From Candidatus Cloacimonadota bacterium (GTDB taxonomy: Bacteria; Cloacimonadota; Cloacimonadia; Cloacimonadales; JAJBBL01): a stretch of DNA of 64,000 nt. Positions 1 to 64,000 of the stretch are shown here, in pieces. Within the stretch, counting starts at the first letter, position 1. Every line of letters begins with the position of its first letter. The stretch lies in the NCBI GenBank assembly GCA_019429305.1, contig JAHYIR010000009.1, positions 1,837 to 65,836 on the forward strand. Direction: 5' to 3'. The position numbers and the translations under genes were made by a program. A model generated the notes under the pieces. That model saw only the letters and a list, made by a program, of their open reading frames with translations, was not told the origin of the DNA and did no database searches.

Positions 1-107
1 ATTAGTCCCGAAGGTCCTCCACCGGCAACTACTACATCATTATCCAGATGGATTTTAAGCTTATTAAAATAAGATTCGATAATTCCTAGTGATACTCTTT
101 TTTCCAT
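1..107 (-). CDS. thi4: Thi4-family thiazole (ADP-thiazole) synthase, N-terminal end only; gene runs off the left edge
   Basis: Reverse-strand translation from the ATG at 107-105 gives MEKRVSLGIIESYFNKLKIHLDNDVVVAGGGPSGL. This matches the Thi4 N-terminus and its GxGxxG dinucleotide loop. GGAGG RBS is the rc of 112-116. A TPP riboswitch lies directly 5'. Confidence 0.7.
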   Translation of the reverse strand, partial: MEKRVSLGIIESYFNKLKIHLDNDVVVAGGGPSGL

Positions 108-162
108 TACTCCTCCAATTTCTTTTTTTAGGAGGGTAATGCTAGTAAGTTTTGAGGTTTTT

Positions 163-242
163 TCTACTTCCTACGCCAGCATTACCCGGATCAGGTTCGA
201 GGGTATTTTCTCAGCCAATAAATAGGCACCCCTGAATCAGAA
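163..242 (-). promoter_or_regulatory. TPP (THI-box) riboswitch aptamer controlling thi4
   Basis: The reverse complement reads CAGGGGTGCCTATTTATTGGCTGAGAAAATACCCTCGAACCTGATCCGGGTAATGCTGGCGTAGGAAG. All conserved THI-box blocks (GGGGUGC, CUGAGA, ACCC, GAACCUGAUCCGGGUAAUGC-GGCGUAGG) occur in canonical order. Downstream CCCTCC (rc of 131-136) can pair with the GGAGG RBS (rc of 112-116), a plausible translational OFF hairpin. Confidence 0.9.
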
Positions 243-487
243 TCATTTTCTGCAAAATTAAAACAAATAAGCGAAACAACTGTCAAGTCCTTTTTTGTCG
301 ACCAACTTTAAAGTTGAAGCTTCTTGATCAAGCGTTACTTTAGCCATCAGAGACATTGATAAAAGCCAGATATCTACCATTTATTTAGAAACTGGGAATA
401 AACATACATTAGAAGACAATAGTTAATATATTATACAGACTAGATATCTTTGAACCCTGCGTTGTGTATATGATCTTTAAAGATATC

Positions 488-515
488 TTGACTTAAAGAA
501 AAAATGTGATATATT
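488..515 (+). promoter_or_regulatory. Sigma70-like promoter candidate (TTGACT, 16 nt spacer, TATATT)
   Basis: TTGACT at 488-493 and TATATT at 510-515, about 55 nt upstream of the ATG at 570. Pattern match only. Confidence 0.35.
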
Positions 516-569
516 ATTAAGATAGGCAATAAGTTAGAAGCTTAAACAAAAATTAATGTGGAGGAAAAA

Positions 570-860
570 ATGAGTAAGAGAGATGCTTATGTAAAGAAGG
601 CGAAGGTTCAGATTGATAAGTTTAATGATAAGATTAGTAAATTAGAAGAAAAAGCTAAACATGTGAGTGAAGATGCTAAGTCAAAATATGAATCCAAGAT
701 ACAAGATGTAAAGAAAAGTATCGAAACAATTAAAAGCAAAATAGCTGATATCCAGGAATCTGGAGAAGATTCCTGGAATGAATTAAAGCATGGTATTGAT
801 GAATCATGGAGTGCTTTGAAAAAGGGGATAAAGGAAGCTAAGTCCAAGCTTAAACATTGA
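570..860 (+). CDS. Small Lys/Glu-rich coiled-coil protein, function unknown
   Basis: ORF-track entry is 558..860. The ATG at 570 follows a GGAGG at 561-565, so I prefer 570 over the GTG at 558. The sequence is heptad-like and charged (KISKLEEKAKHVSEDAKSKYESKIQDVKK). No family recognised. Confidence 0.6.
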   Translation: MSKRDAYVKKAKVQIDKFNDKISKLEEKAKHVSEDAKSKYESKIQDVKKSIETIKSKIADIQESGEDSWNELKHGIDESWSALKKGIKEAKSKLKH

Positions 861-1186
861 TGGCTTAGCAATATAACCACTAAAAATTTTTACTATCGAT
901 TTGGAAGATTAATTGCTTCAAATAAGAATGATTTGATAAATAAATGGTTATATAGACATTGCAGTGACATAATACAAGGAATAATTAGCGGTTCGAGAGA
1001 CTCGTAAGAACAAGATATAAGACAATTCGTTTTGATACTAACAGAGGGTCAAAAATTGATTTATAGGGTCATTCTGTCTATATTACTGATAGATAACAGA
1101 CATGAAAAGTTCATTATTGTTGAATGAAGATTTTGGTTAAGGTAAGAGAAAATAGTTTAGAAATAGATAACGGAGGAAATAAGATT

Positions 1187-4100
1187 ATGAAGATGAAACC
1201 AATGTTGATATTAATGTTAACATTATTGACAGTAAGTTTTATATTAGCAACACCACCATTCATGTGGGATGAGAACGGTATTCCTATCAGGCAAGGTGTA
1301 AATATTGAATGGTCCAGAGCATCAGCAGTTTTGGACAATGGAACTGTCATCTATGTCTGGTCAGACACCAGATATGGAGGAAGAGACCTTTGGGCACAAG
1401 CAGTAGACGAAACTGGAGTACTTTGGGGTCCATCGGGAGTTATGGTTGACGGTAAAGATGATAGGCAAGAAGACCCTGTAGTGATCAAAACCAGTGATGG
1501 CAATGCGATTATTGCTTGGATAGATTTTCATTTCGATTCGGTTAATGGTGGAGTATTTGCGCAGAAGATTAATCCACAGGGAGAACTACTATGGGATGAG
1601 AGTGTTCCGTTATGTTTAGCTGACGGAGTACAGATATCATTAAACATAGTTCCCGATAATGACGGTGGAGCTTACATTATATGGCAAGATCAACGTTCAG
1701 GAACGATTGATATATATGGAGTTCACATAGATAGTGATGGTAATAATTATCCAGGCTGGCCGGAGAATGGACTGGCATTGGCTTCCGGACCCGGTAACCA
1801 GCAAAATCATACCTTCTGGGAAGACGGACAGGGTGGAGCAATCCTGGCTTATGTTAATCAAGATTCAGGAATTGAAGATATATATGTTTTAAGAGTTTTA
1901 TCTGATGGAGAAATAGCGTGGTCTTATCCTTTAGCAACCGGTAATCAGGAACAGCAAAGTGTAAGAATGTCTCCCTTTGGAGCAAATGCTTTTGGTTTTG
2001 CCTATACAGATGCTATAAATGGGAACAGGAATATATATGTAAAAGCTATTGATATCGCCGGAAATTTTTTATGGAATGGTGATGCAATTGGTATCAACCC
2101 GGATTTTTATCTGCAAGTAAACCCCCGAGTTGCTGCCTCTGCAGATGGTAATTTTATTGTTGTCTGGGAAGATTGGGCTGAAGGATCATCAGATCTAGCT
2201 ATTCAAAAACTTGATATTAACGGCGATTTCTTATGGGGTCAGAGACCTATGGTCATAGTGACTGATGAGAATAACCAAAAAAATCCCCGTATTGAAGGGG
2301 ATGCAACCGGTGGTTGTTATGTTGTCTGGGATGATGCCAGAGGAATCGGTCATCCTGAAGTAGATATTTATATGCAGCATGTTACTGTTGATGGCGATAT
2401 TTCTTGGGAAGAAAATGGTCGACCAGTTGCTCAGGTTCCCGGAGAAACTTTTGCGCCTCTGATTAAACCAATTGGTGATAATATCATCGTTGTTTGGGGT
2501 GATATGCGGACAGGATCTATTGGAATCTACTATCAAGCTTATGATCTGGCAGGGAATGCTGTGCTACAGGATAATGGAATTCCGGTGTATTGGGGGTTAA
2601 GTGGTGATGCTACAGAACATGTAGCAGTACACAGTGGAGATTATGTTTATGTTATCTGGGAAGATTCGCGTTATGCAAATTTTGGCAATCAGATCAAAGT
2701 CCAGAAGATCGATAGTTCTGGTAATGCACTTTTTGAAGAGAACGGAATTTCGATTGTTGATGGGCATTCTGGAACTCATCAAACCTCGTTTCGAGTTATA
2801 CCTTACCACGAGGGTGGATTAGCGCTAACTTGGACTGAACAACCGGAAGAGTTTGATCTGGTTTATGTCCAAGCAATTGATGCCAATGGTAACCTTTTAT
2901 GGGGTGACTTTGGAGTACGACCTTCGACTTTAGATTTTAATTTTTCTCAGGCCTACCCTAATGTCCCAAGAATATCCTATGACGGAAATGGCGGATATAT
3001 TGTTGCTTGGGATGAAACAGATCAGTTAGGGGGCTTTATTCGGAACATTAAGGCACAACGTATAGTTAACGGACAGAGAGTATGGGATGATGAAGGCATT
3101 ACAATTGCTTATCAGACTGGATCACCAGTTAATCATTTCTTAGAAAGCGTAACGGAAAGATATTTTGTTTGGTTTAGAGGTGGTGGAGCTGATCTTTATG
3201 TTAAAAGATTGAATGAAGATGGAACAGTAGCTGACGGTTGGGATGACTATGGAAACCTGATCTGCACTGCTCCTTCTAATAGAAGATTATCCAAATCTGT
3301 CTTAACTCCTGAAGGTCTATTGATAGTATGGGAAGATAACAGAGGTGGTACATCCAGTATTTACGGTCAGCTGATAAATGAAAATGGTCAGGTTCAGTGG
3401 CAAGAGAATGGTATTCCTCTTATCGATTATGATAACGATCAATCAATAATAAGTATCGAATATGATGATGGATATTTCTATCTCAGTTGGCGTGATGCCC
3501 GATTAGATCCGGGAGCTCAAGATGTGGCAATGCAGAAATTTGATCTAAACAGTAATTCGCAATGGGGAGATCCCTCACCATTTGTCGTTAGTAATCAGTT
3601 TGAGCAAGACAATCCAAATATGGCTAAGATAGGTGATAATCTGCTTATTGCCTGGGAGAATAATTATGGCGAGATTGGATCTGATCTATTCATCCAATTA
3701 GCAAATGCGCAGAATGGCGATCTTTTATGGGCTGTCGATGGTGAAACTCTCTGTGATGCTGAGAAGAGACAGATTATGGCTAAGATCGTACCATTTGATA
3801 ATCAATTTGGTTTCGTTGTTTGGTCAGACCTTAGATCAAGCGGAAAAGAGGACATCAAAGGTTTATATGCGCAAAAAATAGATGCAACTTTTTCCAATAC
3901 TGATGAAATAACTATCAAACCAACTGATCATCTGCAGCTTTACGCTAATTATCCTAATCCTTTTAATCCGGAAACGAATATCTCTTTCGATTTAGCTCGT
4001 AACGATTATGTCTCATTAAAGATCTATAACCTAAAGGGACAATTAGTAAAAACACTCATTGACAACGAGTATTTGGCTCGCGGTAGTTACCAGCTTGTTT

Positions 4101-4207
4101 GGTCAGGGACTGATAATAGTAACAAAGCTGTCGGTAGTGGTGTTTATTTCTACAAAATGGAGAGTGATAACATTAGCCAAGTAAGAAAAATGCTCTTATT
4201 GAAATAG
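1187..4207 (+). CDS. Large secreted repeat protein (about 16 tandem ~55-aa repeats) with T9SS type-A / FlgD-Ig-like C-terminal sorting domain
   Basis: ORF is 1124..4207. The ATG at 1187 follows a GGAGG at 1172-1176 and gives MKMKPMLILMLTLLTVSFILA, a signal peptide. The body is an iterated W-x-D-x-R ... D-I-Y-x-Q ... D-x-x-G-x-x-x-W motif. The C-terminus is NYPNPFNPETNISFDL...GVYFYKM...LLLK. Confidence 0.85.
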   Translation: MKMKPMLILMLTLLTVSFILATPPFMWDENGIPIRQGVNIEWSRASAVLDNGTVIYVWSDTRYGGRDLWAQAVDETGVLWGPSGVMVDGKDDRQEDPVVIKTSDGNAIIAWIDFHFDSVNGGVFAQKINPQGELLWDESVPLCLADGVQISLNIVPDNDGGAYIIWQDQRSGTIDIYGVHIDSDGNNYPGWPENGLALASGPGNQQNHTFWEDGQGGAILAYVNQDSGIEDIYVLRVLSDGEIAWSYPLATGNQEQQSVRMSPFGANAFGFAYTDAINGNRNIYVKAIDIAGNFLWNGDAIGINPDFYLQVNPRVAASADGNFIVVWEDWAEGSSDLAIQKLDINGDFLWGQRPMVIVTDENNQKNPRIEGDATGGCYVVWDDARGIGHPEVDIYMQHVTVDGDISWEENGRPVAQVPGETFAPLIKPIGDNIIVVWGDMRTGSIGIYYQAYDLAGNAVLQDNGIPVYWGLSGDATEHVAVHSGDYVYVIWEDSRYANFGNQIKVQKIDSSGNALFEENGISIVDGHSGTHQTSFRVIPYHEGGLALTWTEQPEEFDLVYVQAIDANGNLLWGDFGVRPSTLDFNFSQAYPNVPRISYDGNGGYIVAWDETDQLGGFIRNIKAQRIVNGQRVWDDEGITIAYQTGSPVNHFLESVTERYFVWFRGGGADLYVKRLNEDGTVADGWDDYGNLICTAPSNRRLSKSVLTPEGLLIVWEDNRGGTSSIYGQLINENGQVQWQENGIPLIDYDNDQSIISIEYDDGYFYLSWRDARLDPGAQDVAMQKFDLNSNSQWGDPSPFVVSNQFEQDNPNMAKIGDNLLIAWENNYGEIGSDLFIQLANAQNGDLLWAVDGETLCDAEKRQIMAKIVPFDNQFGFVVWSDLRSSGKEDIKGLYAQKIDATFSNTDEITIKPTDHLQLYANYPNPFNPETNISFDLARNDYVSLKIYNLKGQLVKTLIDNEYLARGSYQLVWSGTDNSNKAVGSGVYFYKMESDNISQVRKMLLLK
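1265..3886 (+). repeat. Coding tandem repeat array, about 16 units of 50-62 aa
   Basis: Units delimited by eye include YVWSDTRYGGRDLWAQAVDETGVLW, IIWQDQRSGTIDIYGVHIDSDGN, VVWEDWAEGSSDLAIQKLDINGDFLW, VVWDDARGIGHPEVDIYMQHVTVDGDISW, VVWGDMRTGSIGIYYQAYDLAGN, VIWEDSRYANFGNQIKVQKIDSSGNALF, IVWEDNRGGTSSIYGQLINENGQVQW, LSWRDARLDPGAQDVAMQKFDLNSNSQW and VVWSDLRSSGKEDIKGLYAQKID. Confidence 0.75.
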
Positions 4208-4217
4208 AATTGAGAAA

Positions 4218-4243
4218 GAGAGGTAGAGTAACCTCTACCTCTC
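4218..4243 (+). terminator. Perfect 11-bp hairpin between the repeat-protein gene and the M14 gene (terminator or attenuator candidate)
   Basis: GAGAGGTAGAG-taac-CTCTACCTCTC starts 10 nt after the stop at 4207. It is followed by A-rich rather than T-rich sequence, so it is not a textbook intrinsic terminator. Confidence 0.45.
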
Positions 4244-4271
4244 TAATAAAAAACTTTAAAGGAGATATGTT

Positions 4272-6608
4272 TTGCATAGAATATTTTTTATAATGTTAAT
4301 CATTATACTAAGCAGCGCTTTAGGAGCACAATATCTGCCTATACCTGATTTTTACCATCGGTATGATGATATCCTCGATAAACTCTTTCTCTGGCAAGAT
4401 ATCTATCCGGATACGGTCATGGTGCAACAAATAGGTTATTCACAAGAAGACGATATACCAATCTACGCTGTTAAAGTGTCATCAAATGTACAAGTAAACG
4501 AAGATAAACCGGCAATTTTAATAATTGGGCAGGTACATGCAGAAGAGATTTTGGGAATTGAGGTCATAATGTATCATATTGAAGAGATACTTCAATATCG
4601 TATGGCACCACCCTATAGTCAATGGTTATCAGATCTGGAACTTTGGTTTATCCCAACTCTCAATCCTGAAGGATTACAGGTTGTTATGGATGACTGGGAT
4701 GTTACATATCGTAAGAATAAACGCGACAACAACGGCAACGGGATTTTTGATTATGTGCCCGGTATAGGACAAGATATTGATGGTGTAGATCTCAATAGGA
4801 ATTTTGATTTTAACTGGGTGCATGGAGATACATTATATCATCCAGGAGGCAATGAACCATTTGACTATTATCGAGGCCCATATCCGATGTCAGAGGGAGA
4901 GATTGAAGCATTACTAAACCTGCTTGACCAACAACATTTCGTTTACTCTATAGTCTGGCATTCTTCCAGAACCGGCAATTTCTCTGAAAAGGTCTTTTAT
5001 TCTTATGATTGGTATAATGTTCGTCCATCACCCGATTATTACTTAGCACAATCAATTGGGCAAGGGGTAGCTAGCCAGATAAGGAAATATGGGAGTTCAT
5101 TATTCTATGAAAATCTACCTTCGTTAGGAAGAACAGGTAATGCTCATGACTGGTTTTATAAAGAATATGGCACAATTCAGCTCTTGGTAGAATGTGGTAC
5201 ATCTAATATCCAACCACAAAGTGAAGCACAGATGTTGTCAATCGTTTCAGAAGCAAAAAAAGGTCAAAGATGGCTCTTCAATCGTGCCCTTAATGGTTAT
5301 TTATCACAAAGTCCTATGTTAACCGGTCATATTCGAGATGCAACAACAAACCAGCCATTACAAGCAGAGGTTATCATCGAACAACATCATGGTAGATTTC
5401 TCACTCCACGAATGAGTGATCAACTTTACGGCAGGTATTGGCGACCATTGCTTGCTGGTATATATACAGTAACTATTAGAAAAGAGGGTTATGAAACACA
5501 GATAATTGAAGGTGTGGCTGTTAATAATTCCGCTTGGAGAATCCTCAACATTGATCTAGTCAAAAAAGCAGAAACTGTTTTTACCGGAACAGTTCTTATG
5601 GAAAATAACCCAGTAGATGCAGAAATTATTCTGACTGATATAGAAGATCACAAAATAATAGTTGAAGATGGTTCCTTTATATATGATACTTATGCAGGTG
5701 AAAGAAGGATTTTGATCACTGCCGACGGCGCTTATCCATATATTGGAACGATTTATCTGGAACCGGGGCATCATGATATCGAGATCAACTTAAGTGAAGA
5801 ACACTTGATTTTTATGGAAGACTGGGACACGGGTTGTTGTCTCTGGATTATAGATGGTCCGTGGCAGACTATCAGCGAAAATTCAATGTCCGGTTTAGCA
5901 ATGACTGACAGTTGGGATGGTGGCAAGAACTTCTATGCACCAAACACTGATACTTATATAACAACCAATTTTCCAATAAATTTGATTTCTTATATACCAC
6001 CTTATTATCAGACCCCTTATCTGATTTTCTGGCAGCATTTATATACTGAATGGGATCATGATTTTGTTTACGTACAAGCATCTCCTGATCTCTATGCAGA
6101 TCCTGAAGATTGGATTACTGTCTATAAGAATTCAGGTAAGTTTGATTGCTGGCATCCTGTTTATGTTTCCTTAGAACCATTAGTCGGAGAAGAATTTTAT
6201 CTACGATTTAGGTTAACTTCCGATTCACCTGATAGCCGGTTAGTTGATCCGGGTTGGATAATAGACGACCTTAAGATCATAGCCGGAAATGCTTCATTAA
6301 CTAGCATCGATTCCGATGATTTGGAAGTTCCATCTCCGAAGATCGTACTAAATCAAAACTATCCCAATCCCTTTAATCCACAAACAGTTATATCTTTCTC
6401 AATCACCAAACCTGATTTGGAAACTGCTGAAATCACAATATTTAATATCAAAGGGGCTTTGGTTGATCATATTAGATTAAGCGATGAAGATATCAAGCAG
6501 GGACAAATTGTATGGGAAGCAGGACAGCGCGCCAGTGGTGTTTACTTTTACCGTCTTTCCGTTAATGGAAAACATAAAGACATAAAAAAAGCAGTGTTAA
6601 TTAAATAG
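4272..6608 (+). CDS. M14-family zinc carboxypeptidase with carboxypeptidase-regulatory-like and MAM-like domains and a T9SS-type C-terminal domain
   Basis: TTG start at 4272 after AAAGGAG, with signal peptide MHRIFFIMLIIILSSALGA. The HxxE zinc motif is GQVHAEEILG, followed by DLNRNF and VWHSS. A CarboxypepD_reg-like stretch reads LTGHIRDATTNQPLQAEV...GIYTVTIRKEGYE. The C-terminus is NYPNPFNPQTVISFSI...GVYFYRL...VLIK. Confidence 0.85.
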   Translation: MHRIFFIMLIIILSSALGAQYLPIPDFYHRYDDILDKLFLWQDIYPDTVMVQQIGYSQEDDIPIYAVKVSSNVQVNEDKPAILIIGQVHAEEILGIEVIMYHIEEILQYRMAPPYSQWLSDLELWFIPTLNPEGLQVVMDDWDVTYRKNKRDNNGNGIFDYVPGIGQDIDGVDLNRNFDFNWVHGDTLYHPGGNEPFDYYRGPYPMSEGEIEALLNLLDQQHFVYSIVWHSSRTGNFSEKVFYSYDWYNVRPSPDYYLAQSIGQGVASQIRKYGSSLFYENLPSLGRTGNAHDWFYKEYGTIQLLVECGTSNIQPQSEAQMLSIVSEAKKGQRWLFNRALNGYLSQSPMLTGHIRDATTNQPLQAEVIIEQHHGRFLTPRMSDQLYGRYWRPLLAGIYTVTIRKEGYETQIIEGVAVNNSAWRILNIDLVKKAETVFTGTVLMENNPVDAEIILTDIEDHKIIVEDGSFIYDTYAGERRILITADGAYPYIGTIYLEPGHHDIEINLSEEHLIFMEDWDTGCCLWIIDGPWQTISENSMSGLAMTDSWDGGKNFYAPNTDTYITTNFPINLISYIPPYYQTPYLIFWQHLYTEWDHDFVYVQASPDLYADPEDWITVYKNSGKFDCWHPVYVSLEPLVGEEFYLRFRLTSDSPDSRLVDPGWIIDDLKIIAGNASLTSIDSDDLEVPSPKIVLNQNYPNPFNPQTVISFSITKPDLETAEITIFNIKGALVDHIRLSDEDIKQGQIVWEAGQRASGVYFYRLSVNGKHKDIKKAVLIK

Positions 6609-6629
6609 ATTAGATATTCCGGAGGATAA

Positions 6630-9600
6630 ATGTTGAAACATATATTAATGTTATTATCAGTAATATTGGTCTTTTCTCTTAGTGCTATCCATCAAGATAT
6701 TATACAAACTTCACAGAGTTCTGTAAATATCCAGATTAGTACAAATAGAGAAGAGATAAATGAAGAGACAATTTCACATACAGTAGCTTTATTGGCTGAA
6801 GATGCCCATATAGAGATAAATAGCATGCAAATTGCTACTTATAATAGTAATGGTGACTTGATCGAAAGGGATAGTGTAATTGATTCAGACCGAGTACGAT
6901 TAATTAATCAATTTACTATGAGAGAGATGTATGGGTTTACATCTGCAGTAGAACTGGTAAAAGAAGAAAGTAATTTTAAATCTGTCATTGAAGAATTGAA
7001 TTATAACATTGTCGGGACTGGGAATAGAACTATACCAGAAGAGATTAGTGAGGCATTTTATCCTGTTTATAAATCACTCGCTCTGAATTTTGACTCTTCA
7101 TATTTAGTTAATCTACCTTTCAAACAACCGGCAATGATGATCATTAGTCACGATAGCGCTCAGATAACTAATACTTTAGAACCATTTATTAGATGGAAAA
7201 GAGCAACAGGCATGGAAATCACAGTAGTTAACAGAACAGATATTGGTGCTAATCCAACCAATAATATGATCAGGAATTACGTTATCAATTATTATCAAAC
7301 TACTGATAACAAACCTGAGTATTTACTTTTGATTGGTGGTGCTCGAACAGGAGCTTCATTACCAATACCGACATTCTACACTGGGGCCGCTAATAATGCT
7401 AATGATCTGCCTTATGGATTGATTGAAGGTGATGATTATTTCCCAGAAGTAATGGTTGGACGTTTCTCGGTGAATAACAGCTATCAGCTGGCAACGATAG
7501 TTAATAAAACAGTTGCTTATGAGAAAGAACCATTCATGGATGAGACCGAATGGATGGAAAGAGCAATTGTAATTGCCGGCAATTACGCATCAACTTTACC
7601 GATCCCTATTACTCCGGTTCTGATGTCAAAGTGGCTAGTGGAGTTACTTTATGAGAGTGGATATACTGAAGTAGATACTGTTTTCTGGTATCCCGGTTCA
7701 TCATCATTGACACAGCCGGTCATTGATGCTGTCAATAGAAGCGGGCAATATATAAACTACCGAGGTTGGGGTGATGCAAACGGGTGGCATTATCCGTTGT
7801 TTCATATCAATCATTTAGCTAATACTAATGCTGGTAGAAAATCTCCAGTTGTATCATCATTCGTTTGTAATACAGGTGACTTTATTAATTCTAACGTTAA
7901 TCCATGTTTTGGTGAATATTGGATGACCATGGGTACTCCAACCACTCCAAACGGGGCAGTTGGCTTTGTTGGTCCCAGTGATCTTCATACTAGTACTGAA
8001 TATAACAATGCGATTGCTTCCGGTTATCACTGGGGGATTCAAAGGGAAGGCATTAGATCTTTCGGAGCTGCTATTCTAAGGGGTAAAATGGAAATTTATA
8101 ATGGCTACCCGAATAATCTGGATCCCGGTGATTGGGTTGATTTCTATTTCAGGGTCTACAATACTCTGGCAGATCCGTCGCTCAATTTATGGAAATTGAT
8201 ACCTTATCATATGAATCTGACACTACCTACTCAAATTGATCAGGGGACAAACTATCTGGAATTTGATGCTCCTAACTTAACAGGTGGATATGTTACGATA
8301 ACTCGTGATGAAGAAAATTTTATTACTCACCGAATAGAAAATGATTATGCTTTTATTCCTCTTAATCCAGATGAAGAGGGAGATATCATTCTAACGGTTA
8401 CTGCTAAGAATTATTTGCCTACAATACAGACGATTGAGATTACTTCTTCAAATAACATCACATTACTCGAATATGATTTTGCCGGTACGGCTATTTATCC
8501 CGGTGAAACTATTACACTTAACACTACACTCAAAAATTATAGTAATAATAATGTCGCTGATGTTTCAGCCACATTGAGTAGTAATTTTGAAGATTTTATC
8601 ACAATTACAGAAGAGACTGTTAATTATGGAGATATTAGTGCAGGAGGGACTGCATCTGGTAGCTTCGAGTTTGAAATAGCAGGGAATTGTCCTCATCACA
8701 CAGTGCTACAATTTACGTTAAATATTTCACCTACTGGTGATGTCGCAAAATTACAGGTATTGGTTGTTGGTATTCATATAGAAGTTGATGGTTTTGTAAT
8801 TAACTCTCCTAATAGTATTTTAGACCCAGGAGAAACAGCAACTATTGACGTAACAATTAGTAATCATGGCATATCTGATCTTTTAAATCTCAGCACAGTT
8901 ATAGAACCTTATACTGATGCTGTATATATAAGTGAAGATATGGTCAATATAGGAGATATATCTGCTGGAGAATCAAGCACTTTTTCCTTTGAAGTAGTAG
9001 TTCATGACGATACCTATGTTGGAAGAGAAGCATATTTTAAGTTGAATTTTTTTGATGCTGATGGAAGGTTTACTTACGCATTCATTAACACAACAATAGG
9101 GGAAGTAACCAATACAGCGCCTACAGGTCCATGTTATTATGGCTATTACGCCTTTGACAGTTATGATACCGATTATAGTCAAGCACCTTTGTATAACTGG
9201 GTTGATATTGATCCTGATAATGGTGGACCCGGAACGGCTGTCTGGTTACCGGATGATGGCACTATGACAATGGATATGCCTTTCACTTTTCGCTATTATG
9301 GTATCGATTATAATGAAATTTCTATCTGTTCTAACGGTTGGATTACATTCATCCCTACTGAGGAAATTAATTTCCGTAATTGGCCTATACCATCAGCAAT
9401 AGTACCTAAGGGTATAATAGCCCCCTACTGGGACGACTTGAAAGGTTTAGATGAAGTTGATAATGAGCTTCGAGTTGCCTACTATCATGATGAGATAAAT
9501 AACAGAATGATCATCAGTTGGTTAGATGCCTATAGTGTAGCTAATTTGACACCCAGTGGTTTGGAAAAGATACAGGTAATTCTTGAACCTAAAGCTGATG

Positions 9601-10106
9601 ATGATGGAGATATTATTTTTCAGTATCACACTGTCTGGAACCAGAATCATACCCGTAATTATTCAACAACAGGTATTATGAACCACACCAGATTCGTAGG
9701 TTTACAGTATGCCTATGCTAATCATTATCCTCTTTCAGCTACGCCAATACAGGCAGGTTTAGCTATACGCTTTACAACTTCTGCACCAGACGAATATTAT
9801 TCTACAGATGATTTGATCAATCCCAATCTTGGATTAACTCTCTTCCAAAATTACCCGAATCCTTTCAACCCCGAAACAGTTATTGAGTTCTCTTTACCCA
9901 ATAGAAGCTTCGTTACTCTTGATGTTTACAACATCCTCGGGCAGAAAGTAAAAACTCTCGTTGATAGAGAATTAGATTTCGGACTACATAGATTTGTCTG
10001 GAATGGAACAGATCATTCAGGAAAAAGTGTAGGTAGTGGAGTCTATCTCTATAGGTTATCTACTCCGGATGAAACAGAAGTACGTCGTATGATCCTGATC
10101 AAGTAA
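6630..10106 (+). CDS. Peptidase C25 (gingipain-like) family protein with T9SS-type C-terminal domain; the catalytic His position is occupied by Trp
   Basis: Signal peptide is MLKHILMLLSVILVFSLSA. It aligns by eye with gingipain RgpB across the catalytic domain (YLLLIGG, EVMVGRFS, YINYRGWGDANGW versus ANYTGHGSETAW, SSFVCNTGDF versus FDVACVNGDF, ADPSL). The C-terminus is NYPNPFNPETVIEFSL...GVYLYRL...ILIK. Confidence 0.85.
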   Translation: MLKHILMLLSVILVFSLSAIHQDIIQTSQSSVNIQISTNREEINEETISHTVALLAEDAHIEINSMQIATYNSNGDLIERDSVIDSDRVRLINQFTMREMYGFTSAVELVKEESNFKSVIEELNYNIVGTGNRTIPEEISEAFYPVYKSLALNFDSSYLVNLPFKQPAMMIISHDSAQITNTLEPFIRWKRATGMEITVVNRTDIGANPTNNMIRNYVINYYQTTDNKPEYLLLIGGARTGASLPIPTFYTGAANNANDLPYGLIEGDDYFPEVMVGRFSVNNSYQLATIVNKTVAYEKEPFMDETEWMERAIVIAGNYASTLPIPITPVLMSKWLVELLYESGYTEVDTVFWYPGSSSLTQPVIDAVNRSGQYINYRGWGDANGWHYPLFHINHLANTNAGRKSPVVSSFVCNTGDFINSNVNPCFGEYWMTMGTPTTPNGAVGFVGPSDLHTSTEYNNAIASGYHWGIQREGIRSFGAAILRGKMEIYNGYPNNLDPGDWVDFYFRVYNTLADPSLNLWKLIPYHMNLTLPTQIDQGTNYLEFDAPNLTGGYVTITRDEENFITHRIENDYAFIPLNPDEEGDIILTVTAKNYLPTIQTIEITSSNNITLLEYDFAGTAIYPGETITLNTTLKNYSNNNVADVSATLSSNFEDFITITEETVNYGDISAGGTASGSFEFEIAGNCPHHTVLQFTLNISPTGDVAKLQVLVVGIHIEVDGFVINSPNSILDPGETATIDVTISNHGISDLLNLSTVIEPYTDAVYISEDMVNIGDISAGESSTFSFEVVVHDDTYVGREAYFKLNFFDADGRFTYAFINTTIGEVTNTAPTGPCYYGYYAFDSYDTDYSQAPLYNWVDIDPDNGGPGTAVWLPDDGTMTMDMPFTFRYYGIDYNEISICSNGWITFIPTEEINFRNWPIPSAIVPKGIIAPYWDDLKGLDEVDNELRVAYYHDEINNRMIISWLDAYSVANLTPSGLEKIQVILEPKADDDGDIIFQYHTVWNQNHTRNYSTTGIMNHTRFVGLQYAYANHYPLSATPIQAGLAIRFTTSAPDEYYSTDDLINPNLGLTLFQNYPNPFNPETVIEFSLPNRSFVTLDVYNILGQKVKTLVDRELDFGLHRFVWNGTDHSGKSVGSGVYLYRLSTPDETEVRRMILIK

Positions 10107-10123
10107 AGAAAATATATGTTAAT

Positions 10124-10190
10124 ACAGATGTTGCTGATATTCTTGGATAACATTCCTCTTCAAGATATCAGTGACATCTGTTTTTTCTTT
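10124..10190 (+). terminator. Rho-independent terminator after the C25 gene
   Basis: Long imperfect hairpin ACAGATGTtgCTGATATtCTTG ... CAAGATATCAGtgACATCTGT, followed by TTTTTTC. It starts 18 nt after the stop at 10106. Confidence 0.7.
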
Positions 10191-10210
10191 TAAAAGGAAA
10201 TTCTTGAGAA

Positions 10211-10693
10211 GTGAAAAAGAGGTATCGTGTGAGATTGATGTTATTTATGTTACTAATTATTCTGATATTATCTGCCTGTGTTCCGGCTGATAGATATACT
10301 ACCAATACGAGGACAACCCCTAGGAGCAGGTACTACCAGACTGCCAGAACTACTGATTCATTCCCACCTTCGGGAGAAGTATACCGTGTAGGTTCGACAT
10401 TTAGATGGTTAACTTCATATTACGGTGAAGAATTTCATGGGAAACAAACTGCTAATGGCGAAATATTCAATATGAATGGTTTAACATGTGCACACAGAGA
10501 ACTCCCTTTTGATACTTTACTGAAAGTTACAAATCCTATTACTGACCAGTCAGTAACAGTCAGAGTCAATGATCGTGGACCTTTTGTGAAAGGTCGTGAT
10601 CTCGACTTAGCTCAAGGAGCTGCCCAGAGAATAGGATTGATTGATAGAGGGGTGAAAGAGCTACTTATTGAAATTCTGACTATGCCTGAATAA
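10211..10693 (+). CDS. rlpA: Septal ring lytic transglycosylase RlpA-family lipoprotein (DPBB domain)
   Basis: GTG start with a lipobox-like ILILSAC. The DPBB core is SYYGEEFHGKQTANGEIFNMNGLTCAHRELPFDTLLKVTN...VTVRVNDRGPFVKGRDLDLAQGAA. Confidence 0.85.
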   Translation: MKKRYRVRLMLFMLLIILILSACVPADRYTTNTRTTPRSRYYQTARTTDSFPPSGEVYRVGSTFRWLTSYYGEEFHGKQTANGEIFNMNGLTCAHRELPFDTLLKVTNPITDQSVTVRVNDRGPFVKGRDLDLAQGAAQRIGLIDRGVKELLIEILTMPE

Positions 10694-10920
10694 CATGACC
10701 CCTCATCACTTGAGGCAATAAATACGAGAGAACCATTGCCACTATTAGTATGAAATAAATAGCAGAACACTCATGATGACACTGTATCGTTAATTAATGA
10801 GATTTCACCGCAAGATACTGTATTGCAATTATTCCCCTAATCCCTAAAACCTAACACCTAAAACCAAATTTTATATCCGTATCAATCCTCTTTTTCTGTC
10901 AAATCCGTGTTCTATTCATT

Positions 10921-10945
10921 AAAAAGGGCGGTTCGTGAACCGCCC
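10921..10945 (-). terminator. Rho-independent terminator for the minus-strand lipoprotein/TPR operon
   Basis: On the minus strand GGGCGGTTCACGAACCGCCC is followed by TTTTT. The stem is 10926-10934 / 10938-10945 and lies 50 nt after the stop at 10996. Confidence 0.7.
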
Positions 10946-10995
10946 CTACAATGTCTTTTCTTTCCTTGCCCTCTGTGCCTCCGTGGTTAATTGTT

Positions 10996-11691
10996 TTACC
11001 TGATCGTAATAGTTAGATTCTCATTCACATTAGGACAGATATCTAACGACGCAGTAATAAGAGCTATAGTTATTTCCTCGTCAGCATAATAAGTATTATG
11101 AGCAAAGCCATTTTCATCTGTTTGAACACTGTTGTACTCAAAAGATCCCGCAGTAGCAGAGAAACTGATTGTCAGATCAGCAATATAACCAGACTGATCT
11201 GCAAGCTGAATAAATAGTTCTGTTTCTCCATTGGGACTAAGAGTAGTACTTTCAGCTTCGAAAGTTTCTATGCCCGGCAAATCAAGTAAGTATATAATTG
11301 CTTCACCACGCACTGAAGGGAAAACTTCCATTGAAGCCGATATGGTGGTTGCTCCAAGTGCGGTTTCATATGCTATAAATCTTCCAATAGCAATGCCTTG
11401 GGTATTAGTGATTACAAATTGAGAAGTTCCATCGCCGACAAATAGACCTTGGCTTTCATCAAAATCAATAAATATCTTTGTTTCGGAGATAAAACTGGGA
11501 GTACCTTCTAATTTGAATGTTATATCTGTGTAATTGATCTCACAGTCAATTCCTTCGCCATAAAGATAATTATTTTCAACCAATATCTCCATAACCGGTT
11601 TCACACCTTCTCTTTCATCACAAGATGTAAGGAAGAAGAGAAGGCCAACTGAACATATTATGAGTATTATTTTCTTCATAGTTCTGCTCAC
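10996..11691 (-). CDS. Lipoprotein with bacterial Ig-like (Big_1/invasin-like) domain
   Basis: Signal peptide and lipobox are MKKIILIICSVGLLFFLTSC. The C-terminal half resembles Big_1 (ETELFIQLADQSGYIADLTISFSATAGSFEYNSVQTDENGFAHNTYYAD). The start overlaps the upstream TPR gene stop by 4 nt. Confidence 0.6.
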   Translation of the reverse strand: MSRTMKKIILIICSVGLLFFLTSCDEREGVKPVMEILVENNYLYGEGIDCEINYTDITFKLEGTPSFISETKIFIDFDESQGLFVGDGTSQFVITNTQGIAIGRFIAYETALGATTISASMEVFPSVRGEAIIYLLDLPGIETFEAESTTLSPNGETELFIQLADQSGYIADLTISFSATAGSFEYNSVQTDENGFAHNTYYADEEITIALITASLDICPNVNENLTITIR

Positions 11692-12677
11692 ATGGAATCG
11701 ATACTTTCAATATATCGTCGGGCAGTTGCTCCAAGCCGTCTGTCGTTTTGAATTTTGGCGAATTCAGTCCGGGCTTCAGAGAATCTTTCTTCTTCAAAAA
11801 GGATCAAAGCTCTGTAGTAAATAGCATTACTATTTTGAGGATCATCTCTCAGTAATTGATTAATTTTTTCATTAGCATTAAGAAAATCTCCCCGATCGTA
11901 ATATTTTGATAAGAGCAACAGGGTGATGTCACGGTTAAATCTAAGACGATTTGATCGTTCATAATACTCGATTGATTTCAACTCATCTCCGGTATCTTCA
12001 TAGAATTTTCCCATATTACGGTAAATATTAACTAAAATACTCTCTGATGGTTCAGTGGCTATGAAGTCTTCATAAGCAGCAATAGCTGCTTCAGGGTTAC
12101 CTGTACGGTAGTGAAGTAATGCAACATTCTGCAGAACATCAGCGTCCTGTCTGATCTCAAATGCCTTATTATACCAATGAAGAGCATTAACATCATCTTC
12201 TATAGATGTATATAAACGACCAAGGGTTCTCCTGACCACGAAATTAGGAACTCTGTTATCAAAACTCTCTAAAGCTTCGATCGCTCTTTGCGGATTATTT
12301 AAATCCCGTTCGTAAATTTGGGCGATTTGTCGAACATAAACATCATTTTGTGGTTCTAATGTTAGCCGTTTATTGATCGCTCTTATTGTATTTTCGTAGT
12401 CCTGAGCTTGATAGTAAGCAGTTTGCATGTTAGCTAACATCTGTCCAATCTTGTCTTGTAAAGGGATATTATCTTCCTCTTCTGCTCTGGTGAAATATTC
12501 AAAAGCTTCCTCATATTTTGCTGCTGCTTCATTAAATCTATTCATACTGTAGAGAGAATCAGCTTCAACAGCTGCTTCATTTCCGAGTCTTTCTAAAGGC
12601 TTATCCGGATCAGCCGTTAAAAATGTAGATGTTAATAACAGCACAACGAATAATGATATTAGAATATGTAACTTCAT
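11688..12677 (-). CDS. Secreted tetratricopeptide-repeat (TPR) protein
   Basis: A signal peptide is followed by repeated A..Y..A...P.N TPR-like units (ALHWYNKAFEIRQDADVLQNVALLHYRTGNPEAAIAAYEDFIATEP). Confidence 0.7.
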   Translation of the reverse strand: MKLHILISLFVVLLLTSTFLTADPDKPLERLGNEAAVEADSLYSMNRFNEAAAKYEEAFEYFTRAEEEDNIPLQDKIGQMLANMQTAYYQAQDYENTIRAINKRLTLEPQNDVYVRQIAQIYERDLNNPQRAIEALESFDNRVPNFVVRRTLGRLYTSIEDDVNALHWYNKAFEIRQDADVLQNVALLHYRTGNPEAAIAAYEDFIATEPSESILVNIYRNMGKFYEDTGDELKSIEYYERSNRLRFNRDITLLLLSKYYDRGDFLNANEKINQLLRDDPQNSNAIYYRALILFEEERFSEARTEFAKIQNDRRLGATARRYIESIDSM

Positions 12678-12832
12678 TATCTCCTCCCGTAGTTCTTATC
12701 TGTTCTTTTTTATTTTAATATGGACATTTGTCAACTACTTAATTCATATCTCCTTTGTGATGAATCAGTTACTTAACCATCACTTTATTTTATAACGTAT
12801 AACACATAATCTTGTTCCATATTACGTATTTT

Positions 12833-15230
<2,398 letters not shown>

Positions 15231-15442
15231 TCAAGATTTAAGGTTGACTTTACGTTTTGGTTTAGTCTACTTGCAAGATTAATTACTTATCTCATTTTTA
15301 GGTTATTCTTAGAAACAATTACATGAAATCTATTGAAGATATACTCTTGTTAGTAAACTTTATCGAAGCTTTTCCTTGACAATCATTAAGTGCAAAACTG
15401 TTGATAAACAAAAAATTTAACACAAATGTCTTTAAGGAGACA

Positions 15443-16804
15443 ATGATGTCCAAGATTTTGATCATCGATGATGATATCGAGATAGTTGGAGTTTTAGAGA
15501 ATATAATTGAGCAAAGCATTCCTAATTCTACTATTTATTCGTCTTTAGATGGATTAGTTGGCATGCAGATGATTAGAAAACATGAACCAGATTTGATCAT
15601 CTTAGATATCAATTTGCCTTCAGTTAGTGGCCATACAGTTTGTCGCACATTGAAATCTGATCCTTTGCTCAAGAACATCCCGATTTTGATTATTACGGGG
15701 GAGAGTTCTAATCTCAATGCTAAAGTAAAGAGTTTAGAACAGGGAGCAGAAGCTTTTCTGAAAAAACCTTTTGATATTCCTGAATTTATTGCTCAAGTTC
15801 AGTCATTGTTAAGACTGAAAGAAGCGGAAGACATAATACGAAAAGAACGCGATCTTTTAAAGATTGACGTTAAGTTGAAAGAGAAGGAATTGGAGCAGCA
15901 TTTTCAACATATTGAGCTTCTTTTCCGAGCTTTTATTGAAGTGATGGCAACATCTATTGATGCTTTGTCCATTTACAATTATGAAAGCACTCAAAGAGTA
16001 GCTGAGATGGTTAAGAATTTTCTTGTATTCATTAGTAAAGATAGTCCGGATAAATATCATCAACTTAGTCAGGATAATGAACGTCAAGAGAATCTAATTA
16101 TGGCTGCTTGGTTACATGATATCGGTAAGATAACAGTTCCATTGAGGTTAATGAATAAATTTACCAGATTAGGTGATCGCTTCCCAGAAGTAATTCAAAA
16201 GTTGGATGCGGTATATTATTATTTGAAATCAATAGATGCTGATTCCGCTTTGATAAGTAAATGTATAAAGGCATCAGAGTTAGTAAAACGGCTAAATGAT
16301 CCACAAAACAAAGTAAAAGAGAGTGATATCAAATTGTTAAAAGAATATGCTAATTTGTCCTATGTTGATCCGGCAGATGAAAAAAAACAGTGGTTAACAG
16401 ATCAAGAAGTAGAATCTCTCAGTATTAAACAGGGTACTCTGACCGAAAGTGAGCGAAAAGAGATTGAGAATCACGTTCGATTAACTGACCTGTTACTAAG
16501 TAAAATACCTTTTTCTCCTGATAAGCTCGAAATCCGTAAATGGTGTAATGATCATCATGAATTGCTTGATGGCTCGGGATACTATCAGGGTCTGAAAGGA
16601 GATGAAATATCTACAGAAACAAGAATATTGACTATTATTGATATATTCGAGGCGTTGATTTCTAATGAACGACCTTATAAAAAACACCGAACAATTGAAG
16701 AAGCTCTCATGGAGTTGGAGAAGATGGCCAGTAATGGTAAATTAGACTCTGAATTAGTCATGTTATTTAAAAAAAGTAAGGCATGGGAAATAACCGATGA
16801 ATAA
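15443..16804 (+). CDS. Response regulator (REC domain) fused to an HD-GYP-type phosphohydrolase domain
   Basis: The ATG at 15443 (or 15446) follows AGGAG at 15435-15439. The REC domain reads KILIIDDD...DLIILDINLP...KP. The HD-GYP domain has WLHDIGK and HHELLDGSGYYQG, a GYY variant of GYP. Confidence 0.8.
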   Translation: MMSKILIIDDDIEIVGVLENIIEQSIPNSTIYSSLDGLVGMQMIRKHEPDLIILDINLPSVSGHTVCRTLKSDPLLKNIPILIITGESSNLNAKVKSLEQGAEAFLKKPFDIPEFIAQVQSLLRLKEAEDIIRKERDLLKIDVKLKEKELEQHFQHIELLFRAFIEVMATSIDALSIYNYESTQRVAEMVKNFLVFISKDSPDKYHQLSQDNERQENLIMAAWLHDIGKITVPLRLMNKFTRLGDRFPEVIQKLDAVYYYLKSIDADSALISKCIKASELVKRLNDPQNKVKESDIKLLKEYANLSYVDPADEKKQWLTDQEVESLSIKQGTLTESERKEIENHVRLTDLLLSKIPFSPDKLEIRKWCNDHHELLDGSGYYQGLKGDEISTETRILTIIDIFEALISNERPYKKHRTIEEALMELEKMASNGKLDSELVMLFKKSKAWEITDE

Positions 16805-18215
16805 AGAAAAGAAGAAAACAGATTACCGAAAGATCCCTTCAGTAAACCGGATTATACTTTCTGATATTTTGTCTGATTATCGAACCAAGATTAGAGCTCC
16901 GATTTTAAAGAGGATTGTTAGTTCTAAACTTGAACAAATACGTGAAGAGATAGTTAAAGGTAACTTAGTACCAGAAGAAACAACTATTGTAAAAGAGATT
17001 AAAGAACATATTAATAAACTCTTGCGTTCATCTCTAAGTCCTGTAATTAATGCAACCGGTGTCATTTTGCATACAAATTTAGGACGAGCACCATTTGATG
17101 ATAAGATCTTGACTGAGATAATTCCCGTACTAAATGGATACAGTAATCTGGAATTTAATCTCTTAACAGCTCAGCGTGGCAGTAGAAATGTACATCTTAA
17201 TGAGCTGTTAAAAGTGCTCTTGAACTGTGAAAATAGTGTTGTGGTAAATAATAATGCAGCTGCATTAATGCTCACATTGAGAACTTTAGCTGCTGACAAA
17301 GAGGTTATAATCTCGAGGGGTGAATTAGTTGAAATAGGTGGTAGTTTTAGGATCCCTGAAATAATAGAAGCAAGTGGAGCTAAGTTGATCGAAGTAGGTA
17401 CTACGAATAGAACTCGGCTCAGTGATTATGAGAAAGCAATCACCGAAAATACAGCCCTCTATCTCAAAGTACACAAATCAAATTACTATATGTATGGATT
17501 TACGGAAGAAGTTTCTCTAAAAGAGCTTTCTAAATCAGCAAAAAAAAATCATCTTAATTTGATATATGATTTAGGTACCGGTCTCATAGACAGGCAATTG
17601 TATAAGGGTATGGAGAATGAACCAGATGCTTTGAATGGTTTGCAGGATGGAGCTGATGTTATAACTTTCAGTTGCGATAAATTACTGGGAGGAGCTCAAG
17701 CTGGTATAATTGCTGGCAGGAATAAATTTATTCAACCCATATCGAAACATCCTATGATGCGGGCATTAAGAGTCGATAAGTTGACTATAAGTCTCTTAAA
17801 TAAGGTTCTGATATCATTCCTTCATGAAAAATCTTTTATCGAGGAGTATAATCCGGTTTTTCGCTATATAAACCGTGAAATGGAAGAGATTGAAACACTA
17901 GCAAAAGCTCTCACCAGTAAACTTAAAAGTCGATATCTTGATGTTACTATCCTTGATAGTAAAGCTCAATGTGGTGGTGGAACTCTTCCATATCATTTTA
18001 TTGATAGCAAGATAGTAAAGATAACTCCAAAAGGTTGTCCAGCGAGTGTTAAAAAAAGTTTTGCAGAGAATTTGTATCATAAATTGTTAACCTCTGATGT
18101 CCCAGTATTAGGTATTTTAAGGGAAGGAACATTAATGTTTGATGTCTTAGCTCTGGAAAATAAGGATATAGAATTAATAGGTAAAAGTGTAAAACAGTTG
18201 ATACCATTTTGGTAG
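16797..18215 (+). CDS. selA: L-seryl-tRNA(Sec) selenium transferase
   Basis: Strong collinearity with E. coli SelA: PVINATGVILHTNLGRA, VVNNNAAALML, ISRGELVEIGGSFRIPE, EVGTTNRT, the PLP-lysine region FSCDKLLGGAQAGIIAG, and RALRVDKLT. The start overlaps the upstream stop by 8 nt. Confidence 0.95.
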   Translation: MNKEKKKTDYRKIPSVNRIILSDILSDYRTKIRAPILKRIVSSKLEQIREEIVKGNLVPEETTIVKEIKEHINKLLRSSLSPVINATGVILHTNLGRAPFDDKILTEIIPVLNGYSNLEFNLLTAQRGSRNVHLNELLKVLLNCENSVVVNNNAAALMLTLRTLAADKEVIISRGELVEIGGSFRIPEIIEASGAKLIEVGTTNRTRLSDYEKAITENTALYLKVHKSNYYMYGFTEEVSLKELSKSAKKNHLNLIYDLGTGLIDRQLYKGMENEPDALNGLQDGADVITFSCDKLLGGAQAGIIAGRNKFIQPISKHPMMRALRVDKLTISLLNKVLISFLHEKSFIEEYNPVFRYINREMEEIETLAKALTSKLKSRYLDVTILDSKAQCGGGTLPYHFIDSKIVKITPKGCPASVKKSFAENLYHKLLTSDVPVLGILREGTLMFDVLALENKDIELIGKSVKQLIPFW

Positions 18216-18281
18216 AATGAAGAACAGAGTCATTGTTCTTAAGTTTTTTGACAGTTAGATACTTTTATAGCGAGTGATAAA

Positions 18282-20225
18282 ATGAAACATCTTATCATGG
18301 GTACTGCTGGACATATTGATCATGGCAAAACAACTCTGATCAAACAATTGACCGGCTATGACTGTGATACTCACAAAGAAGAGAAAGAACGTGGCATAAC
18401 GATCTATCTGGGCTTTAGCCATTATACATTGTCGAACGGCAATACTATCGGAATTGTTGATGTACCCGGACATAGCGATTTCATCAATACAATGATAGCT
18501 GGTGCATCCGGAATTGATTTTGTTTTGCTGGTTATAGCGGCTGATGCCGGTATAATGCCACAAACCTTAGAGCATCTCCGGATCATGGGTATGCTGGGTA
18601 TTAAAAAAGGGATGATCGTCATCACTAAAACTGATTTGGTTGAACACGAGTATCTGCAGCTGATAACAGAAGATGTAGCTGAATTAGTAAAGGGGACATT
18701 TTTGGAGAAGTCTCCTATAATCAATTTTTCTGCAGTTACAGGTGAGGGATTACCAGAGATCATTGCAGCTCTTGAGGGAATTGAAAGTGAGATACTACCA
18801 CGACCCAATGACGAAGTTTTCCGATTGTATATTGATAGAGTGTTTAATATAACTGGTTTTGGTACAGTAGTAACCGGAACAGTACAAAGTGGTCACATCA
18901 ACAAAGATAGCAAACTTTATCTGCTACCTAAAGCAGAAAAAGTTAGGATCCGCAGATTAGAAAGATATGGTAAAGAAGTATCTGAGTTAACAGCAGGAGA
19001 TCGAGGGTCTATCAATTTAGCCGGTATTGATCGAAGCAAGATCACTAGGGGGATGTTAGTTACCGATAGAGTTTTGCAGGACACAAAATTAGTCGATGTA
19101 AAACTCTCTTTATTCCCGGAGGGGGGAGAGCTACCTTTGTGGTCGCAATGTATTTTCTTACACGGAACAGAGCAGTTTGAAGTAAGAGTTCATCTTCTGG
19201 ATACTGATAAACTTCAATCGGGTAATGAGTCAATAGCTCAGATACATTTCAAAAACTCACTCTATGCTTGTTATGGTGATAGATTTGTTATCAGAAACAG
19301 TTCTGCCGATAAGACAATTGGTGGGGGAGAGATAATTGATGTTAAACCGTTACATCATCGCCGTAGAACTGCTAAACTCTTATCTAATCTACAACGGATC
19401 CTATTAGGTAATTTAGAGGAGCTAATTGCTGCTGAAGTAAGGAAAAACGTCAATCCTTTATCTATAGAGTATTTAGCCGGTACATTTAACAAACCGGTTT
19501 CCGAATTACTCAAAATCGTAGATTCTTCTCTGCCGGAAGATATAGTAGTAGTAAGTTCTCAAGATGAGCTGTTTCTTCAAGAACAAAAAAGGTATATAAA
19601 AACAAGAAACAAGATCATTAACAATCTCACAACCTATCATAAGAATAATCCATTAGAAGAAACTGGTAGAAGTTTTGACGAGTTAATGGGTCTTTATGGA
19701 AAAGATAGAGATGAGGGTCTAGAAAAATATATAGAAATTGTTTTAGCTGATTTAGTGTCTCAGAAACAGTTAAAGAAAGTTGATAACACGTGGACTTTAT
19801 ATACTCATAATGTCAAATTTAGTGAAGAACTGGCAAATCAAGTGTACTTTGTTGAAAACTACCTACTCGATTCAGGAATGAAGACCCCTCTAATGTCTGA
19901 ACTATTACCGGCAGCGGAGAAGAAGGGTATAGATGAAAAATTACTTTATCAGATCCTCAAGCTCCTAGTTTATAGAAAAAAAGCTTACCGGATAGAAGAT
20001 AATTATATTCATAGTGATATCGTAGATAAATGCCGTATCAAGTTGTTAGAGAGTTTGTTGAATAAAAAAGAGGGAATTACAGTTGCTGAATACAGAGATA
20101 TCATTTCCGGTAACAGGAAAATTTGTTTATTGCTGTTAGCTCGCTTCGATGGTGAGGGGATAACTATCCGTAAGGGAGATTATCGGATCATAACTGAAAA
20201 AGGTCGCAAGTTACTGTTTAGTTAA
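18282..20225 (+). CDS. selB: Selenocysteine-specific translation elongation factor
   Basis: The N-terminal GTPase has GTAGHIDHGKTTL, DVPGH and TKTD. A long winged-helix C-terminal extension typical of SelB follows. It sits next to selA. Confidence 0.9.
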   Translation: MKHLIMGTAGHIDHGKTTLIKQLTGYDCDTHKEEKERGITIYLGFSHYTLSNGNTIGIVDVPGHSDFINTMIAGASGIDFVLLVIAADAGIMPQTLEHLRIMGMLGIKKGMIVITKTDLVEHEYLQLITEDVAELVKGTFLEKSPIINFSAVTGEGLPEIIAALEGIESEILPRPNDEVFRLYIDRVFNITGFGTVVTGTVQSGHINKDSKLYLLPKAEKVRIRRLERYGKEVSELTAGDRGSINLAGIDRSKITRGMLVTDRVLQDTKLVDVKLSLFPEGGELPLWSQCIFLHGTEQFEVRVHLLDTDKLQSGNESIAQIHFKNSLYACYGDRFVIRNSSADKTIGGGEIIDVKPLHHRRRTAKLLSNLQRILLGNLEELIAAEVRKNVNPLSIEYLAGTFNKPVSELLKIVDSSLPEDIVVVSSQDELFLQEQKRYIKTRNKIINNLTTYHKNNPLEETGRSFDELMGLYGKDRDEGLEKYIEIVLADLVSQKQLKKVDNTWTLYTHNVKFSEELANQVYFVENYLLDSGMKTPLMSELLPAAEKKGIDEKLLYQILKLLVYRKKAYRIEDNYIHSDIVDKCRIKLLESLLNKKEGITVAEYRDIISGNRKICLLLLARFDGEGITIRKGDYRIITEKGRKLLFS

Positions 20226-20282
20226 CTCAGCATTAAATTGGTTTTTTATTATATTAAGTCAGTTGAGATCTTCTTCGATACT

Positions 20283-21230
20283 TCATTTAACGAAATCAAA
20301 CGGTTCTATATGAACTGAAACAAGTGTATCGATACCAAACCTATTTTGTAAAGTAGCTTCCACTTCCGTAGCTATGTCGTGTGCCTGAATAACATTAAGA
20401 AAACTATTAACTTCTATATGAATATCAATTACTATATAGTTACCGACTTTTCTTGTTTTTAGATTGTGAGGATTGAGAACCCCATGAACAGATTTGACTA
20501 TCTTAATTATTTCTCTTTCTTTATCTTCGCTCAAGGAGGTCTCCAGAAGCTCCATAAAACTATCTTTTATTAATCTAAAGCCAATAAACAGAATAAAAAC
20601 ACTTACCAAAACAGCAGTTAAAGGATCTAAGATCAACCAATTATCGTTAAGGATGATTGCTCCCCCTATACCGAGAAAAGCTGCTATCGAAGTCAAGGCA
20701 TCTGTTCTATGATGCCAGGCATTAGCTATTACTGCATTGCTATGATATTTTTGACCTACTTTTTTCGTAATACGATATAAGTATTCCTTTACTATCAAAG
20801 ATAGAACAGCAGCAAAGAGTGCGATCCAACCCGGTCTGATCAGAGGTTCAGAATCAATTAGATGCCGATAAATTTGTGAGCTGTTCCTGTAAAGAATCAA
20901 AGCACCTGCAAAAATGATCATTAAGCTAATAATCACAGTCAATAGTGTTTCAAATTTACCATGACCATATTTGTGAGTTTTATCAGGAGGTTTATCAGCA
21001 ATCTTAAAACCGAGAAAGAGAAATACATCAGAGACAGAATCAGAAAGAGAATGAATACCATCAGCTATCATAGCACCACTTCTACCAAAAATACCACTGG
21101 ATATTTTCACAATAACAAGTAATAGATTGATCGCCAACCCCTTAAGGGTTATGGACAGCACACCTTTCAAGCGTTGATTTTTATCAGTAGTCGGGATCGT
21201 ATTTTCTTCTACTCTCATTAGCTTTGACAA
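20283..21230 (-). CDS. Cation diffusion facilitator (CDF) family metal efflux transporter
   Basis: Six predicted TM helices carry the CDF motifs HSLSDSVSD and HHRTDALTS, followed by a C-terminal cytoplasmic dimerisation domain. Confidence 0.85.
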   Translation of the reverse strand: MSKLMRVEENTIPTTDKNQRLKGVLSITLKGLAINLLLVIVKISSGIFGRSGAMIADGIHSLSDSVSDVFLFLGFKIADKPPDKTHKYGHGKFETLLTVIISLMIIFAGALILYRNSSQIYRHLIDSEPLIRPGWIALFAAVLSLIVKEYLYRITKKVGQKYHSNAVIANAWHHRTDALTSIAAFLGIGGAIILNDNWLILDPLTAVLVSVFILFIGFRLIKDSFMELLETSLSEDKEREIIKIVKSVHGVLNPHNLKTRKVGNYIVIDIHIEVNSFLNVIQAHDIATEVEATLQNRFGIDTLVSVHIEPFDFVK

Positions 21231-21256
21231 CTCAGTATGTTAAAATATCGAATTAT

Positions 21257-24200
21257 TTACCTTAAGATTATCACTTTACCTAATTGTTCTGTTACTTTGT
21301 TTGTTACAAGATCTCGAGCTCGAATTCTATATAGGTAAGTATTATTAGCCAGTCGGGAGTTTTCTTGATCTCTACCATCCCAATATATTTGATTATAGCC
21401 CTTTACACCTTGTGCTGTTAGTGTTCTAATCCTTCTTCCAGTTATTGTATAGATCGTAATTGTGATCTGAGCATTTTCATTTAAGAGGAAGGTAAAATAG
21501 CCATCACTGCTCATCGGGTTTGGATAGGGTAGTAATTTTTCAATAACAATACTTTCCGTGACTCTGACAATGAAGTTAACTCTGGTAACCGCAGGATTAT
21601 TGTAGTTGTCAAAAACAATAAGTTGTAGATTATGTTCACCTTCTGCCAGGTTCAGTAATTGCCAAGTTAGAGTACCTGTTTGATATGAACCTACATCATA
21701 AATGAATCCTGAAGTAGCATCTATTGGTGAACTCTGATTATCAAAGAGAATAAGTATCTTATGCCCCAATTCACCAAGTATATTAATGCCACTATCGTCG
21801 TGAATTCTGGCATAAAGTATAGGATTGGGAGACACAATATCACCATTACGGAAATTGGGTGTATCGAGCCAAATAGTCACTTCTGGAGGAAGTGTGTCAG
21901 GAACAGCATTGGCATAGGGTATATTAGTCAGACGTTTTGGATAGTAGTAGTCAACGAAATCCTTTTTAGTGCCCGGATTAAAATAATAAGATACAATCCT
22001 TCCTCTATTACCGGGTAAAATATCACCTGGGATCATAAAAGAGGAGTCATAACTTCCATTATTTAAATTACTCTGACCTCGGTAGTATATACTACCCCAT
22101 TGCGTATAGTCGAAATCGAGTTGGTCTGCTTGCCCGGTGTATTTTAGATCCTGCTCAGAACTATAAGCAATAATATCTATAATGCTATCAGTACCGGATT
22201 CGGAAAAAGAACCACTCAACTCGACTAGCTGATAAGCAAAGAGACTGTCGGGATTGTTATAAATGCTAATATTTTGTGTTCTTTGTGGAGTTACGATTGG
22301 TAACACCGGATCTCCCATATAGGTATAATATCTATGCTGTGACTCTGACAACGAGTTCTTAGCTTGCATTAAAGCAATTCCAGGCGATTCATAGTTGTTG
22401 ATAATACTGACCATGAAGTTCCGCATAAGACGACGATTAGGTCCCGGTGATGTATCAAAGTTAGCGGCTAAAGATGCTATAGAGCCACCATTGGGATGCC
22501 AAAGTAGATTCTCACTTAAACTACTTAACCCGAAATAATCATACTTACCGACGCTGCATGATGCTGAAATAAAAAGAGGTAAATGATCTCTGTTTTTTAA
22601 TAACTGTATATCTATCATTCTAAAATAACTCTCATCCCCTAACATATGAGGAGCACCATGACCAATATAAAGCCAGATCAATCTACCTTCATTTATAGTT
22701 GATATCATCTCTTCACGTGCCAAAGGTTTGTTACCAAAAGGATCAAAAGGATAGTTAAATCCAAAAATCTTATCAACTATCACACTGGGTGACATTAGTT
22801 GGGATATCTCTTGGATATCCAAAGAATGTCCGATCTCTTCGTTGTTTGTACCTTTATATTCATCATCAGCGAAAAATAGAGGAGTGTTTTTCCATAATCC
22901 CGGTGTAGGATTAATCCAGTAGTTGAAGATCTTATCAAACACGATATCACTTTGATTGATATTTTCAACAGTTATTCTACCTATGCCTATATCGGGAAGA
23001 TTGTTCCCTGATTGATCAACAAAGAAATCTTCACTGGTTTCAACTCCTTTATGAAAGAGGATCAGTTTATTCTTCTCGGCAGCAAGTCCGGAAAAATTAC
23101 GCCAATCAACAGATCCCGAACCAATAAGGGTTATATACTTCAAAGAGGTAGTTCCTTCAATAATCGGATAATTATAAAAGGCATGACGTATAAAAAGTCG
23201 AATGGCATTGGGGTCAGGCATGCCACTGTTGAACTGATTAAAAATCTCTTGTTGATCAACTATCTTGGTAGCAATTCCCCTCTCATTCTGATATTTAAGA
23301 GCGAGTTGATCTGCATATCCTCTAAAAATCTCCGGAGTTATGATTATTGCTTCAACAGGGAAGTTCTGGATAGTTAGATCAACAGGGAAATCTTCTTGAA
23401 AGTTACCTACAGTTAAGTATTCACCGTCTCTGACAACAGCATATTGAGTATCTTGACCACCGAGACCTGTAATTGAAAAATCATATCCTGTTCCGGGTTG
23501 TGGTGAATCAACTTCTAACTGAGAGACTTGGTGGAAATCAACAATCTCAAACGCTCGTAGATTCTGTATATTGCTACCTGTTAGATTATACTGCACAGTT
23601 TGATTAAAATCCTCTTCATTGATAGAAAAAAGTAGTTGGCTATTCCCTTTGGAGAGCAATCTATGATAATAAACAGTAAAATAATCAAAATAGATCGAGC
23701 TGCTACCGGTACGATGGATAGTCAAAACAGCATTATTAGTTCCGTTTTGTAGAAAGTTACTATCTCTCTGAAAAGTTCGGTAACCGCTACCAACCCAGCT
23801 CTGGCGATTAATAATCGTATTGCCATTGATATTCATCGATAGACTGTGCGTGCTTGAATCGCCAGCTTGTACTGCTATAATAAATTTCTGTTCTTTACTT
23901 GTATCGACATTATTAAGGTTGAAGCTATAATTATGATTTGTGTCGGTAACACCGGTCAATAATGAAGTAAACCATGTAAATCCTCTCTGGTCTCTTCTGA
24001 CGCTTTCAGATTCATAATGGAAGAATTGCGGGCTACTAGTTCTTGTTATTGATGCTTGCCCATGATTCTGCAGTGGCATTCTTTTTGGTGGTTCAGAAAA
24101 ATCACCTCCAAATGTTAACCAATATACAGTCCTTCCTGAGTAGGGGTTAAAATAATGATTTACTGTTGATGATAAATACTCGTTTTGGGCAAATCCATCT

Positions 24201-25108
24201 CTTTTATGGGCATAAAAGATTATTCTATCTCCCTGATCGAATTGTCCGTTATCTTCACCTATGATCAACAATGGTATCTCTTCAAAAGGATAACCGCTGT
24301 TACTCAACAGGTTAGGAAGTAATTTCCCGCCTGTAGAAAAAATACGAATATTGCGAGGATCAATAATGTCTAAAGGGAGTGCAGAAAGCTGCTGATAGGT
24401 TAATTCATACATCCCGTTTTCAGATATCTCAAAACTATACCAAAATTCTGACTGATAAAATGGTGCATGATTAATATCTATCTGTTCTCTTACCTGCCAA
24501 TACCTTGCAGTGTCATAATTCAGAATATTGAAACTCAGATCGATATCATCAATCTGATTATTACGCTGAGAAGTATTTCCGGTAATTCTAATACCGATAG
24601 TGATTTTTTCGCTTACTGTTAATCGCCCCTGTTCATAGTTATAAGAAAATGGATTGATAGTTACTGGGATGACAGCATTATAACGAAAGTATGTCGGCTC
24701 CCCCTGATTCAAGATCTGCTCAGAACGGTGACGATATTTTGCTTCATCTATAGAATAAACATACTCACTGACTTGCTCCCCTTGAATAACTTCTGGGATC
24801 GGCATTAATGGTTTAGAGAGCCGATGCTCAACTCTTTCTTGATTCATTATTTGAAGGTTAATTACCCCATTTTCCGGTATTCCTATATATGTTGTTAAAT
24901 AAGGTAACATTGGAGCACCAGCATCATCGGAAAAATCTATCCCCGGAGAATTCAAATATATATACTCATCTAATTCTATGAATGAGTAATCACCTAGATT
25001 AAATTCTATGAGTAAATAATCGGAGGTTTCTGCAATGATATCTAGTTTTGCATAAAGTATTACATAGAATATCATCATAGTTATCAGAACCAATATCCTC
25101 TTCATCAA
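21257..25108 (-). CDS. Large C25-family cysteine peptidase with an intact His/Cys dyad and a FlgD-Ig/T9SS-like C-terminal domain; candidate PorU-type T9SS C-terminal signal peptidase
   Basis: Signal peptide is MMKRILVLITMMIFYVILYA. The C25 core is WLYIGHGAPHMLGDE (His codon 22658-22660) and LFISASCSVGKYD (Cys codon 22556-22558), 34 residues apart versus 33 in RgpB. The C-terminus is LLPYPNPMSSDGYFTFLL...NTYLYRI...VIILR. About 800 aa precede the catalytic core, as in PorU-like proteins. The PorU assignment is inference. Confidence 0.7.
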   Translation of the reverse strand: MMKRILVLITMMIFYVILYAKLDIIAETSDYLLIEFNLGDYSFIELDEYIYLNSPGIDFSDDAGAPMLPYLTTYIGIPENGVINLQIMNQERVEHRLSKPLMPIPEVIQGEQVSEYVYSIDEAKYRHRSEQILNQGEPTYFRYNAVIPVTINPFSYNYEQGRLTVSEKITIGIRITGNTSQRNNQIDDIDLSFNILNYDTARYWQVREQIDINHAPFYQSEFWYSFEISENGMYELTYQQLSALPLDIIDPRNIRIFSTGGKLLPNLLSNSGYPFEEIPLLIIGEDNGQFDQGDRIIFYAHKRDGFAQNEYLSSTVNHYFNPYSGRTVYWLTFGGDFSEPPKRMPLQNHGQASITRTSSPQFFHYESESVRRDQRGFTWFTSLLTGVTDTNHNYSFNLNNVDTSKEQKFIIAVQAGDSSTHSLSMNINGNTIINRQSWVGSGYRTFQRDSNFLQNGTNNAVLTIHRTGSSSIYFDYFTVYYHRLLSKGNSQLLFSINEEDFNQTVQYNLTGSNIQNLRAFEIVDFHQVSQLEVDSPQPGTGYDFSITGLGGQDTQYAVVRDGEYLTVGNFQEDFPVDLTIQNFPVEAIIITPEIFRGYADQLALKYQNERGIATKIVDQQEIFNQFNSGMPDPNAIRLFIRHAFYNYPIIEGTTSLKYITLIGSGSVDWRNFSGLAAEKNKLILFHKGVETSEDFFVDQSGNNLPDIGIGRITVENINQSDIVFDKIFNYWINPTPGLWKNTPLFFADDEYKGTNNEEIGHSLDIQEISQLMSPSVIVDKIFGFNYPFDPFGNKPLAREEMISTINEGRLIWLYIGHGAPHMLGDESYFRMIDIQLLKNRDHLPLFISASCSVGKYDYFGLSSLSENLLWHPNGGSIASLAANFDTSPGPNRRLMRNFMVSIINNYESPGIALMQAKNSLSESQHRYYTYMGDPVLPIVTPQRTQNISIYNNPDSLFAYQLVELSGSFSESGTDSIIDIIAYSSEQDLKYTGQADQLDFDYTQWGSIYYRGQSNLNNGSYDSSFMIPGDILPGNRGRIVSYYFNPGTKKDFVDYYYPKRLTNIPYANAVPDTLPPEVTIWLDTPNFRNGDIVSPNPILYARIHDDSGINILGELGHKILILFDNQSSPIDATSGFIYDVGSYQTGTLTWQLLNLAEGEHNLQLIVFDNYNNPAVTRVNFIVRVTESIVIEKLLPYPNPMSSDGYFTFLLNENAQITITIYTITGRRIRTLTAQGVKGYNQIYWDGRDQENSRLANNTYLYRIRARDLVTNKVTEQLGKVIILR

Positions 25109-25343
25109 ATAACTCCTTACTTTTTATCTGAATACTTAGATAGTATAATAACTAACAGTATCAGAACAAGCTTTAAAATTGTCAACCGCTAAAACAGTTA
25201 ATCAATTCTCATTTGATATTTGTATAACGACAGATGTTTCTTTGGGTAATCTCTTGCGAGTACACGAGTCGGCTCTATCCAACTCGTAGAGTGACTAAAG
25301 GTAATAGAGGGATAAGATAGAAAGAAAAAGAAAGATGATAAAT

Positions 25344-25696
25344 TGGTGGAGGTGGCGGGAATCGAACCCGCGTCCAGAGATAAGCCAAAAGCTGACTCTA
25401 CATACTTAGTTGTTTTTAGATCTCACTTGCTATGCAGGGAAACAATCAAACCAGTTGCAAAGAAGCCAGTCACTAATCTTAGCAGTTGAACCATGACGAC
25501 TCTCAACTGAGCAGCTGTCAATTACGACGCTTATTATCCAACCGACAGCAAATCGGACATAAACGTAGCAGCTTATGCTGCTAATGCATAATCATAGTTT
25601 GCATTTACATTTAAGTATCACCGTGTTTTACGGGTAGGTAATCTCCCCGGTATGCATCAACAATCCTCTATATCCCTGTCGAAACCGATCACCCCC
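25344..25696 (-). ncRNA. ssrA: tmRNA (SsrA), 353 nt
   Basis: The minus strand starts with GGGGGTGATCGGTTTCGACAGGGATATAGAGG and ends with GGACGCGGGTTCGATTCCCGCCACCTCCACCA, a tRNA-Ala-like acceptor/T-arm with CCA. The internal tag frame is GCA AAC TAT GAT TAT GCA TTA GCA GCA TAA = ANYDYALAA-stop (rc of 25573-25602). Confidence 0.95.
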
Positions 25697-25950
25697 AATA
25701 TTTACCTGTAAAAGACCCTTCATAGATAATATACATGAATTTCAGATTTGTTACAGTCAAAAAAATAATCTCAGGTTAAAACGTCAAGAGATATGATTGA
25801 AGTCAAATCATAATATTTTACTGTTTATTCGTACTTTTGAGTGAAATTACTATGGAAGACAACAAGGTTAAAATATTAGTGAGATGTGTAGTAAAAGATG
25901 TGGAGAGAATTGTTTGGTAGATATCTGGGTATTGATTTCGGTTAGTTAGA

Positions 25951-26397
25951 TCAGGTAATTTCTATCTCAAATATTCTTTCATCTTTGACGGGGATATCAA
26001 AAGTTATTTTTAAAAGACCCTCTTCATAATTTACAACTGGCTGTTCAAAATTAAGTGGCATTTCAGGAAAATAGACGATTCTTTCAAAAGGACCTGACTC
26101 TATCTCCATAGTAAAGTAAGATGGATTAGAACCTTCTGCGGAAAGATATCTTTGTCCGGAAACAATAAGATATTCCTGAGACGTTCTAATTTTGACCGTA
26201 TCTTTATTTATTCCCGAGAGATCGAATATAATATGTAATTTGTCCTCTGTTTTATAAATATCACAATGAGGTTGCCAATGATCGTCTGCTGAATGAGAGA
26301 GACTGAGCGTTTTTGAAGGGAACATTGACATTTCATTCATCAGTCTTATAACCTCTCTCTGGAGATTGAGAATATCTTCAAAAATAGTTTTTTTCAT
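25951..26397 (-). CDS. Hsp20/alpha-crystallin family small heat-shock protein
   Basis: The alpha-crystallin domain pattern is WQPHCDIYKTEDKLHIIFDLSGINKDTVKI...LIVSGQR...FERIVYFP...YEEGLLKITF. Confidence 0.85.
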   Translation of the reverse strand: MKKTIFEDILNLQREVIRLMNEMSMFPSKTLSLSHSADDHWQPHCDIYKTEDKLHIIFDLSGINKDTVKIRTSQEYLIVSGQRYLSAEGSNPSYFTMEIESGPFERIVYFPEMPLNFEQPVVNYEEGLLKITFDIPVKDERIFEIEIT

Positions 26398-26417
26398 ATC
26401 AAGAGACCTTTCATTGA

Positions 26418-27362
26418 TTATTCATAGATAACGATGGGATTCTCTTCAATACGAGAAGCGTCAAAAGCTGCCTCTTCCGCATCACTGATCATTTGTTCGA
26501 AACTCTTGCTATCTTTTCCCATGGTAGCAATACCCCAACTTAATCTCTTTTCCTTGTTATCTATCTTTTCTAACAGTAGTTTATGGATGCTTTCAAGTAT
26601 CTTCTCGACCTGTTTAGCACGCTTATTTGGGAAGATAATGGCATATGTGTCATCAAAGATCTTACCAAGTATATCAATCGGTTTGATATTATTTTGTACG
26701 ACAGAGAGAACATCTATAATAAACTCACCTGTATATTGATGTCCATAGACTTTTACCAATTCATTATATTTATTGATCTTGAGTAAAGCAATAGAGAGAA
26801 TTATTGATGTATTGTATAAGAGATGAAAGAGGTATGAACCCTTCTCCATAAAAGTACGATAACGGTAGATTAGAGTGGTTTCATCTAGTTCTCTTTTCTC
26901 CGCAAGTGAGAGGTTCAATTTATTAATAGCGAGCTGCATTGCTGTAATTTCTGCTAAGATAACGAAAACTAATTCTTCCTCTTCTGTAAAGAAGTCGGTT
27001 GCTTTGTCGGTAAAAATGAATCCGTAGATATCTTTTTGTACTTGCAGAATATGAACCAGTATATGCCGGCATTCATGTTCAAACCGGCATGATACTGAAT
27101 CTTTTAACGATAAGAAACGATTAGCTTTCAATTCCTTGATGAAAGTATTATCATCCTGAAAAATAGTGTTTTTAGTAAAAGTATGACTGATGTTTCTCCC
27201 GATTTTGAGCTGGTATTTACCACCACTAAGTAGGAAAATCCCGCTGCTGAGAGCAGAGAGATCCTTCTGCAAAAACCCTAAGACCTTATTGAGTTGCTCT
27301 TCTAAGACCTCGGTCTTCTGCAATTGACGCACTATTTCTTCTATACGAGACAGAAGAAGCAT
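26418..27362 (-). CDS. GAF-like sensor fused to a degenerate (probably inactive) GGDEF domain
   Basis: The C-terminal half follows the GGDEF fold pattern (ALLKINKYNELVKVYGHQYTGEFI...ILGKIFDDTYAIIFPN...SWGIA). The GG[DE]EF site reads FDDTY and the upstream metal-binding D-x-D reads K-I-N. Confidence 0.65.
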   Translation of the reverse strand: MLLLSRIEEIVRQLQKTEVLEEQLNKVLGFLQKDLSALSSGIFLLSGGKYQLKIGRNISHTFTKNTIFQDDNTFIKELKANRFLSLKDSVSCRFEHECRHILVHILQVQKDIYGFIFTDKATDFFTEEEELVFVILAEITAMQLAINKLNLSLAEKRELDETTLIYRYRTFMEKGSYLFHLLYNTSIILSIALLKINKYNELVKVYGHQYTGEFIIDVLSVVQNNIKPIDILGKIFDDTYAIIFPNKRAKQVEKILESIHKLLLEKIDNKEKRLSWGIATMGKDSKSFEQMISDAEEAAFDASRIEENPIVIYE

Positions 27363-27379
27363 ATTTTTACCTCTCTATA

Positions 27380-28741
27380 TCAATATTCAATTCTTTCAGT
27401 CCAAGTAATTTCATATTCTTCATTAGGTCGTAACTCTTTGTGAAATTCCATTCGGGTTGCATCTATTTTCTCATGGGGAAGGCTTTCTCTCTGAATTATC
27501 CATGTACCTCGGATATAGTGGATCACTACTACTTTTTTTGTTTCATTACTCCGATTACGGAGTTTAACGCGCATATCATTCTCAGTAACATTTCTAGCAG
27601 GTCTTCTGGTAGCTATCAGTTCTGTTTCTCCGACAAGGTCAGAAGAGATGCCGGGAGAGATGATCCATTCTTCATTTACCGGTTTTTGAGCTACATTATC
27701 TTCTCCGACAAAAGTTAGATTAGCAATATTTCCTGTCTGACGATAGATCTGAACAGAACCACGGGGAAGCACAAACCCTAGTCCACTATCTTCATCATTA
27801 ACTATCTTAAGCTTAGTTTGTAAGCTCTTTGTATTCGTAACATATTCGTAATAAACTTCTGGTTTGATCCTTTTAGCAGGAAATAGTCTGATCTGTTTTG
27901 CTTCGGAATGTCTTAGATCTACAGGAACAGAATAGGTATACATATGATACTCATCAAGTGCTTCTGCTGTAAATTGAGGGGAAGCAGGGGCTGATTCCGC
28001 CATCATCATATCAGCATCAAAGGCACTATATCCTCTGCCATAATTGATTTGTGGTTGTGAGACTCTTTTAGGGTCTCCTGCGATCAACCCGATATTAAAT
28101 TTCTGGTAATCAACGCCAGTGTTATTAGTTATCTTTGCTAAAACATCTAACTGTAAATATTCATTATCCCATACAGCTTTATATAGTCCGGTCCAACTCA
28201 ATCCGGTAGTCAGATATGATAACTGAGCTTGATAATTACCGGCTCTGTCTGCTGTTAGTATCCAATCCAGTTTCGGGGCTCTTTCATGTTGGAAATCTTC
28301 TGATTTCAGAATATAATTCCGCACTTCTGCTATTCTGATAAATATGCTGTTATTACTGTTCTTCTCATCAACTGCCAATACCTCATTATCGTAATAGAAC
28401 AATCGTCCACTAATAAAACTGCCATCTTTGGTGACTATCTCGATATTTTTATCGATATGATTTCGTAATATATTGGCAAATCCTCTTCTTTCTTGAATGT
28501 ATCCTTGTGATTGTACTGAAAATGTGTTTGGTCGAGCAGGCAAAAGTATAATTGTATTATCAATTATTCCTGAGGGGATGTTATCATAAGAAAAAGTATT
28601 AGTACCGGATTTTAGGTTCAATTCAAGCGTTTCATTGATCAATCCGTAATTTCCATGATAAAAAATAATGCGGTTCTCGGCAAAGAGTGTTAAAGAGCCA
28701 ATCAATAAGACAAAGGTCAGTAATAAGTTCAATGTTTTCAT
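27380..28741 (-). CDS. Secreted DUF4139 (MuiA-like) domain protein
   Basis: A signal peptide is followed by an overall pattern (LSYLTTGLSWTGLYKAVWD...LDVLAKITNNTGVDY) that resembles the DUF4140/DUF4139 family as I remember it. Not verifiable without an HMM search. Confidence 0.5.
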   Translation of the reverse strand: MKTLNLLLTFVLLIGSLTLFAENRIIFYHGNYGLINETLELNLKSGTNTFSYDNIPSGIIDNTIILLPARPNTFSVQSQGYIQERRGFANILRNHIDKNIEIVTKDGSFISGRLFYYDNEVLAVDEKNSNNSIFIRIAEVRNYILKSEDFQHERAPKLDWILTADRAGNYQAQLSYLTTGLSWTGLYKAVWDNEYLQLDVLAKITNNTGVDYQKFNIGLIAGDPKRVSQPQINYGRGYSAFDADMMMAESAPASPQFTAEALDEYHMYTYSVPVDLRHSEAKQIRLFPAKRIKPEVYYEYVTNTKSLQTKLKIVNDEDSGLGFVLPRGSVQIYRQTGNIANLTFVGEDNVAQKPVNEEWIISPGISSDLVGETELIATRRPARNVTENDMRVKLRNRSNETKKVVVIHYIRGTWIIQRESLPHEKIDATRMEFHKELRPNEEYEITWTERIEY

Positions 28742-28809
28742 ATATACTCCTTTCTCGGTTAATATCTAAGTCGGGTTTATTCAATAATATAAGTTGAATT
28801 ATCCTTATC

Positions 28810-29421
28810 TCAAAGACAACTTTTAATTTTTGCTATGATCATGTCAATACCGATGAGATTATAACCCCCTTCCGGAATTATAACATTTGCATATCTCTTT
28901 GTAGGTTCAACAAACTCGATATTCATCGGTCTGACTGTTTCATAATATTGGGCAATAATTGAGGGCAGAGAACGACCTCTTTCCTCAATATCTCTTTCAA
29001 TACGACGGAGAATTCTGATATCGGAATCAGTATCAACGAATATCTTGATATCCATCAACTCTCGTAATTGCGGGTTATCAAAGATCAGAATCCCTTCAAT
29101 AATGATAATAGGAGCGGGCTTTTTCATTATTGTTGCTGAAGAACGGCAGTGTTTCTTAAAATCATAGATCGGTGATTCTATCGGTACATTGTTTTTCAGA
29201 TTCTCTAAATGTTTAAACAGTAGCAACCAATCGAAGGAATCAGGGTGATCAAAATTAATCTTCTCTCTCGCTTTCAGTGGTAAATCATTGAAAGCACGGT
29301 AATATGAGTCCTGATTAATTATTGTGATCTGATCAGGGAATTTTTCGATAATTTTTTCGGTAATTGTCGTCTTCCCAGAACCTGTACCACCGGCAATTCC
29401 GATCAATAAAGGTGTCTTCAT
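28810..29421 (-). CDS. udk: Uridine kinase
   Basis: The P-loop is IGIAGGTGSGKTT, followed by QDSYY, FDHPDSFD and IIEGILIF, collinear with Udk. Confidence 0.9.
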   Translation of the reverse strand: MKTPLLIGIAGGTGSGKTTITEKIIEKFPDQITIINQDSYYRAFNDLPLKAREKINFDHPDSFDWLLLFKHLENLKNNVPIESPIYDFKKHCRSSATIMKKPAPIIIIEGILIFDNPQLRELMDIKIFVDTDSDIRILRRIERDIEERGRSLPSIIAQYYETVRPMNIEFVEPTKRYANVIIPEGGYNLIGIDMIIAKIKSCL

Positions 29422-29451
29422 AAAAGTTTATCCTCCAAGAAAATCATCTAA

Positions 29452-30015
29452 TTAAAAAGAATTATAAATAGCAACTTCTAAGCCCGATTCAATAGGTATG
29501 GTAATACTATCAAAGTTATGATTATTGTGAAGTTTTTTCGAAAAAAGTTTTACTGAGTGCTGATGAGACAAGACATTATCGGCAACAATTAATGCTTGAT
29601 CGTTCAGTTTAGGTATGAGTAGGTCTAAATAATGATGATACTGTTCTTTATTGGCATCAATAAAAACGAAATCGTAATTATTCTCTAAGTTAGGTATTAT
29701 TTCCTCTGCTTTAGCGAAGTGTATTTTAATATTACTGATAGTAGCGAGATTTTCTTTTGCCATATTGTATCTCTCTTCATCACATTCGATTGTCTCGATA
29801 CTACTAGCAAAATCTTCTGTTATTGTAGCTATCCAAAATGCAGAATAACCGTTGGAAGTTCCTAATTCCAAGATATTTTTTGGCTTCTTAAGTTTGAGAA
29901 GCAGAGCAAGAAAATCTACCGTTTCTTGACCAATGTTCCAGAGTCGTCTGCTTTCTTCTCTTTGTTGCTCTAAACGAGATAAGATAACTTGATATTTTTT
30001 TTTCAGGATTTCCAT
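29452..30015 (-). CDS. Class I SAM-dependent O-methyltransferase (family 3, YrrM/TrmR-like)
   Basis: ORF-track entry is 29452..30108. The ATG at 30015 gives MEILKKKYQ... and avoids a long overlap with the upstream GT2 gene. Motifs are ILELGTSNGYSAFWIA and DFVFIDANKEQY. Confidence 0.75.
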   Translation of the reverse strand: MEILKKKYQVILSRLEQQREESRRLWNIGQETVDFLALLLKLKKPKNILELGTSNGYSAFWIATITEDFASSIETIECDEERYNMAKENLATISNIKIHFAKAEEIIPNLENNYDFVFIDANKEQYHHYLDLLIPKLNDQALIVADNVLSHQHSVKLFSKKLHNNHNFDSITIPIESGLEVAIYNSF

Positions 30016-31097
30016 TTGTATTTTCCAAAAGTTCCTTTCAAGCCAAAGAATATAAAGTAGGGAAGATGTAAGATCAGAGCAACAGGGTATAAGGGAAGAT
30101 ATTGCCAAGTCCGTATTCTCTGGAAAAAGGGTATTAAAATTATCAGTTCAGCTAATATCTTGATCAATAAAAGAAGAATAAAGGTGTGAAAAGATAATTT
30201 GCCAATCAAAAAGAATAGGAGCATCAAGAAGAAAGCTAGATAATAGAGAAAAACCAATGCTGTTCCAATCTTTATATAAAAAGGATAATATCGCCATTTA
30301 GAAGCTCTTCGAGTTTCCAGATTGATCTGTCCGCTTAGATTTTTATTATCATAAGATGGTACTATAGAGCCTTGAGTAAACATAAAGTTCATTTTCTTTG
30401 AATAGGGAGACATTCTTTGCAGCATTAGATCATCGTCACCGGAGGGGATATTCTCTAATCCGGAAAACCCATTAACTTTATTGTAAAGCTCTTTTCGATA
30501 AGCCATATTCCTTGCCGTAATAGTTAAGCCGAGATTCCAACCCATACTACCTGCTGACACCGCAAAAATTGATAATCTTTCCAGATTCTTTAATCTTATC
30601 CAGAAGTTGTTTTTATCAGAAATTAAAGGTGAATATCCTCCGATAAAACTGACTTCGGGGGTAAAGTGATTACTAATCTCTTGCAACCAGTCTGGAGATG
30701 GAAGACAATCCGCATCAGTAAAAGCAAGGATAGAATATCTTGCCTGAGAGATCCCCCTTGCTAAAGCCCGTTTCTTACCCCCTTGTTCTTCGATAGGAAT
30801 TCTGAGCAATCTTAAGTTCTCAGTAGTTTTTATTGCCTCTGTTACTATCTCTGCAGTTCTGTCTTCAGAGCGGTCATCAACTATAATTAACTCATATCTC
30901 TTGGGGCTATAGTTTTGTTGTAGCAAACAATTTATTAGTCGCAAGATGTTAGCTTCTTCGTTGCGAGCTGCTACAATAACAGAAATTTCATGTTGAGTAC
31001 TGGAAACAGATGGTCTTTTTAACTTCCATATTCCCAGAGATAAAAAGAAGAGTACTGAAAAGTAATAAATAGATAGAATAAGAACGATGAGAAACAC
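30003..31097 (-). CDS. Membrane-bound family 2 glycosyltransferase
   Basis: GTG start immediately after the dnaX stop, with zero gap. The GT-A signature is ISVIVAARNEE, IIVDDRSEDRT, FTDADC and SGDDDL, flanked by N- and C-terminal TM helices. Confidence 0.8.
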   Translation of the reverse strand: MFLIVLILSIYYFSVLFFLSLGIWKLKRPSVSSTQHEISVIVAARNEEANILRLINCLLQQNYSPKRYELIIVDDRSEDRTAEIVTEAIKTTENLRLLRIPIEEQGGKKRALARGISQARYSILAFTDADCLPSPDWLQEISNHFTPEVSFIGGYSPLISDKNNFWIRLKNLERLSIFAVSAGSMGWNLGLTITARNMAYRKELYNKVNGFSGLENIPSGDDDLMLQRMSPYSKKMNFMFTQGSIVPSYDNKNLSGQINLETRRASKWRYYPFYIKIGTALVFLYYLAFFLMLLFFLIGKLSFHTFILLLLIKILAELIILIPFFQRIRTWQYLPLYPVALILHLPYFIFFGLKGTFGKYKWKS

Positions 31098-32744
31098 TTA
31101 CTTATCTGGTTCCGGTTCTTTCTTATCAGGTTTATAGTCATACAAAGGTCTTACTGTAGCATCTGTTAGTTCAATAAACTCAGCTATCTCCGGTGTCTCT
31201 CTTTTGATGTCTTCTAAAGTAGGGTTCTTTATTATTTCTGGCTTGTCCTTTTTCTCAACTTCTAAGACAAAATGTAATTTTACATCTAATCTATAAAACT
31301 GGGAAACAATATCGGATACTTTCTGATGGTTCTTTTCTAAATAATCATAAGCCATCTGAGAAGTAGTTTTGAGATGAATAATATTGTTCCTGATCTTAAT
31401 TAGTTTAATATCAGAGAAGAAGTCTGCTGCCCAGGGAAGAGCATTTTCCAAACGACGCCTTAACTTATCTTTTGTTTCATTGTATATCTGCTCCGTGATC
31501 TCAGTATATTTTGGCATCTCTTCGTCGATCTCTTTGTCCATCTTCTCTTTCAGGGTGTCTTGTAGTTTCTCACTCCGGGTTTTTTGAGTTGTCGTAACCG
31601 GTTTCTTCATTGGAGAAATATCTGAAAATTGAAGGGATTTAAGAATCTCTGCTAAAGATTTCATATTATCAATTTTAGTCAACTTGATGAAAGTCATTTC
31701 GGTTATGAGAACCGGATTCCCAGAAAATTTGATCTCGCTCTTTGTCTTGATCAAGATCGAAAGAATGTAGAGAAGTGTATCTTCGCTGAAATTCTGATTG
31801 ATCTTCTCCATCTCTTCTCGAACTGTTGGGGGTAGTTCCGGTAAGGGAACCTTGGTTTTGATCAAGAGCATTGTCCTGATGTAATCGAGATAACCGTTAA
31901 TAAACTCTTGCAGATCATTTCCTTTATCTAAGATATTATGGATCAGACCAATAATGGCTGCTGCATTTTTCTGATAGATATACTCGGTAATTTTATGATA
32001 TATATCAGTAGAGACAATACCAAATAGGGCTAGAACATCATTTGTTTTAGTATCTTGCTTACCTAAAGCAATTAATTGATCCATTAAGGAGAGAGCATCG
32101 CGCATACTCCCTTCTGCTTTCTTGGCAACCAAGTATAAGGCCTCATCTTCAACTTTTATCTTTTCCTCTGAACAAATAGCTCTGAGATGTTCAACAATAG
32201 CATCTATAGGGATTCTTTTAAAATCATATCGTTGGCAACGAGAAATTATTGTCGGTAAAACTTTATGTGGTTCGGTTGTTGCAAAGATAAAAACAACCTG
32301 TTCAGGCGGTTCTTCCAAAGTCTTAAGCAGCGCATTAAAGGCATTCTTGGAGAGCATGTGAACTTCATCGATGATAAATATCTTATATCGCGATTTAGAC
32401 GTTGCATACATCAATTCTTTTTGCAAATCTCGAATATCTTCTACTCCGGTATTGGAAGCACCGTCTATCTCGACTACATCTGTGGAAGTGCTTTGAGTTA
32501 TTTCCCTGCAATTTTCACATTTATTACAGGGAGTAGCTGATAACCCCTCCATACAATTTAAGCTTTTAGCTAATATGCGGGCTAATGAAGTTTTACCAAC
32601 TCCTCTTGAACCGGTAAACAAAAAGGCATGGGCTATCCTATTAAAAGTAATTGCATTTTTTAGTATTGTAGTTATGTGTTCTTGAGCAAAGACCTCATCG
32701 AAAGTTTGTGGTCTGTATTTTCTTGCCAATACGATATAAGACAT
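31098..32744 (-). CDS. dnaX: DNA polymerase III subunit gamma/tau
   Basis: MSYIVLARKYRPQTFDEV, HAFLFTGSRGVGKTS, the zinc module CNKCENC, IFIIDEVHML and SRCQ. Confidence 0.95.
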   Translation of the reverse strand: MSYIVLARKYRPQTFDEVFAQEHITTILKNAITFNRIAHAFLFTGSRGVGKTSLARILAKSLNCMEGLSATPCNKCENCREITQSTSTDVVEIDGASNTGVEDIRDLQKELMYATSKSRYKIFIIDEVHMLSKNAFNALLKTLEEPPEQVVFIFATTEPHKVLPTIISRCQRYDFKRIPIDAIVEHLRAICSEEKIKVEDEALYLVAKKAEGSMRDALSLMDQLIALGKQDTKTNDVLALFGIVSTDIYHKITEYIYQKNAAAIIGLIHNILDKGNDLQEFINGYLDYIRTMLLIKTKVPLPELPPTVREEMEKINQNFSEDTLLYILSILIKTKSEIKFSGNPVLITEMTFIKLTKIDNMKSLAEILKSLQFSDISPMKKPVTTTQKTRSEKLQDTLKEKMDKEIDEEMPKYTEITEQIYNETKDKLRRRLENALPWAADFFSDIKLIKIRNNIIHLKTTSQMAYDYLEKNHQKVSDIVSQFYRLDVKLHFVLEVEKKDKPEIIKNPTLEDIKRETPEIAEFIELTDATVRPLYDYKPDKKEPEPDK

Positions 32745-33053
32745 CTATACCTCTTCTTACTTAGTTTTTAAGTTAAGCTTTCTCTCATTATTTTGTCAAT
32801 CATAAAATCTTAACTTAGCTCTTTCTACCTTGAAAGATGAACTATTAAGAAGAGCATCCTTCATTAATAGTGTGAAACTCTTATTGTATAGCTTCAATCT
32901 TAGAATCCGTGCTCTTTGAGTTTTTACCTCTTTTGATTTTCTCTGGATTTGAATAGTAGTTTGTACTTGACAAATGGATGTGGTTAGCTAATTGAAGAAA
33001 AACAAAATATTTGATGGGTTCTGAAATTACTCAATAAAAGCAGGTAGTATAAT

Positions 33054-34106
33054 ATGAACGATAACAAGTGGATCAAAATCTCTCTCGGCATTATTGCTAT
33101 GACAATCATAGTAGTAATCCTCAAAGAATTAAGGTCAATATTCATCCCCTTAACTTTTGCTATATTTTTGACTTTTATCTTTGCACCGCTCAATACTGCT
33201 CTTTATAAAAGAAAGATACCTAAATTGATTGCTATTCTAATAATGATGACGATCATCTTTGTTTTCTTTGCTTTGATCCTGTTCATTTTTTACTCGGCTA
33301 TCTATTCCTTGATCATTGAGTTCCCTAAATATCAAGAGAAGATGATTGAACTAATAAATCAATCATATGCTAGTTTACAGGAATGGATTTTGAAAATGGA
33401 AGGAGTTTTTTCCAAAATGCCAGATTGGTTTAATCAGGTTCAAATTTTATCGCCAGGGAGTTTTTCCATTACCCGTTTTGTAACAGGGACAATGGGTACT
33501 TTCTTTGACTTTTTTATAAAACTATTCTTAACATTGATTTTCTTGATCTTCATAGTCGCAGGAATAGATAGATTAGGTAATCGAGTAAAGAAAGTACTGA
33601 CTGAGAGTCGTAATAAACAAACACTTAAGTTGATTAATAATATTCAACTTCAAATGACAAAATACTTTCTGAATAAGACATTGATTAGTTTAGGCACCGC
33701 ATTGACCGGTATGTTATTTATGTTGCTCTTCAAGATCGACTTTATTCTGATGTCAGGGATTCTCTTATTTGTTCTGAATTTTATCCCCAATATCGGTTCG
33801 TTTGTTGCCTCTGCTTTTCCAATATTTATCTGCTTGCTACAATACGGATTTGGTTGGCAGTTTATTGGTATTACGATTAGTTTGACCATGACTCAAATGG
33901 TATTTGGGAATATTTTAGAACCTAGTTTAATGGGTGAAAAACTTAATCTCTCCCCGATAATTGTCTTGATCTCACTTATCTTTTGGGGTTGGGTATGGGG
34001 AGCTGTCGGTATGATTCTGGCAATACCAATAACATCAGCAATAAACATTATCATCAAAGAAGTAAACGAATTTAGCATCATATCAGCTATCATAAGCGAC
34101 GAATAA
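33054..34106 (+). CDS. AI-2E family transporter (PerM/UPF0118)
   Basis: A polytopic membrane protein of about 8 TM helices with the family-typical C-terminal block NFIPNIGSFVA...GNILEP.LMG..L.LSP....SLIFWGWVWG.VGMILAIP. Confidence 0.8.
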   Translation: MNDNKWIKISLGIIAMTIIVVILKELRSIFIPLTFAIFLTFIFAPLNTALYKRKIPKLIAILIMMTIIFVFFALILFIFYSAIYSLIIEFPKYQEKMIELINQSYASLQEWILKMEGVFSKMPDWFNQVQILSPGSFSITRFVTGTMGTFFDFFIKLFLTLIFLIFIVAGIDRLGNRVKKVLTESRNKQTLKLINNIQLQMTKYFLNKTLISLGTALTGMLFMLLFKIDFILMSGILLFVLNFIPNIGSFVASAFPIFICLLQYGFGWQFIGITISLTMTQMVFGNILEPSLMGEKLNLSPIIVLISLIFWGWVWGAVGMILAIPITSAINIIIKEVNEFSIISAIISDE

Positions 34107-34153
34107 GTTAGTCATCTTTCACTGATTTTATAGCTTATAATATTGCAAGCGTT

Positions 34154-35428
34154 ATGCCTTTAAGAATAGCCAGAGTCGTCAAAGGGAGTATTGCTGATAA
34201 AGCAGGAATTACCAACGATGATGTAATTATTAGTGTCAATGGAAATGTCATAGATGATTTCATAGGGCTCCAGTTTTACTGTTCAGATCCTATACTGAAT
34301 TTCGATATACAACAAGCAGACGGAAAGATAAGGAAGGTAACAATTACCCAAGATTGGCAGTCAAAATTAGGTATTGAACCGGGAAAATATCAAATACGTA
34401 AATGTACCAATAAATGCATCTTTTGTTTTATTGATCAGATGCCATCTCAACTAAGAAGAAGTCTATATCTGAAAGATGATGATTATCTTTTCTCATTTGT
34501 TTATGGAAATTATATATCTTTGAACAATCTGCAAGACAAAGACTATAAAAGAATAGTTGATGAACGGATCAGTCCCCTCTATATCTCTGTTCATACTACA
34601 AACCCGACCTTTAGAAAGCAGATCATGGGATATAAGCAAGAAATTGATATTCTGGATAAGCTTAAGTTTCTATCACAGAATAGGATTAGCTTTCATACCC
34701 AGATAGTCGTTATTCCCAAGATGAATGATAAAGAAGAATTAAGAAAGACAATCATTGACTTAACTCATCCTGATATTAACACCCTTTCAATCGGCTTAGT
34801 ACCTGTCGGATTGACAAAACATAGAGATGATCTTTATCCGTTAAGAAATATCACTGCGAATGAAGCAAAAGAAGTCATAAATTTAGCTAATTTTTTAGCA
34901 AATTCTACAGGTTTCAGTCAGATCTATTGTGCTGATGAGCTTTTTATATTATCAGGGATAGAAATACCCTCTATTCAGTATTATGACGACTTTTGTCAGA
35001 TAGAAAACGGTATTGGTATGTTAAGGGCTATGCTAAAAAACTGGCAAAGGAAACAACAAAGATTTGCTAAGCTCCTATCAGATGAATCCTTACTCTTTGT
35101 AACCGGTATACTTGCTGCCAAATACATCAGACATATTGCTGGGAGTATAAATCATATCTTTGGTGAGAAAAGAGCCGAAGTTTTGGTAGTTGAGAATAGT
35201 TTCTTTGGGGATACTGTTACGGTATCCGGTTTATTAACATATCAAGATATTGAAAGAGAATTGTCGAAGAGAGAATCTCTTCCCGATTACCTTGCCTTCA
35301 GCAGCAATATGTTCAATGTAGATGGCTTCACTTTAGATGGTATCCATCAAGATGAATTAAGTGAACGATGGCAACGGAAAGTATTAGTGATTAATGAACT
35401 ATGGACTGACTGGAAAATAATACATTAA
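34154..35428 (+). CDS. PDZ domain / DUF512 radical-SAM-like protein
   Basis: The N-terminal PDZ-like region is VVKGSIADKAGITNDDVIISVNG. The Cys cluster is CTNKCIFCFIDQMP. Length and order are typical of DUF512 proteins. Confidence 0.7.
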   Translation: MPLRIARVVKGSIADKAGITNDDVIISVNGNVIDDFIGLQFYCSDPILNFDIQQADGKIRKVTITQDWQSKLGIEPGKYQIRKCTNKCIFCFIDQMPSQLRRSLYLKDDDYLFSFVYGNYISLNNLQDKDYKRIVDERISPLYISVHTTNPTFRKQIMGYKQEIDILDKLKFLSQNRISFHTQIVVIPKMNDKEELRKTIIDLTHPDINTLSIGLVPVGLTKHRDDLYPLRNITANEAKEVINLANFLANSTGFSQIYCADELFILSGIEIPSIQYYDDFCQIENGIGMLRAMLKNWQRKQQRFAKLLSDESLLFVTGILAAKYIRHIAGSINHIFGEKRAEVLVVENSFFGDTVTVSGLLTYQDIERELSKRESLPDYLAFSSNMFNVDGFTLDGIHQDELSERWQRKVLVINELWTDWKIIH

Positions 35429-35434
35429 TTGAGT

Positions 35435-36208
35435 TTATAACAGAATAAGATCAAGATACCAGTCAATTATCTGCTTACCAATAAAAAGATAGAGAAGTAC
35501 TCCTATAGTTATAAAGGTTCCGAATGGAAATTCCTTTTTCAAATCAAATCTAATTAACGGAAGAGTAATCAGAGCTATTATTGAAGAGACAAGGATAGAA
35601 AAAATTACTCCTATAAAACCAATAAATAGTCCTACTCCAAGAATAAGTTTAATATCACCACCACCAATTCCCACTTTACCTGTTAGTTTCCAAAAAACAT
35701 AAGGGATAATAAAAAATAGTAAGAACCCAAATGCAGCACCCGTGAGAGCTGATTTTACAGATACATCGTTATAGGGAAGCCAGATAGTTATCAATCCAAT
35801 AATGATTAGTGGTAGAGACAAAGTATCCGGAATGATTTTATGATAGAGATCAATAAAGAAGATGATGATAAGGAAACCTATTAAGAGGGCATATTTAAAG
35901 TATATAAAGGAAAAATAGCTCCCAAAACGGAAGAAAAGCAACAGAAACAATAGAGCAGAGATAAATTCTACCACAGGATAATGCCAATGTATCTTTGTTT
36001 TACATTCCCGACATCTTCCTTTTGTAAGAAAAAAACCGATTATTGGCATATTAAGCCATTTGGGGATCGGTTGTGAGCAATTGGGACAATAAGATGAAGG
36101 ATAAACTATGGATTTTTTTTGGGGTAACCTATAAATACAGACATTGAAAAAACTCCCAAAGGAGGAACCAATGATGATGATTAAAATGATTTCGACAGCA
36201 ATGGGCAA
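35435..36208 (-). CDS. Prepilin peptidase (A24 family, type IV leader peptidase / N-methyltransferase-like)
   Basis: TTG start 3 nt after the upstream stop. The zinc-ribbon-like CPNC...CRECK is followed by a polytopic TM region and the catalytic-region GGGDIKL. Confidence 0.8.
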   Translation of the reverse strand: MPIAVEIILIIIIGSSFGSFFNVCIYRLPQKKSIVYPSSYCPNCSQPIPKWLNMPIIGFFLTKGRCRECKTKIHWHYPVVEFISALLFLLLFFRFGSYFSFIYFKYALLIGFLIIIFFIDLYHKIIPDTLSLPLIIIGLITIWLPYNDVSVKSALTGAAFGFLLFFIIPYVFWKLTGKVGIGGGDIKLILGVGLFIGFIGVIFSILVSSIIALITLPLIRFDLKKEFPFGTFITIGVLLYLFIGKQIIDWYLDLILL

Positions 36209-36211
36209 TAC

Positions 36212-36652
36212 TTACCACCACCAATCGTTACTGCGTTGATGTAAACCCATCGAGCGAAATTCGAATCTAATACTTGTATTTTCAGAAGGACGATAGTGAA
36301 GAGAAAACTCAGGTATGATCTGACTTCTATTATCATTGTTAGCTTTAACAGAAAAACTATCTTCCCACTTTGCAGTCCCATAATTCACAAAGTTAAGATC
36401 AACCTTAAAATCAAGCTTCGGATGAAATTTATAGAAGAGGTGATTAGTATAAACTGATTGATAGAATCCTTGTCCATCAGATGAGAAACCGGTCATAAAA
36501 GACATAGTATGATTCATCCTCATGTTAGCTGGATTTAAAATGCCATTCAAATTCATATAAGGATTACTATTAGTTAAACTCCATTCATCAGAATATAAGG
36601 ATATTGCAGTAAACATTAAGAACACGATTATTAATAAGATTATCCTATTCAT
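36212..36652 (-). CDS. Small secreted protein, possible 8-stranded outer-membrane beta-barrel
   Basis: After a signal peptide (MNRIILLIIVFLMFTAISLYS) come alternating amphipathic beta-like segments. The extreme C-terminus is aromatic (NDWWW), as in OMP C-terminal signatures. No family recognised. Confidence 0.45.
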   Translation of the reverse strand: MNRIILLIIVFLMFTAISLYSDEWSLTNSNPYMNLNGILNPANMRMNHTMSFMTGFSSDGQGFYQSVYTNHLFYKFHPKLDFKVDLNFVNYGTAKWEDSFSVKANNDNRSQIIPEFSLHYRPSENTSIRFEFRSMGLHQRSNDWWW

Positions 36653-36857
36653 CTTTTCCTCCTCTCTTTTACAAGATATTACACTTCATTCTTTTGTCAA
36701 AGAGTTTCTTAAGCAGCGAACCCCTTGAGTTAATTCTCATTTCCTTCGTAGTTCATATTGATTAACGCATCTTTGTTTATTAGTATCATTCATCTGACCG
36801 AGTTTAAGAGAATTTTTATAAACTCAGGTTTCTAACTCCTTATCCGACAAATTTTTG

Positions 36858-36885
36858 TTGACAATTTGATAAGGTTAAGTATGGT
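36858..36885 (+). promoter_or_regulatory. Sigma70-like promoter candidate (TTGACA, 16 nt spacer, TATGGT) for the oxidoreductase / ether-lipid operon
   Basis: TTGACA at 36858-36863 and TATGGT at 36880-36885, about 110 nt upstream of the ATG at 36994. Pattern match only. Confidence 0.3.
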
Positions 36886-36993
36886 AGTAATATGTGAGAA
36901 ATACTGACTTAAATATACTTAGGATGAAGTGAAACAAATATTTTATAATGACCTAGGATATTGTCAGCTGTTGGGAGTTTATTGGGAGTCTTA

Positions 36994-38028
36994 ATGAGTA
37001 TCTTAAGAATGGGATTAATAGGGTGCGGAAGAATATCCGGAAAGCACTTCGAAGCAGCAGAACAATTGGAAAATGCTGGATTTGTTACCTGTGCCGACAT
37101 CATACCAGAAAGAGCTGCAGCTGCAGCTGAGAAATACAATTTATCATCCTATTACACAGACTATCATGAAATGTTAGCCAAAGAGAAGATTGATCTGGGA
37201 GTTATTTGTGCTCCGAGCGGCTTACATCCCGAGATTGGCATAGCAGTAGCCACGAAAAAGATTCATGTCTTAACAGAAAAACCGATGGCAATAAATCTAA
37301 AATCTGCAGATGAACTGATTGAAACTTGTGAAGCTAACAAAGTTCATCTCTATGTTGTAAAGCAGAATCGCTTGAATCCAACAATGTTGCTATTAAAGAA
37401 TGCAATACTTAAGAACAGGTTCGGCAAGATATATTTAGTACAATCTAATGTTTTTTGGCAAAGACCTCAAACTTACTACGATATGGCAGATTGGCGGGGA
37501 ACATGGCAATATGATGGTGGAGCATTTCTCAATCAGGCGAGTCATTATGTTGATGCTCTTTATTGGTTGATTGGACCTGTTAATTCAGTTATGGCAGAGT
37601 CTGCTACTATGGCGAGGAAGATCGAAGCAGAAGATACCGGTGTTGCCTTATTAAAATTTAGTAATGGAGTTATAGGTTCAATCAATGTAACCATGCTCAC
37701 TTATCCTAAAAATTACGAAGGTTCTATAACAGTAATAGGTGAAAAAGGAACAGTAAAAGTAGGGGGCATAGCATTAAATAAGATAGATAAATGGGAATTT
37801 GAAGATTATGATGATGATGATCGTTTACTGGAAGAGGCAAATTATCAACCATTGACAGTCTACGGTTCTGGTCATTTACCCTATTACTTAAATGTGATAG
37901 AATCACTTAAAGGAAAGACTAATCCTTATACTAATGGACGTGATGGTAGAAGTTCCTTGGAAATCATCTTAGCTTTTTATGAATCGGTTAAAAGTGGGAA
38001 GAAGATAAATCTTCCTTTAAAAGTATGA
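36994..38028 (+). CDS. Gfo/Idh/MocA family NAD(P)-dependent oxidoreductase
   Basis: ORF is 36961..38028. The ATG at 36994 gives MSILRMGLIGCGRISGKH, an N-terminal Rossmann GxGxxG. EKP and the C-terminal alpha/beta domain are typical of the family. Confidence 0.8.
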   Translation: MSILRMGLIGCGRISGKHFEAAEQLENAGFVTCADIIPERAAAAAEKYNLSSYYTDYHEMLAKEKIDLGVICAPSGLHPEIGIAVATKKIHVLTEKPMAINLKSADELIETCEANKVHLYVVKQNRLNPTMLLLKNAILKNRFGKIYLVQSNVFWQRPQTYYDMADWRGTWQYDGGAFLNQASHYVDALYWLIGPVNSVMAESATMARKIEAEDTGVALLKFSNGVIGSINVTMLTYPKNYEGSITVIGEKGTVKVGGIALNKIDKWEFEDYDDDDRLLEEANYQPLTVYGSGHLPYYLNVIESLKGKTNPYTNGRDGRSSLEIILAFYESVKSGKKINLPLKV

Positions 38029-38073
38029 ACTAGAGTAGACAAACTACAGTACTTCAAATAAGAGAGGTAGAAT

Positions 38074-38964
38074 TTGGTATTGGAAAGATATTTTGAGTCA
38101 AGACAATTGATTGTTGATAAGGCACTAAGGGACTACTTAACGCCGATAAAAACCTATCCTGAGCAGTTATATGAGGCAATGCACTATGCTCTTTTTTCTG
38201 GTGGTAAACGGTTGCGCCCGATACTTTTTTTTGCTGCCTATGAAATGTTAAAAGAGAAGAAAAATGCCGCAATATTACAGTCTGTTGTACCTGCTGCCTG
38301 TGCTTTAGAAATGGTTCATACAGCATCCTTGATACATGATGATCTGCCCATTATCGATAATTCGGATTTAAGGCGTAACGAACTAAGCTGTCATAAGAAG
38401 TTTGACGAAGCAACAGCAATCTTAGCGGGAGATGCTTTGCTGACTAAAGCATTTGAGGTTTTAACCGATATAAACAATGCTTCGAAGGCAATAAGCTGCA
38501 TCGGAGTATTGGCTCGAGCTGTTTCTACTCGAGGAATGATCGGTGGTCAGACTGTTGACGTATTAGTTACTAGTACCAAAGCAAGAATAAATGTTCTGAA
38601 GTATATCCATATGAAGAAGACAGGATCGTTATTACAAGCAGCTATGGACTTAGCTTGTGTTTTAGCTGACGCAGAGGAGAATGTTATCTTAGCGTTAGAG
38701 AGTTTTGCTCTCAATGTCGGATTAGCATATCAGGTTATAGATGATATTCTTGATGAGATTGGAACGAGTGAGATATTGGGCAAAGAGCCCGGAGAAGATG
38801 CTCGTAACAACAAAGCTACTTATGCAGCGATACTTGGCTTAGATAAAGCGCGGAAAACTGCTGAGAAATTGCTGGATGATTCTTACAAACTGATTAAAAA
38901 TATGCCTAACAACGAAGTTTTAGTCGAATACATTTACATGATAAGAGAAAGAATCCCGATATGA
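38074..38964 (+). CDS. Short-chain trans-polyprenyl diphosphate synthase, predicted geranylgeranyl diphosphate synthase
   Basis: TTG start after AGAGAGG. The FARM is LIHDDLPIIDNSDLRRN and the SARM is QVIDDILD. Residues just upstream of the FARM are small (HTASLIHDD) rather than the aromatic residue of FPP synthases (E. coli IspA has YSLIHDD), which favours a C20 product. Confidence 0.8.
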   Translation: MVLERYFESRQLIVDKALRDYLTPIKTYPEQLYEAMHYALFSGGKRLRPILFFAAYEMLKEKKNAAILQSVVPAACALEMVHTASLIHDDLPIIDNSDLRRNELSCHKKFDEATAILAGDALLTKAFEVLTDINNASKAISCIGVLARAVSTRGMIGGQTVDVLVTSTKARINVLKYIHMKKTGSLLQAAMDLACVLADAEENVILALESFALNVGLAYQVIDDILDEIGTSEILGKEPGEDARNNKATYAAILGLDKARKTAEKLLDDSYKLIKNMPNNEVLVEYIYMIRERIPI

Positions 38965-39788
38965 AAAATTATCTTCTAATTATAAGACCGCTTAACTGTC
39001 TGTTCATTGGATTTGCTGTCCTTGTTGGAGGTTGGCTCAACACGGAAGTTGAGAGCTATCCTGTACTATTAATAGCAATGTTAGTAGCGATGTTAATCGG
39101 TGCAGGTGGTTATGTAATTAACGATTTCTTCGATATAAGAATTGATTCGATCAATAAACCTCATCGGTTATTACCCAGAGGGGTATTCAAACCGGAATTT
39201 GCTTTCATGTATGCCCTCTTCTTATTCATGTTCGGGATATCGATCAGCATTTTTACGATCAACTTCTGGGCGATTTTTATAGCAGTTCTCAATTCGATAC
39301 TTCTCTATCATTATGCCAAATCTTTGAAGAACACAATTCTTTGGGGTAACTTGGTTATCTCTTATATCACAGGTAGTGCTTTATTGTATGGTGCCGTAAT
39401 TACTAACAATATTCTTAATATACTGCCTCTTATTATATTTACAATTTTGTATACTTTCGTGAGAGAGATCATTAAAGATGCTGAGGATGAAAAGGCAGAT
39501 AGAATAATCGGTGTTAAGACTTATGCTACAGCATTCGGACAAAAGCAAGCTGTTTATATTTCTCTAATACCAGCTTTACTTCTTGCTATCAGTTTGTATA
39601 TTTATTATATTGAGAAACTAATATCGAAAAGTCTCTTCGAGATAGTTATATTAGTCTATTTGATCCCTTTGATTTTTATTTACCTATATCTGCTAATCAA
39701 GATTAATCCGGAAAGGTTACACCGCAGCTCAGTATTTATTAAGATCCATATGTTGATTTTATTGATAACATATATCATAGTAATTTGA
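38961..39788 (+). CDS. UbiA-family prenyltransferase resembling digeranylgeranylglyceryl phosphate (DGGGP) synthase
   Basis: The ATGA start overlaps the GGPPS stop. There are about 8 TM helices. The first Asp-rich motif is NDFFDIRIDSINKPHRLLPRG (archaeal DGGGPS pattern NDyfD.e.D.iNkP.RPiPsG) and the second is KDAEDEKADRIIGVKT. It sits between GGPPS and GGGPS. Confidence 0.75.
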   Translation: MKNYLLIIRPLNCLFIGFAVLVGGWLNTEVESYPVLLIAMLVAMLIGAGGYVINDFFDIRIDSINKPHRLLPRGVFKPEFAFMYALFLFMFGISISIFTINFWAIFIAVLNSILLYHYAKSLKNTILWGNLVISYITGSALLYGAVITNNILNILPLIIFTILYTFVREIIKDAEDEKADRIIGVKTYATAFGQKQAVYISLIPALLLAISLYIYYIEKLISKSLFEIVILVYLIPLIFIYLYLLIKINPERLHRSSVFIKIHMLILLITYIIVI

Positions 39789-39844
39789 GGTTGAGAAACT
39801 TTTTACCTCAGATAGTTCAATAATAAATTAAGGATAGAATTGGG

Positions 39845-40636
39845 ATGAGTACTTTAGACAGTATTAACGGAAATTTGTATTCTAAAGATCAGAATGACAA
39901 GATCTACTCACAAATCTTACAAATGCCCAAACCTGCCTATTTTGTGCTTATAGATCCTGATAAAACTGGAGTTAAAGAATCTTTAAGCTTAGCAGTTTTA
40001 GCAGAACAAAAAGGTGTTGATGGGCTTTTAATAGGGAGCAGTTTGCTTCTTCACGACAATCTAGATAACTGCTTGCGTGAAATGAAAAAACTGGTCAAAA
40101 TCCCTATCATAATCTTTCCTGGTCTTTTGAATACTTATTCACCATTAGCTGATGCTATATTATTCCTTAATATGATCAGCAGCCGTAATGCTCAGTTATT
40201 GATAGGTGAGCAGGTAAGAGCAGCTCCTTTGCTAAAGAAATTAGGGTTGGAGTCGATAAGTACTGCCTACATACTCATTGAATCGGGGAAATTGACGTCT
40301 GTCCAATATGTCAGCAACAGCTTGCCCATTCCGAGAGACAAACCCGATATCCTAATAGCCCATGTTTTAGCAGCTGAGTATATTGGGATGAAGATGATCT
40401 ATTTAGAAACTGGTAGTGGAGCCAATCAACCAGTTCCTCTGGAAATGATAAAACAGGTAAAGTTAACAACAGATCTGCCGATTATCGTCGGTGGAGGAAT
40501 AAGAAAAGCTGATACAGCATCAGAAATTGCTGCAGTCGGAGCAGATATTATTGTAACCGGTACAGTCATGGAAGACGAAGAGAATCACCAGTTATTAGCT
40601 GATTTTGTGGAAGCAATTCATAGATGGCGAAAATGA
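39845..40636 (+). CDS. Geranylgeranylglyceryl phosphate synthase (GGGPS/PcrB family, TIM barrel)
   Basis: FVLIDPDK near the N-terminus, then GVDGLLIGSS, IIFPG, IYLETGSG, and the phosphate-binding IIVGGGIRKADTASEIAAVGADIIVTG. Length and order match the PcrB/GGGPS family. Confidence 0.85.
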   Translation: MSTLDSINGNLYSKDQNDKIYSQILQMPKPAYFVLIDPDKTGVKESLSLAVLAEQKGVDGLLIGSSLLLHDNLDNCLREMKKLVKIPIIIFPGLLNTYSPLADAILFLNMISSRNAQLLIGEQVRAAPLLKKLGLESISTAYILIESGKLTSVQYVSNSLPIPRDKPDILIAHVLAAEYIGMKMIYLETGSGANQPVPLEMIKQVKLTTDLPIIVGGGIRKADTASEIAAVGADIIVTGTVMEDEENHQLLADFVEAIHRWRK

Positions 40637-41430
40637 TAGATATCCATTCCCATATACTTCCAGGTGTTGATGATGGTTCACCTGATTTAGAGACTTCTTT
40701 GCAATATCTTAAATTGATTCAGGATAGCGGGGTCTCTGATCTTTTTCTTACACCACATTATATTCCTGGCGAGTATAATAATACCAAAAATAATATTCTG
40801 GATAAATGTTATTCTTTGAAGTTAGCAGCAGAGCAGGAGAATATCACCATCAGACTACATTGCGGATTGGAGCTCTATTTGACCGATTCGCAAGCCCAGA
40901 ATATTAACTTTAGTGATTTTCGTATGGGAGATAGTGACTACATATTGGTCGAGACCGCACTCAACGGTTTTCCAATGAATCTATTAGACGTACTATTTTA
41001 TATGGTCAGAAAGGGTTATAAACCAATATTTGCTCATCCGGAAAGGTATGTAAACATAATTGAAGATATCTCAGTTGCCGAAGACCTCATATATCGAAAT
41101 GTCTATCTACAGGCAAATTCCGGTAGTTTTTTAGGTCATTATGGTCCGACTATTTCTAAGACAGTCTGGAAGTTGTTTCATAGAGGATTTTTGCATTTCA
41201 TAGCTTCTGATGAACATTGTATCAGCAAATCGTATTCTTTATTGAAACTCAGAAATATGCTCTTGGATAATTATTCAGAAGAGCAAATAAATACCCTCAT
41301 ATATGATAATGCGGCGAAGATTATTTCTAATGAAAAAATTGCTCTATTTAATCAAAAAATATCACCTCTAAACGAGAGAAAGAATTCGGGAAATATTCTG
41401 CATAAATTGCTAAGTTTTCTTGAGAGATGA
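40633..41430 (+). CDS. PHP-domain metal-dependent phosphoesterase (CpsB/YwqE-like)
   Basis: ORF-track start is 40624. The ATG at 40633 forms an ATGA overlap with the GGGPS stop and gives the family-typical MIDIHSHILPGVDDGS, followed by TPHY, FAHPERY and ASDEHC metal ligands. Confidence 0.8.
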   Translation: MIDIHSHILPGVDDGSPDLETSLQYLKLIQDSGVSDLFLTPHYIPGEYNNTKNNILDKCYSLKLAAEQENITIRLHCGLELYLTDSQAQNINFSDFRMGDSDYILVETALNGFPMNLLDVLFYMVRKGYKPIFAHPERYVNIIEDISVAEDLIYRNVYLQANSGSFLGHYGPTISKTVWKLFHRGFLHFIASDEHCISKSYSLLKLRNMLLDNYSEEQINTLIYDNAAKIISNEKIALFNQKISPLNERKNSGNILHKLLSFLER

Positions 41431-42410
41431 ATAAAAGTATCTTACTAACAGGTGCAACCGGATTTATTGGTCGGAATGTAGCCCGAGTATTAGCTTCTAA
41501 AAAACAAGATTTCGCAGTACTGGTCAGACCCGGTACGAATAGTACCAAATTAAAAGATTTAACCGATAAATGTGAGATAGTTGAACTGGATTTGTCATCA
41601 GTTGATTCTTTAAAGGATTTTTTAGATAAGAGCAAATTCGAGACGGTAATTCATATTGGTGCTTTACGAGGTGGTCGTAAATACCCTCAGAAAACCTATT
41701 ACGATACGAATGTCAAAGCTACTGAACAGATCATTTTAAACTGTCTCAAGAATGATTCCAAATTACTTTTTTGTTCGTCTGTAGGTGTCTATGGTGCTAT
41801 TCCTCAAGAATTGCCTGCAAATGTTAATACGGTATATCAATCTGATAATTTTTATCATTACACAAAGATTAAAGCAGAGTCTATCATCAAAAAATATGCT
41901 CTTTCCGGACTAAAGAGTGTCATCTTGAGACCGACAATAACTTATGGTGAAAATGATTATGGGTTTCCCTATACATTAGTGAAGTTGATTCACAGAAAGC
42001 TTCTTCTTTTACCTGATCTGGCAATCAGAATCCACTTAGCGCATATTAATACTGTCGTTGAAGCATTCTACAAGCTTGCAGTAGAGGATTATACCGGGAA
42101 TAAGATCTACAATATTGCGGATCCTTCACCAGTTAAACTAAAAGAACTTGTGGATTTCATCAGTCATAGATTGAGAGACAATCCTTATCCTGAAAACAGA
42201 TATATCTCTGCCAGAAAATTTCGCAAAATAACAACTTTATGCCAAAGATACGGATTCAACAGCTTACATACCAAGCTCAGATTGATAAATTATAGCTGGT
42301 TCTATGATGTTACACCAAGCTACAAGGAGCTGACCATCCAACCCAGAAAAACCATTCCTGAATTCAAGATTGTTATAGACTGGTACAAGAAAATTCATCA
42401 TATCAAGTAG
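41427..42410 (+). CDS. Extended SDR, NAD-dependent epimerase/dehydratase family
   Basis: ATGA overlap with the upstream stop. ILLTGATGFIGRNV is the Rossmann motif and YHYTKIKAE is the catalytic YxxxK. Confidence 0.8.
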   Translation: MNKSILLTGATGFIGRNVARVLASKKQDFAVLVRPGTNSTKLKDLTDKCEIVELDLSSVDSLKDFLDKSKFETVIHIGALRGGRKYPQKTYYDTNVKATEQIILNCLKNDSKLLFCSSVGVYGAIPQELPANVNTVYQSDNFYHYTKIKAESIIKKYALSGLKSVILRPTITYGENDYGFPYTLVKLIHRKLLLLPDLAIRIHLAHINTVVEAFYKLAVEDYTGNKIYNIADPSPVKLKELVDFISHRLRDNPYPENRYISARKFRKITTLCQRYGFNSLHTKLRLINYSWFYDVTPSYKELTIQPRKTIPEFKIVIDWYKKIHHIK

Positions 42411-42420
42411 GTATTTAATA

Positions 42421-43263
42421 ATGGCTATCCCGATAATAACCAATTGGAAGAACTATTTTACAGATGAGAATGAAGGGCTCGGCTCTTCTTACGAAAGAGT
42501 AATTATTAATCAGCTTCTGGAGAGGGTCTGCGATCAGTATAGTATTCAAAAGGTTTTAGAGGCACCTCTGTTTGGATTCACCGGTTTATCAGGTATTAAT
42601 AGTATGAATCTAGCGCTTAAAGGTAAAGAAGTTGCCCTGATAGATAGTAATAGTGAACGTTTAGTAATGGTCGAAACCATCTGGCAGGAACGAAAACTAC
42701 CTGTTGATATCAAATACTCACAAGATTTTTCGATCTTGCCTTATGATGATGCAGAGTTTGATCTCTGTTGGAATTTTTCAGCCCTTTGGTTTGTTAAAGA
42801 TTTAAGCAGTTTTCTCGCGGAGTTTAACCGCCTGGCTAAGAAAGTGATTTTATTGATAGTTCCTAATAGAAGCGGTTTAGGATTCATTTTTCAGTCTCTA
42901 AGCAGTTCCAGGGGTTATAAAGATATAGTTAATACTAAATGGATCAGACCTGCTTGTTTTTCCAAGATTTTATTAGATCTTGGTTGGAAAGAAGTCGAAC
43001 ATGGTTTGATAGATTGCCCTCCTTGGCCTGATATAGGGATGAAAAAAGAAGTTTTAGCCAAGAAACTTTTCTTAAGTTTTTTGCTTGATAGGCATACTGA
43101 GCAACAGCATCAGAATTCTATAATGGACTATTATCGTGGAGATGATGACCAATTCCCCGAAAAAATGATGAAATACAATCGCTTGGAAAAAAAACTGCCA
43201 AATTTATTGAAACGGTTTTGGTCACATCATCATTATTATCTATACGTAAAGAAAGGCAGGTAA
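42421..43263 (+). CDS. Methyltransferase-fold (class I SAM-MT-like) protein with atypical motif I
   Basis: VLEAPLFGFTGLSGINSMNLALKGKEVALIDSN resembles motif I plus the acidic loop. FDLCWNFSALWFV resembles the motif II/III region. This is a weak, by-eye assignment. Confidence 0.45.
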   Translation: MAIPIITNWKNYFTDENEGLGSSYERVIINQLLERVCDQYSIQKVLEAPLFGFTGLSGINSMNLALKGKEVALIDSNSERLVMVETIWQERKLPVDIKYSQDFSILPYDDAEFDLCWNFSALWFVKDLSSFLAEFNRLAKKVILLIVPNRSGLGFIFQSLSSSRGYKDIVNTKWIRPACFSKILLDLGWKEVEHGLIDCPPWPDIGMKKEVLAKKLFLSFLLDRHTEQQHQNSIMDYYRGDDDQFPEKMMKYNRLEKKLPNLLKRFWSHHHYYLYVKKGR

Positions 43264-43334
43264 TAGATATTTGACTGAGGAAAGATTATTATCTCTAAAG
43301 ATAATAGTCCGATTCTTATTTATCTCGAACTGAT

Positions 43335-44336
43335 ATGAAAAAGAAGATACTGACTATAGTAATAGGCACATTAATCGGCATTATTTTTACAGCTATTTGG
43401 CTGCAATTAGTTGATCTCCGTACGATCTCCCAGATGATCAAAGATTTGAAATTGCAGTATGTGATCATTAGTATACTATTTTATTTATCTGCTTATTTTA
43501 TTCGTTCTTTAAGATGGAATCTCCTGCTTAAAAGAGTTCAACCGTTATCAAAAATGAGATCTTATCTGATCATGATGGCAGGAAACTTCACTAATTATCT
43601 GATTCCTCTCCGAGTTGGAGAATTGATGCGCTGCTATTTCATCAAGAAAATGCACGGAACCAGAATGACGAAAACTCTACCATCTGTTTTTGTTGATAAA
43701 CTCTTTGACTCGATCGGGATTTTGTTCGTTTTATTGCTTGTCCCGCTTCTTTCGGTCTCTTTACCTGCTACTTTGAATATCTTGCTAATATTGATTTCTT
43801 TGCTATTGATAATTGGTTGTATAATCCTCATATCAGCCATTTATGCCGAAAGCAAGATAGTAAGTTTGTTAAAAAAACTCTTTTTTTTCATTCCGACTAA
43901 ATATGAGGTTAAGTTAGATGAGACTCTATCTCTGTTTGTTGAAGGTTTAGCAGTTTTCAAAGACCATAAGCAACTGCTGCTCCCGGTGATACTCTTTTCG
44001 ATCATCGCCATCTTCTTCGATAGTTTTTTCTTTTTTGCTCTCTTTTTAGCATTTGGAATTAGCATAAACTATTTTTACATTTTACTCGGTTATACTCTGA
44101 TCTACCTGTCCTATATAATTCCTCATCCTCCAGCTCAGTTGGGTAGCAATGAGTTATTGATGTTTCTTATCTTTGCAGCCGGTTTTGGCATGCAGGCAGA
44201 TAAAGCAGGGGCCATTATGCTTTTTTCTCATATCTTGACAGGATTGATCATTGTAACTATCGGGTTAATCTCTTACAGTTACAGTGGAGTACAATTATTG
44301 ACGATAATTAATAAAGGAGAAGTTTTAAATGAGTAA
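43335..44336 (+). CDS. Flippase-like (UPF0104 / MprF-type transmembrane domain) membrane protein
   Basis: About 8 TM helices. The N-terminal pattern is LQYVIISILFYLSAYFIRSLRWNLLL...MAGNFTNYLIPLRVGELMRCYF, typical of the lysylphosphatidylglycerol-synthase TM (flippase-like) family. Confidence 0.65.
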   Translation: MKKKILTIVIGTLIGIIFTAIWLQLVDLRTISQMIKDLKLQYVIISILFYLSAYFIRSLRWNLLLKRVQPLSKMRSYLIMMAGNFTNYLIPLRVGELMRCYFIKKMHGTRMTKTLPSVFVDKLFDSIGILFVLLLVPLLSVSLPATLNILLILISLLLIIGCIILISAIYAESKIVSLLKKLFFFIPTKYEVKLDETLSLFVEGLAVFKDHKQLLLPVILFSIIAIFFDSFFFFALFLAFGISINYFYILLGYTLIYLSYIIPHPPAQLGSNELLMFLIFAAGFGMQADKAGAIMLFSHILTGLIIVTIGLISYSYSGVQLLTIINKGEVLNE

Positions 44337-45333
44337 CGAAAAGAACAGGATTGCACTTCTGGAAAAATTAAAGACCGACAAAGAGAAGATCTTGCAAGAA
44401 TTAAGAAAAGCGATAATAGGACAGGATAAGGTAATCGAAGAGGTTATGATAGCCCTCTTTGCTAAAGGGCACTGTCTGGTTGAAGGTGTACCCGGATTGG
44501 CAAAGACTATGTTGATCTCCTCACTTGCTAAAGCGTTGAATCTCAAGTTCAGCCGGATTCAATTTACACCCGACTTAATGCCTTCCGATATTACCGGAAC
44601 CGATATTCTGGCGGAAAGTAAGGCAGATGGGAAAAGATATTTCGAATACATCAAAGGTCCTATTTTTTCCAATATCATCTTAGCCGACGAGATCAACAGA
44701 ACACCCCCCAAGACCCAATCCGCTCTCCTACAGGCAATGCAGGAATATCAGGTAACCGCCGGAAACAGCACCTATAATCTTGATCAACCGTTTCTGGTAT
44801 TGGCTACGCAAAACCCCATTGAACAAGAAGGCACCTATCCACTACCGGAAGCACAATTAGATAGATTTATGTTTAATATCAATATCTACTATCCTTCTTA
44901 TGAAGAAGAACGTGAAATAGTTATCAAAACTACCAGTTCTGATCCGATTAATATAGAACCGGTGCTTACCGCTGACGAAATACTTGAAATGCAGAAAATG
45001 ATCCTTACTTTGCCAGTCAGTGAACATGTTCTTGATTATGCCGTAAAACTTGCCCGGGCTACCAGACCTGATTATCCGGAGGCACAAGACTTTATTAAAA
45101 GATGGGTTAGTTGGGGTGCCGGTCCTCGTGCTTCTCAATATCTGGTCTTAGCAGCCAAAACCAAAGCTGCTCTCGATGGGAGAGCGACTCCAGCGGAAGA
45201 AGATGTCAGAAGGGTAGCGGTGATAGTTCTGCAACATAGAGTGATCGTTTCCTTTGCTGCTGAAGCTGAAGGTATGAAAGCCAAGACTGTCGTGGAGAAA
45301 CTTATCAAGCATCTGGATGAATCAGCTAAATAG
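44329..45333 (+). CDS. MoxR-family AAA+ ATPase
   Basis: The start overlaps the upstream stop by 8 nt. Motifs are IIGQDKVIEEVMIALFAKGHCLVEGVPGLAKT (Walker A), ILADEINR (Walker B), ATQNPIEQEGTYPLPEAQLDRF and GAGPRAS. Confidence 0.9.
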   Translation: MSNEKNRIALLEKLKTDKEKILQELRKAIIGQDKVIEEVMIALFAKGHCLVEGVPGLAKTMLISSLAKALNLKFSRIQFTPDLMPSDITGTDILAESKADGKRYFEYIKGPIFSNIILADEINRTPPKTQSALLQAMQEYQVTAGNSTYNLDQPFLVLATQNPIEQEGTYPLPEAQLDRFMFNINIYYPSYEEEREIVIKTTSSDPINIEPVLTADEILEMQKMILTLPVSEHVLDYAVKLARATRPDYPEAQDFIKRWVSWGAGPRASQYLVLAAKTKAALDGRATPAEEDVRRVAVIVLQHRVIVSFAAEAEGMKAKTVVEKLIKHLDESAK

Positions 45334-45384
45334 TTCTGCTTTATTAATTGATCGATAAACAGAGAATCTGATAGGGAAAAGATC

Positions 45385-48150
45385 TTGAACTGGATATTTT
45401 TGTCTTTCTTTAGAGTGAGATTACAGATACTCTTTATATTCATTATTCACGTAGTCCTATCTATCACTTTTATTAGTGCGATCAGCATAGACGATGTCGA
45501 ATTCTGCTACTATAGAGAATTATGGCAATTGTTGAATCGTTATGAACCGGAGATCAGGGAACTGGCCATAAACGATCCTCAGAATTCTTTACTCTATGAT
45601 GTTCTGGAAGATATGGCAATCGCGAAACAAGACACCTTAGCTTTTATAAATATTCTTGAACAACGAGTGATCAATCTTCAAGACTTTAACGATGCCTTTC
45701 GGTTACTCAAATTTCTCAAAGAAAAATATACACTATCAACAGTGGCATTAATAGAGAAGAGATCACTAATAGAAGAGATATTTGATTCGACAGGTGATAA
45801 AAACCTCATCAAATGGGCTATGGGAGATATTGAGGAAGAAGAATTGTATCATGAGATGTCTCAGCTGCCATCTTATCCGCAATTCTTTGATAATTATATC
45901 CAATCATTTGTAAATGAAATTGCAGTCGAACGAAGTGATAGTTTAAGGGTCAATCTCTCTGAGGATTTCTATCGAAAATTCCCCGCATCACGCTGGCAAG
46001 ATACAAATATCTACTATCTTCTCATTTCACTGCTCAATCTGGAAAAATACACTGATGCTATTGAGTTGATTGATTCCCAAAATGACTATTCTCCTGCTCT
46101 CTCTTTTCTGGTCTCGGGAATTTTGACCGACTCAAATCTCCGCAAATCCTTTCATAATGGAGCAGATAATCAAGAACTTTTAGATAAAGCTCTTTTTATC
46201 ACAGAAAATGCTGCATTTCCATTTGATACTCAAACCATCTCAGTGCTATATCAAAAATGGGATGATCGGCAGTGGGAAAATAAAAGAGCTCTCCAGAAAG
46301 CCAGAATAATATATCATCAGCTGATATCTGAATATCATTACTGGGGAGATGAAGATTTGATCGCTGGAATACTTGAACAACCGTATGAGCTATATCAAAC
46401 CGGCTTAGATCTTTTACACTTCATAAATCCATTAAACAATGATTTTGGTGAAATAGCCGAGCATAAATATTGGTTGGGAAGATATTCTGTACTATTCGAT
46501 GATGAGACCAAACTCGGAAAAACAGCCGAATACTTTATCGATTGCCTGATAGCTAGTGCTCCCAGAAAGCGGTTTGATGAGTCAGCTCTCAAATATCTCA
46601 AGTATCTTCATGAGCGATCCGGAACAAAAGATGATCTGATGACTTGGAGCAGAAAGATCAAGAACTACCGTGGTCCCATCTTTTCTGATGTGACAGAAGA
46701 GAGTGGATTTAGCGATTTACGTTTCACCAGAATAAGTATTGGTGATTACAACAATGACGGCAAAACAGATCTGCTCTTCAACGGGCGTCGTTTATATCGT
46801 AACGATGGGAATTTTGATTTTACCGATGTCACGGAAGAAGCCGGTATTGTTAATCACTCTTTTGTTGGGGGTCTTTGGGCTGATTTCGATAAAGATGGTC
46901 TTTTGGATTTTGTGGCCCTTTCTTCATCAAGGGAAAATCCCGGAGATACACTTTTCAGAAACATTGGTGATGGCAGCTTTCAAATGCTGGATTCTCCGGA
47001 GTATCGGATCAATAATCATTCACCAACAGAAGGTGCTGCCTGGGTAGATTTTGAGAAAAACGGTTACCCCTCACTTTATACGGCTAATTATGAAATGTGG
47101 CAGGTTCAACCCGGCTTTCGTGATTTCTTTTGGTATAACGACCAAGGCAGATTCATAGATCAAACAGCCCAATTAGGTTTCTTAGCTCCTGAATACACCG
47201 ATGATCCCGGTTTAGCTGGAAGAGGTGTCTCTCCTGCTGATTATAACAATGACGGCATTCAATCAATATTTGTCAGCAATTATCGTCTGAATCGTAATTA
47301 TCTCTGGGATTATTCTAATGGAGTTTTTAAAGATCATGCCGCCCTGAAAGGAGTTGCCGGGCATAAGTACCGCATCCCTGATCATCTTGGCTATTACGGA
47401 CACACCATTGGTGCTGACTGGGGTGACTACAACAATAACGGATATTTAGACCTCTTTATCGCCAATTTAGCACATCCCAGATTCATAGAGTTTTCCGATA
47501 TCAGTATGCTGCTCCGTAATGATGGTCTCGCTGCCAGAGTTATCGGAGATACTGCTATCGTTTATCATAACTTTACTGATGTCACCAAAGAGGCGGGGAT
47601 AACCTTCGATGAACTTCATTCTGACCCCAACTGGTTTGATGCCGATAATGACGGCTTTCTCGATCTCTATATTACCTCTGTGTATGAAAATGACCGTAGC
47701 TATCTTTATCTTAACAATCTTGATGGCACATTTACTGATATCACGTGGCTCTCCGGAACTCGGGTTTATAATGGCTGGGGTAATTCCGTCGCTGATCTTA
47801 ATGGAAACGGTAGATTAGATCTGATCGTCGGTAGCGGAAATGGAGTCAGAAAATTTCGCAATGATACTGATAACGAGCATACAAGTGTTTTTTTCAAACC
47901 TTACTGGGATGGGGAAGAGGTCAAGATCATAGAGAGAGAGGATTGGCATTCTTCGATCCCCAATTCTCCTGCTTTTGGCATAAAAGTTCAGGTAAAGATC
48001 GAATTACCTGATGGTAGTCAAAAAACCCTGATTAGAGAACTTAACGGGGGTAAAGGCACAACCTCACAAAACGACCAGTTCCTCCATTTTGGTTTAGGTG
48101 AAGGTACACTCTTGGAAGCTAAGATCTGGCAAGCATCACAGCAACAATAG
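45385..48150 (+). CDS. Secreted CRTAC1-like protein: about 430-aa helical N-terminal region, FG-GAP/VCBS repeats and an ASPIC/UnbV C-terminal domain
   Basis: The start is uncertain: TTG at 45385 or GTG at 45415, and both give a hydrophobic signal-like N-terminus. There are repeated GDYNNDGKTDLLF / ADFDKDGLLDF / ADYNNDGIQSIF / GDYNNNGYLDLF / DADNDGFLDLY / DLNGNGRLDL calcium-binding FG-GAP loops. The C-terminal NGGKGTTSQNDQFLHFGLG is the UnbV_ASPIC signature. Confidence 0.8.
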   Translation: MNWIFLSFFRVRLQILFIFIIHVVLSITFISAISIDDVEFCYYRELWQLLNRYEPEIRELAINDPQNSLLYDVLEDMAIAKQDTLAFINILEQRVINLQDFNDAFRLLKFLKEKYTLSTVALIEKRSLIEEIFDSTGDKNLIKWAMGDIEEEELYHEMSQLPSYPQFFDNYIQSFVNEIAVERSDSLRVNLSEDFYRKFPASRWQDTNIYYLLISLLNLEKYTDAIELIDSQNDYSPALSFLVSGILTDSNLRKSFHNGADNQELLDKALFITENAAFPFDTQTISVLYQKWDDRQWENKRALQKARIIYHQLISEYHYWGDEDLIAGILEQPYELYQTGLDLLHFINPLNNDFGEIAEHKYWLGRYSVLFDDETKLGKTAEYFIDCLIASAPRKRFDESALKYLKYLHERSGTKDDLMTWSRKIKNYRGPIFSDVTEESGFSDLRFTRISIGDYNNDGKTDLLFNGRRLYRNDGNFDFTDVTEEAGIVNHSFVGGLWADFDKDGLLDFVALSSSRENPGDTLFRNIGDGSFQMLDSPEYRINNHSPTEGAAWVDFEKNGYPSLYTANYEMWQVQPGFRDFFWYNDQGRFIDQTAQLGFLAPEYTDDPGLAGRGVSPADYNNDGIQSIFVSNYRLNRNYLWDYSNGVFKDHAALKGVAGHKYRIPDHLGYYGHTIGADWGDYNNNGYLDLFIANLAHPRFIEFSDISMLLRNDGLAARVIGDTAIVYHNFTDVTKEAGITFDELHSDPNWFDADNDGFLDLYITSVYENDRSYLYLNNLDGTFTDITWLSGTRVYNGWGNSVADLNGNGRLDLIVGSGNGVRKFRNDTDNEHTSVFFKPYWDGEEVKIIEREDWHSSIPNSPAFGIKVQVKIELPDGSQKTLIRELNGGKGTTSQNDQFLHFGLGEGTLLEAKIWQASQQQ

Positions 48151-48418
48151 TTAAGTAAACATTTGTTAGAGATATTATCCAGATTTCTTCTTAACCATCT
48201 TTCCATTAAACAACATGTCTCTACACTATCTGCATACTTTTATTTACCAATAAGCAGTCCTATAGTTGGAAGGGTGCCGACTATAGGGTTCCCTAATGGT
48301 TAGCCGGATAAATATTCAATAGATTTTCAGCAATGATCAAAGAGTGTAGCTCTTTTTTGATTTGACAATATCATGTTTCATTTTCTTAGGTATAATAAAT
48401 GTGTTGTAAGGAGTTTTT

Positions 48419-50062
48419 ATGAAAGCCAAAGGACTAATCACTTTCCTCTTTCTCTTCTACTTCACTATCGCTCTCTTTGGACAGATCATTAATAACGAGT
48501 TGTTACTGATAGAAGAGTCTGGTTTAGTAATGACTACTCAACAGATCGAGCCATTGTCCTTCTATGACAATAGATCTTCTGTGACCCGCTATCAAGAGGT
48601 ATCATTGCCAATAGAGTTAACAACACCCTCCGAAATCGTTGTCGGGGACAGATTAGTGCTTAATCTATTTAATGAAATCAATTATCCTGCAGTTATTGAT
48701 CATCTTGAACTCAACAGGTTAGGAACTTTTACGGTCAGAGCAAGGATCGAAGACTGCCAGATGGGTTATATCATTATATCTACTACAGAAGATAGAAGTT
48801 TAGCCATTATTTACATACCGGAAAGAAATGAATACTTCACGATCATTAGTGATCCCGTAACTCTTTCTCATTATCTGCTGGAGATCAATTTAGCAGAAGC
48901 AGATGAATTGGTTACGGCACCACCTGTTACCCCTCCACCTTTACAAGAGAGCAGCAGACATGAACAGGAACGGATCAGGAGATCTTTAGAAGAGGTTATT
49001 CTGACCGATCCGGCAACGATAGATGTAATGGTTGTTTATACACCAGCTGCTGCCAATTGGGCTAACACAAGCGGTGGAGGGATATATAATGTTATAAACG
49101 GCGCCATGCAAAACGGACAGATATCTTTAGATAATAGTAATACACTTATGAGTGTTGATCTTGTCTATGCAGCCGAGGTGGATTATCAAGAATCAGGATC
49201 CGCTTCAATTGACTTAATACGTTTAGCAGCATCGCCAGATTTTAACCCTTGGGGTGATTATGTGAATGGTTATTATATCCCCGGATATCTCGATGAAGTA
49301 CATATCTGGCGAGATATCTATGGGGCTGATTTAGTTGCTTTGTTCGCTTTAGTAGATGATGTAGGTGGTGTCGGTTTCCTTTTACAAGATAGATGGGGTT
49401 ATCCCGAGATAGGTTTCTCTTTGACTCGCGTGCAACAAGCATCGTGGACATATACCCATGTCCATGAAATGGGTCATAACATGGGTTTACATCATCATGC
49501 AGAGCAGAATTTTCAACCGGGTCCAACTGAATGGTTTAATTGGTCTGAAAACACTTGGTCTGCCGGCTGGAGGTGGACAGGTAATAACAACCAAAGATAT
49601 TGTTCTGTAATGACCTATACCAGCGGTTCCTATTTCCCCGATGGTTTAGATCATGCCAGAGTAGCTCATTTCTCTAATCCTTTGATCAATTATGAAGGAG
49701 TTCCTACTGGACATGCTACACTGGGCGATAATGCCCGCACTTTAAGAGAACTCAGGCATATAATCGCTGCCTATCGACCTTCAATGATGATAGAGATAGA
49801 TACACCAATAGTTTCCGTAGAGATTATTGATGGCTATATTCATCTAAATTGGGAAGCTGTTTCAGGGAGTAATTCCTATAAAATATATGCAACTGATAAT
49901 CCTTATCAGGAAGATTGGGGGAATGAGATAGCTATTGTCGGATCACCAGGTTATGTTGAAATAATATCTGAAGAGAGAAAATTCTACCGGGTGATCGCAT
50001 CTACTGAAGAAGCCCCTGTATTTGATCTTATTCCAGATAATACTCTATCAGGAGATAGATGA
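48419..50062 (+). CDS. Secreted metzincin zinc metalloprotease (reprolysin/M12B-like) with a C-terminal Fn3-like module
   Basis: AAGGAG RBS, signal peptide MKAKGLITFLFLFYFTIALFG, and an N-terminal pro-region. The zinc site is HEMGHNMGLHH (HExxHxxGxxH) with a downstream Met-turn candidate CSVMTY. The C-terminal module is 49799-50008, ending in KFYRVIASTE. Confidence 0.8.
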   Translation: MKAKGLITFLFLFYFTIALFGQIINNELLLIEESGLVMTTQQIEPLSFYDNRSSVTRYQEVSLPIELTTPSEIVVGDRLVLNLFNEINYPAVIDHLELNRLGTFTVRARIEDCQMGYIIISTTEDRSLAIIYIPERNEYFTIISDPVTLSHYLLEINLAEADELVTAPPVTPPPLQESSRHEQERIRRSLEEVILTDPATIDVMVVYTPAAANWANTSGGGIYNVINGAMQNGQISLDNSNTLMSVDLVYAAEVDYQESGSASIDLIRLAASPDFNPWGDYVNGYYIPGYLDEVHIWRDIYGADLVALFALVDDVGGVGFLLQDRWGYPEIGFSLTRVQQASWTYTHVHEMGHNMGLHHHAEQNFQPGPTEWFNWSENTWSAGWRWTGNNNQRYCSVMTYTSGSYFPDGLDHARVAHFSNPLINYEGVPTGHATLGDNARTLRELRHIIAAYRPSMMIEIDTPIVSVEIIDGYIHLNWEAVSGSNSYKIYATDNPYQEDWGNEIAIVGSPGYVEIISEERKFYRVIASTEEAPVFDLIPDNTLSGDR

Positions 50063-50115
50063 TAAAAAGAAAGAGATAGTTATAAAAAAAGCTTTGATAT
50101 ATTTTGGAGGTTAAA

Positions 50116-51474
50116 ATGAAATATTTAAAAATTATTGTTTTCTTGGTTTTTTTATTTTTCTGTTCCGGTCTCTTTGCTGTCTGGTCAAATATCAGGAATA
50201 GTTCATACACCTCTGATGGTGAGATTTTTTTTCAGTATGAGAGTACTCTTGATATTAGCTACGAACATCGGATATACTATTATCAGAATGATGAATGGTC
50301 TTATAACCTATTTGAGAATATTTTTGACACATCATTTCAAAGCTCAATCCCCTTTTCTAACGTTGAATCAGTACCTTTAAGTTTCCGGATAGAGAATGAC
50401 AGTGATATCTATATTATTCCCGGTTTTACTGCTCAGCAGCCAACATCCCTTACGCAAATGACCTCTTTGTCGGAATACGTTAGAGATACTGCTATTCCTG
50501 ATCATCTCAACATTGCCGGAGAAAAGATGCTTTTTTCCGATGATAGACTCTATTTTGCCCTAAACAATTTCGGTGGTGGTTTTCCGGTTAGTGGCGGTCT
50601 CTTTGGACCTTTTTACTCCTATACTATTAACCTTTGGCCTGCAGTAACAGGAACTCCCCCTTATGTATATACCTTGCTCCAAACTGTAAGTTTAGCACCA
50701 TATGTCAATCCCGGGCTGTTTAAAATTAATTCAGCAACAGAAGAAATGACTCAAATTGGTTCTATCACTACACAGGTGGATCAGAATACCAACACTCTTT
50801 ATCTCTCGTGCCTGATAAGCGACTTAATGAATGATCCTGACTTTGCTGCTGCTTACTCTCTCGATAATGGACTGATCATAACTGCTCTGACCCAGAAGAT
50901 CGAGGATTTTGGTGCTACTATTACTATCATGGATGAAGGTTATTACCACAATGTTTACCTGCAGGAGTTTATCCTCGATCCTTTTATCAATAATATTCCT
51001 CAAATAGACAATATCCAATATATACAAGATGGTGACACTTATCTATTCAGTCTAGATTACTCTGATGTTGATGGACATTTCCCAATTATCAGGGAGATAG
51101 AACTCGACACAGGAAATACCTACAATTTCTATCCCGCTTCTTTTGACTTTTCCCAAACGGTTTCCTTCACCAGTCAGTTCATAGATAACTGGAGTAGTGG
51201 AATTATCAGATTCAGTGATAACGGGACAGACATAATAGAATACACAATATCTCAAACTGTTCTGGCAGCACCTGTCGTTTCTGTTGAGATAGTTGGAAAT
51301 AATGTTATTTTGAGTTGGCTTCCGGTAGAGAATGCCAATAGCTATAAGGTCTATGCCACTATTGATATTAGTTTGGATGATTGGGGTGAACCGATAGCAA
51401 CAACAAATGAACTCCTGTTTTCAGAATCATTATCTGATATGAGATTCTACAGAGTTATTGCCACAACAGAATAG
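50116..51474 (+). CDS. Secreted protein of unknown function carrying the same C-terminal Fn3-like module
   Basis: ORF is 50104..51474. The ATG at 50116 follows GGAGG at 50106-50110 and gives MKYLKIIVFLVFLFFCSGLFA. No recognisable catalytic motif. The C-terminal module is 51265-51471, ending in RFYRVIATTE-stop. Confidence 0.7.
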   Translation: MKYLKIIVFLVFLFFCSGLFAVWSNIRNSSYTSDGEIFFQYESTLDISYEHRIYYYQNDEWSYNLFENIFDTSFQSSIPFSNVESVPLSFRIENDSDIYIIPGFTAQQPTSLTQMTSLSEYVRDTAIPDHLNIAGEKMLFSDDRLYFALNNFGGGFPVSGGLFGPFYSYTINLWPAVTGTPPYVYTLLQTVSLAPYVNPGLFKINSATEEMTQIGSITTQVDQNTNTLYLSCLISDLMNDPDFAAAYSLDNGLIITALTQKIEDFGATITIMDEGYYHNVYLQEFILDPFINNIPQIDNIQYIQDGDTYLFSLDYSDVDGHFPIIREIELDTGNTYNFYPASFDFSQTVSFTSQFIDNWSSGIIRFSDNGTDIIEYTISQTVLAAPVVSVEIVGNNVILSWLPVENANSYKVYATIDISLDDWGEPIATTNELLFSESLSDMRFYRVIATTE

Positions 51475-51566
51475 TACATTATTGATCTTTTTTTATAACT
51501 TGAACTCGTTGTTTACTCTAAGTAGTTTTAGTGCCGATAGTTAGTAAAAATAACCAAATTTATTGC

Positions 51567-51594
51567 TTGACTAAAAATAACACTCATATATAAG
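51567..51594 (+). promoter_or_regulatory. Sigma70-like promoter candidate (TTGACT, 16 nt spacer, TATAAG) for the S8 protease gene
   Basis: TTGACT at 51567-51572 and TATAAG at 51589-51594, about 40 nt upstream of the ATG at 51636. Pattern match only. Confidence 0.35.
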
Positions 51595-51635
51595 AATACA
51601 TGTAGAAATTTATTAAAATTTTAAGGAGTATAGAA

Positions 51636-54600
51636 ATGAGTTTTAAAGGAGATCTTATGAAAACCGTACTGTTAGTTTTTTTCTTAACCCTATTTTCGCT
51701 GACAATAAGCTGGGCTTATGAAGTTCAGTTTGGCGAGAGACCGGAAATAGATTTAACAAGAGTTTCCGATGATGCATTTCATCAAACCCATATCCTTATC
51801 CAATTCAGTTCGGATCTGACGGGTCATCTTGATAATAATCCGGTTAGATATGACAGGGATGGGTATGCCATATTTGACTTACCAGAAATTGACGAACTAA
51901 ATCGTTATTTCAGTGTTAAAGAGGTAAAACCTCTTTTTGACAGCCCTGCCTTAGATAATGAATACAAAGACCGTCACCGTGCCTGGGGCTTTCATCTCTG
52001 GTATGAGCTTTATTTTTCGGAGAAGCAGGACATAAGGGAAGCTGTTGCTGCCTATAAAGAATTGGAATTTATTGAAGTAGCTGAACCTGAATATAAGAAA
52101 GTAAGATATTTCGCTGAGGACAGAGATGATCCGACTTACCGTTGGACTCCCAATGACCCATATTTCTCTACCCAGTGGCATTACCATAATACAGGGCAGC
52201 AGAGTGGCACTCCCGGAGCCGATATCAAACTCGTGACAGCTTGGGATATTGAAAAGGGACATACTGCTGTTATTGTTGCCATCATTGACGGTGGTATTCA
52301 AACTAATCATCCCGATATTGCAGCTAATATGTGGAGTGGCATCGGATATAATTTTGTCGATAATAATACAACCATCACAGCTGATGATCATGGAACTCAC
52401 GTAGCAGGAACTGTATCTGCAGTTAATAATAATGGCGTAGGAGTAGCCGGAGTAGCTGGTGGTTCAGGTTCTGGAAATGGGGTGCGTTTGATGACCTGTC
52501 AGGTTTTCAGGGGTATATCCCAGGGTGGTTTCAGTACAGCTCCTGTATGGGCAGCTGATAATGGTGCTGCCATTTCCCAGAACAGTTGGGGATATCAAAA
52601 TTCAGGAGTTTATAATACACCTGATCTGAATGCTATTGATTATTTCAATGCTAATGGTGGTGGAACTGTTTTAAACGGCGGAATTACTATCTTTGCAGCC
52701 GGTAATGATGATGACAACGGTGCTTGGTATCCCGGTTACTATAGCGGAGCATTTTCCGTTGCTGCTACGACCAATACAGATACAAAAGCATATTATTCCA
52801 ACTATGGAACCTGGATAGATGTGTCAGCACCCGGTGGTGAAGTAATCAGTGTTGCAGCCCGAGGTGTAAGAAGCACAATAGCAGGGAGCAGTTATGCTTA
52901 TTATCAGGGAACATCGATGGCTTGTCCGCATGTATCAGGAGTTGCAGCACTCGTGGTTTCCTATGCTCATCGGAACGGATTTACTCTCAATAATTCTAAT
53001 ATCAAAAATATTTTACGTGATTCTACCGATAATCATTATGGGGTCAATCCCGGATATACTGGTCAGTTAGGAACCGGACGGCTCAATGCTCATGCTGCTT
53101 TAGTCGAAACAATGACTTATATTGGTTTAGGAGTTCCTAATCCCCAGAGTTTTACAGCTACATCAGCCGGTTTACATCAAATAAACCTTAACTGGGTCAA
53201 GAACACTGATAACAATAATGTTATGGTTGCTTGGTCTGCAACAGGAACTTTTGGTACTCCTGTTGATGGAACTGTATATTCTGCAGGAACAAATATTCCC
53301 GGTGGCGGAACGGTTTTATACAGAGGCAGTGCTACCTCCTACAATCATACTGGACTGAATTCGTGGACTACATATTACTACAGGGCTTTTTCTTATAATT
53401 CTTCTAATGAGTACTCTTCCGGACTGAATGCCCAGGCAACAACTCTTTATGAACCATTCACGCTACCCTTTTCCGAGAATTTTAATGCCTCAACTACACT
53501 ACCCGATTTTTGGCAGATCATAGATCATCAGGGTAACGGTCAGGTCTGGCAATTTGGTACAACTTCCGGTGGTTTGAGCGGTACTACAGGGAACTATGCT
53601 TATCTGAACAGTGATGCTTATGGCTCAGGCAATACCCAGAATGCCGACTTGGTTACTCCAACACTAGATTTGAGTAACAATTATAATGTTAATCTTTCCT
53701 TTACCCATTATTTCAGGCAGTATCAAAATGTTTCTACAGCAACTTTATCTTATAGTATCAATAATGGAACAACTTGGACAACTATTCAATCCTGGACATC
53801 AACTACAGGCAATCCAGTATATTTTAGCCAAACCATTCCTGCCTTGGAGGGACAATCACAGGTTAAATTCAAATGGAATTACACAGGTACTTGGGGTTAT
53901 TATTGGTGTGTAGATGATATCCTTATCACCGGTGATGAATATGTTTTATTACCAACTATAGATGTTACTCCGGTAAGTTTTTTCGAAGAATTGAATACCG
54001 GCGAATTCACTACAGAGCAAATGACGATCAGTAATGATGGAGAAGCTGATCTTGAATATAGTATCAGTGTTGTGGAAACACGAAGAGCTAATACTGATGA
54101 CAGCTTTATGCATATCGATGGTGCTGCTGATCAAACAACACGAGGAATTACAGAGATCCATTATGATAACGGTTATTCAGGTAACGGAGTCGGTGCCGGA
54201 GGAGCAGCTTATTGGATCTCAGCTGTCCGTTTTACTGCTGATGAATTAGCTGCCTATTATGGAGACTATCAAATTTTGGGCATTAAGTATCATATCCGAA
54301 CTTCTCAATTCACTAATGTGACAGTTAAGGTTTGGGAAGGTGGCAGTTCCGGTAATTCCGGAACTGAGATATATTCACAAGACGTAACATCGTCTGTAGT
54401 AATAAACGACTGGTCAACTCATATCCTGACAACACCGGTCTCATTGATTACCGGTAACGAATATTGGATAGGATATTCCATAAATGCAACAGGAGGCAGC
54501 CCGGCTAGTATTGACAGTGGTCCTTTAGTAGCAAACAAAGGGGGGTGGATCTATTGGAGTAATTCATGGACGCAGATCACTGCCTTTGGTTTCAATACAA

Positions 54601-57600
54601 ATTGGTGTATTCGCGGCTTGCTTTATGACTCTTCAGGTTCTTGGCTGTCGGTATCTCCGATAAGTGGAATAGTACAACCGGGTCAGAGTGAGATAGTTGA
54701 TGTCTCTTTTGTTTCTATAGGACTACCAGCCGGATCAGTGCACACAGCAGATATTGTCATTGCTAACAATGCCGGTGCTGATGTTGTTGTTCCAGCCACT
54801 CTTAGTATTTTTGGTATGGTACTGAACCCACCATCAAATCTGTCAGCAGTAGCCGGAGATGGTGTTGTGAATTTAAGCTGGGATGCACCGTTAGTAAGAT
54901 CATTACTTGGATATAATGTCTATCGCAATGGTGTGCAAATAAATCCTGAAATAGTCATCGGCACTGAGTATCCTGATAATACAGTTGTGAATGGAACGAC
55001 CTATTCGTATTATGTGACGGCAGTTTATACAGAAGGCGAGTCTGAAGCATCAAACATAGTACAGGCAACTCCTCTGGCAGCACCGATAAATCTATCTGCA
55101 GTACCGGGAGCTGGATCTGTCTTCCTGGATTGGGATGCACCTCCAATAAGAACATTGTTATCATACAATATTTATCGCAACGGATCATATATAAATAATG
55201 TCACAACTCCAGAGACGGAGTACACTGATAGCGGATTAGGGAATGGTGTCACTTACAGTTATTATGTAACCGCTGTTTATCAAACTCATGGCGAATCAGT
55301 TCCGTCCAATACTGTAGAAGTTACTACACTCCAAGGAACAGTAGCAGCACCGACATTTAATCCACCTCAACAAGCTGAACCGTTCTATCAGGAGTTTACC
55401 GTAACTATTTCATCAGCAACTCCGGCAGCTACTATCTGGTATAAAACGGCAGAGGGTAATGACTGGACTGCTGGGAACTCTGTTAATATAACTCAAAACA
55501 CTGAGATCTGGGCAATGGCAACGAGAAATAACTGGGCAGATTCAGAAATAAGTTATGCCAGTTATGAGCTGAAAGTAGTTACTCCGACCTTTGATCCGGT
55601 AGAACAAGGTACACCATTTGATGAGCCGATCGATCTGGAACTGATAACTACTACTTCAGGAGCAACAATACTTTATAGAATTATTAGTTCTGATGGGGTC
55701 AGAAGAGAAGAATGGCAGGAATATATCGATCCGATCTACCTGTTCTATAATTCATATATTGAATTGGAGACCAAAGCTATAAAAGCTGGTTGGTTAGAGA
55801 GTGATATAGCTTATGGTTACTTTGCAGTCAATCCGGGTCAGGCAGGTATTATGATCAGTAATCTGGAGCAAATATACTCAAGTGAACCTTTAATTGTCTC
55901 AGTAACTACAAATCCAACGGGACTTGATTATATTGTGACATATAATGGTTCACCTGAACTACCTGTTAATGTCGGAAACTATTTAGTAGAGGTTACAATT
56001 GACGATCCATATTATGAAGGAACCGAACAAGCACTACTCCAGATCTTCCCGTTCGATATTACTGTCACAGCCAATCCGCAAAGTAAAACTTATGGAGAAG
56101 CGGATCCCCTCTTCACCTATAGTGTTGATCCGGTACTCTTTGCCGGAGATGGATTTACCGGCACTCTGACCAGACAGCTTGGAGAAAATGTAGGTCAGTA
56201 TGAGATATTGCAGGGCACTCTCACTGCCGGGGATAATTATAGAATAACTTACAACTCAGATTATCTGACTATATCACCGGCTACCGCTGCTATCGAGATC
56301 TATGATCTCAGTCAGGTCTATGGTTCTGTAGATGATGTGACAGTAGTCACAACACCATTGGGACTAAATTATACTGTCACTTATGACGGCTCTCCTACCC
56401 TTCCTGTTAATGTTGGAACTTATGAGGTCGAGGTGGTCATCAATGAATTGAACTATGTAGGATCAGAAACAGCTTGGTTAGTTATAGATCCTTTAGCAAT
56501 AACCGTAACAGCCGACCCTCAAACCAAGATATATGGAGAAGCTGATCCGGTATTAACCTATGGAGTTAATCCGGCACTAATTGTTGGTGATAGCTTTACC
56601 GGTTCTTTAACCCGACAATTAGGTGAAGATGTTGGTCAATATGAGATTCTGTTGGGTACTCTGACTGCCGGAGATAATTACACTATATCTTATGTCTCCG
56701 ATTATCTGACCATATCACCGGCAACTGCCACAATCGAGATCTATGATCTCAGTCAGATCTATGGTTCGGTAGGAGATGTAACAGTTGTTACAACACCATT
56801 GGGACTAAATTATACTGTCACTTATGATGGATCACCTACCCTTCCTGTTAATGTTGGAACTTATGAGGTCGAGGTGGTCATTAATGAATTGAACTATGTA
56901 GGATCAGAAACAGCTTGGTTAGTTATAGATCCTTTAGCAATAACCGTAACAGCCGATCCTCAAACCAAAATATATGGAGAAGCTGATCCGGAGTTTACTT
57001 ATCAATATAGTCCATTATTAGTTGAAGGAGATACCATTGTTGGTGAATTATCGAGAGCGATCGGTGAAGATGTCGGTCAGTATGAGATCCTGCAAGGAAC
57101 TCTGACGGCAGGAGCAAACTATACAATTATCTATCAATCAGACTATCTGACAATTTCACCAATGGCAATAACGGTAACAGCCGATCCTCAGAGCAAGGTT
57201 TATGGCGAAGAAGATCCTCCACTTACTTATACTGTAGAACCTGAATTAATTGCTGGAGATCAGTTCAGTGGTAGTCTTGTAAGAGAAGTCGGCGAAGAGG
57301 TCGGTGAATATCAAATTCTCCAGGGAACTTTATCAGCCGGAGATAATTACTCGATAAACTATATACCAAATGTATTCGAAATTTTATCTATGGTCGATCT
57401 GTCAGCTCCCGTAGTAACTATCTCAATAGAAAGCAATACAGTGATTCTGAGTTGGGAACATATTACCGGAGCGAATTCTTACAAGATATATTCAACAGGA
57501 GATCCCTATGTTCCAGAGGAAGAATGGGATTTAGCAGGTACTACTGCCAATAATGAGTTTACAGAACCCCTCACTACAAGGAAATTCTATCGAGTTATAG

Positions 57601-57623
57601 CATCGACAGAGATGCCGGAATAG
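51636..57623 (+). CDS. Giant secreted S8 subtilisin-like serine protease with Fn3, MAM-like, chitobiase-C-like and MBG repeat domains and the C-terminal Fn3-like module
   Basis: The start is the ATG at 51636 or the ATG at 51657 (MKTVLLVFF...); both have AGGAG-like RBSs. The catalytic triad contexts are VAIIDGG (Asp), DDHGTHVAGT (His) and GTSMACPHVSG (Ser). Downstream come Fn3 units (LSWDAP...YNVYRNG...YSYYVTAVY), about 7 MBG-like units (ITVTADPQTKIYGEADP..TY...G.L.R..GE.VG.Y.I..GTL.AG.NY.I.Y....L.I.P) and a terminal module at 57399-57611 (KFYRVIASTE). Confidence 0.9.
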   Translation: MSFKGDLMKTVLLVFFLTLFSLTISWAYEVQFGERPEIDLTRVSDDAFHQTHILIQFSSDLTGHLDNNPVRYDRDGYAIFDLPEIDELNRYFSVKEVKPLFDSPALDNEYKDRHRAWGFHLWYELYFSEKQDIREAVAAYKELEFIEVAEPEYKKVRYFAEDRDDPTYRWTPNDPYFSTQWHYHNTGQQSGTPGADIKLVTAWDIEKGHTAVIVAIIDGGIQTNHPDIAANMWSGIGYNFVDNNTTITADDHGTHVAGTVSAVNNNGVGVAGVAGGSGSGNGVRLMTCQVFRGISQGGFSTAPVWAADNGAAISQNSWGYQNSGVYNTPDLNAIDYFNANGGGTVLNGGITIFAAGNDDDNGAWYPGYYSGAFSVAATTNTDTKAYYSNYGTWIDVSAPGGEVISVAARGVRSTIAGSSYAYYQGTSMACPHVSGVAALVVSYAHRNGFTLNNSNIKNILRDSTDNHYGVNPGYTGQLGTGRLNAHAALVETMTYIGLGVPNPQSFTATSAGLHQINLNWVKNTDNNNVMVAWSATGTFGTPVDGTVYSAGTNIPGGGTVLYRGSATSYNHTGLNSWTTYYYRAFSYNSSNEYSSGLNAQATTLYEPFTLPFSENFNASTTLPDFWQIIDHQGNGQVWQFGTTSGGLSGTTGNYAYLNSDAYGSGNTQNADLVTPTLDLSNNYNVNLSFTHYFRQYQNVSTATLSYSINNGTTWTTIQSWTSTTGNPVYFSQTIPALEGQSQVKFKWNYTGTWGYYWCVDDILITGDEYVLLPTIDVTPVSFFEELNTGEFTTEQMTISNDGEADLEYSISVVETRRANTDDSFMHIDGAADQTTRGITEIHYDNGYSGNGVGAGGAAYWISAVRFTADELAAYYGDYQILGIKYHIRTSQFTNVTVKVWEGGSSGNSGTEIYSQDVTSSVVINDWSTHILTTPVSLITGNEYWIGYSINATGGSPASIDSGPLVANKGGWIYWSNSWTQITAFGFNTNWCIRGLLYDSSGSWLSVSPISGIVQPGQSEIVDVSFVSIGLPAGSVHTADIVIANNAGADVVVPATLSIFGMVLNPPSNLSAVAGDGVVNLSWDAPLVRSLLGYNVYRNGVQINPEIVIGTEYPDNTVVNGTTYSYYVTAVYTEGESEASNIVQATPLAAPINLSAVPGAGSVFLDWDAPPIRTLLSYNIYRNGSYINNVTTPETEYTDSGLGNGVTYSYYVTAVYQTHGESVPSNTVEVTTLQGTVAAPTFNPPQQAEPFYQEFTVTISSATPAATIWYKTAEGNDWTAGNSVNITQNTEIWAMATRNNWADSEISYASYELKVVTPTFDPVEQGTPFDEPIDLELITTTSGATILYRIISSDGVRREEWQEYIDPIYLFYNSYIELETKAIKAGWLESDIAYGYFAVNPGQAGIMISNLEQIYSSEPLIVSVTTNPTGLDYIVTYNGSPELPVNVGNYLVEVTIDDPYYEGTEQALLQIFPFDITVTANPQSKTYGEADPLFTYSVDPVLFAGDGFTGTLTRQLGENVGQYEILQGTLTAGDNYRITYNSDYLTISPATAAIEIYDLSQVYGSVDDVTVVTTPLGLNYTVTYDGSPTLPVNVGTYEVEVVINELNYVGSETAWLVIDPLAITVTADPQTKIYGEADPVLTYGVNPALIVGDSFTGSLTRQLGEDVGQYEILLGTLTAGDNYTISYVSDYLTISPATATIEIYDLSQIYGSVGDVTVVTTPLGLNYTVTYDGSPTLPVNVGTYEVEVVINELNYVGSETAWLVIDPLAITVTADPQTKIYGEADPEFTYQYSPLLVEGDTIVGELSRAIGEDVGQYEILQGTLTAGANYTIIYQSDYLTISPMAITVTADPQSKVYGEEDPPLTYTVEPELIAGDQFSGSLVREVGEEVGEYQILQGTLSAGDNYSINYIPNVFEILSMVDLSAPVVTISIESNTVILSWEHITGANSYKIYSTGDPYVPEEEWDLAGTTANNEFTEPLTTRKFYRVIASTEMPE
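55836..57390 (+). repeat. Coding tandem array of paired MBG-like modules (441-nt period)
   Basis: Three (A+B) units plus one extra B unit. The units starting at 56259 and 56700 are near-identical at the DNA level for about 290 nt. The outer units are more diverged (about 75% by eye). Confidence 0.8.
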
Positions 57624-57661
57624 GGCTCTTAGCTTATCTAATAAGAAAATGATATTTCTTT

Positions 57662-57690
57662 AAAGGGCGATGTATTATCGCCCTTTATTT
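57662..57690 (+). terminator. Rho-independent terminator after the S8 protease gene
   Basis: AAAGGGCGAT-gtatt-ATCGCCCTTT (core stem 57665-57671 / 57677-57683) is followed by a T-rich run and lies 39 nt after the stop. Confidence 0.75.
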
Positions 57691-57795
57691 CTATATTTAT
57701 CAATCATGCTTTGTATTGACAATTATGAAGTGGTTTAATTATTTGAAATGTTATGAAATATTTAGCATATCATGATCTGGTAAGGGATTTTTAAA

Positions 57796-58788
57796 ATGAA
57801 ACGAAGAGATATAGTTAACATTGCGATCTTGTTAGCAGTGATCTTCATAGCCATTTATCGCTATAAGGTGCAGTATAATACCGAAACAAGATCCCGCTTT
57901 ATGATGGATACACTGGTCGAACTGTCTTTTACTGCCCGTCAGAAGAATATCCCGGCAATAATGGACAGCACTATTGCCTTGATGAATCATTATGAACGGA
58001 AATTTTCTTATTATGATGAAGAAGGAGATCTTTGGAGGATCAATAATTATAGGCATGAGAAAGTGGAGATTGATCCAGAATTCTATGAACTTTTAACTTT
58101 GGCAGAGATCTTTTATCAAAAAACCGATGGGAGATATGATGTTTCAATAGGAGTTTTAACAGAGATATGGAACAGCGAACGAACGTATCCACCACCGGCA
58201 GATTCTATCAGAATGGCTATGGATAAAGTAGGATTTTCTGATATAATAATCAGGCCTAATTACATTATACGACCGGTAGGAATGAAGATCAATCTGGGTA
58301 GTATAGCCAAAGGATATATCATAGACAAAGCAGTAGAATATGCCATATCGAAAGGGATTCATAGTGGTTACATTAATGCCGGAGGGGATATCCGCTTGTT
58401 TGGCGATCAAGGAAGAGAGCAACTGATCGGAATTCAACATCCCAGAGATGTTAATGATGTTATTGCTGTTCTAGCTATAAAAGACAGGGCAGTAGTTACC
58501 TCCGGAGATTATGAGAGATACTTTGATCATGAAGGTCGGAGATATCATCATATAATAGATGCTTTGACAGGATATCCTGTAGATAACATCTTTTCCGTAA
58601 CAGTACTGGCACCCAATACTACTTTAGCTGATGTGTTATCAACAGCCATCTTTCTTCTCACACCCGAGGAGGGAATTAATTTGATCAAGTCTTATTCTGA
58701 TACGGAATGTGTAATATACTATCACGATGGTGAGGAGATAGTATCTTTAAGATCTGAAGGGATCAGAGACTTAATAGTCACAGACTAA
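57796..58788 (+). CDS. apbE: FAD:protein FMN transferase (ApbE family)
   Basis: Single N-terminal TM/signal anchor. Motifs are MDT.VEL, DVSIG, the flavin-binding LGSIAKGYIIDKA, and TSGDYERYF...HHIID. Confidence 0.85.
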   Translation: MKRRDIVNIAILLAVIFIAIYRYKVQYNTETRSRFMMDTLVELSFTARQKNIPAIMDSTIALMNHYERKFSYYDEEGDLWRINNYRHEKVEIDPEFYELLTLAEIFYQKTDGRYDVSIGVLTEIWNSERTYPPPADSIRMAMDKVGFSDIIIRPNYIIRPVGMKINLGSIAKGYIIDKAVEYAISKGIHSGYINAGGDIRLFGDQGREQLIGIQHPRDVNDVIAVLAIKDRAVVTSGDYERYFDHEGRRYHHIIDALTGYPVDNIFSVTVLAPNTTLADVLSTAIFLLTPEEGINLIKSYSDTECVIYYHDGEEIVSLRSEGIRDLIVTD

Positions 58789-58820
58789 ATTCGATGTTGC
58801 AGATAAATAGTGAGTGAATA

Positions 58821-59609
58821 ATGTTAAGCAAAGATATTCAAAATTTACCCGACTCCCGCAAAGAGAAGATAGACAAAGTAGGGGTTAAGAACCTCAAGTA
58901 TCCGATCATAGTACAAGACAGAGTAAATGAATTACAAAAAACCATTGCTGAGATAGATTTCTTTGTTGAATTACCGCACCATTACCGCGGTACACATATG
59001 AGCAGATTTATTGAAGTCCTTAATCAATACCATCAAGAAGATTTCATTGAAAATCTACCCCATATTTTAGCAAGCATCAAGCAGAAACTATCTGCAGACA
59101 GAGCATATATAACCCTTAAATTCCCTTACTTTATGGAGAAAAAAGCACCGGTATCCGGTATAGCCTCTTTATTAAATTATAATTGTACTTTCGTTGCTTC
59201 ACTTTCTGAACAATATAAGCTCACAATAGGGGTAGAAGTTCCAATTACAACCGTTTGTCCCTGTTCAAAAGAGATCAGTCAACAGGGAGCACATAATCAG
59301 AGATCAATTGTGACTGTGCTCCTCACTTATAATGGTTTCATCTGGCTGGAAGAGATCATTGAGTATGTCGAATCAATTGCCAGCTCAGAAGTTTATCCTC
59401 TGTTAAAGAGAGAGGACGAAAAATTCCTGACAGAAAAGGGTTATGAAAACCCTAAATTTGTGGAAGATATCGTTAGGGATTTAGCAATATTACTCAAAAA
59501 AGACAAAAGAATAACCGGCTTTAAAATATCCTCTGAGAATTATGAATCAATACATAATCATAATGCTTATGCCTATTTAGAGTGGGAACGGAAGAAAGAC
59601 ACAGACTAA
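58821..59609 (+). CDS. folE2: GTP cyclohydrolase FolE2 (type IB / MptA family)
   Basis: Motifs are VGVKNLKYPI, GTHMSRF, VCPCSKEIS and GAHNQRS, in family order at about 260 aa. Confidence 0.85.
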   Translation: MLSKDIQNLPDSRKEKIDKVGVKNLKYPIIVQDRVNELQKTIAEIDFFVELPHHYRGTHMSRFIEVLNQYHQEDFIENLPHILASIKQKLSADRAYITLKFPYFMEKKAPVSGIASLLNYNCTFVASLSEQYKLTIGVEVPITTVCPCSKEISQQGAHNQRSIVTVLLTYNGFIWLEEIIEYVESIASSEVYPLLKREDEKFLTEKGYENPKFVEDIVRDLAILLKKDKRITGFKISSENYESIHNHNAYAYLEWERKKDTD

Positions 59610-59634
59610 AGTCTATGTTACGGAAAAAGGAAAT

Positions 59635-62187
59635 ATGCAAGAAGATAAAATAGTCGCTAATATAAGTTCAAAGACCCTTAATAACGGATTTAAAACTATC
59701 ATGGCTCCGCATCATGCTCATCCTGTAATATCTCTACAGCTATTTGTCAGGATCGGTTCATGCTGGGAATCTGAGCAGGAAGCAGGATATTCACATCTCA
59801 TGGAGCATCTGGTCTTTAAATCAACAAAAAAGTTCCCGGCGAATGCATTAACAGTCAGAGCTTCTTATCTGGGGAGTAACATCAATGCCTATACTGAATT
59901 CGATTCTACCTGTTATTATCTAACTCTCTCATCTCAGTTTTCTAATGATGGTTTGGAAATATTGAGTGAACTGGTCCGTCAGGCAAATTTTTCTACTAAA
60001 GAATTCTCTTATGAAAAGGGGGTTGTACTCGAAGAACTGAATCAGTATCAGAATGATCCGGAAGATCACTTTCTGGAAGAGATCCCGAAACTCTATTTTA
60101 TTGAAAGCCCCTTTAAAAAACCGATTATCGGAGACAGGGATTCTTTGACTAAAGCGACAAGAGCTAAATTGAATCAGTTTTATAAAAAGTATTACATACC
60201 TCAGAATTGTTATTTAGTTGTTAGTGGAGATTTTAATAAACAGGAGCTTTTAGAGCAAGTCGAATTCTATTTCGGAGATTGGCAACCCGGTGATTTAGCC
60301 ATCCAACATGAAAAGGTGACAACCTATCCGGAATCTTTCATAATAAAATCTCTCCCTAAAAATGTTGCTAAATCAATGCTCGGGTTTGTACTGCCTGAAT
60401 TGTCAGATAAGAACCCCGAATCACATACATTAGGTCTGATTACTCGTATTTTTGCCATTGGTAAGAAATCACGACTATATCGTCGCCTCTTTGTAAAAGA
60501 AAAACTGGTAGATCAGATCAGAGTAGAATCATTTACAGGGATCAATGACGGTATCTCGGTAATATTGATCATACCTAAAAGTAATGCAGATATTGAGCAA
60601 ATAATCGAGATCTTTTTAGAAGAGTTTGAGTTGATCAGGCATTTCGGTTTCAGTATTGATGAATTCAATGAAGCAAAAACCGAACTACTCCATTCGCACC
60701 GCTACTCTTTTGAATATATGCGATATTTAGGCATGAGTTTGGGGACAGAGGAGATGTTAGGAGATTACAAACTCTTTATTGAATATCCCAAGATGTTAAA
60801 GAAGATCTCTGAGAGATCGGTCTATGATATCCTTAAAAAGTATTATAATTTTCAGCAGTTAGGTATATTTCATCTCGGCAAGAACTTTTCTATAGAGGAT
60901 AAGATAAAAGCTCGGGTCAAAGAGCTACAAGTAAAAAAGATCAAGAATGGTGCTATAAAGAGTGATTTTTACGAAACAAGTCTTCCCAGTGGTACTAAGG
61001 TCTTGTTTAAAAGGGTTGTAGGAAGACCAACCATAGGCATTACAGCAGCTTTTAGAGTTTCACAGCTTAATGAAATCACTGAAAACAGGGGGATAAATCT
61101 CCTGACTTCTATTATGTTACTATATGGTAATCAAAGAAATTCTTATGACCAGTTACTGGAATTTTGTTCTCAACACGGTATTCAGATAGATATTACAGCT
61201 CAAGAAGAAGTTACTTTAGTCAAAGTAAAGTGTTTTACCGAAATGTTTGCCACCAGTTTGGAGCTATTGGCTGATATTATTAAGTATCCATTATTTCCGG
61301 CAGAGCATTTTCATAATATTCAAAAGACTCTCTTGAGTAATCTAGAAAGGGTAAAGGATTTTCCTGTGTACTATGCTGCATATCTCTGGAAACGGCAGTT
61401 TTTTGGCAGAGATAGTAACTTATTGGAACGAGAAGGTACAAAAACAACACTCCGTAAGTTAACCCGTAAGCAAATATTGAACTGGTTCTATGAACATTAC
61501 AATAGCTCTCAAATGATTCTGTCTATTGTTGGTGATTTTGATTTCGAAGACACTCTCTTCAATTGTGAAAGGATCTTTCGCGGAGAAAAGAGCAAAACAA
61601 TTATATCGAAGCAAAAGGTTATCTTTTCACCCAATAAACTTCATAAGCGAAATACTCTACCTCAGAATCAACAAGCGATAATTCATATTGGGGGTTTGGG
61701 TTGTTCTGCTCAGGAAATTGAGAAAAATACAGCTTTTCACCTCCTCGCTCAGGTTATTGGTGGTGATATGAATTCCCGTTTAACTAATGAGTTACGTGAG
61801 AAGAGAGGGTGGGCATATACTACCGGTTTTGATTATCTTTCAACGCAGGAGATAGGTTTTTTTGTGGCCAGCGCTATGGTAGATAAGAAGAAAAGTAAAC
61901 AGGCCTATGCACTGATGATCAAGATATTAGAAGATATCAAGAAAAAGGGTGTTACGGAAGAAGAGCTGGAAATAGCAAAAAATACAGTCAGAGGACAGCG
62001 TCTGAGAGCCGAAGAGAGTGTTTTGGGTCAAGCTTCTGCTTTAGCTATGTTAGATCTTTTAGGTTATGGTTATGAGTATTATCTGAAACGGGAAGAAAGA
62101 TTACAAAAGGTGACGACAAAAGATCTGCAGAATATTGCCCGTGAGTATTTCAAAGTCAAAAACCTTTACTGTCATTTCTTAGAGTAA
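59635..62187 (+). CDS. M16 (pitrilysin/insulinase) family zinc peptidase, fused two-module form
   Basis: The inverted zinc motif HxxEH is in YSHLMEHLVFKST, with a downstream E in VVLEELN. The second half is M16-like but lacks HxxEH, as in the inactive partner domains. Confidence 0.85.
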   Translation: MQEDKIVANISSKTLNNGFKTIMAPHHAHPVISLQLFVRIGSCWESEQEAGYSHLMEHLVFKSTKKFPANALTVRASYLGSNINAYTEFDSTCYYLTLSSQFSNDGLEILSELVRQANFSTKEFSYEKGVVLEELNQYQNDPEDHFLEEIPKLYFIESPFKKPIIGDRDSLTKATRAKLNQFYKKYYIPQNCYLVVSGDFNKQELLEQVEFYFGDWQPGDLAIQHEKVTTYPESFIIKSLPKNVAKSMLGFVLPELSDKNPESHTLGLITRIFAIGKKSRLYRRLFVKEKLVDQIRVESFTGINDGISVILIIPKSNADIEQIIEIFLEEFELIRHFGFSIDEFNEAKTELLHSHRYSFEYMRYLGMSLGTEEMLGDYKLFIEYPKMLKKISERSVYDILKKYYNFQQLGIFHLGKNFSIEDKIKARVKELQVKKIKNGAIKSDFYETSLPSGTKVLFKRVVGRPTIGITAAFRVSQLNEITENRGINLLTSIMLLYGNQRNSYDQLLEFCSQHGIQIDITAQEEVTLVKVKCFTEMFATSLELLADIIKYPLFPAEHFHNIQKTLLSNLERVKDFPVYYAAYLWKRQFFGRDSNLLEREGTKTTLRKLTRKQILNWFYEHYNSSQMILSIVGDFDFEDTLFNCERIFRGEKSKTIISKQKVIFSPNKLHKRNTLPQNQQAIIHIGGLGCSAQEIEKNTAFHLLAQVIGGDMNSRLTNELREKRGWAYTTGFDYLSTQEIGFFVASAMVDKKKSKQAYALMIKILEDIKKKGVTEEELEIAKNTVRGQRLRAEESVLGQASALAMLDLLGYGYEYYLKREERLQKVTTKDLQNIAREYFKVKNLYCHFLE

Positions 62188-62189
62188 TA

Positions 62190-62957
62190 ATGATCACTGC
62201 AGGTATTGATATAGGTTCTCGTAATACGAAAATAATCTTCTGGGATACTGATCTGGCAAAGATGGTCTGCAAAAAAGTAGTAACTACCGGAACAGAACCT
62301 CAAAGAACGGCTCAAAAACTTTTAGCAGATAGTTTGGTATCACTAAATATACATGATAAAAACATTCCCTTCAATTCAACTGGTTATGGAAGAAAATTGA
62401 TCAACTCTGATCACATCTCTGAGATCAGTTGTCATGCAAGAGGGATCAGGCAGTTAATACCTACCACCATGACTATTATCGATATTGGTGGTCAGGACTC
62501 AAAAGTTATCAGCTTGGATAGAGAACATCATATAATTGAATTTGCTATGAATGACAAATGTGCAGCCGGTACAGGAAGTTTTCTGGAAAGAATATCTGAA
62601 TTATTCAATGTTCCTCTCTCTTCATTAGGTGAGTTAGCACTTCAATCACAAGAGAATGTTGATATTTCGAGCACCTGTGTTGTTTTTGCTGAATCAGAGA
62701 TAATCTCTTTGATCAATCGCAACACTTCTCAGAATGATATCCTGATGGGAATTCATCGCTCTATAGCGAAAAGAGTAAAAAATCTGTTATCTAATATCCA
62801 ATGGCAACCCCCGGTAACTTTGACCGGTGGTGTAGCTCTTAATTTAGGGGTACAAAAAGCTTTAGAAGATGAACTACAAACAAAGATATCTGTTCCTGAT
62901 GAACCAATCTTTTCCGGTGCTTTAGGTGCCGCTTTTTTTGCTGCTAATCTTGAGTAG
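62190..62957 (+). CDS. Acyl-CoA dehydratase activase (BcrA/HgdC/BadF-type ATPase)
   Basis: The ASKHA fold has GIDIGSRNTKII and DIGGQDSKVI. The cluster-bridging Cys contexts are NDKCAAGTGSFLE and STCVVFAESE. Length is about 255 aa. Confidence 0.85.
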   Translation: MITAGIDIGSRNTKIIFWDTDLAKMVCKKVVTTGTEPQRTAQKLLADSLVSLNIHDKNIPFNSTGYGRKLINSDHISEISCHARGIRQLIPTTMTIIDIGGQDSKVISLDREHHIIEFAMNDKCAAGTGSFLERISELFNVPLSSLGELALQSQENVDISSTCVVFAESEIISLINRNTSQNDILMGIHRSIAKRVKNLLSNIQWQPPVTLTGGVALNLGVQKALEDELQTKISVPDEPIFSGALGAAFFAANLE

Positions 62958-63059
62958 GAATAATGGCTGTTTACATAGGAAAGTAGAATTATATAAAAGA
63001 AAAGAATTGCTTGACTCGATAAAATCTTTTTTATAGTTAAAAAAATAATTTTGAGTTTA

Positions 63060-64000
63060 ATGATGAAGATAATCAACTACAGATCATACTTTTTCTTGTT
63101 TTCTACACTATTACTCTTTTTCTTTAGCGGTATATTTACTACTGTGTTAGGTAAAGATAATGATCTGTGGAAGAGATTTACTACTGAGTTAGAAATATCT
63201 GATCTGGATCGGGAGTACTATCAGGAAGCTCTGTTAGCTAAAAATAATTCGGATTGGGATACTGCCTTTTCATCATTAGAGAAAATAAGCGACCCTTTAA
63301 GCAGAAAAGAGTATGTCTTATTATTCCCGGAGCTCTATTTCCTTTCTAGCTCTTATGCAGAGGTGTTTGATTACATTGATAACTTACCCCTAAGGGTAAA
63401 GATTGTTCTTTTTGATGATCTGATCGAGTATTATATCTTATCAGCATTAAACACAGAACAATATGAAAAGATATCAGAGTTTATCGAGTTGCAGAGAGAG
63501 TATTTTTCTGAAGAGATCCATAGCATCTATAAACAAACTCTCTATAATTTGCTGGTTAATGGGAAAAATGAGCAGGTTATTGATTTGACCGATATATTCC
63601 CCAATTCAATATATCATCCGGGAGAGAAGAATTTTATCTTGGGAATAGCTTATTATAATTTACAGTATTACCGGTTATCTTATGCTTTTATGCGAAATGT
63701 CCTCGATTCGGGAAACGAGATGCTCCTAACCAGTGCGTATGATTATATTTCACTGATATCTTATTATCTCCAAGATGATTCTTTGTTACCGGAAGATTTA
63801 ACTCTTCTATCAAATAGAGCCCGGTTTAATCTTATCCTTTATGTATTAGAAAATAGCTTGATTGATGAAGCTAATTCACTCTCTTTACTTCTTGAAAATG
63901 ATTATCACAGATCTCTCATTGACCTCTTTATAGCTTGGGAAAACAATCATTTTAAAACAGCAGCAACACTTTTAACTTCCATCGAAGAAGAAGACTTAGA
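63060..64000 (+). CDS. Partial ORF (runs off the right edge): signal/TM-anchored, helical-repeat-like protein of unknown function
   Basis: Not in the supplied ORF track. My own translation from the ATG at 63060 (MMKIINYRSYFFLFSTLLLFFFSGIFTTVLGKDNDLWKRF...) stays open for 313 codons to the window end. A TTGACT/TATAGT promoter-like pair lies at 63011-63037. Confidence 0.6.
   Translation, partial: MMKIINYRSYFFLFSTLLLFFFSGIFTTVLGKDNDLWKRFTTELEISDLDREYYQEALLAKNNSDWDTAFSSLEKISDPLSRKEYVLLFPELYFLSSSYAEVFDYIDNLPLRVKIVLFDDLIEYYILSALNTEQYEKISEFIELQREYFSEEIHSIYKQTLYNLLVNGKNEQVIDLTDIFPNSIYHPGEKNFILGIAYYNLQYYRLSYAFMRNVLDSGNEMLLTSAYDYISLISYYLQDDSLLPEDLTLLSNRARFNLILYVLENSLIDEANSLSLLLENDYHRSLIDLFIAWENNHFKTAATLLTSIEEEDL

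What the first reader, a model, noticed from the sequence alone, without database searches (positions are those of the whole stretch)
1265..3886. About 16 tandem copies of an unrecognised ~55-aa W-x-D-x-R / D-I-Y-x-Q / D-x-x-G-x-x-x-W repeat in a T9SS-tagged protein
Almost the whole mature protein is one repeat type. The consensus by eye is W..NG.......... (P) .... DG..IVVW.D.R.G..DIY.Q.ID..G...W, with spacing of 50-62 aa. Sixteen units would fit two 8-bladed, or other multi-bladed, beta-propellers. The repeat does not match the WD40, Kelch, YWTD, FG-GAP or PQQ signatures as I know them. The conserved W-x-D-x-R followed by an aromatic-Gln strand is distinctive. Because it carries a T9SS-type tail, the protein is probably surface-displayed, so it is a candidate ligand- or substrate-binding platform.
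Basis: seen in the sequence. Interest (0 to 1): 0.55.

Follow-up and report, generated by a model that had tools for sequence, protein, structure and literature searches.

The report
Sixteen-blade double beta-propeller surface protein
The gene encodes a secreted protein of an uncultured Cloacimonadota bacterium, built from 16 copies of one beta-propeller blade (probably two eight-bladed rings); the repeat is real and widespread, it is already catalogued as a repeat type of unknown function, and no solved structure or tested function exists for it.

Summary
ORF 1124-4207 (+) holds 16 tandem units of 50-60 aa at aa 46-921 (nt 1259-3886), and each unit is found by a profile built from the other 15.

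- AlphaFold2 gives an all-beta model (pLDDT 92) with four strands per unit.
- Units 1-8 alone fold as one compact domain (pTM 0.92).
- Relatives carry 8, 16 or 24 units. Together these points support two eight-bladed propellers followed by a type A T9SS C-terminal domain.

The repeat is not wholly unrecognised:
- It has no Pfam model and no PDB relative by sequence.
- It is a divergent, below-cutoff member of NCBIfam repeat TIGR04275 (45.9 bits against a cutoff of 85).
- More canonical relatives found with the window's own repeat profile pass that cutoff.

The 16-unit module is very widespread (57,672 cluster representatives). It occurs in Cloacimonadota, Margulisiibacteriota, Krumholzibacteriota, Kiritimatiellia, Chloroflexota and one Asgard archaeon, and every named example is "hypothetical".

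The window protein belongs to a full-length ortholog group found across Cloacimonadota. In 42 of 68 evaluable loci an M14 carboxypeptidase gene with a T9SS tail lies directly downstream, usually with a gingipain-like C25 peptidase gene nearby.

Most likely role (inferred, not shown): a surface-displayed, non-catalytic binding platform linked to extracellular proteolysis.

The parts
1124..4207 (+). Longest ORF of the 16-repeat protein (1027 aa). An identical protein is on record as 'MAG: T9SS type A sorting domain-containing protein [Candidatus Cloacimonetes bacterium]'.
   Evidence: P0001, 100% identity
1171..1189 (+). Probable ribosome-binding site GGAGGA (1171-1176) and probable true start codon ATG (1187-1189). 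This start gives a protein of 1006 aa.
   Evidence: The sequence was read. Homologues are about 1000 aa long and align from query residue about 16-23.
1187..1249 (+). Sec-type signal peptide MKMKPMLILMLTLLTVSFILA (aa 22-42 of the long ORF).
   Evidence: It has a basic N-terminus followed by a hydrophobic core. AF2 models a lone helix at 24-41 with low confidence. No dedicated signal-peptide predictor was available.
1259..3886 (+). Sixteen tandem blade repeats (aa 46-921). Unit limits in nt: 1259-1429, 1418-1597, 1595-1744, 1754-1924, 1922-2077, 2066-2239, 2255-2410, 2402-2566, 2567-2737, 2729-2905, 2909-3088, 3083-3229, 3236-3403, 3392-3568, 3560-3730, 3725-3886.
   Evidence: HMM iteration; leave-one-out and shuffle controls; four beta-strands per unit in the AF2 model.
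1259..2575 (+). Propeller 1 (units 1-8, aa 46-484). It is the more conserved half. Blades 1-3 carry blade-specific invariant polar residues: R56, E62, W63, R65, S80-D81-T82, R87, R114-Q115-E116-D117, N174.
   Evidence: The fragment model has pLDDT 94.2 and pTM 0.92. In Foldseek its best TMq values, 0.52-0.56, are to 7- and 8-bladed propellers.
2564..3886 (+). Propeller 2 (units 9-16, aa 481-921; inferred). It is less conserved, and units 11 and 12 are the most divergent.
   Evidence: Full-length model; unit-against-unit scores; conservation. This half was not modelled on its own.
3887..3949 (+). Linker between the propellers and the C-terminal domain. Residues 927-934 have pLDDT below 50.
3950..4207 (+). 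Type A T9SS C-terminal sorting domain (aa 943-1027, a beta-sandwich), followed by the stop codon.
   Evidence: Pfam PF18962 33.4 bits and PF13860 32 bits; TIGR04183 31.6 bits. The family profile hits the PorU C-terminal domain in 6za2 at E 2e-4 and FlgD Ig domains.
4272..6608 (+). Downstream gene, 65 nt after the stop: M14 zinc carboxypeptidase with a CarboxypepD_reg domain and a T9SS tail. It is probably in the same operon.
   Evidence: Pfam. No terminator-like site lies in the gap. The same gene sits directly downstream in 42 of 68 evaluable Cloacimonadota loci.
6630..10106 (+). Next gene, 22 nt further on: gingipain-like C25 cysteine peptidase with CARDB/Ig domains and a T9SS tail.
   Evidence: Pfam Peptidase_C25 E 1.6e-55. 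The best PDB matches are gingipain R (1cvr, E 3e-32) and Kgp; PorU is not among the hits. A C25 gene is nearby in 36 of the 42 loci that carry the M14 gene.

Best explanation
What it is (well supported): a secreted protein of a Cloacimonadota bacterium. It has a Sec signal peptide, then 16 four-stranded beta-propeller blades of the TIGR04275 ('beta_prop_Msarc') repeat class, which most likely form two rigid eight-bladed propellers. A short linker and a type A T9SS C-terminal domain follow.

How it most likely works (inferred):
1. The protein crosses the inner membrane by the Sec pathway.
2. The C-terminal domain takes it through the type IX secretion system.
3. The C-terminal domain is then cut off, and the protein is either anchored on the cell surface or released.
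4. Outside the cell the double propeller acts as a non-catalytic binding platform. It would work with the co-transcribed M14 carboxypeptidase and gingipain-like C25 protease, either by capturing protein or glycoprotein substrates or by organising the proteases on the surface of this amino-acid-fermenting organism.

The blade-specific invariant polar residues of blades 1-3 of propeller 1 are the likely ligand site.
For: Repeats and fold:
- The repeats are real.
- The full-length model has pLDDT 92 and pTM 0.81, with four strands per unit.
- Units 1-8 alone give pTM 0.92.
- Foldseek TMq rises with the blade number of the target: 5-bladed GH43 0.32, 6-bladed sialidases 0.40-0.44, 7- and 8-bladed propellers 0.52-0.56. 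Blade numbers of the targets are from my own knowledge.
- The best full-length structural matches are multi-propeller proteins: EMC1 (TMq 0.37-0.39), PorZ and LRP2.
- Relatives carry 8, 16 (93 of the best 150) or 24 units.

Repeat class: TIGR04275 hits the window protein at E 3.4e-12 and 38 of 48 orthologues; canonical relatives score 129-147 bits against a cutoff of 85.

Secretion: the type A C-terminal domain scores above both curated cutoffs.

Conservation: full-length orthologues at 36-75% identity occur in 80 of the 80 best genome loci, all Cloacimonadota or unnamed. There are 59 invariant columns among 116 sequences.

Link to proteolysis:
- An M14 gene lies directly downstream on the same strand in 42 of 68 loci, and a C25 gene is nearby in 36 of those.
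- The gaps are 65 and 22 nt, with no terminator-like site in them.
- The C25 neighbour is gingipain-like.
- The window also encodes further secreted peptidases: C25, S8, M16 and M12B-like.

Non-catalytic reading: no catalytic family model matches above its cutoff.
Against: - No ligand, partner or activity has been shown.
- 26 of 68 loci, including those named Ca. Cloacimonas (L046, L066, L075, L079), lack the peptidase neighbours, so the linkage is not universal. The Ca. Syntrophosphaera locus L048 holds too little downstream sequence to judge.
- Many structural neighbours of the propeller are carbohydrate-active enzymes or lectins (CV39L, GH145, PL42, sialidases, GH43). A glycan ligand or a catalytic role is therefore just as compatible with the fold.
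- The 8+8 arrangement was inferred without access to model coordinates. No PDB structure reaches TMq above 0.56.
- T9SS machinery was not seen in the window ORFs that were scanned.
Confidence: 0.45

Rival explanations
1. The protein is a glycan-binding lectin or a carbohydrate-active enzyme (a beta-propeller hydrolase or lyase). The conserved polar pocket of propeller 1 would bind or cleave a polysaccharide or glycoconjugate.
For: - The top single-propeller Foldseek matches are the CV39L lectin (TMt 0.60-0.67), GH145 and PL42 rhamnose-glucuronate enzymes, sialidases, GH93, GH43 and ulvan lyase.
- Pfam GH43 gives weak hits in 14 of 48 orthologues (best E 1.9e-8) and 20.3 bits in the window protein.
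- The only PDB hit of the family profile outside the C-terminal domain is a GH43 endo-arabinanase (E 0.075).
- Invariant acidic and basic residues cluster in blades 1-3.
Against: - GH43 is five-bladed and its Pfam cutoff is not reached (20.3 against 32.2 bits).
- TM-scores to all of these enzymes are at most 0.56-0.67, at 10-15% identity, which is what any propeller would give.
- No catalytic residue could be aligned.
- The conserved neighbours are peptidases, not glycosidases.
Confidence: 0.25
2. The protein is an accessory component of the T9SS attachment machinery, analogous to PorZ (two beta-propellers plus a retained C-terminal domain). It would deliver an anchor glycolipid to the sortase.
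For: - The domain layout is the same: two propellers followed by a T9SS C-terminal domain.
- PorZ (5m11) is the fifth-ranked structural match (E 8.4e-13).
- It is a core, mostly single-copy, full-length conserved gene of the phylum, as expected for machinery rather than variable cargo.
- A C25-family gene lies nearby, and PorU is a C25-family protein.
Against: - The NCBIfam PorZ model matches only the C-terminal domain (17.1 bits against a cutoff of 260).
- TMq to PorZ is only 0.26.
- The neighbouring C25 protein matches gingipains R and K. PorU (6za2) is not among its PDB matches at E<=0.01. NCBIfam does give a far-below-cutoff PorU hit for this neighbour (NF033707, 61 of 420 bits, best stretch on its C-terminal domain).
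- The C-terminal domain spans the same length as those of the two neighbouring cargo proteins (81 against 78-81 residues over the same profile positions). The retained domains of PorZ and PorU are longer and carry an extra hairpin (PMC11285876).
Confidence: 0.1
3. The protein is an abundant structural protein of the cell surface (an S-layer-like coat or adhesin) with no specific ligand.
For: - It is conserved across the phylum, large, rigid (pTM 0.81) and exported by the T9SS.
- The same 16-blade module occurs in other phyla fused to Ig-like, PKD, cadherin-like and CARDB domains, which are typical of surface proteins.
Against: - Blade-specific invariant polar residues in blades 1-3 point to a specific site rather than a plain coat.
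- There is no evidence of abundance or self-assembly.
Confidence: 0.15

Closest known systems
NCBIfam/TIGRFAMs TIGR04275 'beta_prop_Msarc' beta-propeller repeat
   Same: It is the same repeat class. The window protein hits at E 3.4e-12, as do 38 of 48 orthologues. Relatives retrieved with the window's repeat profile score 129-147 bits against a cutoff of 85. JGI names some relatives 'beta propeller repeat protein'.
   Different: The window protein scores 45.9 bits, below the curated cutoff. Only 5 of its 16 single units hit at E<1. The model covers about 40 of the roughly 55 residues of a unit. The family has no described function or structure.
PorZ of Porphyromonas gingivalis (PDB 5m11), a T9SS attachment-complex protein
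   Same: The architecture is two beta-propellers followed by a T9SS C-terminal domain. Foldseek gives E 8.4e-13.
   Different: PorZ has seven-bladed propellers of another repeat type (from my own knowledge). Sequence similarity is confined to the C-terminal domain, and TMq is 0.26. The C-terminal domain here has cargo-like length.
EMC1 lumenal domain (PDB 8eoi, 7ado), a double beta-propeller
   Same: It gives the best full-length TM-scores (TMq 0.37-0.39, TMt 0.39-0.42). I recall it as two eight-bladed propellers.
   Different: It is a eukaryotic ER membrane protein at 10-11% identity, with PQQ-like blades. There is no functional link.
Seven-bladed propeller lectins and enzymes (CV39L 6gxs; GH145 5mul; PL42 7esn; CylK 7roo)
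   Same: These are the best single-domain structural matches to units 1-8 (TMq 0.47-0.56).
   Different: They have fewer blades, identity is 10-15%, there is no sequence-level relationship, and no catalytic residues could be matched.
Gingipain and CPG70 system of P. gingivalis (C25 protease, M14 carboxypeptidase and non-catalytic adhesin domains, all T9SS cargo)
   Same: The gene trio here has the same parts: a non-catalytic beta-rich protein, an M14 carboxypeptidase and a gingipain-like C25 protease, each with a T9SS tail.
   Different: In P. gingivalis the adhesin parts are haemagglutinin/cleaved-adhesin domains fused to the gingipains, not a propeller protein (from my own knowledge). No interaction has been shown here.

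Membership tests
T9SS type A cargo (proteins with a C-terminal sorting domain) | A C-terminal domain of about 80 aa that matches TIGR04183 / PF18962 above the curated cutoff | tested here: met
   TIGR04183 scores 31.6 bits (cutoff 23) and PF18962 scores 33.4 bits (cutoff 27), at aa 943-1024. All 48 orthologues scanned match TIGR04183.
T9SS type A cargo (proteins with a C-terminal sorting domain) | An N-terminal Sec signal peptide | tested here: met
   By inspection: MKMKPMLILMLTLLTVSFILA follows the probable start at 1187. AF2 models a lone helix at 24-41. No dedicated predictor was run.
T9SS type A cargo (proteins with a C-terminal sorting domain) | T9SS machinery encoded in the same genome | not testable with these tools
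   No T9SS core gene was seen among the window ORFs that were scanned. Only 64 kb of the genome is available. The literature lists Cloacimonadota among phyla that may have a T9SS (PMC11285876).
TIGR04275 beta_prop_Msarc repeat protein | Whole-protein score at or above the curated cutoff of 85 bits | tested here: not met
   45.9 bits, E 3.4e-12.
TIGR04275 beta_prop_Msarc repeat protein | Statistically supported homology of the repeat units to the model | tested here: met
   38 of 48 orthologues hit, best E 9.1e-19. 5 of 16 single units hit, best E 8.8e-5. Relatives found with the window's own repeat profile pass the cutoff.
TIGR04275 beta_prop_Msarc repeat protein | Beta-propeller fold | tested here: met
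   AF2 pLDDT 92 with four strands per unit. All strong Foldseek matches are propellers.
Pfam SBBP (PF06739) / DUF5122 delta-60 propeller repeats | A match to the Pfam repeat model | tested here: not met
   SBBP gives no hit at E<=1 for the window protein or its single units and none at E<=0.01 in 48 orthologues. DUF5122 gives only E 0.037. NCBIfam Lepto_SBBP_lipo hits 4 of 48 and delta_60 hits 1 of 48, all weakly.
WD40, Kelch, YWTD/LDL-B, FG-GAP, PQQ repeats | A match to the family's Pfam model | tested here: not met
   None appears at E<=1 for the window protein or its 16 single units, nor at E<=0.01 in 48 orthologues. The nearest things seen are one single unit with a marginal hit to the WD40-like PD40 repeat (E 0.14) and one orthologue with a weak hit to the WDR35/TULP4 N-terminal beta-propeller model (E 0.0014).
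Glycoside hydrolase family 43 | Pfam PF04616 at or above 32.2 bits, and a five-bladed propeller | tested here: not met
   20.3 bits over 2.6 blades only. There are 16 blades and an eight-unit compact domain. TMq to GH43 structures is 0.32.
PorZ (NF052228) | A match to the equivalog model (cutoff 260 bits) across the propellers | tested here: not met
   17.1 bits, confined to the C-terminal domain (aa 932-1015). The profile against PDB matches 5m11 only at the C-terminal domain, E 0.36.
PorZ (NF052228) | Two beta-propellers followed by a T9SS C-terminal domain | tested here: met
   AF2 models; Foldseek match to 5m11 at E 8.4e-13.
PorZ (NF052228) | An extended, uncleaved C-terminal domain with an extra beta-hairpin | tested here: inconclusive
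   The C-terminal domain spans 81 residues over Pfam positions 2-73. The two neighbouring cargo proteins span 78-81 residues over the same positions. Cleavage itself cannot be tested here. The criterion comes from PMC11285876.

The most novel reading that the evidence does not exclude
The roughly 880-aa, 16-blade double propeller is a discrete and ancient module. It is found from Cloacimonadota to Margulisiibacteriota, Kiritimatiellia, Chloroflexota and an Asgard archaeon, and it has no Pfam model, no structure and no known function. In this reading it has a specific, still undiscovered activity, for example a new family of extracellular enzymes or a dedicated receptor for a common polymer. 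The Cloacimonadota version would then be an essential partner of the M14 and gingipain-like surface proteolysis system.
Probability: 0.12. Interest if true: 0.6.

Novelty: new member of a known kind. Interest (0 to 1): 0.33.

Why it matters
Cloacimonadota are abundant fermenters of amino acids and biopolymers in anaerobic digesters and anoxic waters. This protein is a conserved core T9SS cargo of the phylum, and its gene often sits with those of two secreted peptidases.

The repeat class is very large: 57,672 cluster representatives at 50% identity, of which 8,594 have E<=1e-30. It has no Pfam model, no solved structure and no tested function. A structure or a ligand for any one member would annotate tens of thousands of 'hypothetical' surface proteins.

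In itself, however, a beta-propeller surface protein is an ordinary kind of thing, and the repeat is already catalogued in NCBIfam.

Tried and rejected
- PDB sequence searches with the protein, the 16-unit repeat profile and the family profile found nothing for the propeller region. Only the C-terminal domain matched.
- A test for an eight-unit block duplication, using hhalign of each unit's family sub-alignment against every other, gave no i/i+8 signal. There was only a slight 2-6 and 3-7 similarity. It says nothing on domain limits.
- The repeat profile gave no further copies or paralogues elsewhere in the window, in any of six frames.
- The word-indexed protein search with the 57-aa repeat alignment returned a single fragment. 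The prefilter needs shared words, so that search was wasted.
- One search failed because the alignment had too many residues. It was repeated with 48 sequences.
- The first synteny count was wrong, because hits of one C-terminal domain on another stretched the gene end. It was redone with a query lacking that domain.
- Model coordinates are not exposed, so blade packing, the way the ring closes and the position of the conserved residues could not be inspected directly. The 8+8 layout rests on the fragment model, on TM-score trends and on the unit counts of relatives.
- The PorU/PorZ idea for the neighbourhood was rejected, because the C25 neighbour matches gingipains and not PorU.
- Literature searches for Cloacimonadota T9SS cargo, SBBP and TIGR04275 gave nothing on this protein.
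Full report
**1. Observation**

The region lies in one ORF, 1124-4207 on the + strand, 1027 aa.
- I seeded a profile from ten units picked by the IVVW-x-D motif. It recovered 16 units, including six that were not in the seed. Five of those six had i-E between 4e-8 and 6e-13, and unit 12 was weak at 0.002.
- After two iterations all 16 units scored 43-68 bits and tiled aa 46-921, which is nt 1259-3886.
- In a leave-one-out test every unit was found by a profile of the other fifteen (E 5e-8 to 1e-17). In 200 shuffles of the same residues no score exceeded 5.9 bits.
- The units are 19-33% identical to one another, and the DNA shows no tandem repeat. The array is therefore ancient, not a recent expansion.
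- The probable true start is the ATG at 1187, preceded by GGAGGA. That gives a protein of 1006 aa with a typical signal peptide.

**2. Fold**

- I aligned 116 full-length homologues. With this alignment AlphaFold2 gave a confident all-beta model: mean pLDDT 92, pTM 0.81. It has four strands per unit, a disordered linker at 927-934 and a C-terminal beta-sandwich.
- Foldseek against the PDB returned only propeller proteins. The best full-length matches were multi-propeller proteins: LRP2, EMC1 (TMq 0.37-0.39), PorZ (E 8.4e-13, TMq 0.26), Sevenless and DDB1.
- Coordinates are not exposed, so I modelled units 1-8 alone (aa 43-484). They gave pLDDT 94.2 and pTM 0.92, that is, one compact domain.
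- The structural matches of that fragment improve with the blade number of the target: GH43 (5 blades) 0.32, sialidases (6) 0.40-0.44, CV39L, CylK, GH145 and PL42 (7) and DPP-IV (8) 0.52-0.56. Blade numbers of the targets are from my own knowledge.
- Nothing in the PDB is close.
- Independent support for an eight-blade unit comes from relatives (section 4). Of the 150 best, 93 have exactly 16 units, two have 8, two have 24, and none has 18-23.
- I conclude that two eight-bladed propellers is the best reading. It is inferred rather than seen.

**3. Is the repeat 'unrecognised'?**

- Pfam has no model for it. Only the T9SS tail passes a cutoff. GH43 (20.3 bits), DUF5122 and Lipoprotein_15 are weak noise-level hits.
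- PDB sequence searches with the protein, the unit profile and the family profile hit only the C-terminal domain.
- NCBIfam does recognise it. TIGR04275 (beta_prop_Msarc, 'beta-propeller repeat protein') hits at E 3.4e-12 and 45.9 bits, below its cutoff of 85. It also hits 38 of 48 orthologues, best E 9.1e-19, and 5 of 16 single units.
- Five of the eight more canonical relatives tested, all found with the window's own unit profile, pass the cutoff at 129-147 bits; a sixth just misses at 81.9 bits.
- The repeat is therefore a divergent member of a catalogued repeat class of unknown function.

**4. Distribution**

- The identical protein is on record from a Candidatus Cloacimonetes MAG. Hundreds of full-length homologues of about 1000 aa, at about 40% identity, are nearly all from Cloacimonadota wherever a source names the organism; one is labelled Armatimonadetes.
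- In one genome per GTDB species, 177 loci encode a relative. The best 80 are all Cloacimonadota or unnamed. They include Ca. Syntrophosphaera thermopropionivorans, Ca. Cloacimonas, Tenebribacter and Celaenobacter.
- Nearly all of these have 14-16 detectable units. A few genomes carry a second copy.
- Conservation is blade-specific. There are 59 invariant columns, and blades 1-3 are the most conserved (R56, E62, W63, R65, S80-D81-T82, R87, R114-Q115-E116-D117, N174). This is an orthologous, fixed 16-blade protein and not a variable repeat array.
- Beyond the phylum, the unit profile hits 57,672 cluster representatives at E<=1e-3 and 8,594 at E<=1e-30.
- Many of these align with the window protein collinearly over all 16 units at 25-30% identity.
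- Named examples come from Margulisiibacteriota, Saganbacteria and WOR-1 (a family of about 900 aa without a T9SS tail), Krumholzibacteriota (with a T9SS tail), Chloroflexota, Kiritimatiellia and a Hermodarchaeota archaeon. All are 'hypothetical', 'beta propeller repeat protein' or similar.
- Partner domains in these relatives are Ig-like, PKD, cadherin-like, CARDB and T9SS tails, which are extracellular contexts. In the eight relatives scanned, Pfam does not cover the repeat region either.

**5. Context**

- The next two genes on the same strand are an M14 carboxypeptidase with a T9SS tail (4272-6608) and a C25 peptidase with a T9SS tail (6630-10106). The gaps are 65 and 22 nt, and no terminator-like site lies in them.
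- The C25 protein matches gingipain R (E 3e-32) and Kgp, not PorU.
- Of 68 evaluable Cloacimonadota loci, 42 have the M14 gene directly downstream. In 36 of those a C25 gene follows it or lies a few kb upstream. The other 26 loci lack both or, in one case, lack only the M14 gene (an example is).
- The rest of the window encodes further secreted peptidases.

**6. Mechanism**

- Shown: the repeat, the type A C-terminal domain, the propeller fold prediction, the phylum-wide orthology and the conserved neighbourhood.
- Inferred: export by Sec and then by the T9SS, removal of the C-terminal domain, and display on the surface. The double propeller would be a non-catalytic binding platform working with the M14 and gingipain-like peptidases. 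The conserved polar residues of blades 1-3 would be the ligand site.
- Rivals: a lectin or carbohydrate-active enzyme, based on fold neighbours and weak GH43 signals; a PorZ-like T9SS accessory, which has the same architecture but which sequence, C-terminal domain length and neighbour identity argue against; and a plain structural surface protein.

**7. Verdict**

It is a new member of a known kind.

The interest is moderate. It rests on the size and anonymity of the family and on the conserved link to surface proteolysis in Cloacimonadota.

Noticed in passing
window 1124-1189: The longest ORF starts at 1124, but the GGAGGA at 1171-1176 and the homologue alignments point to the ATG at 1187 as the real start. 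The first 21 codons are probably not translated.
   Followed up: partly
window 21257-25108 (-), 48419-50062 (+), 51636-57623 (+), 59635-62187 (+), 45385-48150 (+): The window is rich in large, probably secreted proteins. They include a second C25 peptidase with a gingipain-type propeptide, an M12B/reprolysin-like protein, a 1995-aa S8 subtilase with fn3 and MBG domains, an M16 peptidase, and an FG-GAP/ASPIC repeat protein.
   Followed up: partly
window 16797-18215 and 18282-20225 (+): selA (L-seryl-tRNA selenium transferase) and selB (selenocysteine-specific elongation factor) lie side by side. The organism therefore uses selenocysteine.
   Followed up: no
window 33054-35428 (+) compared with L001 7396-9777 and L002 8391-9662: In two distant relatives a radical-SAM/DUF512 gene lies just upstream of the 16-repeat gene on the opposite strand, joined in L001 by an AI-2E transporter gene. 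In this window the AI-2E transporter and DUF512 pair lies 30 kb away, so the region has been rearranged.
   Followed up: no
L009 1106-4321, L072 11174-14248, L081 (two copies), L062 1158-4055 (-): Some Cloacimonadota genomes carry a second copy of the 16-blade protein, either in tandem or nearby. One (L062) has a much more divergent relative with only 3 detectable units.
   Followed up: partly
proteins P0128, P0140, P0141, P0146, P0196 (3300-7200 aa): Giant proteins carry 40-59 copies of a shorter version of the repeat, matching profile positions about 13-54. They may represent the roughly 40-aa canonical TIGR04275/SBBP-like form.
   Followed up: no
window 12833-13735 (-): A tyrosine recombinase (Phage_integrase with an N-terminal SAM-like domain) lies next to IMP dehydrogenase. 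It is probably a XerC/D-type housekeeping recombinase rather than a mobile element.
   Followed up: no
window 558-860 (+): A small 100-aa lysine- and glutamate-rich coiled-coil protein is encoded upstream of the target gene. It is conserved upstream only in the two closest relatives (L004, L005).
   Followed up: no

Follow-up and report, generated by a model that had tools for sequence, protein, structure and literature searches.

A predicted archaeal-type ether-lipid gene trio in a Candidatus Cloacimonadota genome and its conserved, modular gene neighbourhood

Does a short bacterial operon hold the core of the pathway by which archaea assemble their diether lipids, and do the genes around it belong to the same pathway? 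The question is raised by three adjacent genes in a 64,000-nt stretch of DNA (from here: the window) from a Candidatus Cloacimonadota metagenome-assembled genome (MAG) in GenBank, where the entries MBW6516047 to MBW6516049 already carry the corresponding names. The predicted products are an isoprenyl diphosphate synthase (IDS), a UbiA-superfamily homologue of DGGGPS and a GGGPS of the PcrB family. Bacteria able to make archaeal-type diethers matter for the 'lipid divide' and for the question of whether mixed membranes are stable, a significance for which the credit belongs to the discovery published in 2021. We consider it highly probable that the trio represents the archaeal core pathway for diether lipids in the form found in Cloacimonadota, located on a bacterial chromosome.

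The co-localisation of GGGPS, DGGGPS and polyprenyl synthase genes in Ca. Cloacimonetes was reported from the Black Sea MAGs NIOZ-UU1 to UU4 by Villanueva et al. 2021 (ISME J; PMC7852524). In that study, the Cloacimonetes GGGPS orthologue forms GGGP in vitro and accepts both G1P and G3P, the orthologous GGGPS and DGGGPS together yield PG-unsat(8)-archaeol in E. coli cells supplying GGPP and G1P, and the DGGGPS orthologue leads to PG-archaeol in E. coli only when GGGPS is present. The three genes of NIOZ-UU3 were positive in RT-PCR, and the genes are transcribed in the Black Sea. The published MAGs are described as lacking EgsA/AraM and CarS and as containing GGR; no isoprenoid diether is reported from a Cloacimonadota cell, and the enrichments gave no isolate (supplement of PMC7852524). 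These activities are those of orthologues from the same phylum; for the GGGPS and DGGGPS of the window they are predicted. The remark in a preliminary description of this DNA, that the pair had been reported from this phylum before, was right. Because the trio in Cloacimonadota, along with its biochemistry, has been in the literature since 2021, the window is a further example and not a discovery. It adds a well-assembled case, a 70-kb contig on which the operon is uninterrupted. Further additions are a collinear, modular block in eight loci, a variant locus (L094) and the near-adjacency of the two ether-bond enzymes in Poribacteria.

Table 1 Genes of the ether-lipid locus and its flanks, with predicted products
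Feature	Position	Strand	Length and start	Profile matches	GenBank entry
Gfo/Idh/MocA oxidoreductase, WlbA-like	36994..38028	+	Start moved from TTG 36961 to ATG 36994	PF01408, PF02894	MBW6516046.1 (344-aa form)
IDS gene	38074..38964	+	296 aa, TTG start	PF00348, 193 bits	MBW6516047.1, 'polyprenyl synthetase family protein'
UbiA-superfamily DGGGPS homologue	38961..39788	+	275 aa	PF01040, 122.6 bits	MBW6516048.1, 'geranylgeranylglycerol-phosphate geranylgeranyltransferase'
Predicted group II GGGPS	39845..40636	+	263 aa	PF01884, 153.8 bits (cut-off 23.9)	MBW6516049.1
PHP-family phosphoesterase, YwqE/CpsB type	40633..41430	+		PF19567, 175 bits	MBW6516050.1, 'hypothetical protein', alternative start 40624
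Extended SDR, NAD-dependent epimerase/dehydratase family	41427..42410	+		PF01370, 112 bits	
Class I SAM-dependent methyltransferase	42421..43263	+		PF08241, 34.5 bits	
LPG_synthase_TM / TIGR00374 flippase-like membrane protein	43335..44336	+		PF03706, 138 bits; TIGR00374, 118 bits	
MoxR-type AAA+ ATPase	44329..45333	+		PF07726, PF20030	

The locus is densely organized (Table 1). The preliminary description had given the three reading frames, an ATGA overlap between the first two and a 56-nt gap before the third, all of which proved correct to the base; the motifs it quoted (HTASLIHDDLPIIDNSD, NDFFDIRIDSINKPHRLLPRG, KDAEDEKADR, FVLIDPDK and IIVGGGIR) are all present in the translations, and its family assignments were recovered in Pfam searches (polyprenyl_synt 193 bits, UbiA 123 bits, PcrB 154 bits). 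Read directly from the sequence, the ATG of the UbiA gene (38961-63) overlaps the TGA of the IDS gene (38962-64), further ATGA overlaps occur at the GGGPS/PHP and PHP/SDR junctions, and the spacer between the UbiA and GGGPS genes covers 39789-39844. The ribosome-binding site AGAGAGG is located 7 nt upstream of the TTG start of the IDS gene, which follows 46 nt behind the Gfo/Idh/MocA gene. Scans whose counts did not exceed shuffled expectation detected one promoter-like element, TTGACA-16-TATGGT, at 36858-36885 and, from 36900 to 42750 on the + strand, no terminator-like sites. In an Rfam scan, no regulatory RNA turned up close to the operon. As the genes share one strand, have short or overlapping junctions with no terminator-like sites between them and keep a conserved order, we propose that the three genes and their neighbours form one tightly packed transcription unit, in which the Gfo/Idh/MocA gene is probably the first gene.

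The arrangement is conserved within the phylum. The order IDS-DGGGPS-GGGPS recurs in seven other Cloacimonadota loci, the UbiA proteins of which are 37-54% identical to that of the window; with the same order kept at such identity, the arrangement is not due to chance. The collinear block, found in eight Cloacimonadota loci, extends further and reads (WlbA-like oxidoreductase)-IDS-DGGGPS-GGGPS-PHP-SDR-methyltransferase-flippase-like-(MoxR). A literature search returned no description of this extended cluster, and the available parts of PMC7852524 do not describe the downstream PHP-SDR-methyltransferase-flippase-like genes. The NIOZ-UU locus described there resembles the window in the phylum, in the three genes on one scaffold and in the lack of G1PDH or CarS; on the NIOZ-UU3 scaffold, however, PriA lies near these genes, as it does in locus L082, whereas the window has the WlbA-like Gfo/Idh/MocA gene upstream. 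The block is modular. In locus L094 the IDS and the PHP-SDR-methyltransferase-flippase-like-MoxR genes are kept and DGGGPS and GGGPS are absent; in locus L087 the SDR-methyltransferase pair stands amid GT2, GT-C, MBOAT and sulfotransferase genes, a glycosyltransferase-rich setting. Since L094 keeps the IDS without its two partners, this enzyme probably has another role as well.

The first gene of the trio is predicted to encode a short-chain trans-isoprenyl diphosphate synthase, namely a type II GGPP synthase. Its first Asp-rich motif (FARM) reads DDLPIIDNSD, with a two-residue insertion (DDxxxxD), and its second (SARM) reads DDILD (DDxxD), as in type II enzymes. The protein scored 297.8 against the NCBIfam FPPsyn subfamily model, above the cut-off of 275, and 265.6 against the CrtE GGPPS equivalog, below the cut-off of 460, so that the curated GGPPS threshold is not reached; its PDB matches mix FPPS and GGPPS. 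The position -5 relative to the FARM is a documented determinant of chain length (PMC4244643). At positions -5/-4 the window protein has Ala-Ser, without an aromatic residue, and these residues are kept in all nine block-linked IDS examined (the window and eight orthologues); E. coli IspA has Tyr-Ser there, and so does the second IDS found in NIOZ-UU1, a Cloacimonetes MAG. From this comparison with the Tyr-Ser of FPP synthases we infer a C20 product, which agrees with the earlier prediction from the FARM context. The IDS has the bacterial and plant type II form, unlike archaeal GGPPS, which is type I.

For the UbiA-family protein, hidden Markov models, PDB matches and distances all support archaeal DGGGPS as the nearest relative. 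The best NCBIfam model was PRK12882 (DGGGPS) with 191.5 bits, which lies below the equivalog cut-off of 296; ChlG, UbiA and CyoE followed with 61.8, 45.7 and 40.9 bits, and no MenA match was obtained in NCBIfam. PGAP named the protein DGGGPS despite the score under the cut-off. The best PDB match, to the DGGGPS of M. jannaschii (6m31), covers the full length (residues 1-273; 6e-37), and the next one is to ChlG (7e-10). In the motifs NDxxDxxxD and DxxxD, the residues N54, D55, D58, D62, D176 and D180 are invariant among 18 relatives. Beyond Cloacimonadota, the next-best relatives in the species genomes searched are methanogen DGGGPS enzymes with 33-36% identity. The Kimura distance was 1.33 to the M. 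jannaschii enzyme vs 2.45-3.0 to ChlG, MenA, UbiA and CyoE, which speaks against a grouping with MenA, UbiA or chlorophyll synthases, the outcome that would have contradicted the proposed archaeal pattern. A neighbour-joining tree recovered a Cloacimonadota clade with 85% bootstrap support, and its split between ingroup and outgroup received 42%, with deep nodes and the sister group left without resolution.

The third protein is supported by its sequence as a group II GGGPS and not a heptaprenyl PcrB. It scored above the cut-offs of the GGGP synthase models TIGR01769 (215.8 bits, cut-off 161.55) and NF003198 (278.1, cut-off 247), compared to 31 bits for GGGPS_Afulg and only 29.6 bits for the HepGP synthase model. 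Its best PDB matches were the group II structures 4mm1 (7e-55), 4jej (5e-50) and 6nke (5e-41), while the B. subtilis PcrB structures 3vzx and 1viz matched at about 1e-9. The protein does not group with the heptaprenyl-specific group I PcrB, the outcome that would have contradicted the preliminary description. The blocks LIDPD, FPG, YLETGSGA, VGGGIR and VTGT, which from published structures we take to be the phosphate-binding and catalytic ones, are identical or near-identical in 4mm1. Opposite the Trp that is mutated in entry 5nf1, presumably the hexamer anchor W141, the window protein has another aromatic residue, Tyr.

According to this assignment, the operon IDS would convert DMAPP/FPP to geranylgeranyl diphosphate (C20), the soluble TIM-barrel GGGPS would transfer one geranylgeranyl group to glycerol phosphate, with G1P preferred, and the membrane-bound DGGGPS would add the second to give digeranylgeranylglyceryl phosphate (unsaturated archaetidic acid). 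For the stereochemistry of the glycerol in vivo and for the place of the product as a bulk membrane lipid, we can only infer. Later processing might proceed by the bacterial CdsA/PgsA enzymes or by the PHP, SDR, methyltransferase and flippase-like proteins. The statement that the locus holds the three activities needed for a diether core makes it look more complete than it is, as the window does not encode a source of G1P, the activation with CDP or the saturation of the chains. G1P dehydrogenase (EgsA/AraM), the CDP-archaeol synthase CarS and geranylgeranyl reductase (GGR) were not found among the Pfam-annotated genes covering most of the window, and tblastn gave no match for the reductase there. 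The GGGPS and DGGGPS match the M. thermautotrophicus group II enzyme (4mm1) and the M. jannaschii enzyme (6m31) over the full length with conserved motifs, but the host is a bacterium that according to the literature also has a fatty-acid lipid pathway, and the genes for G1PDH, CarS and GGR are not neighbours.

Upstream of the trio, the Gfo/Idh/MocA protein matches the PDB entries 3q2k and 3q2i at 1e-113, both of which we take to be WlbA UDP-GlcNAcA 3-dehydrogenases, and its gene precedes IDS in 7 of the 8 block loci, with PriA taking its place in L082; in view of this match and this substitution, it was rejected as the missing G1P dehydrogenase. Downstream, the PHP protein matches YwqE in the PDB (8e-28) and shares its N-terminal MIDIHSHILPGVDDG motif. 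In L095 as in all eight block loci, the PHP gene comes next after GGGPS and in most cases overlaps it or starts within a few bases of it. For the SDR, HpnA was the best NCBIfam match (77 bits, far under the cut-off); its gene is collinear in every block locus, and in L087, L094 and L095 it forms a pair with the methyltransferase gene. A profile search with the methyltransferase gave 677 matches, the named ones from Cloacimonadota/Cloacimonetes except one labelled just 'bacterium'. A sequence search of the PDB returned no match for it, and with its AF2 model (pLDDT 86) Foldseek returned from the PDB generic class I methyltransferases alone, at a TM of about 0.5, for which reason a substrate assignment from the fold was abandoned. 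The flippase-like gene is present in all eight block loci and in L094 and is missing from L095.

It is distinctly unlikely, in our estimate, that the PHP, HpnA-like SDR, methyltransferase and MprF/HpnL-like flippase-type proteins supply the missing steps as lineage-specific ether-lipid enzymes. In one version of this idea, (D)GGGP may be converted to a neutral or methylated diether and exported to the outer membrane or the outer leaflet. In a second version, PHP may cleave a phosphodiester, for instance the head group of phosphatidylglycerol, to release sn-glycerol-1-phosphate, which would solve the problem of the absent G1PDH; as of 2026, no bacterial G1P-forming routes besides G1PDH/AraM are known (PMC13400652).

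Three other accounts of the locus compete with, or restrict, the core-pathway reading. For two of the proteins, the curated thresholds do not lead to a clear name, since the IDS passes the FPPsyn model and fails the CrtE model and the UbiA protein stays below the DGGGPS cut-off. With the mixed FPPS and GGPPS matches in the PDB, this would fit an ordinary FPP synthase next to an enzyme that prenylates a quinone or another aromatic acceptor, with no diether formed. We regard such a misnaming as highly improbable: the block-linked IDS all lack Tyr at -5 and a Cloacimonetes MAG has a separate IDS that does contain it, the UbiA and ChlG models reach 46-62 bits compared to 191 for DGGGPS, with no MenA hit and a full-length match to the M. 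jannaschii enzyme, GGGPS is adjacent, and the orthologous pair was reported as active in E. coli (PMC7852524). A rather unlikely alternative retains the ether-bond chemistry and has the trio make a minor, specialised prenylglycerol lipid instead of a bulk membrane phospholipid, with PHP dephosphorylating GGGP or DGGGP, the SDR and methyltransferase modifying the free head and the flippase-like protein translocating the product. B. subtilis offers a precedent, where the heptaprenylglyceryl phosphate made by PcrB is dephosphorylated and then acetylated. That PcrB/AraM system likewise uses a bacterial PcrB-family enzyme to attach a polyprenyl chain to glycerol-1-phosphate through an ether bond, but its PcrB is group I and C35-specific, unlike the GGGPS of the window with its low HepGP synthase score, and B. 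subtilis makes no diether because it lacks a DGGGPS partner. B. subtilis produces little of this ether lipid, the function of which is unknown (PMC13400652). The constant position of PHP behind GGGPS, translationally coupled by overlap, the collinearity of the four downstream genes with the trio across 37-54% UbiA identity and the absence of CarS and GGR from the window all favour a minor lipid. Against it, PHP is of the typical YwqE/CpsB type, a family known as protein-tyrosine phosphatases, the methyltransferase fold search provided no clue to a substrate, and the orthologues fed the normal phospholipid head-group pathway in E. coli (PMC7852524).

L094 and L087 also count against that alternative, because they show that the PHP-SDR-methyltransferase-flippase module does not need ether lipids. 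They lead to the view, for which we see a little less than an even chance, that the downstream genes and the WlbA-like oxidoreductase are envelope glycan genes merely sharing the neighbourhood, with only the trio as a functional unit. The strong 3q2k/3q2i match (granted that these are WlbA), the CpsB/YwqE-like PHP, the membership of the SDR in the NDP-sugar epimerase/dehydratase family, the glycosyltransferase-rich setting of the SDR-methyltransferase pair in L087 and the separation of the blocks in L094 and L095 are consistent with it. On the other side, three 4-nt start/stop overlaps and the lack of terminator-like sites favour co-transcription in the window, eight loci keep the gene order, and glycosyltransferase, aminotransferase and BY-kinase genes are all absent from the block. 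For experiments, the conserved modular neighbourhood offers a defined gene set with which the E. coli expression system already established can be extended, and L094 offers a natural 'deletion' variant; together they could help to settle the native lipid and the source of its glycerol phosphate.

At the distal end of the block, the first 8 nt of the MoxR gene lie within the end of the flippase-like gene in the window, and the two genes adjoin in 7 of the 8 block loci, with four genes between them in L082; although MoxR is syntenic, its function is probably a separate one. Outside Cloacimonadota, DGGGPS-GGR-GGGPS clusters are present in the bacterial loci L054, L061 and L073, which come from Poribacteria and an unclassified bacterium; this independent clustering favours the core-pathway reading. 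As in the window, the two ether-bond enzymes are near-adjacent on one strand in a bacterium; unlike in the window, GGR lies between them, and there is neither an upstream IDS nor a PHP-SDR-methyltransferase module. L073 differs further in that two GT2 genes and a deacetylase come next.

The preliminary description had placed three adjacent genes for an archaeal-type ether-lipid core on one strand of the window. Their coordinates, collected in the table, agree exactly with the open reading frames, which score strongly against the Pfam families polyprenyl_synt, UbiA and PcrB. The ATGA overlap of genes 1 and 2 and the 56-nt spacer before gene 3 were both seen at the junctions, and all the peptide motifs quoted there were found in the ORF translations. 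GenBank already lists the proteins of the surrounding block (MBW6516046-53, from a 'Candidatus Cloacimonetes bacterium' MAG) and names those of the trio polyprenyl synthetase family protein (gene 1), geranylgeranylglycerol-phosphate geranylgeranyltransferase (gene 2) and geranylgeranylglyceryl/heptaprenylglyceryl phosphate synthase (gene 3). At JGI, the same DNA is contained in contig Ga0369713_1000218 (70.5 kb) of metagenome 3300033232.

Features of the window and of related loci (L-numbers)
Sequence	Feature	Coordinates	Strand	ORF length
Window	TPP riboswitch	151-243	-	
Window	SelA and SelB genes	16797-20225	+	
Window	tmRNA gene	25344-25696	-	
Window	PDZ-radical SAM-DUF512 protein	34154-35428	+	
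Window	Conserved block	36994-45333		
Window	Gene 1, polyprenyl_synt (Pfam)	38074-38964	+, as genes 2 and 3	296 aa
Window	Gene 2, UbiA (Pfam)	38961-39788	+, as genes 1 and 3	275 aa
Window	Gene 3, PcrB (Pfam)	39845-40636	+, as genes 1 and 2	263 aa
L002	SDR gene, two ORFs	12414-13401		
L004	Tandem SDR paralogues	12298-14301		
L083	Lone DGGGPS-like UbiA gene	10001-10840		
L087	SDR-MT pair	9012-10840		
L094	Block lacking DGGGPS and GGGPS	9005-14598		
L095	Transposase and partial block	9216-13623		

On sequence comparison, gene 3 is assigned to the group II GGGP synthases (GGGPS), because it passes two curated NCBIfam cut-offs, that of the GGGP synthase equivalog (TIGR01769, 215.8 vs 161.6) and that of NF003198 (278 vs 247), and in the PDB it comes closest to two group II structures, 4mm1 from M. 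thermautotrophicus (7e-55) and 4jej from Flavobacterium johnsoniae (5e-50), while the models for heptaprenylglyceryl phosphate (HepGP) synthase and for the A. fulgidus-type (group I) enzymes reach only about 30 bits each. With B. subtilis PcrB far behind in the PDB search (about 1e-9), the proposed PcrB/GGGPS identity holds.

Gene 2 had been proposed as a UbiA prenyltransferase of the DGGGP synthase (DGGGPS) type rather than MenA or UbiA, and DGGGPS is indeed the best match by NCBIfam, PDB and tree distance. The DGGGPS model is the top NCBIfam match (191.5 bits), followed by chlorophyll synthase (62), UbiA (46) and heme O synthase (41), with MenA absent from the matches; the score lies under the cut-off of 296, so that the curated threshold does not by itself place gene 2 in the family. 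In the PDB, gene 2 matches M. jannaschii DGGGPS at 6e-37 over the full length and ChlG comes second at 7e-10. The two Asp-rich motifs do not vary across 18 relatives. Searching one genome for each species brought up three other Cloacimonadota and next methanogen and other archaeal DGGGPS with 33-36% identity, intermixed with homologues from the FCB group, Poribacteria and Gemmatimonadota. Neighbour joining on 91 sequences, for which E. coli UbiA, MenA and CyoE plus one ChlG served as outgroups, united the Cloacimonadota proteins in one clade (85% bootstrap) and put gene 2 at a distance of 1.33 from the M. jannaschii enzyme vs 2.45-3.0 from the outgroups. The deeper nodes were not resolved and we therefore claim no sister group for this clade.

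Gene 1 belongs to a bacterial short-chain family of isoprenyl diphosphate synthases (IDS) in which FPP and GGPP synthases intermix; it scores over the NCBIfam threshold for the FPP-synthase subfamily and under that for CrtE. Product length is set by the residue at position -5 relative to the first Asp-rich motif, and E. coli IspA Tyr79 mutants make GGPP (PMC4244643). As the preliminary description had noted, small residues occupy the site that is aromatic in FPP synthases: the window IDS and eight orthologues from the same gene block have Ala-Ser there, compared with Tyr-Ser in E. coli IspA and in the second IDS of the Black Sea Cloacimonetes MAG NIOZ-UU1. Because of this replacement, a C20 (or longer) product is the best prediction.

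The interpretation of the trio as an archaeal-type ether-lipid core is thus supported, and the suspicion that the GGGPS/DGGGPS pair is not new was justified. Villanueva et al. 2021 (PMC7852524) report co-localised GGGPS and DGGGPS in all four Black Sea Cloacimonetes MAGs and amplified and resequenced a scaffold region in which PriA and a polyprenyl synthase accompany both genes. The three lipid genes were all found to be transcribed, and the purified Cloacimonetes GGGPS converts GGPP and G1P to GGGP and also accepts G3P. Both genes occur in 24% of 46 Cloacimonadota genomes (Johnson and Hug). The window trio is a further instance of a known system. PMC7852524 describes the MAGs as being without G1PDH/AraM and without CarS, and as of 2026 G1PDH/AraM was the only G1P-forming route known in bacteria (PMC13400652). 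Within the 64-kb window no G1PDH, CarS or GGR was found.

A Gfo/Idh/MocA oxidoreductase gene lies directly upstream of the trio. Its product matches the PDB entries 3q2k and 3q2i, both WlbA UDP-GlcNAcA 3-dehydrogenases, at 1e-113, which takes it off the list of candidates for the G1P dehydrogenase that is missing here. For its start, ATG 36994 is the most likely codon: it has GGAG in front of it, and the NCBI call and the orthologues begin there. The JGI call and the mechanical ORF start at TTG 36961 and so probably include 11 codons too many (region 36961-36996). A PDZ-radical SAM-DUF512 gene (TIGR03279, 301 bits, under the cut-off of 575), located two genes before the block, is kept only in L002 among the compared loci.

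In PMC7852524, bacterial co-localisation of GGGPS and DGGGPS seemed confined to Cloacimonetes in 2021. Larger databases modestly widen this: in four Poribacteria loci (L054, L061, L071, L074) and an unclassified bacterium (L073) the two genes share a strand and are separated by about 1.2-1.7 kb. The intervening gene encodes a geranylgeranyl reductase in L054, L061 and L073 and a SpoU methylase in L071; in L073, two GT2 genes and one for a polysaccharide deacetylase come next. In other FCB bacteria the genes are usually unlinked, as in L083, where the lone DGGGPS-like UbiA gene stands between Omp85 and RNase HII, near CdsA (CTP_transf_1) and cis-prenyltransferase genes, and its product groups with Ignavibacteriales in the tree.

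What the window adds to the published trio is the conserved block around it, of which no description was found in the literature. Eight Cloacimonadota loci (the window, L002, L003, L004, L082, L084, L088 from Ca. Tenebribacter mawsonii, and L089) share the collinear order (Gfo/Idh/MocA)-IDS-DGGGPS-GGGPS-PHP phosphoesterase-extended SDR-methyltransferase (MT)-LPG_synthase_TM flippase-like protein-(MoxR). The window has ATGA overlaps at GGGPS/PHP and PHP/SDR as well, three altogether. A scan that did not exceed chance, hence weak evidence, gave a promoter-like site upstream of the oxidoreductase gene and no terminator-like site on the + strand of the block up to 42750. The SDR gene of L002 is split, either by a frameshift or by misassembly; at the same position L004 has a tandem pair of SDR paralogues.

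One reading is that the accessory genes process the ether lipid. We consider this unlikely, and the genes are not strictly dependent on the ether-lipid enzymes because three loci show the block to be modular. In L094 a GGPPS-type IDS (64% identical, Ala-Ser retained) is followed after 111 nt by PHP-SDR-MT-flippase-MoxR, with both DGGGPS and GGGPS missing. In L095 an IS200-type transposase precedes GGGPS-PHP-SDR-MT-MoxR, and in L087 the SDR-MT pair is all that is present of the block, in a glycosyltransferase-rich locus with MBOAT, radical SAM and sulfotransferase genes. The accessory genes may instead be envelope-glycan genes that share neighbourhood and transcript with the trio, a reading we hold tentatively; the two readings together do not take up the whole probability. 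The PHP protein is YwqE/CpsB-like; the predicted fold of the MT gives no clue to its substrate, and every named match of the latter comes from Cloacimonadota, save a single record that says just 'bacterium'. As a lead, the conserved PHP-SDR-MT-flippase module is modest and testable.

Elsewhere, the window encodes C25 peptidases, secretion-tail domains, SelA/SelB and tmRNA, a content consistent with the FCB-group assignment. SelA and SelB adjoin, so the organism uses selenocysteine. The tmRNA (Rfam 182 bits; ARAGORN) has the tag peptide ANYDYALAA. The TPP riboswitch (Rfam RF00059) scores 61.9 bits, over the gathering score, and the gene downstream of it leaves the window.

Follow-up and report, generated by a model that had tools for sequence, protein, structure and literature searches.

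A nine-gene block around the ether-lipid synthase genes

The window, that is the whole 64-kb stretch of Cloacimonadota DNA analysed here, contains a block of nine plus-strand genes preceded by a divergent intergenic region. The features are as follows:

36653..36960, no strand: divergent intergenic region 5' of the block, a 308-nt gap from the end of a minus-strand ORF (36652) to the first gene
36961..38028, plus strand: GFO/IDH/MocA oxidoreductase, first conserved gene of the block (Pfam GFO_IDH_MocA N- and C-terminal domains)
38074..38964, plus strand: short-chain trans-prenyl diphosphate synthase, GGPPS/FPPS type (PF00348, E 5.5e-57)
38961..39788, plus strand: UbiA-family prenyltransferase, DGGGP synthase homologue (PF01040, E 2e-35)
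39845..40636, plus strand: GGGP synthase, PcrB family (PF01884, E 6e-45; TIGR01769 216 bits, over cut-off)
40633..41430, plus strand: PHP-fold metal phosphoesterase, CpsB/YwqE family (PF19567 CpsB_CapC, E 1.6e-51)
41427..42410, plus strand: extended SDR, NAD(P)-dependent epimerase/dehydratase-fold oxidoreductase (PF01370, E 3e-32)
42421..43263, plus strand: divergent class I methyltransferase (MT)-fold protein (Methyltransf_11, E 3e-8, weak but significant)
43335..44336, plus strand: polytopic membrane protein, PplT / LPG_synthase_TM (MprF flippase-domain) family (PF03706, TIGR00374)
44329..45333, plus strand: MoxR-type AAA+ ATPase, last conserved gene of the block (AAA_3 (PF07726) 212 bits; AAA_lid_2 (PF17863) 57 bits)

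The gene order reads (WlbA-like oxidoreductase)–GGPPS–DGGGPS–GGGPS–PHP–SDR–MT–PplT–MoxR. The end of the GGPPS gene with its stop codon (38964) overlaps the DGGGPS start (38961), and the GGGPS stop codon TGA (40634-40636) overlaps the ATG of the PHP gene at 40633. A second in-frame ATG for PHP is present at 40624; the alignment with YwqE begins at the methionine of 40633. Further downstream, the ATGA at 41427-41430 comprises the PHP stop and the SDR start, 10 nt separate the SDR stop (42410) from the MT start codon (42421), a 71-nt gap lies between the MT stop (43263) and the ATG of the PplT-like gene (43335), and the MoxR ATG (44329) generates an 8-nt overlap with the PplT-like stop (44336). 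These five junctions downstream of GGGPS are exactly as given in the first-pass annotation of this DNA, whose five family assignments are likewise upheld by the profile matches and, for the MT, also by an AlphaFold model. The upstream oxidoreductase, the ninth conserved member of the block, fell outside the span covered by that annotation. Among solved structures, it is nearest to 3q2k and 3q2i (E ~1e-113), which we take to be WlbA UDP-GlcNAcA 3-dehydrogenases. The intergenic region 5' of it is the probable promoter region and carries a sigma-70-like match (TTGACA-16-TATGGT) at 36858-36885; such matches are no commoner in 36653..36960 than in shuffled sequence.

Concerning the ether-lipid triad, the prenyl diphosphate synthase matches the NCBIfam models for the FPP synthase subfamily and CrtE-type GGPPS with 298 and 266 bits, respectively, and the top NCBIfam model for the UbiA-family gene is DGGGPS (191 bits, under the model cut-off). 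GGGPS and DGGGPS of the window fall within the group that Villanueva et al. (2021, ISME J, PMC7852524) found active. In that paper, in vitro activity is described for a GGGPS homologue from Cloacimonetes, homologues of DGGGPS lead to unsaturated PG-archaeol in E. coli, and G1P dehydrogenase, CarS and the CDP-archaeol head-group transferases are reported absent from Cloacimonetes MAGs. None of the latter is encoded in the block or in the 64-kb window, that is, GGGPS and DGGGPS are not accompanied by their companion genes of the canonical archaeal phospholipid pathway.

Conservation of the block and its separable units

The order of the block is retained in most related genomes at 35-65% protein identity. 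Identical order and tight spacing were seen again in ~60 independent related loci, a recurrence that is far beyond chance. Median gaps in these loci range from -10 to +16 nt at seven of the eight junctions; the median of -49 nt at the eighth, DGGGPS-GGGPS, is a measurement artefact, because the N-terminus of the window GGGPS extends beyond those of its relatives. The flanks on both sides vary by lineage, with at least seven upstream and at least six downstream contexts. Considering the 59 MT-anchored loci with enough upstream sequence, 35 contain the full triad plus the module, and GGPPS or GGGPS is located immediately 5' of PHP in 50. With DGGGPS or GGGPS as anchor, all seven close DGGGPS loci contain the triad, and PHP comes next wherever the sequence extends. 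Thus, both types of anchor (35/59 and 7/7, respectively) agree with the earlier expectation that a seven-to-eight-gene order is conserved together with GGGPS/DGGGPS. Loci L164 and L165 both carry all nine genes, and the published MAG NIOZ-UU2 (L005) has the same downstream genes as the window. The GFO/IDH/MocA oxidoreductase occurs in 31 related loci (median gap to GGPPS 16 nt) and is found only in loci with the complete triad. The full cluster is scattered over the entire MT tree and is therefore probably ancestral in Cloacimonadota.

The block is assembled from separable units, namely GGGPS–PHP, SDR–MT, and PplT and MoxR. The PHP gene always follows GGGPS or, in variant loci, GGPPS. These variants (GGPPS-PHP-SDR-MT-PplT-MoxR) are devoid of GGGPS and DGGGPS at the locus, which counts against the pathway proposed below. 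Outside Cloacimonadota, GGGPS-PHP pairs were seen in KSB1, in Zhuqueibacterota and on a contig labelled Calditrichaeota, and five of the six contexts sampled there show this adjacency. An exhaustive MT search yielded 690 cluster representatives, and SDR and MT are adjacent in 79 loci (median gap 2 nt). Since natural SDR–MT fusion proteins exist (P0366 and five more), we regard SDR–MT as one unit. The unit is retained by Cloacimonadales loci and by Calditrichota where the triad is not close by, so that it may act on something other than an ether lipid, a point against the main reading below. Genes for polyprenyl synthase, UbiA, GT2, GT-C and flippase proteins adjoin the fusions and the Calditrichota pair. 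Thus, the five downstream genes are syntenic with the triad, as the first-pass annotation had proposed, whereas its notion of an indivisible, triad-bound module does not hold, because SDR–MT is also found with other polyprenyl/glycosyl systems where the triad is not nearby.

As to the last two genes, 61 of the 80 loci anchored on MT contain PplT (median MT-PplT gap 3 nt), and in most loci MoxR begins within the gene before it (median -8 nt). MoxR possesses both the AAA_3 core and the AAA lid and exhibits 62-89% identity across loci. Its 3' neighbour is an FG-GAP/ASPIC protein in the window and MarR-OsmC-thioredoxin, LVIVD, histidine kinase or pyrB genes elsewhere; a VWA/DUF58 partner adjoining MoxR was not found in the window or in related loci. 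MoxR is syntenic with the block and may be an inherited neighbour, and its earlier inclusion in a lipid module is not borne out, as nothing ties it to lipid chemistry.

Candidate activities of the downstream genes

The enzymatic roles discussed here for the five downstream genes are those that we infer from their sequences. The PHP protein matches PF19567 with 175.5 bits (cut-off 27) and the YwqE structure 3qy6 with E 8e-28; a Cps4B orthologue was ruled out (100 bits with the NCBIfam Cps4B equivalog versus a cut-off of 400). All 15 sequences compared, KSB1-type proteins included, share residues D3, H5, H7, H42, E80, E107, H135, H188, D193 and H195, and the catalytic metal site with its His/Asp/Glu ligands is intact. 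The fold and the metal-binding residues are common to PHP and the CpsB/YwqE protein-tyrosine phosphatases. However, the canonical partners of the latter, the BY-kinase CpsC/CpsD and capsule genes, are missing here, and the conserved partner of PHP is GGGPS: BY-kinase or capsule genes were detected neither among ~40 window ORFs of at least 120 aa nor in the annotated related loci. Those CpsB/YwqE enzymes that have been characterised are phosphomonoesterases. To our knowledge they are protein-tyrosine phosphatases and not lipid phosphatases, which counts against our main reading. We propose PHP as a candidate prenylglyceryl-phosphate phosphatase, a role already suggested in the first pass and now gaining independent support from the GGGPS-PHP pairs in other phyla.

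The SDR carries TGATGFIGRN near its N-terminus (TGxxGxxG motif) and a conserved YxxxK motif, whose Y143 and K147 do not vary among 19 sequences; its length of ~330 aa and its C-terminal substrate domain are those of an extended SDR. The best PDB match of its family profile is 3wj7, a 'putative oxidoreductase' (88.6 bits), and its top full-length NCBIfam model is HpnA. The score with hopanoid-associated HpnA (TIGR03466) is far under the equivalog cut-off (77 versus 368 bits), so that HpnA is no more than the nearest resemblance over the full length. The epimerase fold of the SDR, like the WlbA-like first gene, may be a sign of nucleotide-sugar chemistry, which we count against the main reading.

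For the MT, the AF2 model (pLDDT 84, pTM 0.85) confirms, at the level of predicted structure, a class I MT fold (Rossmann-like, seven-strand). A Foldseek search retrieved generic small-molecule MTs (TM ~0.5); there were 906 PDB matches at E <= 0.001, and the best 50 of these 906 are all of the class I SAM-MT fold, mostly small-molecule MTs. Family-specific invariant motifs are EGLGSxYER, LEAPxFGFTGxSGINS, PPWPDIGM and WxHH, of which the second forms a longer loop at the position of motif I (E/DxGxGxG). The acidic residue D75 at the end of strand 2, a predicted SAM-binding position, is invariant. The non-canonical glycine-rich loop again speaks against the main reading.

The PplT protein matches PF03706 over residues 9-310 (138 bits, cut-off 33.4) and TIGR00374 (118 bits, cut-off 43). 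Lipid translocation is only proposed, even for stand-alone members of this family. PplT/UPF0104 genes are the last genes of lipid-modification operons, and the earlier idea of a flippase fits these published operons. This PplT may also be a general flippase, because most prokaryotes carry a single PplT, a further point against the main reading.

A proposed dephosphorylate–modify–flip pathway and its alternatives

A packed and conserved operon that combines the triad with a phosphatase, SDR–MT, a flippase-like protein and MoxR suggests that the lipid may be dephosphorylated, modified and translocated, rather than simply becoming a phospholipid. Our main reading, to which we assign a probability of about 0.5, is a pathway in which prenylglycerol ether lipids are dephosphorylated, modified and flipped, encoded by the nine genes as one ancestral Cloacimonadota operon; this operon would span 36961-45333, from the oxidoreductase through MoxR. 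GGPPS would provide GGPP, from which GGGPS and DGGGPS would generate GGGP and DGGGP, with experimental support from homologues. The CpsB/YwqE-type PHP protein would strip the phosphate from the glycerol to leave a neutral prenylglycerol, thereby filling, as a dedicated enzyme, the place of the 'non-specific phosphatase' in the Bacillus PcrB pathway. The SDR and the MT-fold protein could jointly carry out redox chemistry and methylation at the exposed head end or at a group loaded there, and by family precedent the PplT-type protein would take the product to the outer leaflet. MoxR, presumably co-translated, could serve as an assembly or metal-loading chaperone if it is not an inherited neighbour.

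This scheme resembles gpgSDF of P. aeruginosa, hexSDF of C. difficile and clsB-ybhN of E. coli, which likewise combine a synthase, tailoring enzyme(s) and a PF03706 membrane protein. These systems operate on diacylglycerol-based lipids with a glycosyltransferase/deacetylase or cardiolipin synthase, whereas the Cloacimonadota block would have an isoprenoid ether core tailored by a phosphatase and SDR–MT. In the mycobacterial decaprenyl-phospho-arabinose route, a polyprenyl synthase and a UbiA-type transferase are combined with a phosphatase and SDR-type redox, and the lipid is used outside the cytoplasm. The contexts of the SDR–MT fusion genes resemble this route and the three-component GT2/flippase/GT-C systems. 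However, the Cloacimonadota block has no GT2, no GT-C and no DprE1-type flavoenzyme, and its UbiA enzyme, unlike the mycobacterial one, acts as DGGGP synthase, judged by the homologues described in PMC7852524. A precedent for the main reading is provided by PcrB-YvoF-LhaT of Bacillus subtilis, where the prenylglyceryl phosphate of a PcrB-family enzyme (HepGP) is dephosphorylated, acetylated at the free hydroxyl and then flipped across the membrane as a carrier (PMC12345273). The acetyl-heptaprenylglycerol carrier is a C35 monoether that involves an acetyltransferase and genes at three loci, and both the 'non-specific' phosphatase and the flipping step are unidentified (PMC12345273). By contrast, the Cloacimonadota block would produce a C20 mono- or diether and unites PHP, SDR–MT (in the place of YvoF) and PplT as candidates in one operon; homologues of YvoF or LhaT were not seen in the block.

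Villanueva et al. studied the phylum considered here and its co-localised GGGPS and DGGGPS; apart from these synthases, their paper covers only polyprenyl synthases and GGR encoded at other sites, and it proposes CdsA-dependent PG-archaeol (PMC7852524). The lack of CarS reported there is compatible with a route bypassing CDP-archaeol, whereas taking off the phosphate is at odds with their PG-archaeol proposal, a point against the main reading. In the passages and supplementary text examined, the PHP, SDR, MT, PplT, MoxR and WlbA-like genes do not come up, and we found no published description of this gene combination.

Some of the evidence is also compatible with a sugar head-group, a solution that we consider unlikely. 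Here, a nucleotide sugar or lipid-linked sugar would be the substrate of the WlbA-like oxidoreductase, the SDR and the MT; once modified, it would be joined to the ether lipid or to polyprenyl phosphate by a glycosyltransferase from another locus, with PplT flipping the glycolipid and PHP recycling or priming the lipid phosphate. The very close match of the oxidoreductase to 3q2k/3q2i agrees with this, as does the finding that NDP-sugar epimerases/dehydratases make up most of the 71 PDB matches (E <= 1e-8) of the SDR family profile. In addition, GT2, PMT_2 or YfhO, and Wzx genes flank the SDR–MT fusions and the Calditrichota pair, and PplT domains are often fused to glycosyltransferases according to the literature. 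However, the conserved Cloacimonadota block is free of glycosyltransferase genes in all ~60 loci, neither 3wj7 nor the HpnA model, to which the SDR is most similar over its full length, is a defined sugar enzyme, and the MT fold search revealed no preference for sugar MTs. It is distinctly improbable that PHP is instead a regulatory protein-tyrosine phosphatase acting on a pathway enzyme or another target, with MoxR and perhaps PplT as historical housekeeping neighbours. Its membership of the CpsB/YwqE family, the conservation of MoxR far above that of its neighbours and the single PplT of most prokaryotes would be in line with such a role. BatA/VWA proteins are the usual partner class of MoxR, and a BatA/VWA gene follows PHP only in KSB1 locus L168 and on contig L169, both outside Cloacimonadota, suggesting an old adjacency of GGGPS-PHP to a MoxR/Bat locus. 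Nevertheless, a BY-kinase is absent from the window and the loci examined, gene order and overlapping starts survive many flank changes and deep divergence, which is rare under neutral inertia, and natural SDR–MT fusions occur with lipid/glycan gene contexts.

Very unlikely, finally, is that PHP and/or the SDR furnish sn-glycerol-1-phosphate to GGGPS in place of the missing G1P dehydrogenase, that is, PHP could free G1P from a phosphodiester, e.g. a PG head group, or a GalE-type SDR could invert C2 of G3P via DHAP. The GGGPS-PHP pair conserved across phyla and the epimerase fold of the SDR with its conserved catalytic Tyr and Lys would be consistent with substrate supply. However, the known phosphomonoesterase activity of the CpsB/YwqE family, the presence of SDR–MT without GGGPS nearby and the fusion of the SDR to an MT, which has no role in G1P formation, argue against it. 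In PMC7852524, egsA and araM are absent from Cloacimonetes and the source of G1P is acknowledged as a gap, which favours this reading; against it, E. coli is described there as forming G1P-based archaeal lipids without a dedicated gene.

If the dephosphorylate–modify–flip pathway holds true, its end product in Cloacimonadota would more likely serve as a carrier or in some specialised role than as bulk phospholipid.

Junctions, gene order and distribution of the block

The first-pass annotation had described five genes directly downstream of GGGPS as coupled to the ether-lipid triad GGPPS, DGGGPS and GGGPS. The ORF map of the window reproduces its five junctions exactly, i.e. ATGA overlaps at 40633-40636 and 41427-41430, gaps of 10 nt before 42421 and 71 nt before 43335, and an 8-nt overlap at 44329-44336, and domain matches bear out its five family assignments. 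The PHP phosphoesterase is specifically of the CpsB_CapC/YwqE type (PF19567, E 1.6e-51; YwqE structure 3qy6, E 8e-28) and is followed by an extended SDR, a methyltransferase-fold protein (MT), a polytopic membrane protein of the PF03706/TIGR00374 family (PplT) and a MoxR AAA_3 ATPase. MT matches Methyltransf_11 weakly, and its AlphaFold model (pLDDT 84) clearly adopts the class I MT fold. Rfam and tRNA scans gave no match inside the block, and a promoter and terminator motif scan gave matches no commoner than in shuffled sequence, which has no bearing on a single transcript either way.

For comparison of related loci, an MT alignment was scanned against one genome per GTDB species; 80 of 170 loci, all from MAGs or metagenomes, were kept and compared by tblastn and ORF clustering. 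The order GFO-GGPPS-DGGGPS-GGGPS-PHP-SDR-MT-PplT-MoxR, in which GFO denotes a GFO/IDH/MocA oxidoreductase gene, recurs with 35-65% protein identity (62-89% for MoxR), and the gene-order check proposed earlier thus came out in favour of a conserved arrangement. Median junction distances, for which ORF starts were estimated from alignments, are 16 nt (GFO/GGPPS), 5.5 nt (GGPPS/DGGGPS), -10 nt (GGGPS/PHP), -4 nt (PHP/SDR), 2 nt (SDR/MT), 3 nt (MT/PplT) and -8 nt (PplT/MoxR). The estimate of -49 nt for DGGGPS/GGGPS is an artefact, since GGGPS of the window carries an N-terminal extension of ~20-30 residues that is missing in its relatives. Operon-level coupling is highly probable.

For 59 loci, sequence reaches 5.5 kb or more upstream of MT; 35 of them contain the complete triad and module. 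Reduced forms, whose content was judged at the locus only, comprise GGPPS-PHP-SDR-MT-PplT(-MoxR) (8/59), GGGPS-PHP-SDR-MT-(PplT)-MoxR (7/59) and SDR-MT alone (~8/59). The flanks depend on the lineage, both upstream (AI-2E/radical-SAM/A24, mutS-like sets, gyrBA and others) and downstream (FG-GAP, MarR-OsmC-thioredoxin, LVIVD, histidine kinase, pyrBC). On a rough neighbour-joining tree of MT the full cluster is scattered throughout, the majority of reduced forms group in one or a few clades and the GGPPS-PHP form in at least two or three, a spread that fits a nine-gene block that is ancestral and suffered a few later losses.

The reverse check, anchored on DGGGPS, led to the same picture. A metagenome scan with the single DGGGPS protein gave no match, and a scan with the DGGGPS alignment keyed on a generic UbiA motif, 7 close relatives being among the 80 loci listed. 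All seven close relatives listed belong to a triad, with PHP after GGGPS wherever the sequence extends. None of the 73 distant UbiA loci listed contains module genes; their identity is at most 33% over most of the protein, reaching 39% where the best segment is shorter. Two look-ups anchored on GGGPS (L164, L165) revealed the complete cluster with abutting or overlapping called genes. In locus L083, a secreted-protein gene separates PHP from SDR-MT-PplT. Locus L084 retains triad and PHP and carries an inverted cassette (15781-18171, minus strand) in place of SDR-MT-PplT, which encodes an SDR paralogue (25% identity), a protein of 141 aa that matches no Pfam family, and PplT (35% identity); the cassette precedes a DUF6754 gene also present in L083. 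With regard to GGGPS elsewhere in genomes with reduced clusters, there are at least 120 GGGPS homologues, those listed extending down to ~50% identity and not including the known positives L065 and L075. Passages of a Cloacimonadota preprint place GGGPS in only 24% of Cloacimonadota genomes, which bears on this indirectly, and the literature range for these genes is only 24-30%.

Taken together, the block is a real, conserved extension of known Cloacimonadota ether-lipid genes. In passages of Villanueva et al. (PMC7852524), co-localized GGGPS and DGGGPS were reported for Cloacimonetes, along with GGGP synthase activity in vitro, unsaturated PG-archaeol obtained in E. coli, and absence of CarS and a G1P dehydrogenase. 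The downstream genes did not turn up in main-text passages of that paper or in a term search of its supplementary files, and as far as found the extension is undescribed in the literature. MAG NIOZ-UU2 of the same study carries GGGPS-PHP-SDR-MT-PplT on scaffold NODE_23799 (L005).

Separable units within the block

The block is composite and built from separable units. Outside Cloacimonadota, the order recA-recX-alaS-GGGPS-PHP occurs in KSB1 and Zhuqueibacterota, on a contig that bears the label Calditrichaeota and on one that bears none, with variable genes after PHP; in L162/L163, L166, L167, L168 and L169, GGGPS lies at ~4.1-8.7 kb with PHP directly 3'. In a Gemmatimonadota genome (L161), SIS takes the place of PHP (alaS-GGGPS-SIS). 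The non-Cloacimonadota PHP proteins are 27-31% identical to that of the window, and all metal-site residues are common to both. Among the ORFs of at least 120 aa scanned across the window, no BY-kinase or capsule gene was found.

The SDR-MT unit is likewise found on its own. An exhaustive profile search yielded 690 representatives, including natural SDR-MT fusions such as P0366 (607 aa; 35% identity to the window SDR, 40% to MT), P0388, P0406, P0437, P0442 and P0451. P0366 lies within rSAM/SPASM - SDR-MT - GT2 - polyprenyl synthase - GT2 - UbiA - FAD enzyme - Wzx, and two more distant fusions neighbour GT2s, rSAM/SPASM, additional MTs and a GT-C enzyme, either PMT_2 or YfhO. In Calditrichota (L025/L026, 9038-15936) SDR and MT are unfused, and downstream of them lie, in this order, GT2, a double GT2, the GT-C enzyme PMT_2 and a polyprenyl synthase; these MT sequences nest within Cloacimonadota diversity on the MT tree, which hints at horizontal transfer. 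Fusions and gene contexts indicate that SDR and MT act together, and the two are habitual companions of isoprenoid-carrier or envelope-modification genes. The MT family (42421-43263 in the window) has an invariant longer loop, LEAPxFGFTGxSGINS, in place of the canonical GxGxG SAM loop, and two further motifs, PPWPDIGM and WxHH, are invariant as well. With the MT model as query, Foldseek returned no substrate-specific neighbour (TM ~0.5, generic), and a PDB profile search with SDR gave only generic extended-SDR matches. Over its full length, SDR most resembles the 'putative oxidoreductase' 3wj7 and the HpnA model. SDR is duplicated in tandem in three loci (L055, L068, L079).

PplT usually lies directly 3' of MT and is missing from one clade (L030, L031, L036, L040). 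Some lineages have inserts between MT and PplT, that is a DUF362 plus 4Fe-4S gene (L046 7833-8948; L047) or another methyltransferase, this one a canonical class I enzyme (L065 10839-11555; L075). MoxR always closes the block. MoxR ATPases usually have a VWA protein as partner; no VWA/DUF58 partner was found near MoxR in the Cloacimonadota loci. A 700-aa BatA plus VWA_2 protein follows PHP in KSB1 (L168 6354-8489) and in the unlabelled contig (L169 5907-8021), and a MoxR/Bat locus that long ago lay beside GGGPS-PHP is a plausible historical reason for the position of MoxR. GFO occurs only where the full triad is present. It is very close to 3q2k/3q2i (E ~1e-113), which we take to be WlbA nucleotide-sugar dehydrogenases of the Wbp nucleotide-sugar pathway, and its candidacy as the missing G1P dehydrogenase was dropped on account of this homology.

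Genomic surroundings in the window

Further features annotated in the window are:

151-243, minus strand, TPP riboswitch near the window start (RF00059, 61.9 bits)
1124-4207 and 4272-6608, type IX secretion C-terminal sorting domains
6630-10106, FlgD_ig
12833-13735, minus strand, XerC/D-like tyrosine recombinase of the phage-integrase family, beside IMP dehydrogenase
16797-20225, plus strand, adjoining selA (selenocysteine synthase) and selB (the corresponding elongation factor)
25344-25696, tmRNA, which marks the window as bacterial

The pairing of selA with selB makes selenoprotein synthesis by the organism probable. Many very large secreted proteins are encoded at 1124-10106, 21257-25108, 45385-48150 and 51636-57623, among them two C25 gingipain-like peptidases, one M14 carboxypeptidase, one 1995-aa S8 peptidase with MBG repeats and one FG-GAP/ASPIC protein.

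In Porphyromonas, A-LPS anchors type IX-type secreted cargo. This A-LPS is made by the Wbp pathway, according to passages of PMC4031482. By analogy, the WlbA/WbpB-like gene at 36961 may be related to the large secreted proteins of the window.

A proposed pathway and its rivals

We put the probability that the block follows a dephosphorylate-modify-flip scheme at about 0.5. GGGPS and DGGGPS would make the ether core, an activity demonstrated for homologues, and PHP would strip the phosphate from GGGP or DGGGP. SDR-MT would then carry out a redox-plus-methyl modification on a substrate that is not deducible from the matches, as the fold search is generic and the SDR most resembles 3wj7 and the HpnA model. 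Finally, PplT may carry the modified lipid across the membrane, a role also proposed in the cases of gpgSDF, hexSDF and clsB-ybhN. Absence of CarS is compatible with a route off the phospholipid track. The block is best classed with operons of the 'lipid synthase + tailoring enzymes + PplT' type and with the PcrB prenylglycerol pathway, as a variant of both.

One competing scheme is a route by way of nucleotide sugars or glycolipids. It is favoured by the WlbA-like gene and by the many GT genes that surround SDR-MT in other genomes, but the block itself contains no GT. Supply of G1P by PHP or SDR would fill a real gap, but fits poorly to the enzyme families and to the MT fusion. PHP might also be a regulatory tyrosine phosphatase surrounded by inherited neighbours; its assignment as a lipid phosphatase is suggested by the cross-phylum GGGPS-PHP pair, the intact phosphomonoesterase site, the lack of the customary partner kinase among the ORFs scanned, and a precedent in Bacillus (PMC12345273).

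Extended to the FCB group, the dephosphorylate-modify-flip scheme leads to a speculative joint reading, which we consider rather unlikely as a whole. That is, the 'archaeal' GGGPS/DGGGPS would serve not mixed bulk membranes but a dephosphorylated, redox- and methyl-modified prenylglycerol, flipped by PplT to the outer leaflet as carrier or specialized envelope lipid; CpsB-type PHP would be the long-missing dedicated prenylglyceryl-phosphate phosphatase from KSB1 to Cloacimonadota, and SDR-MT a new lipid-tailoring pair common to other polyprenyl-based envelope-modification systems.

Cloacimonetes GGGPS/DGGGPS are the main genomic argument for bacterial bridging of the 'lipid divide' by mixed archaeal/bacterial membranes. 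The putative phosphatase-SDR/MT-flippase extension shifts the lipidome target from PG-archaeol to prenylglycerols that are neutral or modified. Moreover, the block provides candidates for the phosphatase and translocase steps still unassigned for the Bacillus PcrB carrier lipid, and SDR-MT represents a newly defined enzyme unit, of which polyprenyl-linked envelope systems contain hundreds of members.

What the first reader, a model, noticed from the sequence alone, without database searches (positions are those of the whole stretch)
48419..57623. Three consecutive secreted proteins share a distinct C-terminal module ending in FYRVIA(S/T)TE, different from the T9SS domain used elsewhere in the window
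The metzincin, the 456-aa orphan and the 1995-aa S8 protease each end in a similar module of about 70 aa:
- 49799-50008: PIVSVEIIDGYIHLNWEAVSGSNSYKIYATDNPYQEDWGNEIAIVGSPGYVEIISEERKFYRVIASTE
- 51265-51471: PVVSVEIVGNNVILSWLPVENANSYKVYATIDISLDDWGEPIATTNELLFSESLSDMRFYRVIATTE
- 57399-57611: PVVTISIESNTVILSWEHITGANSYKIYSTGDPYVPEEEWDLAGTTANNEFTEPLTTRKFYRVIASTE

The shared pattern is (I/L)SW/NW ... (A/S)NSYK(I/V)Y ... DW ... (K/R)FYRVIA(S/T)TE. It looks Fn3-like, but it always sits at the extreme C-terminus: 0, 3 and 18 residues follow the TE.

By contrast, the four secreted proteins at 1.2-10.1 kb and 21.3-25.1 kb end in an NYPNP-type domain (NYPNPFNP in the three cargo proteins, PYPNP in the PorU-like one). 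Two mutually exclusive C-terminal modules on exported hydrolases suggest two sorting, anchoring or maturation routes. I do not recognise the second one as a named sorting signal.
Basis: seen in the sequence. Interest (0 to 1): 0.65.

Follow-up and report, generated by a model that had tools for sequence, protein, structure and literature searches.

The report
Fn3-derived C-terminal module replacing T9SS tail
Three neighbouring exported proteins of an uncultured Cloacimonadota bacterium end in an undescribed, shortened fibronectin-III-like domain that always sits at the very end of exported proteins and takes the exact place of the type IX secretion tail in related proteins, so it is probably a new sorting or anchoring tag.

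Summary
The metzincin (48419-50062), the 456-aa orphan (50104-51474) and the 1995-aa S8 protease (51636-57623) each end in a ~70-aa module finishing (K/R)FYRVIA(S/T)TE.

What it is:
- It is homologous to bacterial Fn3 (hhalign 99.1%). Its confident AlphaFold model has six strands and stops after strand F, so the G strand is missing.
- It is unrelated to the T9SS type A CTD (hhalign 1.5%) and matches no Pfam or NCBIfam model.

Distribution:
- In 41 distinct C-termini from 44 metagenome loci, and in about 30 database proteins, the module ends 2-42 residues before the stop codon and is never internal. Generic Fn3 hits lie that close to the end only 3.8% of the time.
- Hosts carry signal peptides and are typical T9SS-type cargo: C25, C10, S8 and M12 peptidases, and GLUG, LamG or CBM giants.
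- No ORF carries both the module and a CTD.
- Among 14 orphan homologues, five end in the module and eight in a type A CTD, joined at the same alignment column. The module clade is nested within the CTD clade.
- All named carriers are Cloacimonadota. The window also encodes PorU.

Most likely it is a lineage-specific C-terminal sorting or anchoring domain used as an alternative to the T9SS CTD. That function is inferred, not shown.

The parts
48419..50062 (+). Exported M12/reprolysin-like metzincin (547 aa) with an HEMGHNMGLHH zinc motif and an N-terminal signal peptide. It carries the C-terminal module.
   Evidence: ORF. Pfam Reprolysin_3/5 and NCBIfam Mep72-like. The orthologue P0149 (L003, syntenic) also ends in the module.
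49799..50008 (+). Module copy 1: a six-stranded Fn3-like domain ending KFYRVIASTE.
   Evidence: HMM score 130 bits. AF2 pLDDT 90-91 with six strands.
50009..50059 (+). 17-residue tail after module 1 (EAPVFDLIPDNTLSGDR), predicted to be coil rather than a G strand.
   Evidence: In the AF2 model that includes the tail, residues 73-91 are coil at pLDDT about 62.
50104..51474 (+). 456-aa orphan with a signal peptide (the NCBI call K0B81_05505 starts at 50116 and gives 452 aa). It belongs to a Cloacimonadota-only family with no Pfam or PDB relative. Its homologues end either in the module or in a T9SS type A CTD.
51265..51471 (+). Module copy 2, ending RFYRVIATTE directly at the stop codon.
   Evidence: HMM score 126 bits, alignment.
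51636..57623 (+). 1995-aa exported S8 subtilase. Domains: Peptidase_S8_N, S8, two complete internal Fn3 domains, and MBG_2/MBG_3 repeats. It carries the module at its end.
   Evidence: Identical to P0078.
57399..57611 (+). Module copy 3, ending KFYRVIASTE followed by MPE.
   Evidence: HMM score 115 bits.
3950..4195 (+). T9SS type A CTD of the 1027-aa protein (context and contrast).
   Evidence: PF18962 33.4 bits and TIGR04183 31.6 bits against a cut-off of 23.
6360..6593 (+). T9SS type A CTD of the M14 carboxypeptidase (context and contrast).
9852..10094 (+). T9SS type A CTD of the C25 peptidase (context and contrast).
21257..25108 (-). PorU, the T9SS sortase. It shows that the organism has a type A T9SS pathway.
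   Evidence: NF033707 scores 634 bits against a cut-off of 420.

Best explanation
The module is a Cloacimonadota-specific C-terminal domain derived from a bacterial Fn3 domain. It has lost the last (G) strand and is kept only as the terminal cassette of Sec-exported proteins.

Proposed mechanism:
1. The signal peptide takes the protein to the periplasm.
2. The six-stranded domain has a 3+3 sandwich whose last strand is the near-invariant (K/R)(K/R)FYRVIA. It is followed by nothing or by a short, non-hydrophobic tail that often ends in basic residues.
3. This domain is recognised in place of a T9SS type A CTD and decides how the cargo crosses or is held at the outer membrane.
4. Most probably it acts as a further class of T9SS-linked C-terminal signal with its own carrier and destination. 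This would parallel type A (PorV/PorU) and type B (PorP-like carriers).

Shown here: the fold and its Fn3 ancestry, the strict terminal position, the signal peptides, the diversity of T9SS-type cargo, mutual exclusivity with the CTD, exact replacement of the CTD in orthologues, and coexistence with PorU and type A cargo in the same genome.

Inferred: recognition, translocation and final destination.
For: - Position: 41 distinct metagenome C-termini have 2-42 residues (median 16) after the FYRVIA alanine. All family-level hits in two protein-database searches are terminal. Only 3.8% of 629 generic Fn3 hits are.
- A distinct subfamily: members score 40-130 bits per domain, generic Fn3 repeats at most about 30 bits.
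- Shuffled onto unrelated cargo: M12, S8, C25 with propeptide, C10 with Spi inhibitor, LamG, NIDO, GLUG giants, a GEVED/CARDB/CBM6 giant, and small 170-180-aa proteins. Most of the full-length hosts (about 30 of 35) show an evident signal peptide.
- Exchange with the CTD: of 14 orphan homologues, five end in the module, eight in a T9SS type A CTD and one in a divergent truncated Fn3. All are joined at the same alignment column. The module clade is nested within CTD-bearing sequences.
- Exclusivity and neighbourhood: 0 of 53 module ORFs carry a CTD and 0 of 17 CTD ORFs carry the module. The two gene types sit side by side in at least 8 loci, and paralogous GLUG proteins carry either ending.
- The same genome encodes PorU and three type A cargo proteins.
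- Precedent: T9SS already uses non-homologous CTD classes A, B and C, and the class decides the carrier and the fate (PMC10202324, PMC10994853). C-terminal extension beyond the last CTD strand is tolerated (PMC11285876).
Against: - There is no sequence or motif similarity to any T9SS CTD class.
- Type A CTDs need an intact seven-strand sandwich and their last strand (PMC11285876), whereas this domain lacks a last strand.
- No conserved carrier-like neighbour gene, such as a PorP/SprF- or PorV-like barrel, was found next to module genes.
- Family size and taxonomic range are only partly sampled. Single-domain members scoring below about 98 bits were hidden under multi-Fn3 proteins in the exhaustive search.
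- Tails of 16-42 residues in about half of the members could in principle supply a G strand. AF2 did not predict one in the single case modelled.
- There are no localisation data of any kind.
Confidence: 0.5

Rival explanations
1. It is an ordinary Fn3 accessory domain, acting as a spacer or as a substrate- or protein-binding module, that happens to be last in these proteins. It has no role in sorting. Its terminal position is inherited with the cassette because a G-strand-less Fn3 can only be terminal.
For: It is clearly homologous to bacterial Fn3 (hhalign 99.1%; PDB 3mpc/5g56 at E 4e-7; Foldseek). The conserved residues are largely Fn3 core positions: the B-strand Trp, the C-strand Tyr and the F-strand tyrosine corner. 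Fn3 modules are common in secreted hydrolases.
Against: This does not explain why it takes the exact place of a T9SS CTD in orthologues. It also does not explain why it never co-occurs with a CTD, or why it is never internal although generic Fn3 domains are internal 96% of the time. It leaves the 40-60% identity kept across unrelated cargo unexplained. Large signal-peptide proteins such as a C25 gingipain-like peptidase would be left without any outer-membrane export signal.
Confidence: 0.22
2. It is a docking or assembly module independent of T9SS recognition. The open F-strand edge of the incomplete sandwich accepts a beta-strand from a surface scaffold or from another subunit. This would resemble dockerin-cohesin binding or donor-strand complementation, and would tether enzymes in a cell-surface complex.
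For: The six-strand model ends on strand F, and no G strand is possible in the 17 of 41 members with 9 or fewer residues after the motif. Other Cloacimonadota put C-terminal dockerins on the same enzyme classes (S8, C25, GH18), together with a CTD-anchored scaffoldin (PMC8542988). Module genes cluster in tandem: three in the window, and pairs in L012, L022, L025, L028/29, L036, L037 and L043. A minimal 170-180-aa protein made of a signal peptide, a short repeat and the module lies beside YadA_head/S74 fibre genes.
Against: No partner has been identified and there is no conserved neighbour. The route across the outer membrane is left unexplained. Strand complementation is pure inference from a monomer model.
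Confidence: 0.18
3. It is a C-terminal pro-domain removed on maturation, like the PPC pre-peptidase C-terminal domain or protease P-domains. It would aid folding or keep the proteases latent.
For: In the window two of the three carriers are peptidases, and elsewhere C25, C10 and S8 peptidases carry it. Like PPC, it is a small beta-sandwich at the C-terminus of secreted peptidases.
Against: Many carriers are not peptidases: the orphan, LamG, NIDO, GLUG and CBM giants, and the 170-aa proteins. There is no Pfam PPC (PF04151) match at E<=10. The C25 and C10 carriers already have their own N-terminal pro- or inhibitor domains.
Confidence: 0.07
4. It is an artefact: truncated or pseudogenised genes, or assembly errors, that cut a longer protein after an internal Fn3 domain.
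For: Several database hits are short fragments from contig ends.
Against: The fragments are cut at the N-terminus, not the C-terminus. Every copy is followed by an in-frame stop inside the contig. The same ending recurs in 41 distinct sequences from independent metagenomes and in NCBI MAG annotations. The intergenic gaps in the window (41 nt after the metzincin stop, 161 nt after the orphan stop and 172 nt after the S8 stop) are too short to hold a further C-terminal domain of about 75-90 residues.
Confidence: 0.02

Closest known systems
T9SS type A C-terminal domain (PF18962 / TIGR04183, Por_Secre_tail)
   Same: Both are small beta-sandwiches of about 70-90 aa at the extreme C-terminus of signal-peptide-bearing cargo of the same kinds (C25, C10, S8, metallopeptidases, giant adhesin-like proteins). 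Both are shuffled between unrelated proteins. The module occupies the identical junction in orthologues and occurs in the same genomes and gene clusters. Its last strand is preceded by basic residues, and extra residues after the last strand are tolerated.
   Different: There is no detectable homology (hhalign 1.5%, with no Pfam or NCBIfam hit). The PNPF, D and E motifs are absent. The module has six strands rather than seven. It is derived from Fn3. Dependence on the T9SS, PorV or PorU is untested.
Bacterial Fn3 domains of the 'W..V.GA.SY.VY ... YYY.V.A' type (for example C. thermocellum CtXyl5A Fn3, PDB 3mpc/5g56)
   Same: Homologous by profile (99.1%), by PDB hmmsearch (E 4e-7) and by fold (TM about 0.75). 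They share the core Trp, Tyr and tyrosine-corner residues.
   Different: The module ends after strand F, with no FG loop or G strand. It is always terminal. It forms a tight subfamily (40-130 bits against 30 or less for generic repeats) with its own DDPY..DW loop and (K/R)FYRVIAS(T)(E/D) ending. Pfam's fn3 model does not detect the isolated module at E<=10.
T9SS type B (TIGR04131 / CHU_C) and type C (ChiA-like) CTDs
   Same: They set the precedent that T9SS cargo can use non-homologous C-terminal domain classes, and that the class determines the carrier protein and final destination (PMC10202324, PMC10994853, PMC9143113).
   Different: The module matches none of their models. No PorP/SprF-like gene lies next to module genes.
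C-terminal dockerins on Cloacimonadota (Ca. Stygibacter) enzymes
   Same: Same phylum and same enzyme classes (S8, C25). Both are terminal modules on signal-peptide-bearing enzymes proposed to tether them in a surface complex (PMC8542988).
   Different: The fold differs: dockerins have calcium-binding EF-hand-like repeats, the module is a beta-sandwich. No cohesin-like partner is known for the module.
PPC, the bacterial pre-peptidase C-terminal domain (PF04151)
   Same: A small beta-sandwich at the C-terminus of secreted peptidases.
   Different: There is no sequence match. The module is also found on many non-peptidases.

Membership tests
Fibronectin type III superfamily | Profile-level sequence homology to Fn3 domains | tested here: met
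   hhalign against 29 bacterial Fn3 repeats gives Prob 99.1%, E 7e-19. PDB hmmsearch finds 3mpc at E 3.8e-7. Note that Pfam PF00041 itself gives no hit on the isolated module at E<=10.
Fibronectin type III superfamily | Seven-strand sandwich (ABE / C'CFG) | tested here: not met
   AF2 models at pLDDT about 90 have six strands and end on F. The 17-residue tail is predicted as coil. 17 of 41 members have 9 or fewer residues after the F strand. The module is therefore a truncated derivative, not a canonical Fn3.
Fibronectin type III superfamily | Overall fold similarity | tested here: met
   The top 50 Foldseek PDB hits are mostly Fn3 domains. The best are 5g56, 7jgu and 3mpc, with query-normalised TM of 0.71-0.76.
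T9SS type A CTD (PF18962 / TIGR04183) | Match to the family profile and its conserved motifs | tested here: not met
   No hit at E<=10 in Pfam or NCBIfam. hhalign against 12 Cloacimonadota CTDs gives Prob 1.5%. The window's own CTDs do pass the cut-offs.
T9SS type A CTD (PF18962 / TIGR04183) | Extreme C-terminal position on Sec-exported cargo | tested here: met
T9SS type A CTD (PF18962 / TIGR04183) | T9SS-dependent export and removal by PorU | not testable with these tools
   This needs genetics or proteomics. Only the coexistence of PorU in the same window is shown.
T9SS type B CTD (TIGR04131 / PF13585) | Profile match | tested here: not met
   No CHU_C or TIGR04131 hit at E<=10.
T9SS type B CTD (TIGR04131 / PF13585) | Cognate PorP/SprF-like gene nearby | tested here: inconclusive
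   Clustering of neighbours across 48 loci found no recurrent outer-membrane-protein-like neighbour. The only recurrent one is a 220-aa duplicated protein of unknown family in 6 loci. The flanks are short and a partner may be encoded elsewhere.
T9SS type C CTD (ChiA-like) | Profile match | tested here: inconclusive
   No NCBIfam family matched the module at E<=10. I could not verify that a type C model is in the library, and no ChiA sequence was available for a direct comparison.
Sortase/exosortase-type tripartite signals (LPXTG, PEP-CTERM and similar) | Short motif, then a hydrophobic transmembrane helix, then a basic tail | tested here: not met
   The longest hydrophobic run in any tail is 6 residues. 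There are no NCBIfam sorting-signal hits.
Dockerin | Duplicated calcium-binding loop-helix motif (PF00404) | tested here: not met
   No Pfam hit. The model is all-beta.
PPC pre-peptidase C-terminal domain (PF04151) | Profile match | tested here: not met
   No Pfam hit at E<=10.

The most novel reading that the evidence does not exclude
Cloacimonadota use a previously unknown class of C-terminal export or anchoring signal. It is an Fn3-derived six-stranded domain whose exposed last strand, (K/R)(K/R)FYRVIA, is read by the T9SS or by a dedicated carrier or receptor, possibly through beta-strand complementation. This would give a second destination for cargo, parallel to the type A CTD/PorU route. 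The class would have arisen by recruiting a common extracellular domain and deleting its last strand.
Probability: 0.35. Interest if true: 0.8.

Novelty: new variant of a known kind. Interest (0 to 1): 0.62.

Why it matters
C-terminal sorting domains are how genomes are mined for secreted and surface proteins. T9SS cargo prediction relies entirely on the type A, B and C models.

If this module is a sorting or anchoring tag, then a whole set of large peptidases and adhesin-like proteins is currently invisible to secretome prediction. Cloacimonadota are abundant protein and amino-acid fermenters in anaerobic digesters and anoxic sediments, so this set matters.

It would also show that a secretion or anchoring signal can evolve by truncating an ordinary Fn3 domain. 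The natural CTD-to-module swap in one orthologous family gives a matched pair for experiments on what the envelope machinery recognises.

Even if it is only a binding domain, it deserves its own family model, because current Pfam and NCBIfam libraries miss it.

Tried and rejected
- A word-indexed search with only the three window modules found one fragment. It needed the wider alignment A4.
- The exhaustive representative search was swamped by multi-Fn3 giants. Its whole-protein ranking is misleading, and only per-domain rescoring separated true members. Members scoring below about 98 bits could not be seen.
A4 worked.
A per-genome census of module against CTD was therefore not possible.
- P0136 could not be located on a contig.
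- The orphan body has no Pfam, NCBIfam or PDB relative.
- Four literature searches found no description of this module.
- Rejected, tripartite sortase-type signal: the tails have no transmembrane-like run.
- Rejected, remnant of an 'Fn3 + CTD' architecture after CTD loss: CTD-bearing orthologues have the CTD directly at the junction with no Fn3, and none of the 17 CTD-bearing ORFs contains the module.
- Rejected, recent duplication or gene conversion among the three neighbours: they are only 42-44% identical, and each is closer to its own orthologues.
Full report
**1. The observation**

The three ORFs are as described:
- 48419-50062: 547 aa, Reprolysin-like M12 metzincin with HEMGHNMGLHH.
- 50104-51474: 456 aa, no Pfam or NCBIfam family.
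- 51636-57623: 1995 aa, with Peptidase_S8_N, S8, two complete Fn3 domains and MBG repeats.

Each begins with a Sec-type signal peptide. Each ends in a ~70-aa module closing with (K/R)FYRVIA(S/T)TE. The copies are 42-44% identical and share 21 invariant columns.

An HMM built from them finds only these three copies in the six-frame translation of the window, at 115-130 bits. The S8 protease's own internal Fn3 domains score about 1 bit or less.

The contrast class is also real. Three proteins at 1.1-10.1 kb pass TIGR04183 (T9SS type A CTD). The gene at 21257-25108(-) is the T9SS sortase PorU, scoring 634 bits against a cut-off of 420.

**2. What the module is**

The isolated modules match nothing in Pfam or NCBIfam at E<=10, apart from one meaningless GH85_C hit at E 0.01.

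AlphaFold2 gives a confident model (pLDDT 90.7) with six beta-strands. A second run used a 26-sequence alignment and included the metzincin's 17-residue tail. It gave the same six strands, with the tail as coil at pLDDT about 62.

Evidence for Fn3 ancestry:
- Foldseek against the PDB returns mostly Fn3 domains (5g56, 7jgu, 3mpc; query-normalised TM 0.71-0.76). No T9SS CTD appears in the top 50.
- Profile-profile comparison with ordinary bacterial Fn3 repeats gives Prob 99.1%, E 7e-19. The alignment stops at the F strand, while the Fn3 template continues for about 22 more columns covering the FG loop and G strand.
- Against an alignment of 12 Cloacimonadota type A CTDs the probability is 1.5%.
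- A PDB sequence search finds the C. thermocellum Fn3 (3mpc/5g56) at E 4e-7.

So the module is an Fn3 derivative that ends after strand F. It is not a divergent T9SS CTD.

**3. Is the terminal position a rule?**

The exhaustive search of 1.84 billion representatives returned 7866 hits, ranked by summed score, so multi-Fn3 giants dominate the list. Re-scoring domain by domain gives a bimodal picture:
- Five proteins have a single 97-127-bit domain, each 3-22 residues from the C-terminus: P0001, P0078 (the window's S8), P0124, P0136 and P0149.
- Everything else scores about 30 bits or less. These are ordinary internal repeats followed by a G strand.

A word-indexed search with a wider alignment added 22 proteins, mostly N-truncated fragments from contig ends. 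Nearly all are terminal (two odd cases, P0158 and P0167). A subgroup ends ...KKFYRVIA plus two residues.

A metagenome scan gave 44 loci. Six-frame HMM scanning found 53 ORFs (41 distinct C-termini) with the module at 40 bits or more. In all of them, 2-42 residues (median 16) separate the FYRVIA alanine from an in-frame stop inside the contig. The only internal hits are generic Fn3 repeats scoring about 41 bits or less (L045, L044).

As a baseline, only 24 of 629 generic Fn3 hits (3.8%) lie within 45 residues of a C-terminus.

The tails have no hydrophobic run longer than 6 residues, which rules out sortase- or exosortase-type signals. Long tails usually end in K or R.

**4. Who carries it**

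Full-length hosts range from 170 to more than 3400 aa. Most of them (about 30 of 35) show an evident signal peptide. Host bodies are unrelated to each other:
- M12 metzincin.
- S8 subtilases.
- A C25 gingipain-like peptidase with its propeptide.
- A C10 peptidase with a Spi inhibitor domain.
- LamG, NIDO, and InlB-B/CarboxypepD_reg proteins.
- GLUG-repeat giants.
- A GEVED/CARDB/CBM6 giant.
- Small proteins made of a signal peptide, three SxNYxL repeats and the module.

These are the protein classes that carry T9SS CTDs in Bacteroidota. That statement rests on established knowledge of gingipains, PrtT-type C10 peptidases and similar proteins, not on a test here.

All hits that a source names are Cloacimonadota: Ca. 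Cloacimonetes, Cloacimonadaceae and Ca. Syntrophosphaera. The window itself is NCBI MAG K0B81 (P0173 = K0B81_05505). A fourth carrier, P0152 = K0B81_05560, lies on the next contig of the same MAG.

**5. Relation to the T9SS CTD**

This is the key result.
- The orphan has 14 homologues. Five (60-100% identical) end in the module. Eight (39-59% identical) end in a type A CTD, and several are annotated as such or carry PF18962. One ends in a more divergent, also truncated, Fn3-like domain.
- In the alignment all of these endings start at the same column, right after the conserved ...IRFSDNGxDxIE.
- A neighbour-joining tree of the body places the module-bearing proteins as one clade nested among CTD-bearing ones, with a CTD-bearing outgroup. 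The CTD is therefore ancestral and was replaced once. This is a distance tree without support values.
- Across all loci no ORF has both endings (53 against 17).
- CTD genes and module genes sit next to each other in at least eight loci.
- Paralogous GLUG proteins carry either ending.
- The module is therefore not a remnant of an 'Fn3 + CTD' architecture. The two endings coexist in one cell.

**6. Context in the window**

L003 is syntenic with the window: MoxR, FG-GAP/ASPIC, metzincin with module, ApbE, GCHY-1, M16. It lacks the orphan and the S8 gene. The slot between the FG-GAP gene and ApbE is therefore variable.

Tandem module-bearing genes recur elsewhere, in L012, L022, L025, L028/29, L036, L037 and L043.

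No neighbour family is shared across loci, with one exception. It is an unannotated, internally duplicated protein of about 220 aa with a signal peptide. It lies directly downstream of module-bearing giant genes in six loci.

**7. Interpretation**

A conserved cassette has been shuffled onto many unrelated exported proteins. It is obligatorily terminal, exclusive with the T9SS tail and interchangeable with it at the same junction, in an organism that has PorU. This behaves like a sorting or anchoring domain.

The literature gives the framework:
- T9SS already uses non-homologous CTD classes A, B and C (PMC10202324).
- The class selects the carrier and the destination: PorV/PorU for A, PorP-like proteins for B (PMC10994853, PMC9143113).
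- Extensions beyond the last CTD strand are tolerated (PMC11285876).
- In another Cloacimonadota genus the same enzyme classes carry C-terminal dockerins (PMC8542988). Alternative terminal targeting modules on these enzymes therefore have precedent in the phylum.

I commit to 'alternative C-terminal sorting/anchoring domain, most probably T9SS-linked with a distinct fate' at about 0.5. Rivals:

| Rival | Confidence |
|---|---|
| Plain Fn3 accessory domain | about 0.22 |
| T9SS-independent docking module using the open F-strand edge | about 0.18 |
| Cleaved pro-domain | about 0.07 |
| Artefact | about 0.02 |

Recognition, translocation and destination are all inferred.

**8. Novelty**

No Pfam or NCBIfam model detects the module, and four literature searches found no description of it. 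It is a new domain subfamily: truncated Fn3, strictly C-terminal, and so far found only in Cloacimonadota. Its function most resembles known C-terminal beta-sandwich sorting domains, so I rate it 'new variant of a known kind'.

**9. Limits**

- The family's full size and taxonomic range are unknown.
- A per-genome census was not possible.
- Two fold libraries were unavailable.
- Whether tails of 16-42 residues can form a G strand was modelled for one protein only.

Noticed in passing
L023 10418-11119 (also L021, L022, L024, L025, L046): A signal-peptide-bearing protein of about 220-233 aa with an internal duplication: two units of about 100 aa with the motif SEPSEIVGYVAYDC...NNFIALP...W.P..Q.W. 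It lies directly downstream of module-bearing giant genes in six loci and has no Pfam or NCBIfam match. It is a candidate partner, but it is absent from the window.
   Followed up: partly
L006 1464-8259 (also L002, L005): Two fibre-like proteins with YadA_head repeats and a Peptidase_S74 (endosialidase intramolecular chaperone) domain (1202 and 865 aa). They lie directly upstream of a minimal 177-aa protein made of a signal peptide, three SxNYxL repeats and the module. P0152 of the window's own MAG is the same kind of small protein.
   Followed up: partly
P0185 (orphan homologue, 467 aa): This homologue ends in a different, more divergent Fn3-like domain that also stops just after the F strand (...IFYKVKAVSGNRVRQD, 19.7 bits on the module HMM). 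It branches apart from the module clade. Truncated terminal Fn3 domains may have been recruited more than once, or the family may be wider than the HMM sees.
   Followed up: partly
window 45385-58788 compared with L003: The slot between the FG-GAP/ASPIC gene and ApbE is variable. The window holds the metzincin, the orphan and the S8 gene. L003 holds OsmC, the metzincin and two minus-strand genes of unknown function.
   Followed up: partly
window 20283-21230 (-): The gene adjacent to PorU is a CDF cation-efflux transporter (TIGR01297, 229 bits), not a PorV-like T9SS component.
   Followed up: yes
window 51636-57623, residues about 1500-1915: The S8 protease carries a long array of MBG_2/MBG_3 domains with near-identical repeat units. 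One example is the duplicated stretch ...ATIEIYDLSQ(V/I)YGSV.DVTVVTTPLGLNYTVTYDGSPTLPVNVGTYEVEVVINELNYVGSETAWLVIDPLAITVTADPQTKIYGEADP.... This suggests recent internal duplication.
   Followed up: no
window 48419-48490: The metzincin signal peptide ends ...TIALFG|QII. If cleaved there, the mature protein would start with Gln. This recalls the pyroglutamate 'Q-rule' reported for Bacteroidota signal-peptidase I substrates (from memory, not tested).
   Followed up: no
window 45385-48150: A 921-aa FG-GAP/ASPIC (UnbV) repeat protein with an N-terminal hydrophobic segment lies directly upstream of the three module genes and is conserved there in L003. It carries neither the module nor a CTD.
   Followed up: no
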